A stretch of 64,000 nucleotides of DNA from Raillietiella orientalis. Its lineage: Eukaryota. Below, in pieces: positions 1 through 64,000 of this stretch. The notes beneath the pieces are model-generated. The model had not been told where the DNA came from. It saw only the letters and a list, made by a program, of their open reading frames with translations, and did no database searches. The translations under genes and the position numbers were made by a program. Positions within the stretch are counted from its first letter, which is position 1. Every line of letters begins with the position of its first letter. The DNA lies in NCBI GenBank assembly GCA_036172245.1, contig JAYWIR010000011.1, positions 1,240,001 to 1,304,000 of the forward strand, in the 5' to 3' direction.

Positions 1-100
1 GCCTGGGCTTCCAGACCTCGTTCCTCAGCTCTCCCATCAAACAAGACCATGTGGACCGCCTTCGGGAAAGCACTCCGGAAGGTTCCGCGCTGGCGGTCGA

Positions 101-605
101 ATGTGTTTGATGTCTGTGCCGATGGTCGTCCTGCATTCGTGTTTCGCCGCGAGCCTTTCCGGTTCGGCCTGGAACCGCAGCCTGGAATCGGTTTCTCCGC
201 GCCAGCTGGTGATCAACACCGGCGAGATGCAAAATTTCATCATCTCTGCCACGCTCATGGTGCTCATCTTGCTCATCGCAATACCCATCTCCGTGTTTTC
301 CTTGACCGACATTCAGTTTATTCTCGATGGAACTCAACCCGTCTTCCCCAACCTGGATGACAAGAAGACGAGTGCGGAGGACGATGGTTACGATTACCTT
401 TCCGGCATGAGGTTGGTGACATTGCTGCCCCCCTCCCCCCCCCCTCAAATGCGCAAGTCGCAGCGGCTTTTTCCTTTGAAAGGAATAGGAGTTTATCAGG
501 GAGAGGTGGCATCGGCCACTCCTGCTCAGGGTACGCGCCCTTGACCGCTTCTTCGCCGTCTTTCACTCTACATTCACGGTTTCCGGGTTTCGGGATGGAC
601 GATGA
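101..605 (+). CDS. Candidate small signal-peptide/single-TM protein, two exons (101-411, 530-605)
   Basis: ORF has a weakly hydrophobic N-terminus and a strong hydrophobic stretch FIISATLMVLILLIAIPISVFSL, then an acidic/Tyr segment. Donor AG|GTTGGT at 411/412 and acceptor ctcag|G at 529/530 join in phase 2 to give ...GMRVRALDRFFAVFHSTFTVSGFRDGR*. The frame is open to the window edge, so the start is uncertain. Confidence 0.35.
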
Positions 606-3316
606 CGACCTCGTCGTCCATGACGTGCTCATGCGGGGACGGTGCAGACCGCGCCTTCGCGTTCGCGAGCGGGCCTCCACACCTTTTGCCCCCCCCCCCC
701 CCCACACAGAGGTGTACCTCAATACGAGGCGGAAGCACAGAGGGAAAGAAGGCGAGAGGGAAATTCCACAACGCTTCGTGCCTTGGAATTCTCTTTTATT
801 TTCGAAAACAAAAAAAGAAAAAGAACGGAGAGTAAAAACAGCAGAAGATTCACAGGCTGTGGTTGCGATTTGTTCTTTGCGCCGTGTCACTTGTGTGAGT
901 CCTTCCCGTGCCTTGTAGGTGTTTCTTCCCGTAGGTAGGGTAGGGGCGTTCGGGAACGGCTCAGGATTTTGCACTCTCGTTCGAGTCTGCCTACTGCAGC
1001 CCGTGGGGGTCCCTTGTCCCCAACGCTTGCACTGGAACATTCGCACCGAGGAGAATTCGTTCCAGATCACTCGATGGCTTCGTAGGCGTGGGGAGAGGGA
1101 ATTTCGCATGGGATTCCTAAGCTGACAGTAACACTGAAGATCGCGTGCCCGCATCAGGAAACCAGACGTCTAGGGCCCAAGGGGCAAGCCACGTCTCTTC
1201 AAGCTCGGGGGACTGGCGTAGGACACGGACCACAGTAGCTGCATGGAGGGACGTAATAAATAACGAAAAAGACGAGTATCTTGCGGTGAAAACCGAGCAT
1301 CATTTTTTCCCATCAAGTTCGGAAACCGGCAGCCTGCTGTGCTGTTTCATCAGCTTTGGATAGATGGCTGAAGACTGACGTCACTAGCAGCTTCTTCGGT
1401 ACGGAGTTTGCGCGGAAGAACTGGGAATAGCAAGCGCTATTTCAGTGAGACAAGGAAAAAGCTCTTCCCGGGACCGCTTGGGGGGGGAGGGGGGGCTTTC
1501 GGGGAGACCGTTCAGGCGACGCGGTCTGTAAGAAGCACAAGAGACAAGCGCACAAGGGCTTACATCCGCCAACAGTCTCTGAGAAGGCGGCCGGGTACAT
1601 TGCACGCGCCCACCTCTGGTTTCCTCTCGGATGCCAGAACCTACTACATGGGGAGCCTCCTCGTCGGTTTTTGTCGGAACGTCCTCAAGCAGTAGCTGCC
1701 ACTGACCCCTCCACTTTCGTGTGATTTCCTATTCTAATGCCGTTCCAAGGTCATCTCTGGCAAGCCAGCCCGAAGGCGAACAAGAAAATGGGGACCACAC
1801 AGGAGACCATCATGCGTGTGGTTGCGAAGTGTCGTGTCCGTCGCGAAAATGGCAGCGTCTCGCGGGCGGCGAGGACCAGGGAGGGCGGGTGCCTTCTAAG
1901 TGTTTTCTCTTCCTGCTGACGAAATGGACAGCATGCCAAGGGAGTGGTCCCCCGGTAGAATCTGGGGCAAGTCTTTTGTTCCCAACAAAGGATCAGAGCT
2001 CCTGTTCCCCACGCTCCTTTCGAAATTCTGAGCTTCGCAGGATCTTAAGCGTAGTGGAGCATGACCTCTTCGTATCCGAGACGCCACAAGCCTGCCAACC
2101 AGGATGTGTCCGAATGTGCGAAGAGTCGATGGGCAAGCAGTCGTCGCCAGCGTGCGCTCGCTGCACACCACGTGCTTCCGGCGAAAAGCAAAAAGAGTTG
2201 CTTGGGTTCGGTCGTCTGGCTTTCGTCACGTGCATCCCACTCGTGCCAATGAGCTCCTCTCCTGCACACACAGTGCATGCGACACCGCACTCTAGATCGC
2301 ACGCAGGGCACTAAGCAACGAAACAGCTGCCGACTTGATTTTGGGTCCGTTTCCCTTCCCGAAACCGATCACCGTCCGCGGAGGCCGACACGAGCTTTCC
2401 GGAAAACTCTTTGTGTTCGGGGAAGGTCCGTCGTCCGGTTCCCGGTGCCTTCCCCATCTGGCGCTATCCGTTTTCCAAAAGCACACGGTCCAAATCCACG
2501 AAATGGATCCATGGGGATCCTCCCTTACTTCGGAATTCGAACACCAAAATACGGACGCTCCGATTGCAGCCCTTCGGCGTGTAAGGTCACGTAAAGGACG
2601 TTTCTAAAACTGTCCCCTTTACTCATTGGAAAACATTCGCCAATGGACCCTGATTTTTATTTTTTTATTTTGCAAATTTCTTGTTCCTATGTAATAACGA
2701 AACTGCTCGTGACGATTGCTTACTTTTACAAACACGTCAGACTGTTATCACCGCTACAGGCAATGCTCGACGATTCATCGGTACTGTGTATTTGCTTTTT
2801 CCAGGAAATACGGAAACCTGGAGCGCGTGCCTCACATGATAGAAGACTTCCATACGAAATACCACGGAGGCGACTGAACGGCGTTGGAACGAAAACACAC
2901 GTGCTGCACTGCCGTACTGCACCACGCACGTCCACAAGGCCTCCGATCATCCGAAGTAACGAGCATCCCTTCTCAAAAGTCGAAGATAGCAGCAGCACAC
3001 ATCCACGCGCTCGTGTACACGAAAACGACGGCCGAAAGAAAGAAAGTGTACTATTATGCTTCCTTCGCGCCTCGGGTTATTTGCACACAAACACTTTGTG
3101 ACTATGTGATCAGAACGCACGGAAACGACGACCAGGGACCGAACACGGCAACGTCATCCATCGCCGGCCACATGCGGGGGAAAGGCCTCCCCCCCCCCAT
3201 CCACTTTCCGGATTCCTCAAACACCAGCAAAACGCGGATTCATCGCTCTGCACGACTGCGGGATTTCGTGGTCAGGGAAACCGGGCTCCACGCGACTTTG
3301 GATGGGGGGGGGGAAG

Positions 3317-3350
<34 letters not shown>
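3317..3350. repeat. (GCAC)n tetranucleotide microsatellite
   Basis: About 8 perfect GCAC units read directly. Confidence 0.9.
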
Positions 3351-3739
3351 TGCCGATTCATCCGACGCAGCGACGAGAGGGAGAGGGCGCTGAGTGCGGA
3401 AACAGCCGAGAGAACCTTCGGACTTCACACTTCGCAACTTCACGCTCGAGAGAATGCTCCGTTGCCACGGGCGTTTTCCTCCCAGCGGCGGCTCTCGACG
3501 TGAACGGAAGGGTCGAACGTCCGGCACGGATCGCCAGGGGCAGCGCCGGGACGTCCGCCGGCTGCTCCGGGCACACGCGCCACCGAGATGCGGGAGCGTC
3601 TCCATGGCACCGGCCGGGGAGGAGGCGGCGACGGGAATCGCAGTTCGAGAGCGTGGGCGAAGTCTCTTCGCACAGCCTCCCGTTGCTGAAATTTCGGACG
3701 AGCTTTCAAAAAATGAAAAACGAACATACAAGTATGCAA

Positions 3740-3745
3740 TTTATT
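3740..3745 (-). other. Candidate polyadenylation signal (AATAAA) of Rbfox
   Basis: AATAAA on the minus strand about 500 nt after the Rbfox stop, at the edge of the AT-rich 3' UTR-like tract. Confidence 0.35.
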
Positions 3746-4249
3746 TCAAAATTTGAAATCCATAATTAAAACAATAAAATGGTCATAATAATTATTTCGT
3801 AATTTCAAATAACAACAACAAAAAAAAAAAAAAAAAAAAAAAACAAGATAAAACGTGATGCATGATGCAAGTGTTACAAAGAAATGTTTTCATTTCATGT
3901 TTTGCATATGAGTATTAAAAATTATACAGTTCACACCAAGAGCGAGTATTGAAGTACACAGCTGTTTAATACCCGTCGACTCTGGATTCAAATAATGAAA
4001 AAACTGTTGAATACTGTCAAAAAGGCTAAATCACTATCATGATCCTTGCTTCAATAATAATAATAATAATGATGATAATAAATTATATATATATATATAT
4101 AAAAAAAATCAACTCAAGAGTTCACATCTGCTTCAAATGCAATTCGATATACTAGGTCTTTCTGCCTCCATCAATCTTGAGCACACATAATTGGGGATGA
4201 AGAAAAAAGACGAGGTACGGAAAAACCGGCCCGTGTCCGTCTGGCCTTT

Positions 4250-4294
4250 TCAGTAGGGGGCGAACCGGTTGTAATTGCCCCTGTACAACGCTGC
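4250..4294 (-). CDS. Rbfox1: Rbfox last coding exon ([14 protein letters not shown])
   Basis: Acceptor tttgttccag, conserved RFAPY PY-NLS end, TGA at 4250-4252. Confidence 0.92.
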   Translation of the reverse strand, partial: AALYRGNYNRFAPY

Positions 4295-7200
4295 CTGGAA
4301 CAAAAAGCAAGGGAAAAAAAAAGGGGGGGGAAAAGGAAAGGGCACGAATCATACACATATACATTTGGCGCAGCTGGTACAGGCTACGCAAGCAATACAC
4401 GTTATCTGGAAGCAAGCGCACGGGGATTAGCATTTTCACCACGTCGCCGTGGTGTATCTGGCTTTGCTACAGTGCTACAACTGATCTACGAAACCGATAA
4501 AGCTGATAACATGTGCCTTTCATGAGGAAGCATTAGCGCGTCTCAACTGCTCGCACAACGCACTCTCTCACTCGGGGATGTACCTGGCGGTGGAGCAGAA
4601 CTTTTTGCACAGATTCGCACGTGTGAAATCTGAATCGAAAACGTGGACGCCGTGTACCACCACCACCGCTTGCAGATCATTTTTCCCTCGCCAGATGCTG
4701 ACGAGTAAACGGATTTCAAAAATTAGGACTGTGGACTTTAAGACGGCGGCGTTTTCCTTCTGCTTTCCTTTCCTTTCCTCCCCGTTCATTCACATAAAAG
4801 GACATTCGTTACTTTGGAGACCACGGGAAAAATTTCTAAACACAAAAAAGAAAGGAAGGGAACAGTACGATTGCCGGCAGAGAGACCACCGGTGATGACG
4901 ACCTTTCGACCGCAACACGCTGAGGATCGAACCCGAACCCCGCTGACCTCTTGCAGAGCCTCCACCCGTGGCGAGAGAACCGCCTGCAACCTCACCAGCT
5001 CGAAATTCTACAGCAGCTGGTAGCAGCAAAAGTGGCGCCGAGGCCTCTGGAGGCACTCGCGAGCAAACACTTGCTGCGACACTACGAATGACTTGCTGAA
5101 GGAGCGAAAACACCGACCTGTTATTAAACACGCCGAGCGCTAAATAGGAACCAAAAAAAAAAGAACTGAAAAAAAAAAAAAAAAAAAAAAAACGACCAGA
5201 AGACAGGATAAACCGCAGCATCCAACCACAAAAAGGAAAAAATTACATACGTAAAAGTCGAATTCTCCGTATGCTAACTACGGTAAGCAAAATTCTGAAA
5301 ACTCATTCCTAGAAGAACTTGAGGATTCACATAAACATTTCAAGAAACACACGTATTACGAAATTTCGACTTGCACGGGAAAACTTTAGTGAAAAATCCT
5401 TTTTCCAAGAAAATGGCCTGACATCAAACGTTGGGCTTGCCTGCATTCGGTGAACACGAACCGATTTCAAAAAAAGGAAACCCCATGGTAGTTCAGCAAG
5501 GCATTCACTACGAAATCCGATCTGCACCTCGCAGCTGTTAGAACTTGCAGAGTTGGAACGACTAGAATCTGATACATACGAAAAAACAAACAAAAAAAAA
5601 TGCTGCATTATTTTCTCTGTTAACTTCTGATAATTGAAGTCCACTGAGAGAATTCTCAATCGGTCTATCAAATACAGATTTCAATTCAGGATTTACCTAC
5701 TTCAGTCCATGTGCTACTTCCCTTCCATCTATCATGTTTTTAAGAGAGATTATTAATCTGTTCCAACCTCCTGGATTGAACTGCACTGTGAAATTGGGAG
5801 GACTACATAAATTGAATAAAAAGCGCCCCTAAGGCATCCACTTTTCTCTTTGAACAATTCATAATGGCCACCAAATCGCTATCACCTATTAGTGGATGCT
5901 GAAACAGCAGCAAACTACCATCTTAATAAATCCACAAATGGTTTTCACTCCCAATGTACAAGCTTAAGCAAACTGAATGGAAACTTCCGAAATTTAACCA
6001 ATTTCACACATGATACAGCTGAAATAAGTGCTGACTGGATTACAACCTCCTACTTTTCGAATCGCAAAGATGAAAAAGTCCAGTTCACATCTCACACATG
6101 CTCTAAAATGCTGACTTCAAATGTGCACTGCACTAATACCAAATGTCTTCCATAATAATAAATTCCTTGGAATGAATTTAGTTCTTGATTCGTGACTATC
6201 ATCTCAGATATTTCCTTTTCATTTCTGTGTGCATTAAAGGTAATCCGGGCTGGGAATGAGAAATGTCAAGCACAACACAAAACTGAATTTGCAGCCAATA
6301 CCACTGGAACATCACAAGTGCTTTGCTGGACCCCAAAAGGATGCCTAAATCACTACCCTAAACTTAATGAAATCTGTATTTATGAAATCATACAGTTGTT
6401 ACTTATGCACACCGTATTTGTCATGATACAATATGGGCCAATGGACATGCAAATAAACACTCTTTATGAGATACCCTGTCTCAAGAAAACTCATTAACCA
6501 CGTCTCGTATTCGTCATTGACGTGATAGACATAAATTTTATTTGATGCCTCTAAAATTATGCAAGGACCCTAATAAACAATAATATAATTCTAATGAAAT
6601 ACTTGAATATGAAATATTAGCATGAAATAGCTAACAAAAAACAAAATACTTTTGTAATTAAAATGCATTGAACATTCAGTAGAATTGCAAAAATGTATAA
6701 AAATCTTAGCATCACTTTAAGAGACTGAGGATGACCTACTCCATAACCTGCAACAGGTCCAATACCATGTCCTGCAATATATGGGTCTGTGTACTCCCGG
6801 GTGTACCTAAGAAAACGGAGATCTACAGTTGAGCAGACAATGTCAAATAATGAGTGCAACAAGATGATGCTTACTCATTACACAATCTGAATCACAAACA
6901 GAATAAGAATATTAATAAATTGATGGAACTAAATAAAACAGAATGAAACCAATCACTATTTTTACATAAAGGGAAATCAAAATGATCAACAGGACAAAAC
7001 TTTTATGATACATTACCCTGGTAAAGATGTGTATCCTGTCACAGCAGCAGCTGCTGCTGCTGTTGAAGGCTGAGCTACAGCAGCCGCTGCAGCAGCTGCA
7101 TTATATGCCCGTGCTGCAGCTGCAGTATAAGAAGCTGCAGCAGCATAATTGGCCTGGAAATGATAATTAGGAAGAAGTACTTTACAACAAGTACTTTGAT

Positions 7201-10200
7201 CGAATAAGACTTTTTCACAAAAATAGTAATGGTAAAACGAATCTATAAAAATTCCCTATAAGCACACAAATATGTATACATAATTTATCAACTCTTTACA
7301 CAATTACATCCTTGAGGAAAACCTTGACTTGATCCACCTGATAACAATATAGAGGCCAATAACTAGCTTTTTTCTACAAACTACTTCAAAACATCTTTTC
7401 AAAGAAAAAAAATCTGTGAGGAAAAAGCTCAATCAAAAAAAATGTTAGAGGGGAAGAAAAAGAAAAGGAAAGAAAAAAGCTCTTGAAGTACACAGTAAAG
7501 CACAAGGGAATAAACTAAAATATGCACACTCGTGAAAACCTTTCATCGAAATTTCAATTAAATATTCAACTAATTATACTGATCATTTTCACAAATTTGC
7601 TTTCTGATCAAGTTAAACAATTCTGTGAAAACGGTATAAAGGTTGAAGCATGTTGTTATTTCAATTTTCAAATCCTGATTAAAGTGCTGATCACAAATGC
7701 AAGAGTTCTGGACTGTGGAATCCCCTTTTCGAGTCTAAAAACATCTCAGATATGTGATGCCTGGCTAATATGAAAGCTCGCTGTCCCAATGAAAATATAC
7801 AAGAGACCGTATAATAGATCTCAAAAACGTTTCACACACTCACTCAGTTTTTCAAGTAATGCACAATCAACATTCAATCGACTTACTTTTAGGAGACAAG
7901 GATGGAAATTAGCTTCAAATGTTCTCATTTGGAAATAATGATCTGATTAAATGAAATTGTGGTACAAAGTTATGCATGTTATGATAGTGCAAGTTTGGTG
8001 GAATAAATATGCCAAACTGACAATAAATTCTCGCATCAAACGATGATGAGTGTATTAAATTGGGCACAATTATGCACATACTACATTCCACTACCGAGGA
8101 TGTGTTAGTTGATGGTATGTGACATTTCAGATTTTGCTTTTCATTTAATCGCTGTTCAGAATTTTCAAATAGCAACTTTTCAGGGGGTGAAAACAAATGC
8201 TCAAAATACAAGAAATCCAATAATCATTGCTGTGGAAGTCCCCATGTGCAGAATTGAGTGTTTTCAACACATATTTATAATGGGAAATTCTATCTAAGTG
8301 AATACTATCAATGTATTATGAGACTGAAGGTTTGGTTAAAATGAAATAGAAAAACAGAAGGGCAAGTAACTGCATATGTTAATTCGAGCCACCGTGTTCA
8401 TTCTCTTGGAAATTCTCTGGAGGACTAATTACAAATCATATTGCACTATTAACATGAAGAGAGAATATTTTATGTGCACGTACAAAGACTACAGAATTTC
8501 AAATTAGTGCACAATTCATTGCAAATGCAAATAGGACATTTTATGGATTCAAGTCAACTCACTGTCCTTTAATGTAACCATTCACACGAAATCTGTTCAT
8601 TCTTAAAGACAAAATGAACAAGAACACACATGACAGGAAGCAATGCATTAATTCACTGTGAGTACACTGCTGCCAGTAGCTGATCCTTAGATTAGTAATT
8701 TTAAACAATTACAATCAGCAGCATTTCCAGATAGAAATCTGGAAAAAAATCTCAACTCAGCAGTCACACACACACACACACCATAAAACCACAAATCTTT
8801 TAATTTTCTAACCTGTAATCTGTATGCATCAGTTACTTGGGCAGCAAAAAAAGGATCATATGCATAAATGCTAAAAAGAGCACAAAAAAAAAACACACGA
8901 TTAAATCATTGGATTCATATATTTCACGGAATCACTGAATTTTATGCATATTACATACAGAAGAAAGAGAGAGAAAAAAAAAACAATACATGAAAGGCTT
9001 ACCAACTCTCATAAACATAGTCACGATTTTCAAAGATTTGCAGGCAAAAAAAAAAAAAAAAATGATGCTTTTCGAATGGAAGGCACGTGGTTGTGGGGAG
9101 GCACAGTGAATTTCAAAAATTTGGAAACGAACACCAGAACCATAAGTTCCTGTTCGCACCAATGATATACCGAATTCTACGGGAGCGGAATCTGCTTCCA
9201 AGTTTTAAACTCGAGATTCTTCAACTTGTACCAAGCGAATAATTTATTCTACAATTTCGAGCCTCCGGAGCGATCGCGATCTTGGCTCAAGGGAGACATT
9301 CTTATATGCCTTTAGGGTGTTGTTTCGCACTTACATTTAGGTCTTATAAAACCTCAGCGTGGGTGAGTGGGGGGTAGTTGGCCACACGTAGCAGCAGGTT
9401 TTCAAGGGTGCTCGCGGCTAAAGGTTTCCTGATTTAAAAGCTCCACGGTTTGGATCCGCCCGATGTCCCTCCACTCGCTGAGAGAGGCTCATCCCGAGCC
9501 GGGAAAAGACCTATCGGGCTACCCCACACAAGGAGAATTGCATGCAGGGGGTGGGGTGGGGGGTGGGGGTGGTGGAAATGAAGTATTTCGTTTTGGCTAC
9601 ATATGTGGTACTCGAAACGATTCGCGAAATGTACTTACGGAGCATAGGCGCCGTGCAAAGCCGTGGCTGCTGCTGCTGCTGTTAGTGGAGGTCGGGCGAA
9701 CGAGGCGGCAGTTGTGGGATATACAGAGCCAGCAACTGCTGCTGCAGCAGCTCTTGTCCGACCTCTCTGGAGCGCTATACCACGAAGCGTCGCTACTAAA
9801 ATGGGAGGTCGCAATGAGACCTACTGGAGTGAGCACACAAGAAGTCACACAGCTCCAAAACACTGTGGCACATGTTTGCAAGGCAGAGAGTATGCAAAGA
9901 TTCAGGCGGGATACACGGGAGGAAGTCGGAAGATGTTTTTTTTTTTTTGCTGTTTGTAAAACGGCAAAAAGGAGGTAACCAAAGGGGAAGTCATTAAAAG
10001 GAGGAAGAACCAACGATGCATAAACCATACCATTAGGAAGAGACTGTGATTTCTTAGTTTGCACGCGAGCAGTTGCATTGTTAACCTGAAAAGGAAAACT
10101 GCATCAAATATTCAGTAGCAGAACGTTTAAGCATTGATTATCCAATAATTTACAAGTCTAAAACAATATCTGATTTATCTTTTTAAATATCGAAAAACAG

Positions 10201-10970
10201 TAAGATGCAACGACAATTTTAAAAAAAAAAAAAAAAAATGTGCAAAACAAGGTGGCAACTAATTCTTATTTTCGCAAAAAGGGCAGCTCGTTTTAATGAA
10301 GTCTTATGCAGCCGCAATCATCGTTCGCTGCAACCGTGACCTTAGATAAATTCAAATTCCGAATGCTTTATGCACCACGAGCTTTATTTTCTTCCTTTTT
10401 TTTTTTTCTCTCTCTCTCTCTCTCGCTTTTTCGTCTTGGAAGCAATTCTGAATGCAATTGCGGATCACTACATGGGAAGAGCAAATCATGCAAAACGCTT
10501 TTCTTAATTCTTCGAGGCTCATCAATTTTATCTTCCAGCCACGAAAAGCGCGGTAACACTGCTTGCGCCTGGCAGTCTCATTCTGACACGCTAATGAATT
10601 TCTCTCTCTCTCTCTCTTTTTTTTTTTTTAAAAAAAAAAAACACACACACACACACACAAACTACGGTACAAGTTAATCACATGTTTTTGAAAAACTGTA
10701 CTGTACTCATAAAGGGTGCTTGCTATGTAAGAACGGGGAGCACCCCCACGAATTTACCGGTCACGACGTACAATTTAGAGGCCCTACGTGACCATAACGC
10801 GCTCGTAATCAGACTGGGTGAACGTTAAGGTTACACAAAACCGTTAAAATGAAGTCATACGGAACAAGATCCACATAATAATAATAATAACAACAACAAC
10901 AACAACAACAATAATAATAAAAAAAAAATAATAAAACTGAAGACTCACCTTCCCATAAAACCAGCTCAAA

Positions 10971-11003
<33 letters not shown>

Positions 11004-13814
11004 CGCTCTAATTTTGTGCGCCTTTATCCAAGGTAATTAAACATCTTCAAAAGAAATGCTGAATTGCAACAAACCGTGAATGTAATGCAGCAAATTTGAG
11101 GCAAGCAAATACTAATTTTTGATTTCACAATCCTTTACACAGCGCATCAAAATCATAATAACAGTTCTGAATGCAAGCCTAACTACTGATTCGAACACAC
11201 GTTTTGAGGTATCAATGCAGAGTGTACAAAGCCATACCCTTGCGCAGCCGAAGAAGACACCCTTTCACTGCATTGTGAATGATATTAGTACACAAAGAGG
11301 AATTTGGAAAACGGGCAACAAATTAATAGCTGCTACTGCCCACGAAGACATTGAGAAAAATGCACACCAAAAAAACATGGAAGCACTGAATGGAAAAGTT
11401 GCTTTTTAATGATTATACCCATACCATGTTGACGCAGTCAAGAAAATATGTATAGCTTTCTAAAAAAAGAAGTGTCTATTAAAAGAAAGAAAATTGCATA
11501 CTCATGAAGGAAAACAAGGATTAAAGAAAAAAAGGAGGGGGGGGGGTGACAAAGCTTCGTCTATTTAGAACAATACAGCTCGTACAGTCTGCTTTCTTTT
11601 GCACAGATACGAAAGGCATTCAGTTTATAGGCCCACACCTCTCTACACGAGCCACAAGAAACGTGATATATCAAATACAGCAGTGTGTAAACAGAAAATA
11701 AAGCAGATTAATAATAATAAAATCATGCACACCTCAATCTTTCTGCCCTCAACCACCGTGCCGTTGAGCTTCTCTCGTGCTTTGTCTGCATCGGCAGCAT
11801 TTGCGAATGTTACAAAACCAAATCCCTGCATGCAAAATCAGATATTGTTGGTAAAAAAAATTATACATGCACAGACAATTAATTTACATATCTTTCTTTT
11901 CTATTTTTTTTTTTTTTCCTTTTCCTTTTTTTTTTTTTTTTTTGTTTATATGGTTTTAGCCTTTCCAAACAAATCTACATGAGCATTTGTTCCCCAAAAA
12001 TGCAGACTCAAGTGTCAACAAAAACAAGAAAACAAATAATACCCTTAATACACTGATTAAGAACAAAAATTCAACAAAAGAATGTACAACATGCTACAAG
12101 GGAGTATGAATTTTTGACGGACTAGCAAGGCATAAAAGTGGTTAGGCACTAAATAAGAAAGTTAATTAACAAAATAGCAAAATAAAAGAAAGCCATGCAT
12201 CAATAATAAGGATAAAGGGGAGAAGACATGTTTGATAAAATCATAATCAGCACATACAACATTCAATTCACATAGAAAAATACAAATATTTAATTTATAT
12301 GCAAATTAAAGCATATGCGAATCATATAATTCTGAACTCCTTTCAAAACAAGGTTGAAGGAACGAAAATCATTTACTCAAAATGATACAGTGAAAAGGAA
12401 AAATTAAATTGCTGTTACATTTTCATCCTGGCTTCGTTGAATTCAGGTTCCAGAATTTTCAGATATGTTTAACTTGCATATTGAAAAATAGGAAAAATTC
12501 AATTTTCAACATAACATTTTTGCAAACAAATTATTAAAACTGTTATTCATGAAATTAATATTGAATTCAATGAAATATTGAATAAAATGATTCAAAAAGA
12601 AATCATTTAATACAAACAATTCTGCTGCTTTGGCAATGAAGTCTTGCAATGTAAATACAACAAATAAAATGAAAACTACAAAATTGAATTTCAAAGATGA
12701 TTCTAAATAGTTTAGGCATTAAGTAATGTAATGATACTTGGCAATTACAGTGAAGCACAAAATAAACATACAAACAATCAAGATAGGCAAAAGATTACTG
12801 TAACTTTATGTTCAAATCTCTCTGTTATGATGAGATGTGACTTTTCCAGATAATATTCTAAAAATCTTCATTAAAATCATTCATCAGAATTTAACAGCAA
12901 TAGTAAGGGGAAAAACAAAAAAAACAAAAAACAAAAAAACAGATTCTGAAATCAGAAAGCAAATTCCAAGTATACTAATTTCCAGGCTCTGAATCCCAAG
13001 GAGAAAAGCAGTTATCCTCGTATTTGATTTCAAAGCTTTTATTACCTTCGATCCTCTCTCATTGAAAATTATTTCTACGTCTAGAATTTGTCCAAATAGC
13101 TGGAACATAAAGAACCATTAGTATAAACACAAACCAGGAAGTCATGGCATTCAAAGAGAGGTAGTAGGTAGGTGGGTCCCCCCCCCCCCCCAGCGAAACG
13201 ATCAGCTCGTCTCGAAATTCCCCACAGACTCCCAACGTACTTGACAAAAGTGACAGCGCTAAGGAAGGGCTGGGAGATCACAAGGGAAGGACATGCCAAG
13301 GATGGGGCAACTCACGCCGAACATTGCTCGCAGGTCGGGATCCCGAAAACGAAAAGGTATGTTGGATACGTGCAATCGTTTGGGTTGATTACTGCTACTA
13401 CTATTCGTAACCGAAGTGATAACTGCTGTGTTGATAGGCGTCGTGCAGTTAACGTTGGCATTATCAGTTTCTTCCACATCCGGTTCAGTTTGCTTGAAGA
13501 GAGAGAAAAAAAAAATAAAAATAAAAATAAAACAAAACGAAAAACGATAAGGCACGACGTGGACGCGCGATCGCAGCACATTTGCTCGTCGCTTCCGGGA
13601 ACGTGATTTTTTCCACGAGTCGGAAAAAGGTGCAATGAGCAAACGGGCTGAAAACGGGACAAAACCAAAGATATACAGTTTGCTGTTCCACTCCGCTTGC
13701 GCTCGAATTGATGCTGAAAAACTCTTCCTTATTCTTCAATGGGGATACAGTTCCATCTTCTATAGAGATTGAAAACTGAGGATATCCAGCCATTTGCGCC
13801 CCTTGCACCATATG
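4250..13814 (-). CDS. Rbfox1: RNA-binding Fox-1 homolog (Rbfox/A2bp1), spliced CDS of 10 exons, about 325 aa from the ATG at 13811
   Basis: Exons 13677-13814, 13316-13492, 13046-13099, 11733-11825, 10031-10085, 9639-9795, 8813-8870, 7017-7153, 6740-6806 and 4250-4294 all have GT-AG boundaries with consistent phases. They encode the Fox RRM ([67 protein letters not shown]), an Ala/Tyr-rich C-terminus and terminal NRFAPY. Confidence 0.95.
6740..6806 (-). CDS. Rbfox1: Rbfox exon ([22 protein letters not shown])
   Basis: ttttcttag acceptor and gtaggt donor; matches the arthropod Rbfox REYxDPYxGHGIGPV motif. Confidence 0.92.
7017..7153 (-). CDS. Rbfox1: Rbfox Ala-rich exon ([28 protein letters not shown]...GYTSLPG)
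   Basis: catttccag acceptor and gtaatg donor; phase 0 in and phase 2 out fit the neighbouring exons. Confidence 0.88.
8813..8870 (-). CDS. Rbfox1: Rbfox exon ([19 protein letters not shown])
   Basis: ctttttag acceptor and gttaga donor; YDPF motif; phases fit. Confidence 0.88.
9639..9795 (-). CDS. Rbfox1: Rbfox exon ([12 protein letters not shown]...HGAYAP)
   Basis: tttagtag acceptor and gtaagt donor; LRGxAxQRG motif of the Fox C-terminal domain. Confidence 0.88.
10031..10085 (-). CDS. Rbfox1: Rbfox exon, end of RRM ([18 protein letters not shown])
   Basis: ccttttcag acceptor and gtatgg donor; invariant VNNATARV. Confidence 0.93.
11733..11825 (-). CDS. Rbfox1: Rbfox 93-nt RRM exon ([31 protein letters not shown])
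   Basis: RNP1 motif; acceptor tgcatgcag and donor gtgtgc; phase 0-0. Confidence 0.95.
13046..13099 (-). CDS. Rbfox1: Rbfox RRM exon ([18 protein letters not shown])
   Basis: gttccag acceptor and gtaata donor; invariant [14 protein letters not shown]. Confidence 0.95.
13316..13492 (-). CDS. Rbfox1: Rbfox exon with RRM start (QTEPDVEE...[23 protein letters not shown])
   Basis: Long pyrimidine tract with aag acceptor, gtgagt donor; RNP2 LHVSNI. Confidence 0.95.
13677..13814 (-). CDS. Rbfox1: Rbfox N-terminal exon ([14 protein letters not shown]...GVEQQT)
   Basis: cttttgcag acceptor and gtatat donor; the HMVQ start resembles the insect Rbfox N-terminus. An upstream first exon was not identified. 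Confidence 0.8.
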
Positions 13815-14399
13815 CTGCAAAAGAAGAGAAAAAGGGGGCATCATCAGTTGTTGTTTTTTCTCCTCCTCCTCCTTGTTTTCCCCACCGCGTGATTTTGCCG
13901 AGGGGGTGCATGCTCCCGCGCCTGCCGCGATCCTCGCAGGGAGCACGGAAACCCTCGCCGTTTCCCATTCACTCTGTCCGTGTCGCGGGTGTCCGATTGC
14001 TCACGTCCGATGCCCTCGACGAAGAGATAACAGCAGTGTGATCGGAAAACATTCCGTTCACGAACGGAATGTCTGTCCGAGCGTCTGCCTTGGCTGTTAT
14101 TCCAATTCGTTCAACCCGGTCTCGGGTTCTCGACCTCTTCCGGGTTGAACGGATGAGACCGCTTCTCTGAGCGAACATCCGGCGGGAGAGAGAATCGGAA
14201 TCTGACCTGTGAGCGAGAAGACTTTTGTTTTCCGCGTGCTGTCGAGCTGTTCGAGAGAAAAGAGCGGACCCGGAAACACACGTTCAAGAGACTCCACCAG
14301 CACATCGATTGGTCCTCGACAAAAAAGACCGGGGGGTTCAAGGACGAAATGGAGCATGGCACTCGTTGTACCTTGCGGAGTCGCCTAAGAGGCGACGAC

Positions 14400-14580
14400 T
14401 CGGAGGGACCCCGCAACAGGGGGGGTCCGCTCCTTTGAACAACTGGAGAGGTGCCCGTGAGTACTCCTGCTCCATCTTGAACAAACCGGAGGGGTCCCTC
14501 CAGTGTAGGGGGTCCGCTCTCCGTTGCACGACCGGAGGGGGAACTCCCCACTCCTTTATCCCTGGAAGGACCCCAAGGTC
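14400..14580. repeat. GC-rich dispersed repeat fragment related to 42890-43070
   Basis: Shares motifs such as ccggaggggtccct and ggaccccaagg/ggaccccgaagg with the reverse complement of 42890-43060; judged by eye. Confidence 0.35.
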
Positions 14581-15470
14581 GACTCCCATTGTTCCGGCCT
14601 TCAATGGACTTGGAATGCGTAGAACCAACCACGGCTCAGAGTGCAAATCTACGTGAATTTACCATCTACCGTTTCATTGGGCAAAAAAATAATAAGTAAA
14701 GAAAGGATCTCCATGGTGCCGCGCATCGCGATGAACACTACGATGTTCTGCAAAACACGATCCGAGCGTGCAATCAGAAACGATAAAGTTCTGAAAGATT
14801 CTGTACGGATCAATCAACTGAAGGGCCCGGCAACTCCGAGGAAACAACGCGTCAAAGATCCCCTCCCCCCCTCCCCCAAAGGATCGGGAAAGGATGCTTC
14901 GGTGGGCGGATATTTTTTTCAAAGTCATGGGATCCATACACGCACACTCTTGCAGCAGCAGCAGCAGCAACACGCTGCGTGCAGCGTACTGCCATGTGAA
15001 ATGCGAACATCGGTCTCGGCCCTTCCCGGAGGTGAGCTCCGAAAATCCATAAACGGCGGCGGCACGGTTCCCTTGCTGGAACCGTTCCCGTGCGGATCCG
15101 AATCGGGAAGACGAGCTCCGGGTCGGGGACTTTCCGAGGTCTCCGGGGCGGCTTCGGCTCGCCGCGGGTCCACCGGCACGCGATGCGGACAAACAAAGAG
15201 AGGACAAACAGGGAGCAGCAAAAAGAAGGAAAAATAAAATAAAGGAAAATAAAATAAGGAAATAAACCCCTCACTGCAGTGACAATTTCGGAACGAGGAT
15301 TTTCGCAACCGATCCGTGCAGCTGCTTTCTGTGGCTTTCTTTATTTGCACTTTTTATTTCATGGTTTTGACGATTCGATAGCTTCTGGCCACAGTTCCTT
15401 TTAAGGACACGAACGTCCAACATCTACATTCAGGGAAGCCACTTATCAACTGCATTCCGTTCAGGGGAAT

Positions 15471-15505
<35 letters not shown>

Positions 15506-18500
15506 AAAAAAAAAAATGCACTGGATGCATGCAAGTACAAAAAACCATCGAAAGCATATGCATTTTACTTACTGCATAGGTGGGGAGATGTGAGAGAAGA
15601 AACGATGCACTTGAGCCCCACAGTTTGACAAATTCTATTTTAGCAAAAAATCAGGAAAACAATGTGAACAATATGATTGAAATGAAATATCAAAGGCGGA
15701 CAGATCAAGGTGACATGTTCAGAATTGGCCTGATATTTTTTTCAACGAAAGAAAAGCTCGCAGACTGAAAAATAATGCAAGTCATTTAGGCATGATTCGA
15801 ACAACAACAACAACAACAACAAAAAAAAAAAAAAAAAAAAAACATGGATACAAAAAGCACCACCACCACCACAATTTCAAAGCACGCATTATTCGCAACC
15901 ACAAAGAAAACGCTTGCAATGCTCATGGCAAAAATATCCATTGTACAGAGTTTAAACACGTTGTGTGTAGTGAAACAGATGCACTTTTTGTGGAAAGAGT
16001 ATTGCCTGCCTGATTTTCGAAAGCAAATCCCGTACACGCATGCATGCAAGCAATCGATACAGGCTTATCCCAGACGCTTCCCGGCTATTTTTTCCCTTCC
16101 TCCCGAAGCAAAAGCTATTTCTGTGTCTACAGGCATCCTCTTTGGGGAGAGGGAGGGGGACGAAACGCTTCCGTGTTTCGGAGAAGAGCGAGTTTTGCAG
16201 GGAAGGGGGGGCACACCAACTGCTGGAAGGACCCAGTCCGATTATTCCATCATCCGTGCAAGGACTGCTGCTGTTTCGTATAAGGACACGGCAAGGCAGT
16301 TGCGCAAAGCAACCCAGGGGAATGATGATGAAAGCATGACTAAGATGAAGCTGGAAACTATTGGAACATTCCCTGGAATGCACTTCCCACAAGCATGCGC
16401 TAATTAAACAAATGCTACGAATGCTCAGTTCCTGAAAGAAACGCGGAACGAGGACAAAGAAAGGAAGCAGAGGGAAATACGCACGAAGGTTCTGTCCACG
16501 GTGCCTAATCGAGTAGGGCAAGAGGCCCATTCTTTGGGTCCAAGCGCAGCGGGAAATGCAGCACGCTGCTTTGCAGGGGGTGGGAGGGGGGACATACCCA
16601 CATACCCACTGCAGGACGCCTATCGACATGGCTTTCCGTGTGTTGTTTGTGCAGTTTTCCACTGCATCAAGACAAAACAAAAACAAAATTCTCACCACGC
16701 TGATGACATTTCTACAAGCCCTGACCTGGGGGCCTTCAATCATTCGAGGATTCCCATTCTCTCAACTACTGGATGATTAAAAGTGCTCCTCCTCCAGCAC
16801 ACCCGTTAATGGAAACAGAGACCAATTTTTGGCGAAGATTGCGGCACTTTGTTCATTTGCTCATGTGTGGCTCACTTTCAGCACATATGACACAAAATGA
16901 ACAAAGTTAAAAGAAAATCGTACAAGAATCCGTGTTGTAATCCAATAGCACTCAACTGCTGTAGCAATAAATGCATGCCAAGTGCACATGTAGGAGAATG
17001 GATTTTTTGCAAATTCTACTTAAACTTGAATCCGGCCCCTCATACTGAAAACTCAAACACTATAATCACAAAATGCGACATGGGGAAATTTCGCATTTTT
17101 TGAGGCAATCATTGCTGTTGAATATCTGTCAATTCAGTACAAAAATGAACTCAAAAAACTCGAGCCTAGCTCTCTCTCTCTCTCTCTTTCTTTTTTTAAA
17201 AAAAAAAAACGAATCAAAACATATCTTTATAAACAGTCCCATTGATTCATCTGGATATGTTTTACCACTATCAGTACTGACTATTTGGTTCATATTCATA
17301 TTTATGGAACAATACTACTGTTCATCTGATGAATGCAGTGAAAGTTTACAACTATTCAAAACCCTGGCTTACTATTTTGAAACAATGTTGTACTTTCATT
17401 TGCAAAAATTGGAATACATGCTAAGAATGAAACTCAAACAACAGAATATAAATCAACAAAAGAATCGTATATCAACAATATCAAGCAAATTTCATACCTT
17501 GCACCATTCTGTGGGAGTGATGCTATGGAACACAATTCATCCCAAGCAATGTTTCACTCTCCAAGACTGGAATCCTTCATCTAACCACAATTTCCCACAC
17601 AATTCAGCACTTCTAAACCTCAACATCTTTTTAAATAAGATGTTTGTTATTTGAATACTTTAGATATTGAAAAATAATTTGCTTACATTCTTTTTTAATA
17701 TAAAATCCCTACAAATATAGCAGGACAAATTTGCCTCAAATCAGAATTCCTATGAAACATGCTTCCTAGAGATTTCATTTAAAAAATTCCAAACTAAGTG
17801 AACGCAGCAAATTATTGTTATAAATCCCATGTGTATTCAAATCCTTTTGATACTTCCATGTTTCATGAATGTATAGAACAAAGATATGAATTAAGCTACC
17901 TAACACTTTATCTTTAGAAAAAGCTGGTTGCATCTGCAAAACTTGCTACCACCAACATACACCTAGAATGTGTTTCCTTACTTGCCTTGTAATTAAATCG
18001 TCACACCTATTGATGGAGTGATGGTTCCTGACAACTGCACAAACTTCTCTGTATGTGCATATCTTTCTTGTCACTTACAGCAGGTGGAAATTTGGTTGAA
18101 AATTTAGACAAGCATCATTTAATGGCTGTTGCAAATATTATAAACCACATTTATTTATTTATTTTTGGGGGGGAGGGGGCGGAAGCTACATTTGTTCTAT
18201 AATCAAACTCTTATGAGTCATAACTGATTTTCTTGCAACTGCCTGCTCAAACTAAGATCATGGTACAACATGGAGAAATTTGATTGCTGTTTCGACAGAC
18301 TGATTTATGAGTGCCATAACTAGACTGCAGGATTTCTATAATTATCGAAAAAATTCTAGCATCACATACATTACATCAACTATTACAAAATAAATTCTGA
18401 TATTACATCTGTTGACCTTATTGCTGCCTGGTTTCTGCCATATATCAATGAAGTTCTTCTATATGGAAAAAGAAAATTTTTTTCTACTAAAGCCTTCAGT

Positions 18501-19749
18501 TATTTTACCAAGAAATTATGTTGCAATTATTACATGCAATGATATCTAACATAATTTTCAAATTTCCAATAAACTTGTTAGTATACTTTCATTTTGCAAA
18601 TGTTTAACAATGAAGGGAAAAAGTTCTTTCTGATTTCACCAACTGATTCCTGACAAAAACAGATATATTTGACAATATGAGGGATATGAATGCTGATCAT
18701 TACCATAAATTATACACATTTCATTCTGGTGCTATCAATTCAACCAGATGTTTGCTGTTAGTAAGGAAATGACAGCTAACACACCATACTTCCAGTTATG
18801 CTACGTGATAGATCGATAAACTTTGAGTATCTCATGCTACAGAAAAATACTAGCTTCAAAAATCTTGCATTATTAAAAACTTTTCGATTTAGGCATCATA
18901 AACAAATACATTTATGAACACACAAAAAAACATATACTGCTTTTTTGATTCCAAAGACTTTGTCATACATTGTGCATGGGACATTGGGTAAAATTTACAA
19001 AAAGGCCAAAGAAGGTACTTACTAGTGATAACACCCAAGTGTGAAAACATTCACGGCAAACTATTTTACATAATCAAGCTTCTGATCCTAAGAATTCAAC
19101 TCAAATAAATATACAGCAATTCGGCTCAGTTACATTTTTCAGACTCAGCACAAGACTGTTCATGTGCTAATCAAGCTTTATAACAAGAACACTGAGAAAT
19201 GAAATTAAGCAATTCGCCCTACTTACTGTTACAAAGCAAGTTGTGTGAGTGCACAATCTTTTGTGTGCAGTTACACGTAAATACAATAAACACATCACTC
19301 ATTCTATGGAAACGTTCATTCTCCATGCAATGAAAGACAGTTCTTGATGATGCGGTTCAGTTTCTCTCTTACACTTGATCCATCTCGGGTGAGAGTGGCT
19401 GAGAGTCTGCACCTCACTACTCCTCTTACTAGGCGTACGAATGCTCGAAATTTTTACAAACCCGTGATCATTTTGTCGACGTTCACAACCACGTGCTCGA
19501 GGACAGGGGGAGGAGGAAGAAGAAGAAAAAGAAACCGGCAGGCGACATCAACACACTGGGAACAACAGCCGGGGACAAAGAATACTCACAATTGTACAAG
19601 ACCACAGAGTTCCTACGGAAGAATCACAAACAGCCACACTGGGAAGAGCATAGTTTCTTGGTACGGGCGGGGAAACGAAAGTTTTGTCCGTGATGTAATC
19701 TGGGTGGCCAAGAGCACGGAAGGACCGTCCTGCACAAAATTCATTTGGT

Positions 19750-20350
19750 CTCCCACATGATCACCACCAACTCGTCGGCGGACGTCTGCCGCACACGTTC
19801 GCTCGGCGCGCGACACGGGCGCGGGCGCGGGCGCGGGCGCGCGCGCGCGCGACTCCCCTCCGGAGTCTGCCGTCCAAGTTCCTCGTGTCACCACCACTAC
19901 CACCACCACCACCACCATACATGCACGGCCGATGCCGACACGGAAACGGAGCCTGCGGCAGCACCCGGAAGGCACACATGAAACTCCTGCCGGATGGGCA
20001 CGTGCACCGAACGGGGGAAAGCCAGAGTGTGTGTCACAGTGCGAGTCGTCCGGCAAGAAGCTGGAAGTTTCCTTTTTCCTTTTCTTTCCCACCAAGGGGT
20101 TCCCCACCCCCACCCACCCCACCCGCGGTAGAAAGAGGACGGGATAAACGGCCGGAACACTTGGGAAACTGGCACGCGTTCCCATCCGCCTGATTCACGC
20201 GCGCGCGTGTCCCATGTCCCCAACGGACGGCACACGTGCCCGTGGCGGGTGGGTCACCGCGACGACCGCGTCGTGGTGGGGTGCAGCGGCGGCTCGTGCA
20301 CCGTTTCTGGGTGCTGAGAATCGGGGATGGTGGGCAGAGGTGGACGGAGT
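19750..20350. promoter_or_regulatory. CpG-rich island upstream of Rbfox (possible promoter or first-exon region) with a (GGGCGC)n/(CG)n tract
   Basis: Abrupt GC/CpG-rich block after about 2.5 kb of AT-rich sequence; alternating CG run at about 19816-19851. Confidence 0.3.
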
Positions 20351-22549
20351 TTGAAGTGCAGGCAGTAAGAATTTGCGTTTGGTGTTGCGACCACTCGTGC
20401 AAAGCGAATCTGCCGCGTTTGTTCCATCGATTGCTTCTTTTTCGATTTGCTCAAATCCTGTAATTCCTTCTTCATCCTTAAGGGATGATGCTCCTGATGT
20501 TCGAACTGCTCCCGGTCTAAAACTTCGTCGTGTTTCCAACGGAAGTACGAAAAGAAAAGAATCGGTTTTCCGATCCCACATGAAATGCATTTCGAATTGT
20601 CGTTCCCTGAGCAAAATGAAGTTCAGTAAAGCAGTAGTCATGTCGATCCCGTCTGCACACTCTGAAATTGTCTTCACGAAGAAGAGGAAGAAGAAAAAGA
20701 AAAAAAATCAGGATTCCTCGCAAGTTTCGCCGAAAGAAATAAAAGCTCATGAAATTGGAATGATACACAAGCAAATGTGTTCCATCTTTGCGAAAAATGA
20801 AATCGGGTCACAATGTGGTCAGCTCTCGAGCCACTAGACATATCACTGCAGCGGCGTTGTATTCTTGAATATGGTCCTCCTTGGTACAGAAGACGTGAAA
20901 TGAAAAAAAAAAAAGAGTAGAGAGAGAAATGAAGTCTCAATCCCTCATGTATGGAAATGTATGTGACATTGGCAATCCTGAGTGGCACGGTTTTCATAGT
21001 TGATTCATTATTAGAGTTGCATGCTGAATTCGGAATACCAACATGAAAACAATTTTTACGGTGTCTTCCACAAAAGCATGCTTCTGGAATATGAATGTGG
21101 AAATATGCCTGCTGGGAAGGAAAAAAAAAAAGAGTGCTAATTCCGCTTTTCTGAGCATTTCAAGGCTGATAATGAATGTGTACTTCGTTGATCCTGTTGC
21201 ATTCAAGATATTTGTAAATTACCATACTTCACGTACATGCTTTGTCGTTTACTTCTTATTCTTCACTAGTTGTTGTGATTTCCTCAAATTACTCAGATTC
21301 CTCACCTATGAAAGCTGTTTTACCTAAACGGGCTATGGATGGTTGAGTTCTGAATGACGGAACTCTACAAGAGTACAGCAGTAAGGAAAACGTTTATTGT
21401 GAGTTACCAACGCGTTGCATACCATAATAAACTGCGACTACAGAAACTACAAGGGTAACTGTTACAGTTACCAATACTGCAAAAATAAAGCTGAGGATTT
21501 CATAGCTTCAACACAACATTTCAAAAGATCTCTAAGTTTACAGGGGAAGCACTCTCATCTTAGGAAAGCCAAATGTCATTTTCTTGTTCGCAGAGCGGGA
21601 AGCGGGGGTGGTGTCATCTTCCGGAATCGCAATCAAATCCCTGACCTGGCCCACTGTGCCGCTTTTTCGTTGGATGTGTGAAGTAGAGATGGCGCTTACT
21701 GAATTCTTGTTATACCTGCGACGGTGCTCATGGTTCTTGTTTCCTCTTTGCATGATGACGATTTTTAAGGGTGACAGAGCAGTGGCAGACAGCGAGGAGA
21801 TCGTGGGGGAACGAGTTTTCCTAGTCGTCCCTCGTGTACGACACGAAGAGCACCTGAATTTGAAAAAAAAAAAATCCGAAACAGAACTGCTGTTCGAGTA
21901 GTACGGGGAGTCCACGTGTTTCGAAGCTGGAAAAAGTAAAGAAAGATCAAGAGCAATACAAAGTAGCCGAGGTAAAGTGGTTTACTGGTGGAGCAGCAGC
22001 AGCAGCAGCAGCACTTGCAAGAAAATACGAGAAGAGCTATGTATGCGACGTGTACAGATGGATGCATCCGTCCTCGCGACGATCAATTCCCAAGCATGAG
22101 CTTTCAAAATCACAGCTGCTGTGGATCACGTCTATAATACCACAACTACACTTCCCGTGTTTTTATGTAGAGATGAAAACGCTGATCCATTTCGAACAGT
22201 GAGTGTCTACCCGATGATGTAAGGTACAGAGTTCGTGGGCGGCATTGTCATATATTCAGATATTCATTCAAGAATTTACCATGATTGAATTTTCGATCCT
22301 TATCCTGGGTTAGCAACGGACTTGTTTGTGTGAAACAAAGTCAGAAATCTTTAGGGCCTCGAATGGTTTCAATGTATTTGAGCCTCAACCGGAGCACTGA
22401 ACTTGCCAGTGTACTTATTGTACTCTTGAAACAGGTTTTCGATGGAATGATTCGTAAAAATGAATCCATAATTTGCTTTTACAGAACATTTGAGAAATCA
22501 AGTGCTTTCTTTGCGTAACCGAATTTCCACGGAGAACATTTTCATGCAC

Positions 22550-24480
22550 TTCGCAAGAGCTTCTAGAGCTACCGGCTCAACGGAAACACTGTGGCATCCT
22601 AATCTTTCCGTATGCATATCTTCTGGAGAGCCTTCCTTGCTGCTCGGTGCAGCAAAGCGAGGCTATTCGAAATGCTGGTGGCACGTCCTACGTTCTCCGT
22701 GCTGGCTCGTGTCGAGTGCGAGATCTCACGGGCACAGTGGCGAAACCTCAAGAGGGTGTGCAACCAGGGTTCAAGAGACCCCCGATGGTCACCTTCGATC
22801 CAAGCAATCCGACACCAGGACCTCCCCAAGTCCGAAATTGAAACGACGGCAGCAGCAGTTGATCGGAAGTCCATCGCCCGACTCTGGACAGCAACCAACG
22901 ACCCGTACTTGCGAAACACAGCGCTCACATCAAAGGTGGAGTGCGTTCCTCTGCAGGAAGTGTAGGGAGGAATCGATTCGAGGGAACACGAATATCGGAG
23001 AGAGGAGGAATTTGCACCAAAGTACACGCAGAAAGGGCATGTGCGGAAGCCACAAGTCAACTTGGGGGCCTATTCGTGTCCCGGATCAACTGAAAGCTAC
23101 ACAGGTATGATCCGTCACGTACCGTCAGAAGGTTGTGCGGCTACCTGACGGACAAGTGGATTGCTGTCCTATCAGAAGTGCATTTGAAAAGGAGCGACCA
23201 CAAGCACTTACACGTGGAGCAGCAAACAAGATTGCCACCATACTAGCAGTTTGTGCTAAGAGGAATAAATAACCCTGTTTAACAGTCCTTACAGGAAAGT
23301 CTTTTTTCTTTTATACGGAAGCGCAGATCACTGAAGCTTGGAAAGCAAAGGTATGTTTCAAAAAAGCATGAGTGGGGAGGAGAAGAGTGGAAAAATCATG
23401 GGGGAAAAGTCTGACAACGAGGATCAAGGGTAAATAACTACAGATAGCCCTTCTTCAAGGGTGTGTCAGTCATCGTTCAGATATGCAAACTGTGCAAAGT
23501 TTGCCTTCCGTGCACGTTTCCAGCGAGCGGTTCAAAAAAAAGAGGCAGCAACTGCGAAGTATTATTATAAGAAACAGACGCCTATGATCAGAAAGTAGTT
23601 GTTGATAGTGCATTGCAGCTGTTTACGAACGAGAAGTCGAGTCATTCTTTGCAGATGGTCCTGCACGAGTGCAGCGCACAAGTAGCTGCTACTAACCACC
23701 GTTTGCAACGTGTGTGAATCACACTCTTGTTCCACGTCACACCACGTTCGCACTTGCAACCAGACTTCCTTTAAGACTCGCAACTACTTCCAACTCCCCT
23801 CCTTCCACCTCTGCTGCCGTTCTCTGTTCAGCACTTCTAGAGAAAGCACACTGCGGTCGAGGAAATGGAAGCCTGATAACATGAGATGCTTGTCGATTCG
23901 ATCAAACCAGCGCGGGCAAAGTCATTCTGTCAAAATCTGGAAAGTTATTGCTTTCCCGAGGACCAAACTTTCTAACCGATCCTTCGTGAAAGAAACAAAA
24001 ACTCCTCGTTCTGCGAGACGGCTCGTCGCAGGAGACCCCACCGAAGAAGATCCTCGTCCACCGAGGACGCACGCAAGCACGAAGACTGTGCACAGGAAAT
24101 CGCGCGAGGGCAGATGGGACCGAAGCCGACGCAAAACCTGGTGCCTGCAACTCTGCACCTGGCGACGGAACAAGATGGCCGAGGAGTTGCATTCCTGGTG
24201 ACGGGAGCTCAAATCATCACTACGTGCAGCTTCTTCCCTTGGGCAACACCGAGCCCATGGAACGAGCTCTTTTCCTCCTTCCGTCGTTCTGTGGACGGTA
24301 ATGAAGCCTCGGACAGCTCCTTTTCTTTTCGGCAGAAATCTGCTTCCGCGTTCTAAAGTTCCCTCCCCCGGAGCTTCTTATGAAGCCCCGTCCCGACGTG
24401 AGGAGCTCTGAGGGGTTGCTGCGACGAAAGAACATTCGCTAGGATACACGCGAACACGTGCGTCTGCGTGTTTTTGGCAA
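22550..24480 (+). mobile_element. Possible highly decayed non-LTR retrotransposon remnant
   Basis: Broken Trp/Cys/Arg-rich ORFs ending in a T-rich tract and an ACACGC..cacgtg..GCGTGT stem-loop (about 24446-24471) similar to the 3' hairpin of the elements at 44.8-48.8 kb. Confidence 0.25.
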
Positions 24481-26229
24481 GACTGCTCGTTGACACGTTG
24501 AAAGGCCGCAAATCGGAGAAGTCTCTCCAGGTCCTCGTCGGTGGGCACCGATGGTAGGACGCGCGTTTGCGGAATACGAGCAATTCACCGTGAGTCCGAA
24601 GCGAGTGATTTCGACTGGAGGAAAAAACCAAGTCCTTGGTTTCTCGTCGCATTCGATTCTTCCAGCGACCTGGCAAACAAACGGCCCTGTGGAAACCTAT
24701 GCCCCTTGCGGGGCAAAGAGTGAAATGCGCTGGTTGCTAAAGCACTCTAACCGCACGTCCAGCATGCAAGACGGTTCCAGGAACACGCGGTTCAGATGGT
24801 AGGTTTCAAAAAATCGTGATTCACTACTCACACTTTGGTAAGATCGCAACAGGGTGGTGGATGTCGACGATATCCCTCTCCCTCTCGGTCAAATACGTCA
24901 AACGGTCTGCCTCCAGGGTGTGCAACGAAAGTTCAGGGCAGAAGTCGCTGATACCGGCTGGTTGTTTGTGTAAGTGGCAGCCTTTGTGCAAGCCAAACAA
25001 GGTGAAAGGCGGCAGTGTTCGGCACACTGGATTCATCCCAAACACTTGAATCGCGTTGGGATCCTCAGACGTGTTACGCTGGGAATTGGGCGCTCCAATT
25101 AGAGAAACGGTTTCGAGCTCATCAGCTGTGATGCGAGCGCTGTAGGAAAGGGTTCATATAACGTCCCATTCGCGCTCTGACCTAACTGTATCAAACCTCG
25201 AGTGATTCTTTTGACCCTCACGATTGCGCAAAAAGGCACAAATGAATGCAATGATGACTCTCTGCGAAGGTCGGCTCAGTTATGCGTGGGGTCACGGGCA
25301 ACGGGAACATGGGATGCATGCCTGTTCATTTGGGGGCTGATTAGCAATCAGTTTCCGGGAAAAAGTTAAAAACGAGCGAAGACTATCGCGTGCGATAATT
25401 TGCAATACACACTGCGACCGCAGCGTGACTCTACTCGGATTCCTTCGGTGGCAAAGGTAAATCACACGGATCACTTACGCCTGAGCCTTAGCGATGACCT
25501 TTGCGAAAAAAATTCCTCCTGTTACGTACACCGATCACTGGGAATCTCGTGATCAGAGCATCATCAAATTCTGGGAGCATTTTAGCATTCGACTCGCTGC
25601 TATGGCGAGAATGCTGTGACCGGCAACGTTCCTTCTTTCACCCACATGTAAAATAGGCACACGTGCCTGGTGATTCCTTCCTTTTGGTCGAGGGGATGGT
25701 GAGCACCCAGTTGTCCTTTTTTCGTAAAACCCAACTCGACATCATGAGCCTCGGGGCGAAGTAAATCTCGGACGCGACATCGCCTGTAATCATTTTACTT
25801 ACTTTTCGTTTTAGGACAGACCATTCGGTTCCACTATTACCGTCTTACGATATTCTTTTTTTTTTGCCGTTGAAGAAACCTTCGTTTCATCGCATTCGTG
25901 TTTGCGACTTGGAAGATAATTTTGGAACTCAGAATCGCAACATCGCCTAATTGTGACTACGGAAAGAAATTGTGAATTTAAAGTTTGGATCAAAGGCAAC
26001 GCATAAGCATCTATTGCTCTGATGCTCGTACTTCAGATCGGAAGAAGAATTCTTCCACCCACAACTGTTCCATGTAAAGCGCTTTTCTAGGTGTGCATTA
26101 CTTTCCTTTCCAGCATTCGTTATTACTGGGAATCGTAATTGCAAATATTAATGCTTGATCTGCTGAAGGACTACATTTTTCGGCTCCGTTCACCTTTATG
26201 AAAGGAGTACACGAACTTATTTGGAGAGG

Positions 26230-26231
<2 letters not shown>

Positions 26232-26295
<64 letters not shown>
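26232..26295. repeat. (GA)n microsatellite
   Basis: About 32 perfect GA units. Confidence 0.95.
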
Positions 26296-26298
<3 letters not shown>

Positions 26299-26966
26299 TG
26301 CAAGTGATTCTACTGACTTGACGATTTGTCGCTGCTGAACGCAGTATCTTTTCTTGTAGCTGTTCCTTCGCATGTTGCTCTTTCCCTTGCTCTGCTTGTA
26401 GACATCTTCCCACGAATGGCAAAACGGCATCAGTAAAGGTAAATATTTCCGACTGATAAGCGACACTTTCTCGTTCAGGCCATTAATCTTGAGTTCTTTT
26501 CCGGAGTGTGAATTTCTATCACTTAGTCTTGAATCTATTTTCGAAAATGCAATTCTTGAACTGCAAGGCAGTTTACCTGCACAAATTTGGAAAAACAGAA
26601 ATACCGATCTTGATAAGATATGCAGAGATAGATAGATTGATGAAATAGATAGAAAAAAACCGCCCTTCCCCCCACCTCACAAATACATACAACTGCTTTC
26701 TACTATGCAGCATTTTTGAGATCTTTTTACATTAAATAACTAAACACAAAGTATGCACACATATATATATCATGTTCCTATAGTAAATACAAAAATATAT
26801 ATTAAAATGCTAGATTTCCTGGACGGATACTGTGAACACTTTCTCATTTGCATAAATCTGCTGCTGTCTCACAGCTGTCAAAACCTTTTGCTTACTGCAT
26901 CTAAAACATGAAATACAAAATACTCAAACTACACACTGAAATACCATGTGTCAAATCTGTGGATAA

Positions 26967-27190
26967 TCAGGCTTTGTCAAGAGAATAAACTCCATTTCTC
27001 TGTCTATACAATCGTCTTGTTTGAGTTCGTGCTTCTGTGAAGTATAAAATTGCTGCAACGTATTCCATGAATGTTCCAACTACTGCCAGCCCAAAAGACC
27101 ATGATAAATAATTGTACTGCCAGTCTGGCATCCAGTCTCTTGAGTCCCCAAGGGCACCAAAAACAATGACTGCAATAGTACCACAGCAAG
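26967..27190 (-). CDS. kune: Claudin last exon (TM3 end, ECL2, TM4, tail), apparently shared by both isoforms
   Basis: tttatacag acceptor; ACCGTIAVIVFGALGDSRDWMPDWQYNYLSWSFGLAVVG...SLDKA*. Confidence 0.92.
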
Positions 27191-30100
27191 CTGTATAAAG
27201 ATGCATTAATGATTTTGATCAGTTAGAAGACTATATGATACCTGAGAGCAATAACGTTGCAGCAATCACTTTTAATAATAAAATGAATTTGTCAGGCAGA
27301 CAACACATCAGCATGGTGAGAATCATAATTAGGGCTGCCAACAGTAAGGTGAAACAAAATGTAAAGAAAACTTGCACTGCGACAAAAAAGGCTGAAAAAA
27401 ACAATAAACAATAAACAAATGAATGAATCAAATTCAGTATGCAATAATTCATTAATAGTGCCAAACTTATTCTCTGGATGGCAAATAAAAGTACACATGA
27501 AATCTACAACAAAACGCAATGACTGCGTTAGATACAGTCTATATAGAAGAGTGGCATGATAGATGTCCAAGGGATTATGTGATGAACTCACAATATTGTA
27601 AAAAATATCCCAATGCATATAATTCGAAAGAACGCAAGCTGATTAAGGAGGAAGGACGTGTTCCAACGACTTGGCAAGGCGAGACGAAAGTCACCACGCA
27701 ATAATCTACGGTTCCCATTTTCGACCGGATGCTCATGCAAGGGTTTGCCTCCTATCACTGTACGTACACAAAACCGAAGTTTGCCTAAACGACCCATCCG
27801 CAAAATCCAGGCGTGTCATTCTTTTAACTCGTTTTTAAGCTTCACGGAGAAACCTCCTCTCTCTTTCAAACTTCCGTTTACATCTCTTAAGACGGTGTTT
27901 GCGAACACAGCCTCCAAGTGTACCGTATGCGTTCCTACACAAACTTGATCTTCCATTCTGTTGTGAGCAGTGCTGTCGCAGGCAGTTGGTAAACTATGCA
28001 GGCCCTATTGTGCTGGACGTGGGCGCGGGAAGTGCAGTGGGTCCAGGTTTCCAGTTCACCCCGGCACGGCAAAAGTGTGCCGGGGGGGGGGGGGGGGGGG
28101 AACGCCGCTCGCACTTCCAGTCAAGGTCACCGCTTTCACATCACTTTCGTTCTTCACGCGCCACCAGTTGACTCCAGCACTTTCGTAAACAGCGGCGACC
28201 TTTTTTTCAACTCCCCACTGATGAATCACAGGGGAAAAATTGACGGAAACAGTATGGGCTATCAAAGATCTGGAAATCAAACGGGGGCACGATGAAGCGT
28301 GACAACACACACTTGGGAAAAATTGGCGAGAGGTCCACAGACTTATTAACAACGTATCCCCCCCCCCCCCACGATACCTACAGGCTATGAATACTTCGTT
28401 TCTTTTTGCCTTTTTTTTTTTTTAGAAAAAAAAAAAAAAAAGGAAAGAAAGAAAAAGAAAAAAAAAACTTAAAGCGTGCTGCATCAAGAGAATCTTTTTT
28501 TTTTTTTCTTTTACTCAAAATTCACTGGATTGTTATAAATGTAAATCCACTCACGTGGCATAAGGAAACCTCTAATCTCATCGTATCCTTTGGTAAATGG
28601 GTTATATACCCACCTACATCCTACAAAAAAACGGCTTTGGTAAAAGTCGTTCAAGTCGGGAAGGGATCGGAAACAGTGAATCCACAATCCTAGCCGATCG
28701 AACTTGGCGCCGTACACCAAGAAGTCTGACTGCAGCCAGTTGGGGGTCCCGAAGGCCACCGCAACCACAACGAAAGTGGCCGGCACGAGTAAGACCCCCA
28801 GCTTTCCAGCCAGGGTGCTCCTCCGCCAAAAGCTGTTGCGGGAGCCCATGGTCGTTCTTCGCCCGCGTTCTCACCTCGCCCACCTGACTCCACTGCCACG
28901 CCACACCGACTGACGCGCCGCTAAAAAGCGCCGCAGATAATCTGTCGAAAATCAACGGAAGTGCACTACCTATTTTGCGCAATCTTTTCCGTTCGTTACG
29001 GGGGTTTCCAAAGTCGTTTTCCGAGCCGAACTAGGCCACCATCTACGAGAATTGCGACGCCGCCCATTTCCACCTCCCCCCCCCCCACCCTTCCCCCCCC
29101 CCGCACGCACCACTGGCAACCGTGTTTTCAGCAAGGATCCCGCGGTTGCATCGTTCCGTTTGTTTACCGCACCTCAGGGACGCCCTCTCTCCAGGTGGGG
29201 GACCGCGGTCGCTGCATGGGGGGGGGGGTTCATTTTCCTTGATCCACGGGGAAAATGGCTACTGGAGTAAATTCTTTCCTCTCTTCTTCTTCTTTTTTTA
29301 CGACAAAAAAAAAAAAAAAGGCAGCAAACTAACTTTCGGAACGGTTGGGATGGTTTTCCTTATTCGTTCCAAATCGCTCAGGGAAAAAAACCAAAAACAA
29401 TCAAAAAAAAAAAAAAAACGCACTGACCCGGCATCAGTAGTAATTCGTATTCGTTGCTGTATTGCTGCAATGATAACGTTAAGGAAAAAAAAAAAAAAAA
29501 AGCACGCGACGATGTAGTTTTCTAGAAATAGGATTCGGTTTAAAATCCGGGGAGCGCGCGAATCGAGCATTTTTCAAAAAATACGCTTTCTTTTTTTTTT
29601 TCTTTCCTTTTCTCTTTCACATGAATTTAATCGCCACAAAACTAAATTTGTTATTCCAAACTTTCTCGATGCATCTTGGAGGTACAGAATACAACTGGGA
29701 AATGTAACACGAAACTAGTAAAAATAATTTCAAATCATATACAGTAAATAAAAAAAAAAAACTTACGTGGAAGGAGAAAATCATAAATGAAGTGATAATC
29801 TTCATCAAATATCCATTTGCAGCCTGTAAAAACTTGATCATGGTAATGTTTGGGATCCTCAAAGCTTTTAAAGCAAGCTTCCCATAGGCCTAAAAGATAG
29901 GATGCCAGAAAACAATTTTTGAAATAAAAGTGAAAAAACAAAACAAAACAGAAACTTATGAAATCACAACAAAGGCTGAATCAATATTTGAAAACATCAC
30001 ATGGCTAACCTTATCAATGCACACAGTAACTTGCAAAAACAGCAGAAAAAAAGAAAAAAAAAATTATCCTTTACAGGCAATCAAATTAGAATCGAAAATA

Positions 30101-31440
30101 TGCATCTCCTGAGCTCAGGGCACATGAAAGATCAATCCGAAAGACCAATTGAAGGTTTACAATTCAAAACCAAGCAACTGATTTATTTTAATATATGAAG
30201 ATATCAAGGGCAATATAATAAAGATGAGTATAATAAGTTATTCAGCAATAGCACAAACATTGAAACTGAAATCACATGAACTGAAGCTTTTGTTTTCAAC
30301 CACATAAAACAATCTTCAACTCAAGGAAATTGAAACAAAACTTCTACAAGATGCAACCTTTCCACAATACCATTGTATTCATTTATTCACTTGGCTACAA
30401 CCAAGTATTCATTTCATTGGAGCATACATTTTCACTGAGAAAGCTTTTTCTATATTTCAAATTCTGAGTTTGAATCCATTCCATATCTAAATAGACACAA
30501 AGTTAATCTAGTAAAAATTCCAGTATTGCATCCATGAATATTAATTGACATGTTTAAAAGTTAGCTTACAAATATACTATGGAGCAAAATGAGCTTACTT
30601 GCTGTACCTAATTCTGAAAATCACTAAAACGAATATCTATTTCTGAGAACAAAGCAAATATTGAAATGCATGATTAAGAACTTAAATATTCACATGCTTT
30701 CCAAAACATTTAATCTAATCATTAGCATCAATAGCACCTAGAAACATTTGGGGGAGGGGGGAGACAAAATTCATTATGAACCAAAGAATACTGCTGTAAT
30801 GGACTGAGGTTTAATTGAAGGTCCTTGACACCAAAAATCGTTACACAGATCGAGTACACCAATTAACACAAAATCAAATGCAAATGCATTCAAGCAAACT
30901 TCTGGAAAACTTGCAACAATTAAATAATTGCGTTTTCCTGTGACAAAATTTGGTTGAAAACTCAGAAGAAATGAAACACAGATGTACATTTTTCTTTCTG
31001 GGTCACACAGAACAAAGTCAATTTTCTGAACTATAGGAACTTCTCTTTGCTTCATTCACACAAAATTCACTAACGAAATTCTCATTTTTTTTTTAATAGT
31101 CAGGTGATCATTTGAAAGAAGCAAGCATCAACTTCATTAATTAGGTACAAACCTTGATTCCTTAACCTAGCACTTTAACATCGACTCCAACATACATTGA
31201 ACAATATTTCTATATCTAGAAACACTTGGAAACCTACACACGTTAATATTACTATCTGAGAAATCAATGACTACAACGTAAAGAAAATCTGCCACTACCT
31301 AGATTTAAAAATTTGGGATCGGAAAGCGTCCCATCCGTTTGTAACCAATACGGGGTAGTGAAAGAAATAAACATCGAAATAGTTGCAACCAAAATGATCC
31401 ATGATGCATGAATTATGGAACTCGATAAAATAGAATTCAT
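26967..31440 (-). CDS. kune: Kune-kune-like claudin (PMP22/EMP/claudin family), 4 exons, 212 aa
   Basis: Exons 31299-31440, 29767-29889, 27242-27391 and 26967-27190 are joined by GT-AG phase-1 introns, 639 nt in total. They contain the claudin signature W-GLW-C-C (PYWLQTDGTLSDPKFLNLGLWEACF...GCKWIFDEDYHFIYDFLLP), four TM segments and GDSRDWMP..SWSFGLAV. Confidence 0.9.
27242..27391 (-). CDS. kune: Claudin exon (TM2-TM3), apparently shared by both isoforms
   Basis: ttttttcag acceptor and gtatca donor; FFVAVQVFFTFCFTLLL... Confidence 0.92.
28555..28849 (-). CDS. sinu: Sinuous-like claudin first coding exon (N-terminus, TM1, ECL1); 222 aa if spliced to 27391
   Basis: ATG at 28849; AFGTPNWLQSDFLVYGAKFDRLGLWIHCFRSLPDLNDFYQSRFFVGCRWVYNPFTKGYDEIRGFLMP closely matches Sinuous ECL1 as recalled; donor C|gtgagt, phase 1. 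Confidence 0.9.
29767..29889 (-). CDS. kune: Kune-like claudin exon 2 (ECL1)
   Basis: cttttag acceptor and C|gtaagt donor; GLWEACF...GCKWIF...DFLLP. Confidence 0.92.
31299..31440 (-). CDS. kune: Kune-like claudin exon 1 (TM1)
   Basis: ATG with an in-frame upstream stop; MNSILSSSIIHASWIILVATISMFISFTTPYWLQTDGTLSDPKFLNL; donor G|gtagtg. Not in the ORF track. Confidence 0.88.
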
Positions 31441-34400
31441 ATCTTTGGTAATCCGTTTTCAGCAAAAACATCCATCCTCACCAAGATGCATCGCATTAGC
31501 GAGCAACTTATGCAGATGATTTTTCATTACCAACACACAAATTTCGATTTTCTTTTAGTGAAACCGAAATCCCAAGAAAACGAATAATGAACTAGCTAAA
31601 ACAACAGCGATTCACATTAGTACTTCAATTATGAAACAACATATTAATATATCAAGACATTAATACATGATAACTATAGCACTTCCAAATGTGTGCTTTG
31701 AAAGAATGAAATGATAAATGTGGGAACGATGATCTCCCAACTTTTTCAAATTCAGCACGTAACCCCAATGTTCTTACGGAATTTCGAACAGTAATAATAC
31801 CTCTAGTGATCTTTTTGGAAATATTTACGTAATTTTTGATTACATTTAATCACTATTAATTATCCAGTTACTCCTTATTGATAATCCAATCACTCGATAA
31901 TTCGATTTGTAATCTACTGATTTCTTGGAAGGCTGACTAGCACAAATCAGATTTTGTCTGACTAAAGAATGCACAAGTGAAATCTATGCCTCAGAGATGT
32001 CGATAAATTTGTATAATTCAATGCATTCAAATGCCGATGCTTCTAGTACTTACCTTCCCATTTCGTTTTAGGAAGACGTATTCATTGATATGTTAGAAAT
32101 GGCAGTTTCAATAAAACTAGAAGGAAAGTACCAATGCATAGAATGAAGGGAACACAACACTTTAATAATCTTTCACGAGGATGGGCAAGAGATCATGAAG
32201 TCTCTTGAGGAACAAGATGTTTCCGAAAACGATGATTATTTGGAAAACCTCTTTAGCAAGATTTCTAAATTCGAAGTGCATTCCAAATTCATATAAATTT
32301 ATGGGGATCGATGATAAACACATTGGCCGCATTTATTATTGAAATGCAATTATTCTGAGTGATTTTTCTCAGGTATCCGTCTGAAGAACAAAGAATTGAA
32401 TTGTTCCTCATCATTCCTGCTAGTTCGTTTGAAAACCTCGAAAAGATCGTATTCCAAGATGACTTTTGTTTTATTCACGAAGCATGTACCCTAACTGTCG
32501 TAACATATTTCTTCGACTTGGAATGCTAAGTGCAACCTTTTACATCATACTCCTGTTATTGCTGCTTTCTTTATACAAGAAGCACTTCGTGACACATTTA
32601 TTGGTTTCCATACTTACATATCTCCTTTCAGAGAAACATCAGAACTAATCTTCCTCATCCATACTTAAGCAGTTCGCTTTTTGTTGCGTTCCTTTTCATT
32701 ATTTCAACCCAACTTTTCAAAGCATTAATATATTGCTTATTTTCAAAAAAGTTTGCCTTATTTAGTTTTTTGTTTTAAAGCTGTGCAAGCTCGAATACGA
32801 TGACTTTTTGGATAAAAAGAACAGTGTGCAGCGATCATTACGGTTCTCGACTGTTCCTAAAGATAATTTTTGAACTCATGTTGATGACGTCTCTAATGCT
32901 TTGAGAAATCGTCCCATTCCAGATAGGAAGTTTCCATCAAAAAATAGTCATCTTCCACGCGTTATTCGAGGCAGTCTGTGCACTCAATGCTTGCATAAAG
33001 GCGTTCTTGAATTCGCTTCTTCCCACCTCAGACAAAAAATCAGCAGGTTTTCCAAGACCTCCTGAAAACACTTCTCCTCGTCAAATTTTGGTGAGTCATT
33101 TTTTTTTTCTTCAGCCAGTTTGAGTTACTCAGATTAGTAGATTGTTCCCCCCATTCCCCTATGTTTCCTGCATTCATTTTGCTGACTTGATGGCCTAGTC
33201 TCTGCAGGTAGACAGTCTTGGCAGCACTTCGCCTTGCTTTGAAAGCGAGGCGAAGCAACCTCCAGGATCTTCGGCTTCTGATGATAGATCGTCTCTTTGA
33301 GGCTGCAAGTTCGGCATAATTGAGATCGTCCGGAAATCTCCGGTATCCGCTAGGCTTAAATCTGCTATCCATCTTGCCGCTGTGAGATGACGATATCCGC
33401 TATCGTCCTTTTCCGAGGAGAGACGGGCCAGTAGGACCGAGGCGTCACTGAGATCGAGATGAGTTCCGAGTTCGTCTTAGTGCATGACGCGGGATCTTCT
33501 CATCCCGTCATCCGAGAATTCGGGAAGCGCGTGCCGTTTGATGTAAACTCTGCATTGTGGACCAGTGAGCCTGTCTCGGCAGTGCGAGCGTAACCGAGGT
33601 CCATGCATGGCCATTTTGAAACGGGGCGAGGCAGCTTGCTGTGCGATTTGGTATTTGCGAGCGGCGTACGGTGTACGGGAACCCGCTGCTGGTTCGAACC
33701 GCTCGTATAGAAGCGCCGCTCTGTTGACCTTGGGTTTTTCTTCTTCGGGAGAATTCCAGGTTTTGCCAAGCCTTCTGCCGATCCGAATGGAGAACTTTTC
33801 GACCTCTCCCCCCCTTCCACATCTCCGGAAATTCTGCACTCCCGCCTCCTCCAGCTCGCGCTTCCCTTTTCATCTTTCGCCAGGGATCGCTTCTTCAGCC
33901 CGTCTCTTCGACGGGGAGCACACCACCTTCCGGAGGGTTGTCTTGGGTTGCACGCGAAAGGACAAGTGACCTCGCTATCGTTTGCAAGAGGAGGCGAAGC
34001 AGAGGGGGGAGGAAGGGAGAGAGGAAAGGGGTCCTTTCACTTCCTCCGGAATGATTTTCGCCACGACCTCCGGTCTGCAGACCTCCAGAGACCGCTGCTC
34101 TTCCCCCGTCCTCTCGGGCAGTCCGTCTCAGCCTCAGGCGCGCCCGTGGTTTGCGGGAAGCGGCTGTCTCGCCGACGCGCTCCCACGGTTCCCGTCTCCC
34201 GTGGCTTCCCGGTCCGCTTCTCATCCTTCCCTCCCCTTCTTGCTCCGGAAGAGTGGGCGGAGGTCACTTCCGGCGGGCGAGCTGGTGCGGGGCGCGAAAG
34301 GACTCTCGCTCCCTTTCCGCCCGAAGCGACCGTTTCCCCCTGGAGCGAGGAGGAATGGCGAAGTTGACGCAGGAATGGAAGGGGAAGGATCGGAAGGTGA

Positions 34401-34759
34401 GCTGCTTGACTCGTCTGGACGGGAAGGACCCCTCGGGGAAGGGGAGAGGGACAGTCACCTTCCTCCCTCCCCCTGCCTGACCGGACGCGAGCTGACCGAG
34501 GTCTTCTCCAGACAGTGCTCCCCTTTCGGGCGACCTATACCGGAGCAATCCCTCCCTCTCCTCCTCCTCCTCCTTCCTTCCTTCCTTTTTTGCTCTTTAC
34601 TGATTTTTGCGCTGGAGAGAGTGAACGGTCAATCACCGTTCAAATTTCAATCACAATTCGGCTGTGCCTGACCGGATGGCCTCGCCATTCCCCCGCCAAG
34701 CCGGAGGTCGACTGGGAGGAGCTACTCCTCCTCGGACCTGGTCGAGCTGATGGCGCCGC

Positions 34760-36216
34760 CTACACAGTGACGGCGTCGACCTTGTCCACGATGACCGTTC
34801 GCGACGACGGGATGGGCGCGGCGGTTGTTCCCGCCGTGCCACCGCCGTCTCCGCCGGAGGGCTGAACGGGTGCAGCGTCGGCGGTCCTGCCGCCCGCCGC
34901 CTCCGTGGTTGCCTCGCCGCCGTCGTCTGCGGCGCCGGTGAACGAGAGCGTGGCGAAGTGGAAATCCGCCGGGTCGTCAAACCAGAGGCCTCCCGGCAAT
35001 GCCCCGGGGCCTCCCTGCTGCGGGAGGTGACCCACCGGGAGGGGAACTGGCGAGGGGAAGCCGCCGCTCGGAGCGACGGCTCCGGGCTCGTCCGCCAGTG
35101 TCGCTACCAGTCCACCGCCGCCGCTCTCCCCGTGGGCCGTGGGGCGGACGGCCGAAGCGTCCGGACCGACGGCCGCGCCTCCGGGGGTCGGGGTGGCCGC
35201 TTCCTGACCTCTGGAAGTCAATGGCCGCGTCTCGAGCACCTCTGGAATGGGGCAAGTGTGAAGGGGAAGAGGAGGAGGAGGCCGGGGAGATCCGGTCCCG
35301 GCGCATCTTGCTGGAGGCAGAGGACGTACCGGGAATGCCCGCGAAGGGCCGACGCCGGGCTTCAGACAGGCGGGAGCTCCCCAAAGGATGCAGCGGCGGG
35401 CCGAAGAAGGGTTCCGAGGACACGGGGAGGTAAGGGTCGTCGTTCGGTTCTCCCAGGAGGGACACCAAGCTGCCGGCGACCTCGGAGATGATGCCGAAGG
35501 GGTCGGCGACGAGGTGACGGTCAGCGCAGCCGTTGTCGCCGTCCGCGGAAGGGTCGCAGCCCACCGCCCTGGCGCGGGTGCCGCCGCTTCTTGGGCGCTG
35601 CTGCTGCCGCCGCTCGCCTCCTCCGCCCGCCGCCGCGCCCTCTGGCCGGCCAGCGTTCCCGGAGATCGGTGCCGCTGGAAAGCAGGAAAGAAGGGGGTGG
35701 AAGAGGGTGGGTGAGGGAAGGAGGGAGGGGAGCCGCGATGGCTGCTGCGGCGAACACGCCCTGCGTGGAAGAAGTGTCGGAGAGGGGTGCCGGCGAGAGG
35801 GACAGCGTCTCTCCTCGCGCGCGCGTGCCAGCCTTGCTCTCGGGGACCACCGGAACATTCAGATGGCGGCTTTCTCCACCTTCGCGATCAGGGGAGGGTG
35901 GCGCCCCCTCTCCCCCCCAGCGGGCGGATTTTCCGGTGGCGCACGAGCTGCCTCTCTTCCTGCACTGGCGCCACCCGCGCCCCCGTCCCCCTTTTGAGCG
36001 AGCCTACCCGGTCTGCCGCCGCGCGAGAAGAGGGGAGGGCGTCTTCACGTTCGGGGAGGTTGGAAGGGAAGGAGGGAGGAGGGGATGCACCCGACGACCC
36101 TCTCCTAGAATCGCGCACCCGGCCCCCGACTTACCGGGAGCGCCTTGGTATCCCTGGAGGACGAGGAGCAGCGTGGCGAGAGAGGCGGTAAGCAGCGGCC
36201 GCAGGGTGGGCGCCAT
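34760..36216 (-). CDS. Uncharacterised secreted Gly/Ala/Pro-rich protein, 3 exons (36135-36216, 35330-35674, 34760-35241), about 302 aa
   Basis: Signal-peptide exon MAPTLRPLLTASLATLLLVLQGYQGAP ends in G|gtaagt. Acceptors ctgctttccag and ccccattccag have long pyrimidine tracts; donor G|gtacgt. All introns are phase 1, giving 909 nt open to TAG. Confidence 0.7.
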
Positions 36217-37810
36217 CGTCGTCGTCGTCGTCGTCGTCGCGCCTGCCGTTTCTTTCCCGCGGGTGGCGTTCGAGCGCTGCCTCTGCGGTGAGCGACCGCG
36301 GGGGACCCTCCAGGGCTTTTTAACGGACCGGCCGACTGCCCCGAGGGTCGCCGGTGGCGGGGCGAATGCGGAGCTCCCGAGGTCACGGTCAAGGGAGAAC
36401 CCCCTCTCTCGGCTCGTCAGCGCCAGCGCGGGCGTATCGCCCGCCCTCTTCCCCCCCTCTCTCGCGCCCCCCGGTAGGCAGGAGTCCCGACCAGGAAGAG
36501 GGGCCGTTCGCGGTGATCCGGAAGCGGAGGGACGTGAGTCGAGCGCCCCGCCCTCCTTCCGGGTGCGTGCGAGGGCGCGGAGGTCACCCGATCGGTCGAC
36601 CGCTGGCGTCGAGTAACGGCGAGGTGGCGCGCGCTCTAGTGCTGGTGGGCGTCCGTCTCTCCCTTCCGGGCCTCCCCGACCCCGACTCCTCCCGCTCCCG
36701 CGCGGTCAACGCACGAGCGCCCCGTCGAAGCCGCCGCGAGCGGACCGCGAGACTCCCTCGTCCGGCTCGTTCCGCGCTTGCACGAGCGCGAATTTTCCCG
36801 CCTTCCCACCCCCCTCCTCCTCGGACCCTCCCCCCCTCCTCAGCTTCTCCTGAGGGAAGGTCAGCGCTTTCCCTCCCTCTCCCTCCCCCGTCTTCAGGGT
36901 AAGCGTCCGCACGCTTGGGAGGTGTGGGGGCGATCTATCCCAGAAGAAAGCCACGGGCAAATGGGGAGGGACGGAACCGCGTGTCTCCACTTCGCCTTCC
37001 TCCTGGAAGGCGAGGAGGAAGGAGGGAAATTCGATCGAGAGGGCAGGAGTCAAAGTTCGGAGGAGTGCCGTCGTCCTTCTTCGCTCCCCTTCCTCCCTTC
37101 GGCCCTCGGCTGAGCGTTCCAGAGGAGAGATTGGGGTAATGGAGCTGGGGGTCTCTGCGTGCACGGAGGCTGCCGGAGCTCCCATGATCCTCCCGAGAGA
37201 CGGTCACCCCACATCCAGCAGCCGCCTCCTCTCTCTCCTTTAGCGCGGGTTGTGCACACCGAGGTGTGGAGGATCCTGCGAGTCCAGGAGCGGCAGGGAC
37301 CCCGCGCTCGCGGTTCCCATGGTGACCTCGCTTGAGGCGGCGGCGCGAGGCGCTCCTCGAGGTAAGAGGAGCGAGGAAGGAGCAGATGGAGGAGCTGTCG
37401 GGGTTGCTACGGAACCTGTCCTCCCTCCTCCTCCTCTCCCCCCCTCCTTTTTCCATTCTTCTTTCCCTTCCTTGGATGCCAGGGGGCGGTGCGGCGGAAG
37501 CAGCGCCCGAAGGCGTGAGCAGGTCTGAGGGAATCGACCGAATGGGGAGGAGCGAAGCAGGAGTGTGTAAAGGGGGAGAGGGAGGGGTATCCATAGAATA
37601 GCCGGCGCGCGATTCCACGACCTCTTCCTCCATGTCGGAGAAGGCCTTCCTTTCCTCCAGAGGGACCGCAGTGGTGAGTACGGAGGGACCGGGCAGGGGA
37701 TGGAGAATGCGTCCGGGTCACCTACCACGGGGTTCGACCGTGGTCGGACGCACGTGGCGCCCGAGGGCTCTTCCCTCCAGGCGCTCGGGTGCGCAAGAAA
37801 CATTCGGACG

Positions 37811-37849
37811 GCTCGCAGCCTGCCTGCATGCCGCAGGCAGGCTGCGAGC
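37811..37849. repeat. Perfect 17-bp inverted repeat with 5-nt loop
   Basis: GCTCGCAGCCTGCCTGC-atgcc-GCAGGCAGGCTGCGAGC. Confidence 0.9.
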
Positions 37850-40800
37850 AAACAGCTCTCCTTCCACTCCTCTTCACCTCCCCCCACGGCCTTCCTCGGT
37901 GCTGCCGACGCGGCGCCTCTGCTGAGATGGCGCGGTTCCTCTGCCCCGAGAGAGGCCGTTCCGCCAGCGGCGCGGCCGAGGCTGCTCGTGGCCGGGCGCC
38001 AGCCTTCTCCACGGTGCTTTATGAAAGGCCAAGGAAGGGGACGGGGGTGAAGGAGGAGTCGATCCTCTTGTGGAGGGGTGGGGATGACTCTTTCTGGAGG
38101 GTATGGAGCTGGGAGTCTCCAGGGTTCGGAGGGTGCATCTCCCCGGGCGAGGCTGCTGGAGTGGACTGGAGCTTCCTCTCGGGGTCGAAGGGAAGGGGCG
38201 CGAGAGATACGGACAAGCAGGTTCGGGTGAGACGGGACGCCCAGTTTCCCCCTTCCTTCCGCCCTCCAGGCACGGAGGAGGTGAAAGGACCGCTGTAGGC
38301 GTCTCCGGACGCCCCGCAGCAGGCACTTCTGGAGACACGCCTGAGGCGATGGAAGGACAGTGGACTACCGTACTGCCGGGAGCGGGCCACTCCACCTCCC
38401 CTCTCCTCTCCACCTTCCCTGCGAGGGAAACACACGCAGAAGCACCGCGATCCTTCCCCTACCGCTCTCTACCTGGCGGTCTCCTACTCAGATCTCCCCG
38501 GGGTCCTTTGCTCCTCTCTTTTTCGTTCCTCCCGAGATTCCGCTTGCAAGGGGCGCCGTCGAGCGGCGCTTGGGTAGCGCGCAAGAGGGAAGAAATGTGG
38601 TGCGTCGAGAAGGGAGAAGGAGGAGGAGAGCAATGGAATGTCGGCGGCGATCCGCAGCGCGGCAAATCGATCGCTGGAGTCACCGGCGGCCCAACGGCAG
38701 TCCTGTCGCGCCCGCTCACCCGGCTGGGGCTTTGTCGGGGAGCGCAGCGTGCTTCTCCCCGGAGAACCTCCTCTTCCTCTCCCGCTCTTCCGCCTTCTCC
38801 CTTCCTGCCCCACCCTTTTTTCCTTCGTGGTTTCCCCCTTCGATGAAGCCCCGTCCAGGGCGCTCCGGATGCTCCGTACAAGGACAGGGCTCCTCCTCCT
38901 AGATGGGCGTCGGCTGTTGACAGCCCATCGCGACCGGCCTGCGCGCTTCCTGGAGGGGCCTCAGGGGGGATCTTGTTGTCATCCTGGCGCCTCATGGGTG
39001 GAAAGTTGCCCTCACGGGTCCCCGCGAAGCGAAAAACAAACAGACGCACATCGGCCTGAAAGCTCCGACTCTCAAGCAGGAAGGTCGCGCGCGGAACGCC
39101 CCGCCCGCGAGGAGTGCGGGCGGGGTAAAATGATAACAAACCTAATTTAATTAAATATGAATTTATTATCGAGTTTTATTTTACAACATATATATATATT
39201 GTAAAATCGAAATCTATAATTAATATCTATGTTGTCTGTATATACATTAATTGATTGTATATACATACATATTATATATATACATTAATTATCGAGTCTT
39301 AATGGTCAACACACACATATATTAACCATTAATGAATTATATTATATCTGATATTTTATATAATGTTTATAATAATATCTTAAAAATTTTAGAATATGTT
39401 CAAGAAAAAACCCTAGGCATTTAGATTAATAAAATGAGCAATTAATAATCTATAATATTACAGTAAGGGCATTTGCAATAAACTAAAAAAAAAAAAAAAA
39501 GATGCGCGAGTTTATTAAACACATGAGTAAAGTTTTACTCTTAAAAGTATTTTTGTATTAATCATGAGATCGTATCACATTTTCGTATTAATAATTTCGG
39601 AGTTTATTTAAAATTCAAAAAGTAGTTTAGTGAGAACATTTTGTTTACTACAAAGAGGAGTTTTTGAGAACTATGAACTAATTGTTGAAGGTAATTATTA
39701 AGGGTGATCGTTAAGTTACTAATATTACGGAAACACCAAATTTAGGATCTAGTTATGCCTTGGCAGTTGGTAAATAAATTCTACGTGTGATTTGTCATTG
39801 GTTTACGTAATGGGATGGATAGGAATTTTGATACGTAGTATTGAATTTTAAATATAAAGGAAATTTGAATTGGCAATGCGCAGTAAGGGTTGCCAGTACG
39901 CGTGCCGGCGGTTACCATTTGAATTCGTTGGTGAAAATAGTAGGTTCAATTCATATTATGAAATGTCATATAAAGTGGAGTTAGTTACCCTCGTACAGAC
40001 AATGCAAGAGTTGGGAAAGGGGACTTTTGTGATTTGGCGGGGAGAATTGTCAGGGAAGCTTGCTAAGTAAATGACAATCCTCGAGGAACTCAACTTCTTA
40101 GTGCTTGTATACATCGCTGATTAGATTACTATTCACAAGTGATTAATCTTAATAAAGAGTAATGACGAGTTCTAATCGAGGTGCAGCGTGCGGAAGCGTA
40201 AGAGTGAATCCACAGTCTGTTAAGCTGGGATACGTGAATGTAGTTTAAAAATGTAAAACTACATTACATTGAAAGAGGATCGAACTGCAAGCTTCTTGGG
40301 GGAGAACAGCGGACGACTTCACGGGAGTGGGAAGTCGCCTGTGGCTCCTGGGAACAGTAGGGTTAGATAAGTCCCAAGATGGTGGCTGTACCGGAAGCTG
40401 TATCTAGGCGTGGGGGGTGAGATTTGCCGAGGATCGATTTGGTGATTGATAATCACGGATTGTTTTTCCGTGTTGCGGTATGGAGTTGCGGTGATGAATT
40501 GATTGACTGGTGATGGGGAACCGCATTGAAAAGGAGGTGATTAGAGTGGGAGTGCTAAGAGTAGGGGTGTCTTTTGTTTTGGGGTAAAGTTAATGAAAAG
40601 TGGTGGTATGCATTCGGATGCTAATGAGTGAAATAAGATTGGTGTTGGATGTAGTAAAATATGGTTTTGATCTGGTGGTGATATGCTCATAAATCAACAT
40701 GATTGATGGATGAAAAAATAAGGATAAGTTCCTCTTTTTTTTTTTGCACCTGTGAGATGGTGGACTGGGTCGGTGATGAACTTTCTTGGCGGCTGTTTTA

Positions 40801-42199
40801 GTGCAAAGTTAGGACTGATTTTCAAGGTATTGCATGCATTTAATTAGTAAGAGTTAGGAAAGTAGGAAAGTAGCAAGGTAAGAATGTGATAGGGAGCTTG
40901 GCAAAAATTTATTTGAAAAGCCATTTCCTTATGAGTGATGCACGGTGTGTTAAAAGGAGTGGCTGTGCTAAGGTAGCTAAGATTAGCAAGGGTTTCAGGG
41001 TAGGGTATACAGCATGGGCGTAGGATGTTTTTTGTTGTTGTTGTTCTTGTCTCAGTATGGGCTTATTGGAGGCTATTCACGAGATGGTTATTTATGGGGG
41101 GGGGGGGGGGGAAGAGAGGGGGGATGAAGGGTTTCGTTGTAATGCATATCATCATGTGGTGATGTGCCTCGGTATATCGGCACGATGGGCTGCTGTGTAT
41201 ACGTTGTGGGATTTTGTTGTATTGTGCGTTTTATTTCTTGTTGTGGAGTGGGGGGAGAGCGGTGAGGATGGGGATAGGCGAGTAGGCTGGAAGCAGGCAA
41301 GAATTCCTGTATGAGCGTGCGAATTCTGGGTACTGAAGGATTCTTTCTCGACTCGGAACGGGTTGATTTTATTGGTCTTCGATTTACAACATCGATGGAG
41401 TTTTAAACGAAGCGTTAAGGCTGGAATATGAGGTTATAGGGGGAATGCTATGAAAAGCGGGAAGTGAAAGAGGGATAGGATTTGTCTAAGGGTTAGAAAG
41501 GATGAATGAGGTGGTAGCTTGGGTTCCTAGTCATGTAAAGACGGAAAAGGATATCATTAACGATGAGAGAAGGGCTTTTTGTTTTTTAGGTTTTTTTTTT
41601 TAGGGGAGTAATGGCATGAAGAAGGAAGGGAAGGGGGAGAGCAGCTTGTGAAGTGGAAGGTTGGCCAAAATATAATTCTGAGTAGGCAGGCGATGACTCA
41701 TTCAAGTTTATTAGGTACTGAGCGTATGATGGTGTCAGCGAAAAGGACGTATCATTCGGGTTGGATGGCTAGAGATGAGAAAGTTTTCCTTGGATATGCA
41801 GCTGTATGGAAGAAAAGCGGATGTTAGGAATAGGAGAGTAATGAATGCAAAGATGCTCATCCAGACTTTAATCATGGAGGATGGTCGGCAAAGTCATGTA
41901 TCGAAGTTTCTTTTGGTCTCCAAGGGGTTCGTGAAGAGGTTTTCGTGTACGTGCTGATTGTTGCTAAGAGAGAAGAATAAAATGTAAAGTGGAGAGGGAA
42001 AAATCGGTCAAAGGTAGGGATAGGGGCGAACAAGGTTTCCTCATAAGAATGAAAGAATGTACTGACCCATCAGGGAGATGGCGGAAAATAGTTCGATAAT
42101 GACTGTAGGAGCTCAGAAACCAGTTTATCCTTAGAGGAGAACGTAACCTAGGAACAATGTTGTTATTAGGAGGATGAGAAATAGGAGGCCTGATGTTCA

Positions 42200-42430
42200 G
42201 ACTGTGGTGCTTTTGCGAGGAAAGTGGTATCGTGCGCGGAAGACATGGAGGCAAACTGCTACGAAGAACAGGGAGGCGGCGTTGGCGTGGATGCAACGTG
42301 GGAGGCAACCGTTGTTCGTGTTGTGCCTGAGAGGGGTGAGTGTTGGGTTTGCATTGGCGTGCAGCTATGGGCCTCCGCTCGTAGCACCGAGCATTGTTGG
42401 TTCGAATCCCCACGTGGAGGATCGACGCAG
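42200..42430 (+). mobile_element. Possible decayed retrotransposon C-terminal zinc-finger fragment
   Basis: ECWVCIGV...STEHCWFE resembles the CxxC...HxxxEC motif of non-LTR ORF2. Confidence 0.3.
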
Positions 42431-42579
42431 GGAACGGGGAGTACATCGCGAGCTCCGGGTTGCCTCCCCCCTCCCCCCCGTAAGATGGCTCTGGATGGCC
42501 TTGGTTGGCTTTGGGTGCGGCACTGGGGGAAGTAGCCGGAAACCGGTTGTCCCCGCTGAATGGTTGGGGTTGGAAGTGG

Positions 42580-43070
42580 ACCCTCCGGTGTCCTTCCAGG
42601 AATCAAGGACTGGCCGGTTCCCTCTAGTTGTGAAGACGGAGCTGTCTTTCCCCTCGGGAGGGGACCCTCCATCGCGTACCATGGAGTTGGTTGGTGCTTC
42701 TCTAGAGTGTGAGGAAGTGCGCTGCTCACTTCGGGGAGAGCCCCTCAGAGAAAATGGGGAGCATCCCTTTGGGGACTTCAGAGGAGGGGTCCCCTCTCTC
42801 TTCAGAGGAGAGGTCCTATTCTCTTTAGAGGAGGAAACAAGGAGCGGTTCCTTTGCGGGGGGGGTTTCCTTAGGTTAAGAGATCTGGGATCAGCCCCTTC
42901 CAGGGACCCCTCCGGAGAGAATAAGGAAGAGGAGGTTCCCTTCGGGGTCCTTTCGGAGACAACCAGGTTGGAAGGTTCCCCTCCCCAGGTGTGAGAGGAA
43001 CGGACTCTCCTTCCGCCGGAGCCCTTCCTGGAATCATAGAGTGGTCCCTTCCAGGAGGGAGACCCCTATG
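42580..43070. repeat. GC-rich dispersed non-coding repeat; inverted diverged copy at 51650-51850
   Basis: 42651-42789 aligns to the reverse complement of 51651-51794 (e.g. cttcggggagag..c.tcagagaaaat..ggagcatcccttYgggg). Confidence 0.7.
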
Positions 43071-44457
43071 ACTTGAAGAGTTGACACGCACCCTTGGGCG
43101 GCGTGGAACAGCGTTGAAAAGCTGCGTGCACGCCAGGGGCGCGAAGACTCTTGAGGCACTCGACGAATGACTCCCCCCCTCCCTGCCCCCCCCCCCCAAA
43201 AAAAAAATACGAAAAAGAAAGTAACCGAAAAAATAATTAAAAAGAAAAACGGATGATAGATATGGAAACTTGTGTGGTGGGAGGGGTGTGTTGCATAAAG
43301 ATGGTGATGGCTGCAATTAGTTGGATGATGAGAAGAATTCCTACGAAGAATCTTAGATGTCAATAGAAAGAGGTTTTTGACGACATGGGCGTATCGATTC
43401 TAAGGGGATTTTTTTTTTAAATGAGGTTTGCTATTAATCAAGAGAACAAAGGGAGGGGGGTATCTTGAGCCATAGGATTATATGTGGGGTGATAATCCTT
43501 GTCATTATAGAGATAGCATCCGTGAAATCAGGTCGCGGGGATGTTAGCTGGAGCGAGTGAGATTTCGGAGAAGACGAGCAGGATGAGTAGGAATGAGGGG
43601 GGGGGGGGGGAGGGAAGAGTAAGGGGTTTGGGATTGAACGCGGGCAGTTCATTGTACGTTAGGGATGCTGCGTAAGAGAAGGCGACTAGTGTGCAAGCGA
43701 GGTAGAGGATGGCGGCGCGTCACGATGCCGTGGAAGAAGACTTAATAAGAATGGTGACAGATAAAGAAGCGATAGCGAGTAGAAGGGCTGTGGTCATGGG
43801 ATAGGGCGGATTCGATCATAGTTACGGTTACGCAAGGAGATGGGTTAATGCAAGTTCCGTGTTGTCCCGGGGCGAGTAGGGATCCTGAAGAGCAGCTGCC
43901 CATGAAAATGTCTAGGGGACGAGTGCTTGGGTATCCGATGGGTTCGGTGCCGTGAACGCTGGATCCAGGACTGCAGTCGGGAAGAGAAGAAGTAGAAACG
44001 GTGGTTGTTGTTTCGGCTGGAGTCGCTGCGTGCGAACGAGGACCTTGTTTTGAGGAGTCTATCGAGGCTAGAGATGATCGCGCTGGGTTTCTCTCTGATG
44101 GGGGAGGAGAGTGCAAGGGGAGAACGAATGTGAAATTCCGATCATGATGGTATCCAGGAGTTGCCAAGGGAATCATGGGATTGTGTCTGGATGCACTCGC
44201 CACGCGAGATCATGGCAATGATTGTCATCGGTCTGTAAGTGTTACTGAATATTAAGATTGATTGCATTTTTTCATTGCTGATGACAGTGGGTGTAGGGAT
44301 AAGACTAGAGAGGGGTGATGTGTTGCTAGGGAGCAGTCTTTTTCGCAAATGACGTGGTGGCCGAATGAGGAACAATATTTGGGAGGCGGTGGGGTCGTCG
44401 ATGGAATAAGGTGCTTATTATCGATGGCTGTAGTGTTATTTTTTGTGTATGTTTGTA

Positions 44458-44499
44458 AGGTTGAGTAGGGATGGGTCACCACCCATCCCTACTCAACCT
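44458..44499. repeat. Perfect 19-bp inverted repeat with 4-nt loop
   Basis: AGGTTGAGTAGGGATGGGT-cacc-ACCCATCCCTACTCAACCT. Confidence 0.9.
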
Positions 44500-44842
44500 A
44501 AGGTTGATGTTTGGGGTTGTGAGGGTGATTTTCAGTGTTATGACAATGTATAGATTTTTAAGGGTTGATTTTTTTCCCCATGCTTTATGTATTTTTTGAA
44601 GGTAGGATAATCCCTACAGTGGGGGTGCCGATTGTAACATGGTGAGGTTATCAAAAGGAGCGCTTTGGGGCTGAAGTTTGCATCCCTGCTTACGCAGCTT
44701 CTGGATCTTTGGTTTCTTTTTTTTTTGGTTGGTACAATCCACTTTGTAAGAGATCTGGGATTCGTTGTGAGGGTGGTAGAAGAGAAGCTGGGAGTGGGAG
44801 GTTTTTCACCCAGATTTGCCGAGTCGTCCATAATGTTTGTTT

Positions 44843-45430
44843 CGTGGTAGAACACTTGGTTCTACCACGCTCGGGAGACTTGTCATGAACCGGTACGCAG
44901 GCCGGTGAGTTCCGCTCCAGCGGCGAAAGGGAAGGAAAAAACAAAACAAAAATAACCAAAAAGAATGGAAAAGGGGGGGTTGTTTTTAGGGGAAGGGAGG
45001 GATCACTGTTCGCCTGGATCGGTCCTCGGCATCCTGTTCAGGATGCTGACAAGTGCTGCTTTTAAATTCTTCCGGTGGGGCCATCTTGACACGGTCTCCA
45101 AGAAGATCGTTGTCCAGTGCATGGCGTCCCTGCTGTTTTGCCTTCTTCTTTTGGCGTTCCACGTTGCCGTTCCGATTCCGCGCGTACGCAGCGGAGAACT
45201 GCTAGAGACGCGGTGGGGGTTAGGGCGTCACGCACGAAGAGGGTCGCCTCTAAGGATTTTACGGATCACCGAGAGTCGATCCCAAAGTACACAGAGGGTG
45301 ATGCAGTCTATTAAGAGATGCGGGAAGGTTTCGTTTTCGCCGCACTCTGGAGTGGGAGGTATTTTCTGCGAAATTGGGGTACACTGGTGCTTCCTAAGGC
45401 TCACGTGGGATCTGTTACATGTGGCTCAGT
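44843..45430 (-). mobile_element. 5'-truncated non-LTR retrotransposon copy A (ORF2 C-terminus plus 3' UTR)
   Basis: Minus-strand translation ECGENETFPHLLIDCITLCVLWDRL...WNAKRRRQ...HWTTIFLETVSRWP is homologous to the end of the RT-bearing copy. Confidence 0.7.
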
Positions 45431-45630
45431 GATTCTTGGAAGGTTTATGTTGGTGGTAGTGGGTGGGCAGGGGGAGTATAGGTTAGTGGGGTTATTTAGG
45501 AAATATAGGTATGGGATTATAGGGATTTATTTAATAGTCATAAGGATGATTTTTCACCCGGATATGCCGGGACATTCATTATTAAAATTTTATAAATAAA
45601 ATTTCCTAATAAAGTCTTAAGTTCTTTTTT

Positions 45631-47382
45631 CAGGAAGAACACGTGATTCTGCCTGTCTTGGAACATTTGTCCTTACCGGTCCTTGGGCCGCTGAAGTCCT
45701 CTTCGCTGGCGAAGGGGGAGGGAAAAACATAAAAAAAAAGAAAAACAAAAACAAAAACACGAGGGAAGGGCAATGTTTTCCAGGGAGGGGAGGGAAGGGA
45801 AAGGATCCCAGTTCGCCGAGAGGGGTCCTCTGCATCCGACTTTGGATGTGGACAAATGCCGGTTCTTAGCCGGGGCCATCGGGAAGCCTTCTCCATGGAG
45901 ATGGTTGCCCAGTGAATGACATTCCGGCTGCTGCGGACTCTCCTCGACGCAGTCCATTTGTCCAGGATTCCGCGTATGCAGCAGAGAACTGCAACACACG
46001 CGGCTGCTGGCAGGGCGTTCCGCATGAGGAGGCGACGAAAAATGTCTTTCGGTTCGCCCACCGGAATGTTCAGCATCGACGATGGTCGATTTCACATTGG
46101 GCGGAGGGCAACACACTCGATGATTAGATGCGGGAGGTTTCCCTTTCCCTCAAGCTTGCACAATGGACATCCACAGTCCTTAGTGTCCAGTGGGAGAGAC
46201 GTTTTCTGCAGAGGAGTCCCCAATGCAACACTAGCAACGCCGTCTCCTGCAATCCAGGGGGACGGTGCCGTTGTCCCAACGCGCAGGGGGCCACTCGGCA
46301 TACCTCCTCCGGAGGTGGTAGAAGAGAGCGCAAACACCGGTCTGGACCCGGGGAGCAACAGCAGAAGATCGTCTGCATAGGCCGACACGGAAGGTGCGCC
46401 AGGACACGCTCTCGGCAAGGTCACGAAAGTCTCCCTGTGCTCTCTCAGCACCAGATCGAAGTAGATGTTAAAGAGCAACGGGCTGAGGCTGTCACCCTGC
46501 CTTATGCCTCTCCGAACAGGCAGTCTGTACACGCTTCGAACGCTGAAATCCATACTTCGAAACGCGAAGCGCAAGCAGCAGAGCAGGTAGTCCAGGAACA
46601 GGGCCGGAAATCGCATGCGCTCCAGGAAATCCAGAACGAGATCCTGGTCGACGCACTCGAATGCTTTTCGCAGGAACACTGGTCCAGCCACAGAACGTCT
46701 TTGCAAAAGCTTGTTAATAATGATCACCGCGGCGAAATCTGGGTGAAAATCGACCGCGACTGCAAGGGCTTCGGACGCCGCTTCTCCTCTTCGGCCATCC
46801 CCCCCTTCCCCCGTTCAGAAGAGGATGCAGGATTCTCTTCACACACCTGCGAACCGCGTTGTTGCAGCTGCCAAAAGGTGCCGGCGGGGAACAGGTTTGC
46901 TTCCCCATGGTTCGTCCGGAAACATCGGTGCTCTTCTCCGGACTGTCCACGGGTTTCTCCGTTCGTCCCTATCGCTCATTTCCGAGATTTGCAAGCAGCT
47001 TTGCATCCCCATTTGCACTACAGTCATGTGACGTCAGTTGCCTACGTTGCGCAGACCTCCTCGTTTGGGGAGGAAACGTACTCTAGCTGACCTTAACGAG
47101 TTCGGGACGTCCCAACTCGTTCACGGATCAGCAGCCATACTGCCATTGTGCCAGCAGCCAATTGTGCACCAGGGAGACGAGCTCTGCCACGAAGCATTGA
47201 TTAGACTCCGCAGGCAGGCCATCTTCCCCTCGTGCTTTGCTCTGTTTCCATTTGACGATGGGGGAGACCATCTCTGCCATCGTGAAATCCTGCTGTACGC
47301 TCTTCTGCTCTTCCCCCTCGATGCGGGGGCGCCCTCTGGCAAAGTCGCTCTCGGGTGTTCTCTCTGAGAACACCGGAGTCAT
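45631..47382 (-). mobile_element. Decayed non-LTR retrotransposon (L1/Tx1-like) copy B with reverse transcriptase pseudogene
   Basis: Motifs in order: KARGEDGLPAE, NGDAKLLA, KAFECVD, GIRQGDSLSPLLFNIY, AYADDLLL, then CPLC...HLIIEC. Frameshifts, stops and an apparent internal deletion are present. Confidence 0.88.
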
Positions 47383-47899
47383 AAGGATGGTAGGTAGCGC
47401 AATGAGGGGTTTACTATATTTCCTACAAGTAGATTATTATATGGTCATTATAGCTTGTCCTTGTCATGTGAGGGCAACTGTAGGTGGGAGATTGGTGGTA
47501 GGGGAAATAGGGATGATGGGCGTGTGTTATATTAATAATGGCTCACGGTTATTGTGCCTTGGGGAATTGATGTATGAATGAATGGGGAGGCAATCATCGT
47601 ATTCTAGAGGTGGTATAAATGTGGGGTTTTGTAGATTTGGGGGTGGGAGTCGGTTATAGTTCTGCATTTTATTTAATGTACCATATTCAGCGTCGATGTT
47701 AGGGCTAATATAAGGTTGGAGGTTGTTTTATATATGGGAATAATGGGTGTGGTTCGCGCAGCGATTTATCCGGGTTACATTGATGGTGGGAGTCATAGGA
47801 TGTACGTCCTGGGACTGATGACTGATGGGAAGATGGCTGCAGGGAGGGAGGATGGGCGGTGATGAAAGATTTGCATGTCATTACTGCGTTACTGCTTGT

Positions 47900-48090
47900 C
47901 GGTTCCCAGGTGGGGCTATCTCGCGGAGATCATCAGAAAGAGTTCCGTCCGGTGGATGGCGCCCTGGTAGGGCTGACCTCTTCCTCGCGGCGTTCCACTC
48001 CTCCAGGACGCCCCGCATGCAGCAGATGGTTGCGGTGTCCCGTGACAGCGCTTCCTGCACAGAGGAGCCTCAACACGCTTCTGGAAACGA
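47900..48090 (-). mobile_element. Fragment C of the same non-LTR family (ORF2 C-terminus)
   Basis: Nucleotide similarity to 50027-50215 (atctcgcgg.gatc.tcagaaagagttccgt.cggtggatggc.ccc). Confidence 0.7.
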
Positions 48091-48814
48091 TGTGAATGTC
48101 ATTACTGGGTGCTTAGAATGATGATAACTAATCATTGGTGTCAAAGTAGGTAGTTTTGGCTCTGATCCACACGGTGTCGTTAGCCAGAATGATGGTCAGG
48201 AATGCAGGTCCACCATGCATCACGTGTTGAAGTGGGGTTCATTCGAGTGGATGATGGGATCGGGAGTATTGGAATGGGGCATGACCCTTATTTTGAACTA
48301 CAGGTGTTTGTTATTCGTGGGGTATGTTTCAGTAGCATCTTTGGTAGTCTGTTGGGAAGTTTGGTCTTTTCCTCATCCGGCAGCTGGATGAGGAAAGCTC
48401 TCCATGTTTTTAGGCTCGTGACGGATTGGCTCCTTACGGAGCTATAATTATATTCTGCATGGAGGTATCATGGAGGAGTAATTACGTTTTTGAGTAATCG
48501 TATGGGGGGTAGTGTTTTATTAATGGTGCCGGATGGGGTGTGATTGGAGGGTTCCCAGGATTATGAGCTTTTAGAGAGTGGTAGTTGGCATCTTGAGAGT
48601 GGCTGTGAGAACGGGAATGCTCAAGAGGGCGGCGCAGTTGCCATTTCGGCGCCTTACGGCAGGAGCTACAGCGGCTCCCACGCCAGCGTATCAGCTGTGG
48701 TGCATCTGGCTACTCTGGTTGCTACGTGACGATTCGATACGACGAGGTTTCTTACCCGAATTTTCTGGGGAATTTATTATAAAAATAAATAAATAATAAA
48801 AACGCATTTATGTG

Positions 48815-49330
48815 ATGGCACACGTGGTTCTACCATGTACTAAAAAGAAAACGCATTCAGCCTCAGACCGGTGGAGTCCGCTTCGGCAGCGAAAGAGAAG
48901 AAGTGGGAAGCGAAAACAAGAATAAACAAACAAAACAGGGGAGGTAAAGTGTTTTTCTCGGGAAAAAGGGGGGGGGGAGGAGGGCATCATGGAAGGGGCC
49001 ACTGTTCGCTGCGAGATGTCCTCTGCATCATCTCCAGAATGCCGGCAGGTTCTCTCTGGATATTGCCCAGTTGCGGCATCTCGTGGGGCGGTCCTCAAGA
49101 AGATTCTCTCGACCAGTGGATGGCATCCTTTCCACTCCGGCCCGCTCTTCTGGCGTTCCAGGCTGCTGTCATCGTGAGAAGACAGGAAGAGGGAACTACG
49201 AGGGAGACGGCTGGTGGCAGTGCGGCACCGCACGCGCAAAGAGGCGTCTGAAAATGCTCCTGGGGCCGCCCGTCGAGATTCCAAGGGTCGTCTCTAGGCG
49301 ACCCCCTTGGAATAGCATTCCGCCGTGGTT
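48815..49330 (-). mobile_element. 5'-truncated copy D of the same non-LTR family
   Basis: GGPRSIFRRL...WNARRAGRSGKDAIHW plus the same 3' UTR layout as copies A and B. Confidence 0.65.
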
Positions 49331-50019
49331 TTTCACCCGGATTTGGCGGAGCATTTGTCATAAAAAAAATACGCTGTTTATCACCCGGGTGCGCCGGGGC
49401 GTTTATTAAAAACTATCCGGGAACAGAGTTCCTGGACAAAGGGAAAAACAAGAGACGAAGGGGGTGGGATCCCCGACACGCAGGTCGGTATGCCGAAAGT
49501 CCGGAACGGGAGGGAGGGGACCACAAATACACTACTGTAAAAAAAAATAAAAAGAAAAATATGGAGGGCAGGGGACAGGGGTCTTTGGTTCGGCCGTTCC
49601 TTCCTTTCGGAACCGGCGATGGATGCCGGCGATCTCTCTCCTCACGCTCTCTGGTAGGTGGGCCCACTCGGCAGCCGACGACATGCTTGCGCTGGCTAAT
49701 CCGGTGGGCTGACGAAGGATGGCCAGCTTCTCCAACTCTCGGTGGGCCTTGTCGATGGCGCGGGTGCAACACACGGTTGCAACGACAGCACCTAAAGACG
49801 TCTGTAGTGGTAGAACGCTCGGCTCAACCACGTACAAAAACAAAGAAAGTTCTTTTCCACTTGTCACTGGGGGTCCCACTGACATGGAGGATGGGGAAAT
49901 ATAAGCAAAAATAAGCAAAAGAGTTATAAAAAATGTTTGATGGGGGGAGGGGGAAGAGGGGCACTTGGAAAAGCACGACGTCCCGTTCATCCCGTGGAGG
50001 ATGCTGGCTGGTTAGCGTT

Positions 50020-50450
50020 TGTCGATGGGGCCATCTCGCGGCGATCCTCAGAAAGAGTTCCGTTCGGTGGATGGCACCCCTGTCGGGCTGGCCTCTTCAT
50101 CGCGGCATCCCATTCCTCCACGACGCCCCACATGCGGCAAACGGTTGCTAGGCACGCGGCAGCTCGCGACTGCGCTTCACGCGCGAAGAGGCGCTTCAAC
50201 ACACCTCTGGGATCGCTCCCAGGAACCCAGAGGGCCGTCGAGAAACGTTCCCAGAGGGACCTGAGGTCAATGCAGTCAAGAGGCAGTTCCCTGCACCTGT
50301 CGCGCTCCCCACCCGCACTCCTCCGCGTCCAGTGGTGGAAGGGGAGCTTTGCGCGGGATTCCCCACCTGCAGCTGCAGCAACGCCACTTCCTACCACTTG
50401 AGAGGGAGGGTGCGGTTGGCCCGCAACACTGGAGGGGGGCGCTTCATGTC
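50020..50450 (-). mobile_element. 5'-truncated copy E of the same non-LTR family
   Basis: LDCIDLRSLWERFSTALWVPGSDPRGVLKRLF...AAACLATVCRMWGVVEEW aligns with copy B IPVGEPKDIFRRLL...AAACVAVLCCIRGILDKW. Confidence 0.65.
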
Positions 50451-51649
50451 CTCCGGAAGGATGGCGATCCGAGGAGGTCGGGATGGTGGATAACATTATC
50501 GTGCTCACTGTTGTCTTCACGATGGTGTACTCCGGAATTATGAGAAAGAGCGCACGCCTATGTGAAAGCGCTTATTGCCGCGCTCAGTCCCGAGGCGGTC
50601 GGGTGTGGTGTTTGGGGTTGGAGGTAAGGCGTAGGGACATTAGCCCATTGCCGATTTGTCCGTCCACGCTGCGTTTGCGCCGTTCCGGCTTTCGCGCGCG
50701 CGCGGGACTGGCGATTCGCGGGCGTGACGGGCGTAGAGATTTGCGAGGCACGGGAAGAATGGGGGCGCGGCTTGAGGGTGCTGAGGTTGCTGGTAGCAGC
50801 GCGGCAGTGCTGTTCACCCGCGCGCATGGCGATCACGCCCCGGAAAGTCGGACGAGGCCGTAGCTCGTTCACTGGCCAAGTCACGTGCGGAGGGAGGCGA
50901 GCCCGCGGCGAGGGCGAGAGGATACGTCTGGCACTCTGGTGGCGCAGATCCCCCCTCTCCTCCCCTCTCCCTTCCTTCCACACTTCTCTCCCGACTGCAA
51001 GCTCCCTCCCAGCTAAAATGGCCCTGGATTCTTCCCGCGCACGCGTGCGAAAGAGGCGCACCTGAATACAACCTCCCCTTCGGCCGTTCTTTTTCTCCCC
51101 CCCCCCCTCACCCCCGCGCTGCTGGCGGTGAGTAACGACGACACCATAACAGCGATCCACCTACGCGATCGTTGCCTCGCGACGGTGAGACGCTCGATCG
51201 TACCGCCGCCATCCATTCATTGTTGCGCATTGTTGTCACGAGCTGTGGACGAAGATATGCGGGGGCTACAATCTCACAATCCTCCCCTCTCCTTCCGCTC
51301 GACGAAGCGACGCTGCCGCCGCCCATGCCTGGCGACGCGCCGCAAGGGGAAAGAGAGAGGGCGCAGGGGCGGCAGCGCTTCCACCGACGGATCCGGTGGT
51401 GGTCTGGGACGGAGTTCCGGGACGCGGGAGTCCCTTTCGAGAAAGTGAAATCCGGGAGCCCAAGGGCGCTCGCCGCAGCGAAAGCCTGAGGAGCGCCGCC
51501 GACAGGGAGAGGGACGCTGCGCCCGCGCCATCGGCACCCCTACTTTCCGCCTTCCTGTCGCCGGCTCCCGCCCGGAAGAGGAGATGGATGGATCCGCGAG
51601 CGCCAAGACTCTTCAAGGAGATCACCCTCTTTCCACCTCCCCTTCCGTC

Positions 51650-51850
51650 TCCTTCTCTGAAGAGAACCCCGAAGGGATGCTCCCGGATTTTCTCTGAAGG
51701 ACTCTCCCCGAAGGGAGTAGCGCGCTTCCCGCATTCTGGAGAAGAGGTATCAACCAGCTCCATCGCACGAGACGGAGGATCCTCCCTTGGAGGGGAGGGG
51801 GCGCCGACATTTGTACAACCGGAGGGAGAACCCCGAAGGGAACCGGTCCC
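51650..51850. repeat. Inverted copy of the dispersed repeat at 42580-43070
   Basis: Reverse complement aligns with 42651-42789 and 42934-42950. Confidence 0.7.
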
Positions 51851-52417
51851 TCGATTCTTGGAAAAACCCCGGAGGGAGTTCTCGGCGCCGCTGCTTCGCC
51901 CCGGGAGGGATTCGAGTCCGCGACGCTCTGTGTCTCGAGCGGTGACAGCAGCCACGTGACCTCCGGCACGAGCCCTGCCTAGAAGACGCCTCGGCGGGGC
52001 GGGAGAGAGATGGGGGCGTCAGGGACCCCACGCGGGGTGGAGGCGGCAGATTCTGGCACTTCGGTCCGCCGGAGGAGCGTCCGTGTCTTCCAGGAGGGCG
52101 CGGAGTAGGAGGAAAAGCCAGTCGCCCCCTGCCCGAAACGGCGGGCGAGGAAACAGGGGGATGGGCAGAGAGAGAAGAAAGTGGTGACGCGGCGGCGGCG
52201 GCGGTCACTTTCACGCGCACGTCCTCTGCTCCCCGTGCGGTGAAAGAGTTCGCCGCCGCGAGGAGGAGGATGCGACGCGATCTCGCGGGGGAACCGGGTC
52301 AAGGCGGGAGGAACGGCGGCGGGGGATGGTCCGGGCCGTGTCGGTGCCCCGTCCCCGCCGCCGTCGCCGATTCCTACCGGAGAGCTCCGCCGACCCGCGG
52401 CGCGCGCCGTGGACCTG

Positions 52418-55400
52418 ATGAAGCTCCGGTGCGTGGTGTCCGCGACGCTCCTCCTCCGCGTGGTCGTTCTCGCGGCAGCGGCTGCGGCTGCGGCAGGTGA
52501 GTGCTGGGATGGGTCCAGTGGAGCTTCCTCCCCCCCCCCCTCGTTTGGGCCCCGGCGGCGGCAGCAGCCGAGGCGCGCCAGTCCCGGCCGCCAGGACCCC
52601 TACCTCCGCTCTGCTTGGCGCGAACGTCGGAGCCGAACGCGAAGCGATGCGGACCGCGAGCGGAAGGACTCCGCGCTTCCCTCGGTGAGGGAGGGGGGAG
52701 AGCGAGCTCAGGAAGCAGGGAGGGAGGGAGGGAGGGAGAGGTCCTGGAAGCCATGGAAACTGAAGCGAGGCGAAGAGGGAGGCTCCAGCCCTGGAAGGAG
52801 AGAGGGCGGTGGAGGGAGGAAGGAGGGGAGCCGGATAGGCGTGGTCCCTGCCCCGAGCGGCCGCCGACGCGAGGCGGGTGCGGCGTTTCCCCGACGCGCC
52901 CTTCCGGGTTAGGGCGGCGACGGCGCCCTCGCTTGCCGGGAGGACCCTCCGCCTTCCTGGACGCCTCCGCCGCGTGCCTCGTTCCCATGGGAACACGAAC
53001 TCGCTCCCCACCTTTTTTTTTTTCCTCTCCGGACTGCACTCTTCGAAGAAGAGACGACGCGGGAGGGGGGAGAGTGCGCCGAGGAGGGTGTCTCCTACCA
53101 CCCCCAAGGTCTAATGATGGGTCTTAACGCCCCCAAGCGCCCCTTCCACTCCCCCCTCGTGTCTCTCTGTTCCGGGGTTTGCCATCCCCGACCCGAAGAC
53201 CTCCGAGCTGCGACGGACGTCTTCCCGTCTGCGGGTCGCGGCGCCCACTCCTCCACTTTCGCCAGCTCCTGGGCGCGCGCGTGGCCGAGACGTTCTCTCT
53301 CTTCCTCTCTTCTCCCGCCTCCTCTCCCGTTTCCATGCCAACGCGAAAGGGCTGGACGGAGCAGCTCGCGCGTGCCCCTCGGCCACTCGACCGCAGTGCC
53401 CTCGCTGCTGCCGAGGAGAGCGGCGCGGAGGCAGCGGCAGGGAGAGGGGCCGGGGCGGGAAACTTCGGCCCGGGGTGGCACTCCTTGCTATCGCCACCTC
53501 GCCTGACCGGGAGCGGACTTCCCGCGGAGGAAGGGGCGGCGGCGGCGGACGGCAGGTGGCTGGCGCGCGAGCCGGAGGGCCGGCACAGGTGGCGCGCGAG
53601 CGGGAGGATGAGAAGGAGCACAGCCGTCGAGCCCCCTCCCTCCCTTCCCCGGACTCCCTAGGAGTGGGTGGGGGCGAGAGGCGGGCCGGCGAGCGTTGAG
53701 CCCTCTCTGCCCCTCGGGCGGTCGTTCCTTTCTCCCGGGATTTCGCTGCTGGGTCTGGGCGCGATCCCCTCTCTCGTGCAGCCCCTGAGACAGCCGAGGT
53801 CGCCTCCACTGCCCGCCGAAAGAGGGGGTCGGGTCCGCAGCGTCTCGGAGTCCGCCCGGCAAGCGGCGAGGGCAGGAGCAAGAGGATCGGCGCTGCGGAG
53901 GTCCACTCTCAGCCGGGCCGACGTGGTGCGAGGCACTCCCTACACGCACTCTCGGGCCCGTGAAATACGCGTCTCCGGGAAGGCCCCATCGGCACCCCAG
54001 GATATTTCTGGAAGGGTCGCCGGATAAACGGCTGGTTCCTCCCCCCCGTTTCTCCTTCTCCTCGAATCAGGAGGCTGCTTACTCTCCCCCTTCCCCTTCC
54101 CTCCCTCCCCCCCCAATCGAGAATAAAAATAGAATAAGCGAATCTGGGTGTCGAACCGCTGCGCCGATCAAACTTACAGTCAGTAATTTTAATTATTCAT
54201 GAAACCAACACCACGAAACCCGTCATTAAAATTACCTGTAGCGGCAGCACGTTCAAATCAAGTTCCTTAGAAGGATTGCCTGGGGCGCCCCACCTGAACA
54301 AGAAGGGCCGGTAAGGGGGACGCCCGCAAGAGCGAAAGTACCCCGACCCCGACAGGACGTATCTGAATGGACGTTTCGTGATGAAAGGCAGGAATGAGGA
54401 GGAGCAAACAGATCAAAACTGTCCGTCGCCGTGGCGATCGGCGGGTCGCGAGCAGGCGGCAAGGCTTCCGTAAGTTTGCGAGCGGAGAACCGGTGGGCAG
54501 AAGCTGGCCGGTGACGTCACTGCGTATACAAGCAGCTGGTTCGGGAGACATCCCGAAATCTCGACTCCACGCGAAAGGGGTGGGTGGATCGTCGCCGACA
54601 GAAACGATCTTACCGAAGATTCAGGCCATCGTTTTACGGAACGCACCGCCCACCTCCCTTGCCTCTGGTTACCACGCAACCGCGAGCCATCAGTCCTCCG
54701 CGATTCATGCAGCTAAACAGTGATTTGCGAGGATTCCACGGTGCGATCCAAAAGCACCAGGACTGACATCGAAGATTGAAAAAAAAAAAAAAAAAAAAAA
54801 AACACGGAATGAGTTTTCTTACATTTTATTTATGTATTGCCCCAAATGGGATCGGTCTGTTTGGCATGGGATTCTGCATGGAGCTGATGCGCAGTCCTTT
54901 ACAGGGGCCTTCTTCAAACGCTCTACCTGAACGTCACATCGGGCCCCTTTCGGCTGCCATTTCATTTTGCGGGCATGGCGAATGGTCGTGAGGAGGCAGA
55001 CCCGGAGAGTGTAGGGGGTGGTTCAATATCGAGATCTGCTTTCGCGCCAGAAACTCGCGGGATCCGCTCGCTCTCGTGATAGAGGGATCCTGCGCACGGT
55101 TTTTTTTTTTTTTTCCACTTTAAATCCTCGCGCGAGATGCATGCCACTCCTGTTTTCGGTACAGCGAGGGTCTCCCTTGTCATCCGAGAAACAGAACAGC
55201 CATCGCTCATCTTTGAGCAGCTCTTTTGAGCAGCTCGCTGCGACATCATCGCCGGCTTTCGTTGTCGACCGCTGCGTTCTCGCCGCCGAGACTGCTGCCT
55301 TCCATCTCGAAGGCCCCCCCGTTGAGCGAAACGTCTTTTCCTGACGGCAACGCAGTCACGCCGCTTTGTGTACCATTCGAGAAAGATTTACAGTACGCAG

Positions 55401-58400
55401 TCCCGCGCTGCGCGACGGTACGTCGTGCGCGACGGACGCTGCCGCGAAAAAATCCATCCCTAAAAAACTTATGGACCTCGCTGTACATTTACAGAGATTT
55501 ACAGAGAAAGGAACGGTGGAGAAATGAAATGAAATGTGAAAGATGATGTGGACATCTCCGAGATGATGAGAGATGAGAGAGAGAGAGAGAGAGAAATGAA
55601 GACTATTCTTTTTTATTATTTCGCCGTTTTCGCCTTAAAAACCGTAAACATGAAGCGTACTTGGAAGTGACGCGTATTAATGGAGCGATTCTTTTTTTTT
55701 CTCTCTCTCTCTCTTTTTACACGAATCTGAAAAGAAACTGAAAGCAAGAATGTGGAAGAAAACGCTGGAAGAAGAATATAAGAGAGGACGGAAACCGAAC
55801 GAGGAAAATTACGGAAAGTGTGCGAGGAGCAGTTGGCACGACTGCGATGGGAGCGGCGCGAAGCAGCGACCGCGGATCGGAACAAGGGAAGGAAAACAAA
55901 GGAGGGGGGGGGGGATAGAATAATAAGAAGAAGAAGAAGCGAAGAGACGAGCGCTTATCGGCCATAAGAACCGCGAAATCGAAAGTTACAGTGGGAAGAG
56001 TAATGTTTTATGCCCATCGATTTTGCCTTCTTATTTCTTCTATCGGCGCTCAAACTCCCAATCGAGCGAGCCGAATTGCACCAACTGCCCCGAGTTGGGG
56101 GGGGGGGGGACGAGTAGAAACAACCGGCAGTTCGTTAACCAAGGATGATTTAATTACTGCTTATTTTAATTACAGGCAACCGTGATATGGATGCCGTTGA
56201 ATATACAAAGCGCGAAAACCTATTTTTTTTTTTTTTTTTTGAGGAACATTTCCGCTCTTTCATAAGCGGGTTAAAGTCATTTCAGGTACTCACTGATCAA
56301 ACGGAAGAGGATGTCATTTTTCACTCATTTATTTTAAGCATTTTCGCAGGCACTATACGACGACGAACTTCCTTTTCTTTTTTCCCTTCATGTCTATGGA
56401 GGTGATTATCTCGTGATTTTCGTTTCTTAAACGACATGGGGGAAATAAAGAAGCACAGATTCAGTGAAACAACGAATTGGACAGAGAGAGGGGGGGGGGG
56501 GGGAACGAAATTTTAGGGGTCCCGGGCGCAATGGGAATGGGTGCCATGCGAGGTGCGTGGAGGGAGGAGCTGAGGCTGAAAGACGTGAAAAGGACAGCGA
56601 GGAAGAGTGCCTCGCCGCTAGAAGAACCGGAAAGAGACGAGGAAAAAGGTGAAAATCGAAATCCTTTCATTCAGCTGCAAAATGCAAGCAGACGAGGAAA
56701 ACGGTCGAAGATGATGTGCCACGGTGCCCTCCTTTGCTCGGCGCGAAAGAAGAGGAAACGATTAGGCGTCGGAGACCCTCGAAGTGGTCCTCCTGCCATA
56801 AAGCAACGAGAAGCAGTTCCCCTGGAAGGGTCCCACCTGTTGACAAACAGCCAGCAGCAAGAAGGAACACTTCGGAAAACGAAGACAGAGGTCGCCAATA
56901 AAAGAAATAAACCGATACTTCACCGATAAAAGACGAACCCAGGAAAGCATGGATTCACTAACAGAAGGAAACATGAATCCGGTAATAGAAGGAAACATAA
57001 TGTAGATGAATCACGAAATTTTTCCCCCTTCGACGAAAAGAAGAGAGATCATTTCCGCCATGATGGCAGTGAGAGCCCGACGAAGACGGACGATCGAGCG
57101 AGAAGAGGAAAACCGACTGCTCGGACAGTCACGCGTGGCCACGAACTTACGTCATCGCGCCTGAGGCAGCGCTTTTTCAATGGCTCGCCACAATATTTAC
57201 CAAGCAGGGGCTGTTTATGGAAATGGTCCCCAAGCAGCAGGCTGTTTTTTTCTTCATCCTTTTTCTTCCCCCCGTCCACCAAGAGAAATGACGAATCATG
57301 AAAAACACGACACGGCTGCAGCAACCTCGATACCTTACCGTTTCCGTTGCCAGGAGACCGCGCTCGCGCCTCGCCGGTGTGGAGGGAGGCCTGGCAACCG
57401 CCTCCTCGCGAGGGGGGGGCGACCGGGCGCCCCACTCCGCTCCGCGCACCTACTTCCTCGCACCCACCCCCGCGGGTCTCCACCCGGCCCGGTCGTCTGC
57501 GATGGGGGGTCGCTCCTGCGGGGCCACTATCGATCGCCCCACTCCCGAGGGCGGCGCGCGCGGTCGAATCTGCTCGTTCCAACCGGTTCCGGTCACGCCT
57601 TCTCTTCGCTTCCGCGCCCGTTTCGCACCCCTCCTTCCCCCCCCCCCCCAAAAAAAAAAAACAAAAAAAAAAAACATGGGGCTTGAGGATGGGAGTGGGA
57701 AGGCAGGTCGGCTCCCGCGTTCCGCTTGTCTCCACGGTGACTACGGACGACTTCTTCCCCTCGACGCAAGTTAATCCCCCTAGGGTAACCATCGATGGCC
57801 AGGGGCGTGCAGAGCGACCCAACTAAAACATGAACCCCTCCCCCACCCCCAAAAAAATCCCCTCAGGAGGAGTAGGAGGAGAAGGAGAAAGAGGAGAGGG
57901 AATTCCAGGAATCGCCTACGAAGTTCTCGGCAAAACCCAACGCGCCTGTCCTCCCTCTCACTGGACTCCGTCCCGGATGCTCTTCGGGAGGCACGGGAGC
58001 CAATCCGCGAACCGCGTGTCATCACTCCGTGGGCAAACGCGGGTGGCTGCTCTCGAGGAGCTACCCATCCTCCCTCCAAAAGCGCTCGGGAACGCGACCT
58101 TCCCCGCATGTGTTTCCCCATCCTTCCGCGCGGGACGCAGCGCGGGGAAGTGCGCTGGCGGGAAAGTCATTCCTGGTCGGTCTTTGACTCCCCCTCTGTC
58201 CCCCTTTTATCTCCTTCCCCTAGGCAGCTGCTGCTTCCTGGCGAGCGACGCTTCGCGCAGCGCTGTTGCGCCCGACTGATCGTAGATGACGCGACCGTCG
58301 CGGCGCGCGAGCTCGGTGGATGAGGGAGAGCTTCTCCGACCGAAGGCTGCCAAAGCCAGCGGGGTCCGAGGGAAGAGAGCAGCAGGGAGATGGTTGCGGT

Positions 58401-61041
58401 GCGGCGGGTCTTCCTTGGAAGACCGGCAGGGCGGTTCGAGCTGCGGTGTGTCCGTGCGCGCGCACCCGGCAGCGAGGATCCGCGAGCCGCTCCCGCCGCC
58501 TGGAGCGCGCGCTTCCTTGCCGGAAAGAAGCCTTCCGGAACCCGCGGCGGGCGTGAGGGCAACCGCCGCACCAGGAGCGCGCACCAGCTTCCCCGCGGTG
58601 CTTAACGGAGCAGGCCCGCTGCAGCCCCCTTGCTACGTCCAGCAGTCTCGCGGTGCCTCTCCCCTCGGACGGGAGCGACGATCTGCTTCCTCCAAGCGTG
58701 GGCCCGCGACCAATTCCCGCCTCCATCCCCCCCCCACCCTCCGTGGCTGCTCCCGTGTGGGAACGCCCCTGCCTCTCCCCGAGAGTCAGCTCCTGGCCGA
58801 CACGACCGGGAGCCACAGGTGGCGCCAGTGAGTGCGGTCACTGCAGCCCTCGGGAGCATTCGCGGGGTCGCATCTGGCTCGACGGCCGAGGATCCCTGAT
58901 TTGTGGGGGCGGGCACCCTTCTTCCTCCCCACCCGGCGCACGCTCGATGAGGAATCGCCCGAGAGAGGGCACCCAACGCCGGTGCGGCCCCTTCTCCCCA
59001 GGGCGAGCAGAACACGGCAGCTGCGTGCCAGGGATCAGTCCACAGGAACTTGAGGAGCGCCCCAGGACGCGCTTCCGGTTCCCGCCACTTCCCACGAGAA
59101 CCGTTCACGGTGCCCTCCATCCTCAGATCCGCATACTTGGCGGTGCCTGTCGCGATGAGTCCGGGCCTCTCAGTAAAAGAGCGCCACCCTCCCTCTCCCA
59201 TAATCGACGGCTCCTCGACCCTGATGGCGTCGTGCCTCCAGGGAGCATCGACGCCGGGGCCCAGGCTGGCGGAGGCGGCCAGGAAACACGGGAGCGGCCA
59301 CTCCGGCGGAGTTCCCGGCTCGGATTTGGCGGGCATTTCCCGCGGGCTACCCGGGAGTATTCTTCGACAGCGTTGTCCGCTCCCATGTCGCCTGGATCTG
59401 AGAAGCCTGCGTGCTGCCGGAAGTCGCCGCTGCATCCCTGGGCGGAGAGGACACGGCGGCCTCTGGACGGCGCTCCCGGCCCCGCAGACGGTCGGGAGGC
59501 AGCGCGGGTTTTCTTTCCCGCCCATCCACCGAAGGCCGTCGACCTGAGTTTTCTTGCAGGAGCTGCAGGGAGAGATGCAGGACCCCGTCACGGCTCCCCG
59601 CAAGGTTGGGGCGGGGAGCGAGGCGATATCGAACCCCTCCCCTTCCTTGCTGTTCCTCCTCCGTCGCCCTCCCCTTCGTCGCGCCTGGAAGGGGCGGCAG
59701 GCGAGGAGGGGGAGTTGTGGCCCCTTCCCTCCTCCTCCTCCTCTCCCCTTCCCTTCCTTTCCCCTCGAGCTTTTTTCCCCTCTTCGAGTGTTTCCCCCCC
59801 CCTCCCTTTCCCCACCATGAGTGGCAGTGCTCCCTCAGTCGTCGTCACGGAACGACCCTCCTCACCCCTATCCTTCCTTTTGCTGCCCAGGACGGGCCCA
59901 CTGTCCTTTTCGCACCAGGTCGTCTTCCCCGCAGCCCCGCAGATCCGCACATCAGAGGCGCCAGCCAACCCGACTTTTTTCCTTGTTGCTCCGGGGTTCC
60001 TCCTGCAGCGATCCGCACGGAGATGACGGGAAGAGAACCGGAACCTCCGGCCCGCGGGGGGGAGGGGGCACCCGGGAAAGGGGGGGGGGGATCAGGCGGA
60101 GTACCCCCCTCCTCCGTCGCTACGAAAAACTGTCTGCGGCGAGGAGCGCTACGCCAACGTGAGCAGAAGGCACGGGAGGGAGGGCGGCTCCCCACGTCGT
60201 CCCTGCTGCCGCTCTTGCTGAGCCTGGATCGTTGCCGGAAGGTGTTGGTTGCCTGTTGGGAGACTGCTTCCGAGTGAGACCGAGATCCCGGGTGCCTCGT
60301 CCCGGGGGGCCCGCGGACGAGGGTGAACGCTCTGCCCACTCCCTTGGGAGAGGGCGAGGGGATCTCAGAGTCTGCCTACCGGTTGGCCCCTCTTCCCGTC
60401 CTCGCCCCGCGTCCGGGTGGACGCCGTCCTCTCACGCCCGCTCTTCTCTCGCCACCCCAGGAGCCGGGCTGCGCCGCAGGAGCACAGAGGTGGCGTCCCC
60501 GAGGCTGGGGCGCCTGAACCCCCTCCACTTCTTCCGAGGATACGCCTCCAACATCAAGAACGGGATCCCCGGGGTCGGCTTCAACGTGAACTCCGATCCC
60601 GGAGGCGCCGAGCAGGCTCTCTCGACTGTGCCCCTGGTCAACCCAGTGGACCCGGCGGGCACGATCCAGTCCGAGGAGAACATCGCCTTCCTGAATCTGT
60701 TGCAGGGTACGGCACGCCCCTGCCCTCTCGTTCGCCCAGGGGGCGCCTCCTCTCCCCTCACTTCTCTTACAGGCACCTTCGAGAGGCTGCTGCAAACGTA
60801 CGAGAACACCCTGCCCACGGTGCTGCAGGCGGCCACGGGATCCTTGTCGGTGGAGAGGTTCGCTTCCGCATTCCTACGGCCCTCCGGCGGCAGCGGCAGC
60901 GACGACAGGCTCCAGTTCCTCAGCCTCTTCCCAGGAAGGCAGACGGGGGACCGCAGGCGGCCGTCACGCTCCCAATTCTTCCAGACGACGTCTCGAAACC
61001 TGTGGACCCACATGTTCCCTCACGTCCTGCCCTTCCTGTGA
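52418..61041 (+). CDS. Uncharacterised secreted protein, 3 exons (52418-52496, 60461-60706, 60773-61041), about 197 aa
   Basis: Signal-peptide exon MKLRCVVSATLLLRVVVLAAAAAAAA ends in G|gtgagt. Acceptor ctctcgccaccccag; 66-nt intron gtacgg...ctcttacag. All introns are phase 1, 594 nt to TGA, with strong third-position G/C bias. Extra exons in the 8-kb intron cannot be excluded. Confidence 0.65.
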
Positions 61042-63450
61042 ATCCAAACGGCCTAGGACTCGCCCCGTGTTAGCTCGGGGTTCACGGGGGAGGGGGCGGG
61101 AGGACAAGGGGGCGGTGTGTCCACTTTCGTCGCCTCGCTGCGCATGCACGGTCCCTCTCGGGTGGGGGCGACGCTCCAAGGCGCAGTGGAGAGGAGGGAA
61201 AGAAAGGGAAGCGTCGGGGGAGGAGGGACCAAAAACCCCACGACAGAGAGGAGCTCTTGCTGGGGTGCCAGGACGGGTGGAGGTCCTGGCTCTCGCCTCG
61301 TTTTCGGGGGAGAGCAGGTCTCACCTTCCACCTCCTCGGTTGTCTCTCCCGCGAGCCGTGGAACTGGGAAGCAGGCTTCGCAGCGGAGATGACCCCACGC
61401 GCTCTCCCGGGCGAGAGGGAAAGGACGCCGCCAAGTTTGCGCCGAGGATTGCGCCCGCAAGATAAGAACTCATCTCCCTCCGAACCCCTTTCACCGAACT
61501 TTTGTTTTTTTTGGCTCCTCCACACTGCCTCCCCCCCCTCCCCTCCTCCTCCTCTCCCCGCACTGGGATGGGAGGATTTTCCCGGGGAAACGGCTGGAAG
61601 CACTCCCTACGCACTCCCAGCTACACCGGGCAGTTCTCCGTCTCTGTGGCGGTTGCACGAGCGCCTGCTCTTCCGCCTTCCGTTCGGACTGGACCGCGCG
61701 CCGGCGATGCCGCCAGGTGGCCCGCCAGTGTCCGCTCTCGTCCCTTCGGTCTCGGCTCGCCTTCAACCGGAGGACAAGGAGTAAAGGGGGCGTCTTCGAA
61801 GGCACCCCCGGATGGGCGGTCAGGACGTCACGCTGGTTTTCGTTTCTGAGGTCGCCCCGAACAGGATCGCTGGTGCTCGCCTGCTTGACCGCATTTCGCG
61901 TCAGCCGCCAGAGAGCCTCCACGTGCAAGGGTTGCCAAAGGTTGTTGCTGCCTCCTCCAGGGACACGTAAGCAAGCATGCTTTCTCGCACGCATAGAACA
62001 CTGCACTCCGGAGACTGGTCGAAAATCTCGAATGTCGAAATCCCGGAAGATCACCAGAAAGAAACACACGAGTGTTTCTTCCACACAGATTCATATACAT
62101 ATTTATTTTAACATGCATGTTATTCGTATTTATTAACGTACATATTAATCAACAGTAATATTATTGGAGCAGGCATATTCATTAAGATTCAGGGACATTT
62201 ATTTTATTGATAAAATTAATAAGCTATTAATATATATATATATATTAATTATAGGAAATAAATAGATGTGCTTATTATATACATCAGTATTTATATTTCA
62301 GTAATGAGCATACACATTCATTTTTCGTAATTTTCTTGATATATATTAATCCATGTATTATCCATGTACATGTATGAATACGTATATTTTGCGCTCTTTC
62401 GGGATTTTGATGTCCGCAACCACGTCGACAAATGCGGGCGCCAAGGCGCCATCAAAGTCGGAAGGCGTTCTGGCATCATTGGCGAGTGCTCATTTCGGCG
62501 GGGCGACGCGACCTCTTCTCGCGGGAGCCGTGCGTAGCTCTCGGCAGCGCTCAACAATGGAAGCGCGAAGTCGAGACTGCAGGGGTGCCAGCGCTCCTCT
62601 AAGTTCCGACCGGAGCGGCTCCACCACTGAGAATAGGATCTTGCTGAAATGGAACAGTGCGTAAGGGTTTTAGGGGTACGTATCCTACTTTGGCGCATGG
62701 ACTCGATTGCACTTTCATTAGTGCGGAACCTGTGAGCTCTCAGAAGTTCACTTTCACTTCGTAATGAGGATCGGAGAACTTTCGTTCCAGGAAAGCGCAC
62801 GAAAGCCAAGGTGCACCCTCTTACTTTTTGCACCGTGGAATGTTCTCGATGATCTTAAGGAAAGATTCCGCCAGGCAGGCTAGGTAAGAGAAAGCGAATG
62901 GGGAGGGAGCCAAGAACAAACAGAAATCGGAGGCTGCACCAGAAAGTATCACTGGTGTGGGAACACTGTAGTCTTTTCCGAAGAAATGGAGCTCGAGTAC
63001 ACCGAACACACTGAAGCATTCGGGAGCAGCGTATTCGACTATGCGAGTTTATTTCATTTTATTTTACTTTTCTTCACAACAGCTCGGGTTTTCGACTTCT
63101 GCTCCTCTTCAGAAGCCCTGCTGCTCCACATCCCGGACTGATAAGACCTCCATGCGCTGCTCAAGTTGCGTGAGACCTTCGGGTCTTCTTCTCCCGTCAG
63201 GGTTGTTTTCCTTTCCGAACAGGAGGCTGACAACGCTGAACGAAGACTTCAGGAAGAAGACGGGGAGAGTGAAGTGCCTTCATCTGGGAAGGAGGTTCGA
63301 GAGAACCCACCGTTGTAGAGCCCTGGACGCATCGTAACGGAGAGCGTCGAAGGACTTTCGCCTCGACGTCCAACGTTTCGTACTCCGGTGGGGAGTTTCC
63401 ACCCCGTCACGCAGGGGCTCTTGCTGAAAAAACAAGAAACTTACAACGAA

Positions 63451-64000
63451 TGGTGTAACACGTAATCCCACCATGTTCGATTCTGCAAGGAACCCCTCCG
63501 GCGAGGCTCACTTCGGCAGCGGTGGGGAGAGGAAAACAAAAAACAAAAAACAAAAGACAAAATAAAATAAAAAAATACATAAAAATAAATAAATAAAAAC
63601 TCTCTGTAGGGCCGGGAAGGGATCACTGCCCTCTTGAGAGAGTCTTCAGCATCCTATTCAGGAAGCACATTCAAAGTCGGCAAGTTCCTTCTGGATAGCA
63701 TCCAGGTGGGACCGTTTGAGTGCTATCAGGGGAAAGCAAGCTGCAAGCTGGATAGCGTCCCTTCCGTTCGCTCCTCCTTCAGCGTCGCTCCAGGCCACTA
63801 CAAATGCAGTGGATGCGGCAAAAAGCTGCTAAGTCTGCGCCTGGAGTCAGGGCATCCCACATGAAAAGGAGTCATACCTGGGCCTGCCAACCGGGACCCT
63901 CAGGGTCGTCTCGGAACATTTCCAAAATGGCCGGAGGGCAACACAGTTCACAAGCAGGTGCGGGAGGGATTCTCGTTCTTCGAACCTACGACAGTCCGAA
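63451..64000 (-). mobile_element. 3' end of another copy of the non-LTR family (continues beyond the window)
   Basis: Same minus-strand order: ggatgctgaagac...cagtgatccc, T-rich tract, ccgctgccgaagtgagcctcgccgg, terminal tggtg..cacca hairpin. Confidence 0.55.

What the first reader, a model, noticed from the sequence alone, without database searches (positions are those of the whole stretch)
26967..31440. One claudin locus appears to encode both Kune-type and Sinuous-type proteins through alternative N-terminal exons on a shared C-terminal half
Seen: a complete Sinuous-like first exon (28555-28849, own ATG) lies on the same strand inside intron 2 of a Kune-like gene. Kune exon 2 ends ...DFLLP + C|gtaagt and the Sinu exon ends ...GFLMP + C|gtgagt, the same residue position and phase 1. 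Both splice in frame to the single acceptor at 27391, giving 212-aa and 222-aa four-TM claudins. I found no second TM2-TM4 half (no other W-M-P ECL2 exon) downstream on the minus strand in this window. Known: in Drosophila, sinu, kune and pickel/Mega are separate genes for septate-junction claudins, and ECL1 is the main determinant of claudin selectivity. Inference: a variable-ECL1/constant-body cassette switched by promoter choice, which is either a derived fusion or an ancestral state that later split into two genes.
Basis: partly seen in the sequence, partly recalled or inferred. Interest (0 to 1): 0.88.

Follow-up and report, generated by a model that had tools for sequence, protein, structure and literature searches.

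The report
Two-headed arthropod septate-junction claudin gene
One claudin gene here carries two interchangeable front ends, matching the separate insect genes kune-kune and sinuous, joined to one shared back half; the same layout recurs across arthropods and probably predates the two insect genes.

Summary
On the minus strand, a two-exon Kune-type cassette (31440-31299, 29889-29767) and a one-exon Sinuous-type cassette with its own ATG (28849-28555) both end one base after a Pro codon at a GT donor. Both fit the single acceptor at 27391 and give 212-aa and 222-aa four-TM claudins (Pfam Claudin_2). The window holds no second TM2-TM4 half.

No RNA data or whole genome were available for this organism, so all support is comparative.
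- RefSeq lists K-type and S-type isoforms of one gene, with identical C-halves, in Artemia and Brevipalpus.
- Nine K/S protein sets share C-halves at 97% identity or more.
- Seven genomic contigs from other arthropods show the same K, S, shared-body order with the same phase-1 junction.
- 32 transcript-like contigs carry one cassette each, never both.
- N-halves split cleanly into K and S clades. C-halves follow taxonomy.

Insects instead have two genes, often in tandem, each with its own C-half. The shared locus is therefore probably ancestral.

The mechanism parallels vertebrate claudin-10a/b and claudin-18.1/18.2. I found no paper describing it for arthropods. Verdict: real, conserved, moderately interesting, and a new member of a known kind.

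The parts
31299..31440 (-). Kune-type cassette, exon 1: ATG, N-terminus, TM1 and the start of ECL1 up to ...KFLNLG. 142 nt, ends in phase 1.
   Evidence: Weak Pfam Claudin_2 hit to profile positions 1-24. The K cassette is split at the same place in L037, L043, L032 and L061.
29767..29889 (-). Kune-type cassette, exon 2: the rest of ECL1 (LWEAC...GCKW...DFLLP). Ends CCA C|GTAAGT, phase 1.
   Evidence: In the N-half tree it falls on the K side of the K|S split (100/99*), together with RefSeq 'kune' proteins.
28555..28849 (-). Sinuous-type cassette: a single exon with its own ATG, holding TM1 and the whole of ECL1. Ends CCA C|GTGAGT, phase 1.
   Evidence: Pfam Claudin_2 E 2.2e-16. Best database hits are 57-70% identical insect proteins, several named Sinuous. 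Sister to Anabrus sinu in the N-half tree (95/75).
27400..29600 (.). GC-richer island around and upstream of the S exon, not depleted in CpG. Candidate internal promoter (inferred).
   Evidence: CpG observed/expected is 0.8-1.9 here, against 0-0.46 in the flanking AT-rich gene body. The island is not repeated elsewhere in the window.
27242..27391 (-). Shared exon 3: TM2 and the start of TM3. It has the single acceptor (TTTTTCAG|CC) used by both cassettes.
   Evidence: A single acceptor lies before the FF[IV]A.Q codons in 7 of 7 related genomic loci.
26967..27190 (-). Shared exon 4: the rest of TM3, ECL2 (W-M-P motif), TM4, the C-terminal tail and the stop codon.
   Evidence: Pfam Claudin_2 E 2.9e-10. 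60-71% identical to Daphnia and other arthropod proteins.
31200..32800 (.). Region around and upstream of K exon 1, not depleted in CpG. Candidate K promoter (inferred).
   Evidence: CpG observed/expected is about 0.7-1.2 at only 32-36% GC.

Best explanation
This is one arthropod septate-junction claudin gene with two alternative 5' cassettes. Each cassette encodes the cytoplasmic N-terminus, TM1 and the entire first extracellular loop.

The upstream cassette (two exons) is the orthologue of the insect Kune-kune N-half. The downstream cassette is one exon with its own ATG, lying inside the Kune intron in a CpG-rich island. It is the orthologue of the insect Sinuous N-half.

Each cassette is spliced, mutually exclusively and in phase 1, to the same two exons encoding TM2-TM4, ECL2 and the tail. 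The cell therefore makes a 212-aa Kune-type or a 222-aa Sinuous-type claudin. The choice most likely depends on where transcription starts.

Shown: the exons, frames and splice signals; the orthology of the two cassettes; and the same architecture and mutually exclusive transcripts in other arthropods.

Inferred: that both junctions are used in this organism, that promoters make the choice, that the two ECL1s give different junction properties, and that insects derived their two genes from this state.
For: (1) Anatomy. Both cassettes have open frames, canonical GT donors one base after a Pro codon, and one AG acceptor.

(2) Family. Pfam Claudin_2 hits the S exon and exon 4 above the cut-off.

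(3) RefSeq isoforms of one gene. Artemia franciscana LOC136032101 X1 (S) and X2 (K), and Brevipalpus obovatus LOC141857064 X1 (S) and X2 (K), have 100% identical C-halves and N-halves 37% and 52% identical.

(4) Protein pairs. 130 retrieved proteins were examined; 13 lacked the split motif and were dropped. Ten K/S pairs, forming nine sets, share C-halves at 97% identity or more with N-halves at 31-52%.

(5) Genomic loci. Among 62 metagenome loci, seven (L007, L011, L037, L043, L044, L053, L055) show K cassette, S cassette and one C-half in that order on one strand. In 7 of 7, both cassettes end in phase 1 at a GT right after or near the Pro codon, with one acceptor.

(6) Transcripts. 18 S-only and 14 K-only intron-free contigs were found, and none of the 32 holds both cassettes. 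Two S/K pairs share their 3' parts at the nucleotide level: L013/L039 at 98.6% over 707 nt and L021/L030 at 97.1% over 801 nt. They diverge exactly at the junction and share no 5' leader.

(7) Trees. The N-halves split into K and S at 100/99* with one label change. The C-halves follow taxonomy, with 18 label changes against a shuffled mean of 16.4.

(8) Fused gene models. Allacma P0034 and Dermatophagoides P0035/P0036 read K-half, S-half and one C-half in series.

(9) Structure. In AlphaFold models of the Artemia isoforms, TM2 starts at the cassette boundary: residue 89 in the K isoform and 98 in the S isoform.

(10) CpG. Regions not depleted in CpG sit at both first exons, inside a CpG-depleted gene body.
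Against: No transcript of this organism was examined, so both junctions are inferred from relatives.

The intron from the S exon to the shared exon is 1163 nt here, against 66-149 nt in the seven related loci.

The layout is not universal.
- L050 has K exons and a C-half but no S cassette.
- L045-L047 and L016 have S plus a C-half with no K cassette in the 1.3-6 kb of upstream sequence held.
- L012 (6 kb of upstream sequence held) and L023 (1.9 kb held) are intron-free S+C copies with no K cassette.

The window ends 26.9 kb downstream of the gene and no whole genome is held. A distant second C-half therefore cannot be excluded.

For the evolutionary direction, the best C-half tree does not join insect kune C-halves to insect sinu C-halves. 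The AU test only fails to reject that grouping (p 0.183).
Confidence: 0.83

Rival explanations
1. Only one cassette is still used in this species. The other is a silent remnant of the ancestral arrangement.
For: No expression data were seen for this organism. Some relatives have K-only or S-only loci (L050, L045-L047, L012, L023). The S-to-body intron is unusually long (1163 nt).
Against: Both cassettes keep full open frames, start codons, the W-GLW-C-C residues and canonical phase-1 donors. The S exon alone scores 60.6 bits on Pfam Claudin_2 and is 57-70% identical to insect Sinuous. The K cassette is 52% identical to Neodiprion kune over 87 columns. An unused exon would be expected to decay.
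Confidence: 0.07
2. These are two nested genes. The S exon belongs to a separate sinu gene whose own TM2-TM4 exons lie outside the window, and only the Kune cassette uses the acceptor at 27391.
For: Insects have separate kune and sinu genes, often adjacent (L032; Agrilus, Chelonus and Anabrus pairs on one contig). No whole genome was available to search.
Against: There is no second C-half in the 26.9 kb downstream on this strand. In 7 of 7 related K-S-C loci a single C-half directly follows the S cassette. In the two-gene insect contig L032, the extra C-half sits between the K and S cassettes, not beyond them. Here that interval (29766-28850) holds none.
Confidence: 0.04
3. The gene and isoforms are the same, but the choice is made by mutually exclusive splicing from one upstream promoter, not by two promoters.
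For: No transcription start site was mapped. Some copepod-like S isoforms carry long N-terminal extensions that may come from further upstream exons (P0022, P0023).
Against: The S exon has its own ATG with an in-frame stop seven codons upstream. It lies in an island not depleted in CpG. S and K transcripts of two related pairs share no 5' leader. K exon 1 carries its own ATG and ends in phase 1, so joining it to the S exon would need an acceptor that keeps the frame.
Confidence: 0.06

Closest known systems
Vertebrate claudin-10 (10a/10b) and claudin-18 (18.1/18.2)
   Same: One claudin gene makes isoforms that differ in the N-terminal part and share the rest. Claudin-10a is an anion channel and claudin-10b a cation pore (PMC9184838, abstract and passages). 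Claudin-18 isoform 2 is treated as a splicing variant in a paper that notes variants can arise from alternative promoters next to alternative first exons (PMC11178514, passage). That exon 1 of these genes encodes TM1 and ECL1 is recalled, not checked here.
   Different: The origin is independent, in a different branch of the claudin superfamily (Pfam Claudin_2). One cassette here is split into two exons. The two cassettes are as divergent as old paralogues (42% identity over 69 residues), and each corresponds to a separate essential gene in Drosophila. Ion selectivity was not tested.
Drosophila sinuous (CG10624) and kune-kune (CG1298)
   Same: The S cassette is orthologous to the Sinuous N-half and the K cassette to the Kune N-half. 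Sinuous and CG1298 are each other's closest relatives in the fly, at 35% identity (PMC2172325, passage). The window's S isoform has three coding exons and 222 aa. Locusta sinu has three exons and 221 aa (PMC11275452, passage).
   Different: In the fly these are two genes, and sinuous gives a single isoform (11 cDNAs plus 5' RACE; PMC2172325). Insect kune and sinu each have their own, different C-half. Here there is one shared C-half.
Unnamed RefSeq isoform models: Artemia franciscana LOC136032101 X1/X2 and Brevipalpus obovatus LOC141857064 X1/X2
   Same: Exactly the same architecture: S-type and K-type N-halves on a 100% identical C-half.
   Different: They are automatic predictions labelled 'uncharacterized protein', not linked to kune or sinu. 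I found no paper that discusses them.
Isoforms turned into duplicate genes (alternative splicing traded for gene duplication)
   Same: Insects appear to hold as two tandem genes what other arthropods hold as two isoforms of one gene. The K-then-S order and the phase-1 intron are kept.
   Different: The general concept is recalled from the literature and was not searched here. The direction of change is inferred from taxon distribution, not proven.

Membership tests
Claudin superfamily (Pfam PF13903 Claudin_2 / PMP22-EMP-MP20-claudin) | Profile match above the curated cut-off | tested here: met
   The S exon scores 60.6 bits and exon 4 scores 40.7 bits, against a cut-off of 29.1. K exons 1 and 2 and exon 3 match the expected profile positions below the cut-off, as expected for pieces of 40-49 aa.
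Claudin superfamily (Pfam PF13903 Claudin_2 / PMP22-EMP-MP20-claudin) | Four TM helices with a large ECL1 carrying W...GLW...C...C | tested here: met
   The motif is read directly in both cassettes. Four long helices and ECL1 strands appear in AlphaFold models of the Artemia K isoform (pLDDT 85.5) and S isoform (pLDDT 76.2, ECL1 poorly modelled). The window's own spliced proteins were not modelled.
Claudin superfamily (Pfam PF13903 Claudin_2 / PMP22-EMP-MP20-claudin) | Fold similar to solved claudin-family tetraspans | tested here: met
   Foldseek against the PDB with the two Artemia models gave top hits to LHFPL4/GARLH4 and TARP gamma chains. Mouse claudin-15 (4p79) scored TM 0.69 for the S model. 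This was tested on relatives, not on the window's own proteins.
Sinuous orthologues | N-half groups with proteins named Sinuous/sinu | tested here: met
   111 hits at E<=1e-8. The best are insect proteins, and the sources name several of them Sinuous or sinu. The window's S cassette is sister to Anabrus sinu (95/75) within a starred pancrustacean S clade. The names are the sources' own.
Kune-kune orthologues | N-half groups with proteins named kune | tested here: met
   The K|S split has 100/99* support. The window's K cassette lies in the mandibulate K group (87/70, not starred) with the Anabrus, Chelonus and Neodiprion 'kune' proteins.
Sinuous / Kune-kune as septate-junction components | Localisation to, and requirement for, septate junctions | not testable with these tools
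   Known for the Drosophila proteins (PMC2172325). No functional data exist for this organism.
Claudin genes with alternative first exons (claudin-10/-18 type) | Two or more first coding cassettes, each with its own ATG, encoding TM1 and ECL1 | tested here: met
   The cassette boundary coincides with the start of TM2 in the models.
Claudin genes with alternative first exons (claudin-10/-18 type) | Both cassettes are spliced to the same downstream exons in mRNA | tested here: inconclusive
   Shown for relatives through RefSeq isoform pairs and transcript pairs. Not shown for this organism.
Claudin genes with alternative first exons (claudin-10/-18 type) | Separate promoters and different barrier or channel properties of the isoforms | not testable with these tools
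   Only indirect hints: regions not depleted in CpG at both first exons and no shared 5' leader in related transcripts.

The most novel reading that the evidence does not exclude
The ancestral arthropod had a single kune/sinu gene. It switched between two very old ECL1 cassettes, which were already distinct before chelicerates and mandibulates split, by alternative transcription starts.

Insects later turned the two isoforms into two tandem genes by duplicating the constant exons. Some other lineages, such as scorpions and certain copepod-like genomes, probably did the same independently.

On this reading, the non-redundant roles of Kune and Sinuous in Drosophila septate junctions descend from isoform-level specialisation of one gene. 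Most arthropods would tune their junctions by isoform ratio, not by gene choice.
Probability: 0.6. Interest if true: 0.7.

Novelty: new member of a known kind. Interest (0 to 1): 0.6.

Why it matters
Kune-kune and Sinuous are two of the three core claudins of Drosophila septate junctions and are treated as ordinary paralogues. If most arthropods encode them as two heads of one gene, three things follow.

- Orthology tables and gene counts for septate-junction claudins outside insects are misleading. Several public models fuse both heads into one protein.
- The origin of the two fly genes becomes a clean, datable case of isoforms turned into duplicate genes.
- It gives a natural experiment on what ECL1 contributes. 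The two proteins differ only in TM1 and ECL1, as in vertebrate claudin-10a/b, so isoform-specific knock-outs in Daphnia, Artemia, mites or ticks could test ECL1 function directly.

The mechanism itself, alternative first exons in a claudin gene, is not new.

Tried and rejected
- **RNA evidence.** No reads were laid.
- **Earlier scan notes.** Nothing was on record for this genome.
- **Same-species proteins.** The exon-4 search gave no hit above 71% identity, so no annotated isoforms of this organism were found.
- **Literature.** Five searches found no description of alternative first exons or shared C-halves for arthropod kune/sinu. Subscription journals and supplements are not covered. Nelson et al. 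2010 on kune-kune (PMC2907205) is not held.
- **Chance or repeat origin of the S island.** Rejected. It matches nothing else in the window except short A/T runs.
- **A third claudin gene in the window.** I searched with the extra claudin-like halves of Anopheles P0131 and Strigamia P0115. None was found beyond the known exons.
- **Poly(A) signal.** No AATAAA or ATTAAA lies in the 3 kb downstream of the stop codon, so the 3' end is not located.
- **GC-rich blocks.** The 12 longest ORFs have no Pfam hit. There is no Rfam family, no tandem array and no self-similarity.
- **Insect-stem duplication of the C-half.** The best tree does not recover it. The AU test does not reject it (p 0.183). This is left open.
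- **The window's own spliced proteins.** They were not sent to Pfam as wholes, to structure prediction or to the database searches. Exon translations and relatives were used instead.
Full report
**Observation**

- The Kune-type (K) cassette has two exons. Exon 1 is 31440-31299, with the ATG at 31440. Exon 2 is 29889-29767 and ends CCA C|GTAAGT.
- The Sinuous-type (S) cassette is one exon, 28849-28555. It has its own ATG, an in-frame stop seven codons upstream, and ends CCA C|GTGAGT.
- Two shared exons follow, 27391-27242 and 27190-26967.

Both cassettes stop one base after a Pro codon and fit the single acceptor TTTTTCAG|CC. The products are 212 aa and 222 aa.

Pfam Claudin_2 hits the S exon alone at E 2.2e-16 and exon 4 at E 2.9e-10. 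The smaller exons hit the matching profile positions weakly.

A six-frame tblastn of both isoforms against the whole window, at E up to 100, finds no further claudin-like exon.

**Evidence that was not available**

No whole genome is held for this window. No RNA run could be listed for it. Nothing below shows directly that either junction is used in this organism. All the support is comparative.

**The same arrangement in other arthropods: proteins**

A search with exon 4 found no protein of this species; the best hit is 71% identical. It did return proteins that share a C-half but differ in the N-half.

A profile search gave 323 hits at E<=1e-5, of which 120 were listed. It includes RefSeq isoforms of single genes:

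- Artemia franciscana LOC136032101 X1 (S-type) and X2 (K-type).
- Brevipalpus obovatus LOC141857064 X1 (S-type) and X2 (K-type).

In both genes the C-halves are 100% identical. The N-halves are 37% and 52% identical.

I examined 130 proteins. Thirteen lacked the TM2 motif used to cut them and were dropped. Ten K/S pairs, forming nine sets, have C-halves at 97% identity or more and N-halves at 31-52%. One set is a cross-species Daphnia pair.

Three public gene models read a K half, an S half and one C-half in series: Allacma fusca P0034 and Dermatophagoides P0035 and P0036. That is what a gene predictor produces when it runs through both cassettes.

**The same arrangement in other arthropods: DNA**

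A scan of metagenome contigs gave 62 loci. I mapped them with tblastn.

- Seven genomic loci show K cassette, S cassette and one C-half in that order on one strand: L007, L011, L037, L043, L044, L053 and L055. Their closest named proteins are from Daphnia, copepods, a springtail and mites.
- In 7 of 7, both cassettes end in phase 1 at a GT right after or near the Pro codon. One AG acceptor precedes the FF[IV]A.Q codons.
- Thirty-two intron-free, transcript-like contigs carry one cassette each (18 S, 14 K). None carries both.
- Two S/K transcript pairs share their 3' parts at the nucleotide level: L013/L039 at 98.6% over 707 nt, and L021/L030 at 97.1% over 801 nt.
- Those pairs diverge exactly at the Pro codon plus one base, and share no 5' leader.

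**Exceptions**

- L050 has K exons and a C-half but no S cassette.
- L045-L047 and L016 have S plus a C-half with no K cassette in the 1.3-6 kb of upstream sequence held.
- L012 (6 kb of upstream sequence held) and L023 (1.9 kb held) are intron-free S+C copies with no K cassette.

The layout is widespread but not universal.

**Orthology of the two heads**

I labelled N-halves S or K by a short motif before building the tree. The N-half tree has 55 rows and 90 columns. It splits them at 100/99* with a single label change. Each side holds both chelicerate and mandibulate sequences.

The window's S cassette is sister to Anabrus 'sinu' (95/75). Its best database hits are insect proteins 57-70% identical, several named Sinuous by their sources, including a Drosophila one. 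The window's K cassette lies with RefSeq 'kune' proteins in the mandibulate K group (87/70).

The C-half tree follows taxonomy instead. The K/S label needs 18 changes, no better than shuffled labels (16.4). The two cassettes are therefore older than the chelicerate-mandibulate split, and the body is shared within lineages.

**Insects**

Insect kune and sinu proteins have different C-halves.

- Contig L032 most resembles Hymenoptera. It holds a kune gene with its own C-half, followed about 2.8 kb downstream on the same strand by a sinu gene with its own C-half.
- Agrilus LOC108733733 (K) and LOC108733734 (S) lie on one 1.3-Mb contig.
- Chelonus kune and sinu lie on one 0.76-Mb contig.
- Anabrus kune and sinu lie on one 102-Mb contig.
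- The phase-1 intron at the cassette boundary is kept in the L032 sinu gene and in five insect-like kune loci (L057, L058, L060-L062). The L032 kune gene has lost it.

In Drosophila, sinuous gives a single 247-aa isoform. Its closest paralogue is CG1298 at 35% identity (PMC2172325, passages). Locusta sinu has three exons and 221 aa (PMC11275452, passage), the same exon count as the S isoform here.

**Direction of change**

The shared locus occurs in sequences close to horseshoe crabs, ticks, mites, a myriapod, branchiopods, copepods and a springtail. The two-gene state occurs in insects. The scorpion Centruroides also has separate K and S proteins with different C-halves. Parsimony therefore favours an ancestral shared gene that later split.

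In a 65-row C-half tree, insect sinu C-halves are sister to the springtail shared C-half (95/80*). Insect kune C-halves form their own clade elsewhere (100/98*). Forcing kune and sinu C-halves together costs 6.1 log-likelihood units and is not rejected (AU p 0.183).

The origin of the insect kune C-half stays open. An older duplication with repeated losses is not excluded.

**Mechanism**

AlphaFold models of the Artemia isoforms have pLDDT 85.5 (K) and 76.2 (S, with ECL1 poorly modelled). They place the start of TM2 at the cassette boundary. Each cassette therefore supplies the N-terminus, TM1 and all of ECL1.

Both models match claudin-family tetraspans in the PDB: LHFPL4, TARP gamma and claudin-15.

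In the window, the AT-rich gene body is strongly depleted in CpG (observed/expected 0-0.46). The 2.2-kb island around the S exon and the region around K exon 1 are not depleted (0.7-1.9). This pattern fits two unmethylated promoters. It is an inference, not a measurement.

ECL1 residues set charge selectivity in vertebrate claudins (statement in PMC2172325). Claudin-10a and claudin-10b are anion-selective and cation-selective splice variants of one gene (PMC9184838). By analogy, the K and S heads should give junctions with different properties. This was not tested.

**Comparison, novelty and verdict**

The mechanism matches vertebrate claudin-10 and claudin-18 but arose independently, in the Claudin_2 branch of the superfamily.

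The architecture is already implicit in automatic RefSeq isoform models labelled 'uncharacterized protein'. Five full-text searches found no paper that describes it or links it to kune and sinu. Those searches do not cover subscription journals or supplements.

I rate it a real, conserved feature and a new member of a known kind. Its interest is moderate, because it recasts two core fly septate-junction claudins as former isoforms of one gene.

Noticed in passing
window 33000-39200, 50000-54000, 57000-62000: Blocks of 64-67% GC with CpG observed/expected of about 0.9-1.0 sit among 27-35% GC sequence. They have long ORFs in all frames. The 12 longest ORFs have no Pfam hit, and there is no Rfam family, no tandem array and no similarity between blocks.
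   Followed up: partly
window 26600-27400 and 29600-31000, against 27400-29600 and 31200-32800: The AT-rich gene body is strongly CpG-depleted (observed/expected 0-0.46). The regions around the two alternative first exons are not. This suggests gene-body DNA methylation with unmethylated promoter islands in this organism.
   Followed up: partly
window 28082-28100, and several runs between 28350 and 29500: Long homopolymer runs flank the S exon inside the island: about 19 C on the minus strand, plus G, T and A runs of 10-17. They may be real or may be sequencing or assembly stutter.
   Followed up: no
window 26217-26309: A (CT/GA)n microsatellite lies about 0.7 kb downstream of the claudin stop codon.
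   Followed up: no
window 40000-45000: Strong positive GC skew (0.32-0.53 per kb) over about 5 kb. Unexplained.
   Followed up: no
L032:2915-8766: A contig closest to Hymenoptera holds kune and sinu as tandem genes on one strand, each with its own C-half. The kune copy has lost the intron at the cassette boundary and the sinu copy keeps it.
   Followed up: yes
L012:6070-6648, L023:1921-2484: Copepod-like genomic contigs hold an S cassette and a C-half joined without the intron, with no K cassette in the upstream sequence held (6 kb in L012, 1.9 kb in L023). These may be retrocopies or S-only paralogues.
   Followed up: partly
proteins P0034, P0035, P0036, P0131, P0115: Several public gene models look mis-joined. 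Allacma and Dermatophagoides read both cassettes in series. Anopheles epiroticus P0131 and Strigamia P0115 fuse a kune/sinu-family gene to a further claudin-like gene, which hints at a claudin gene cluster.
   Followed up: partly
proteins P0024 and P0120 (Centruroides sculpturatus): The scorpion has separate K-type and S-type proteins with different C-halves. This suggests a split of the compound gene independent of the one in insects.
   Followed up: no
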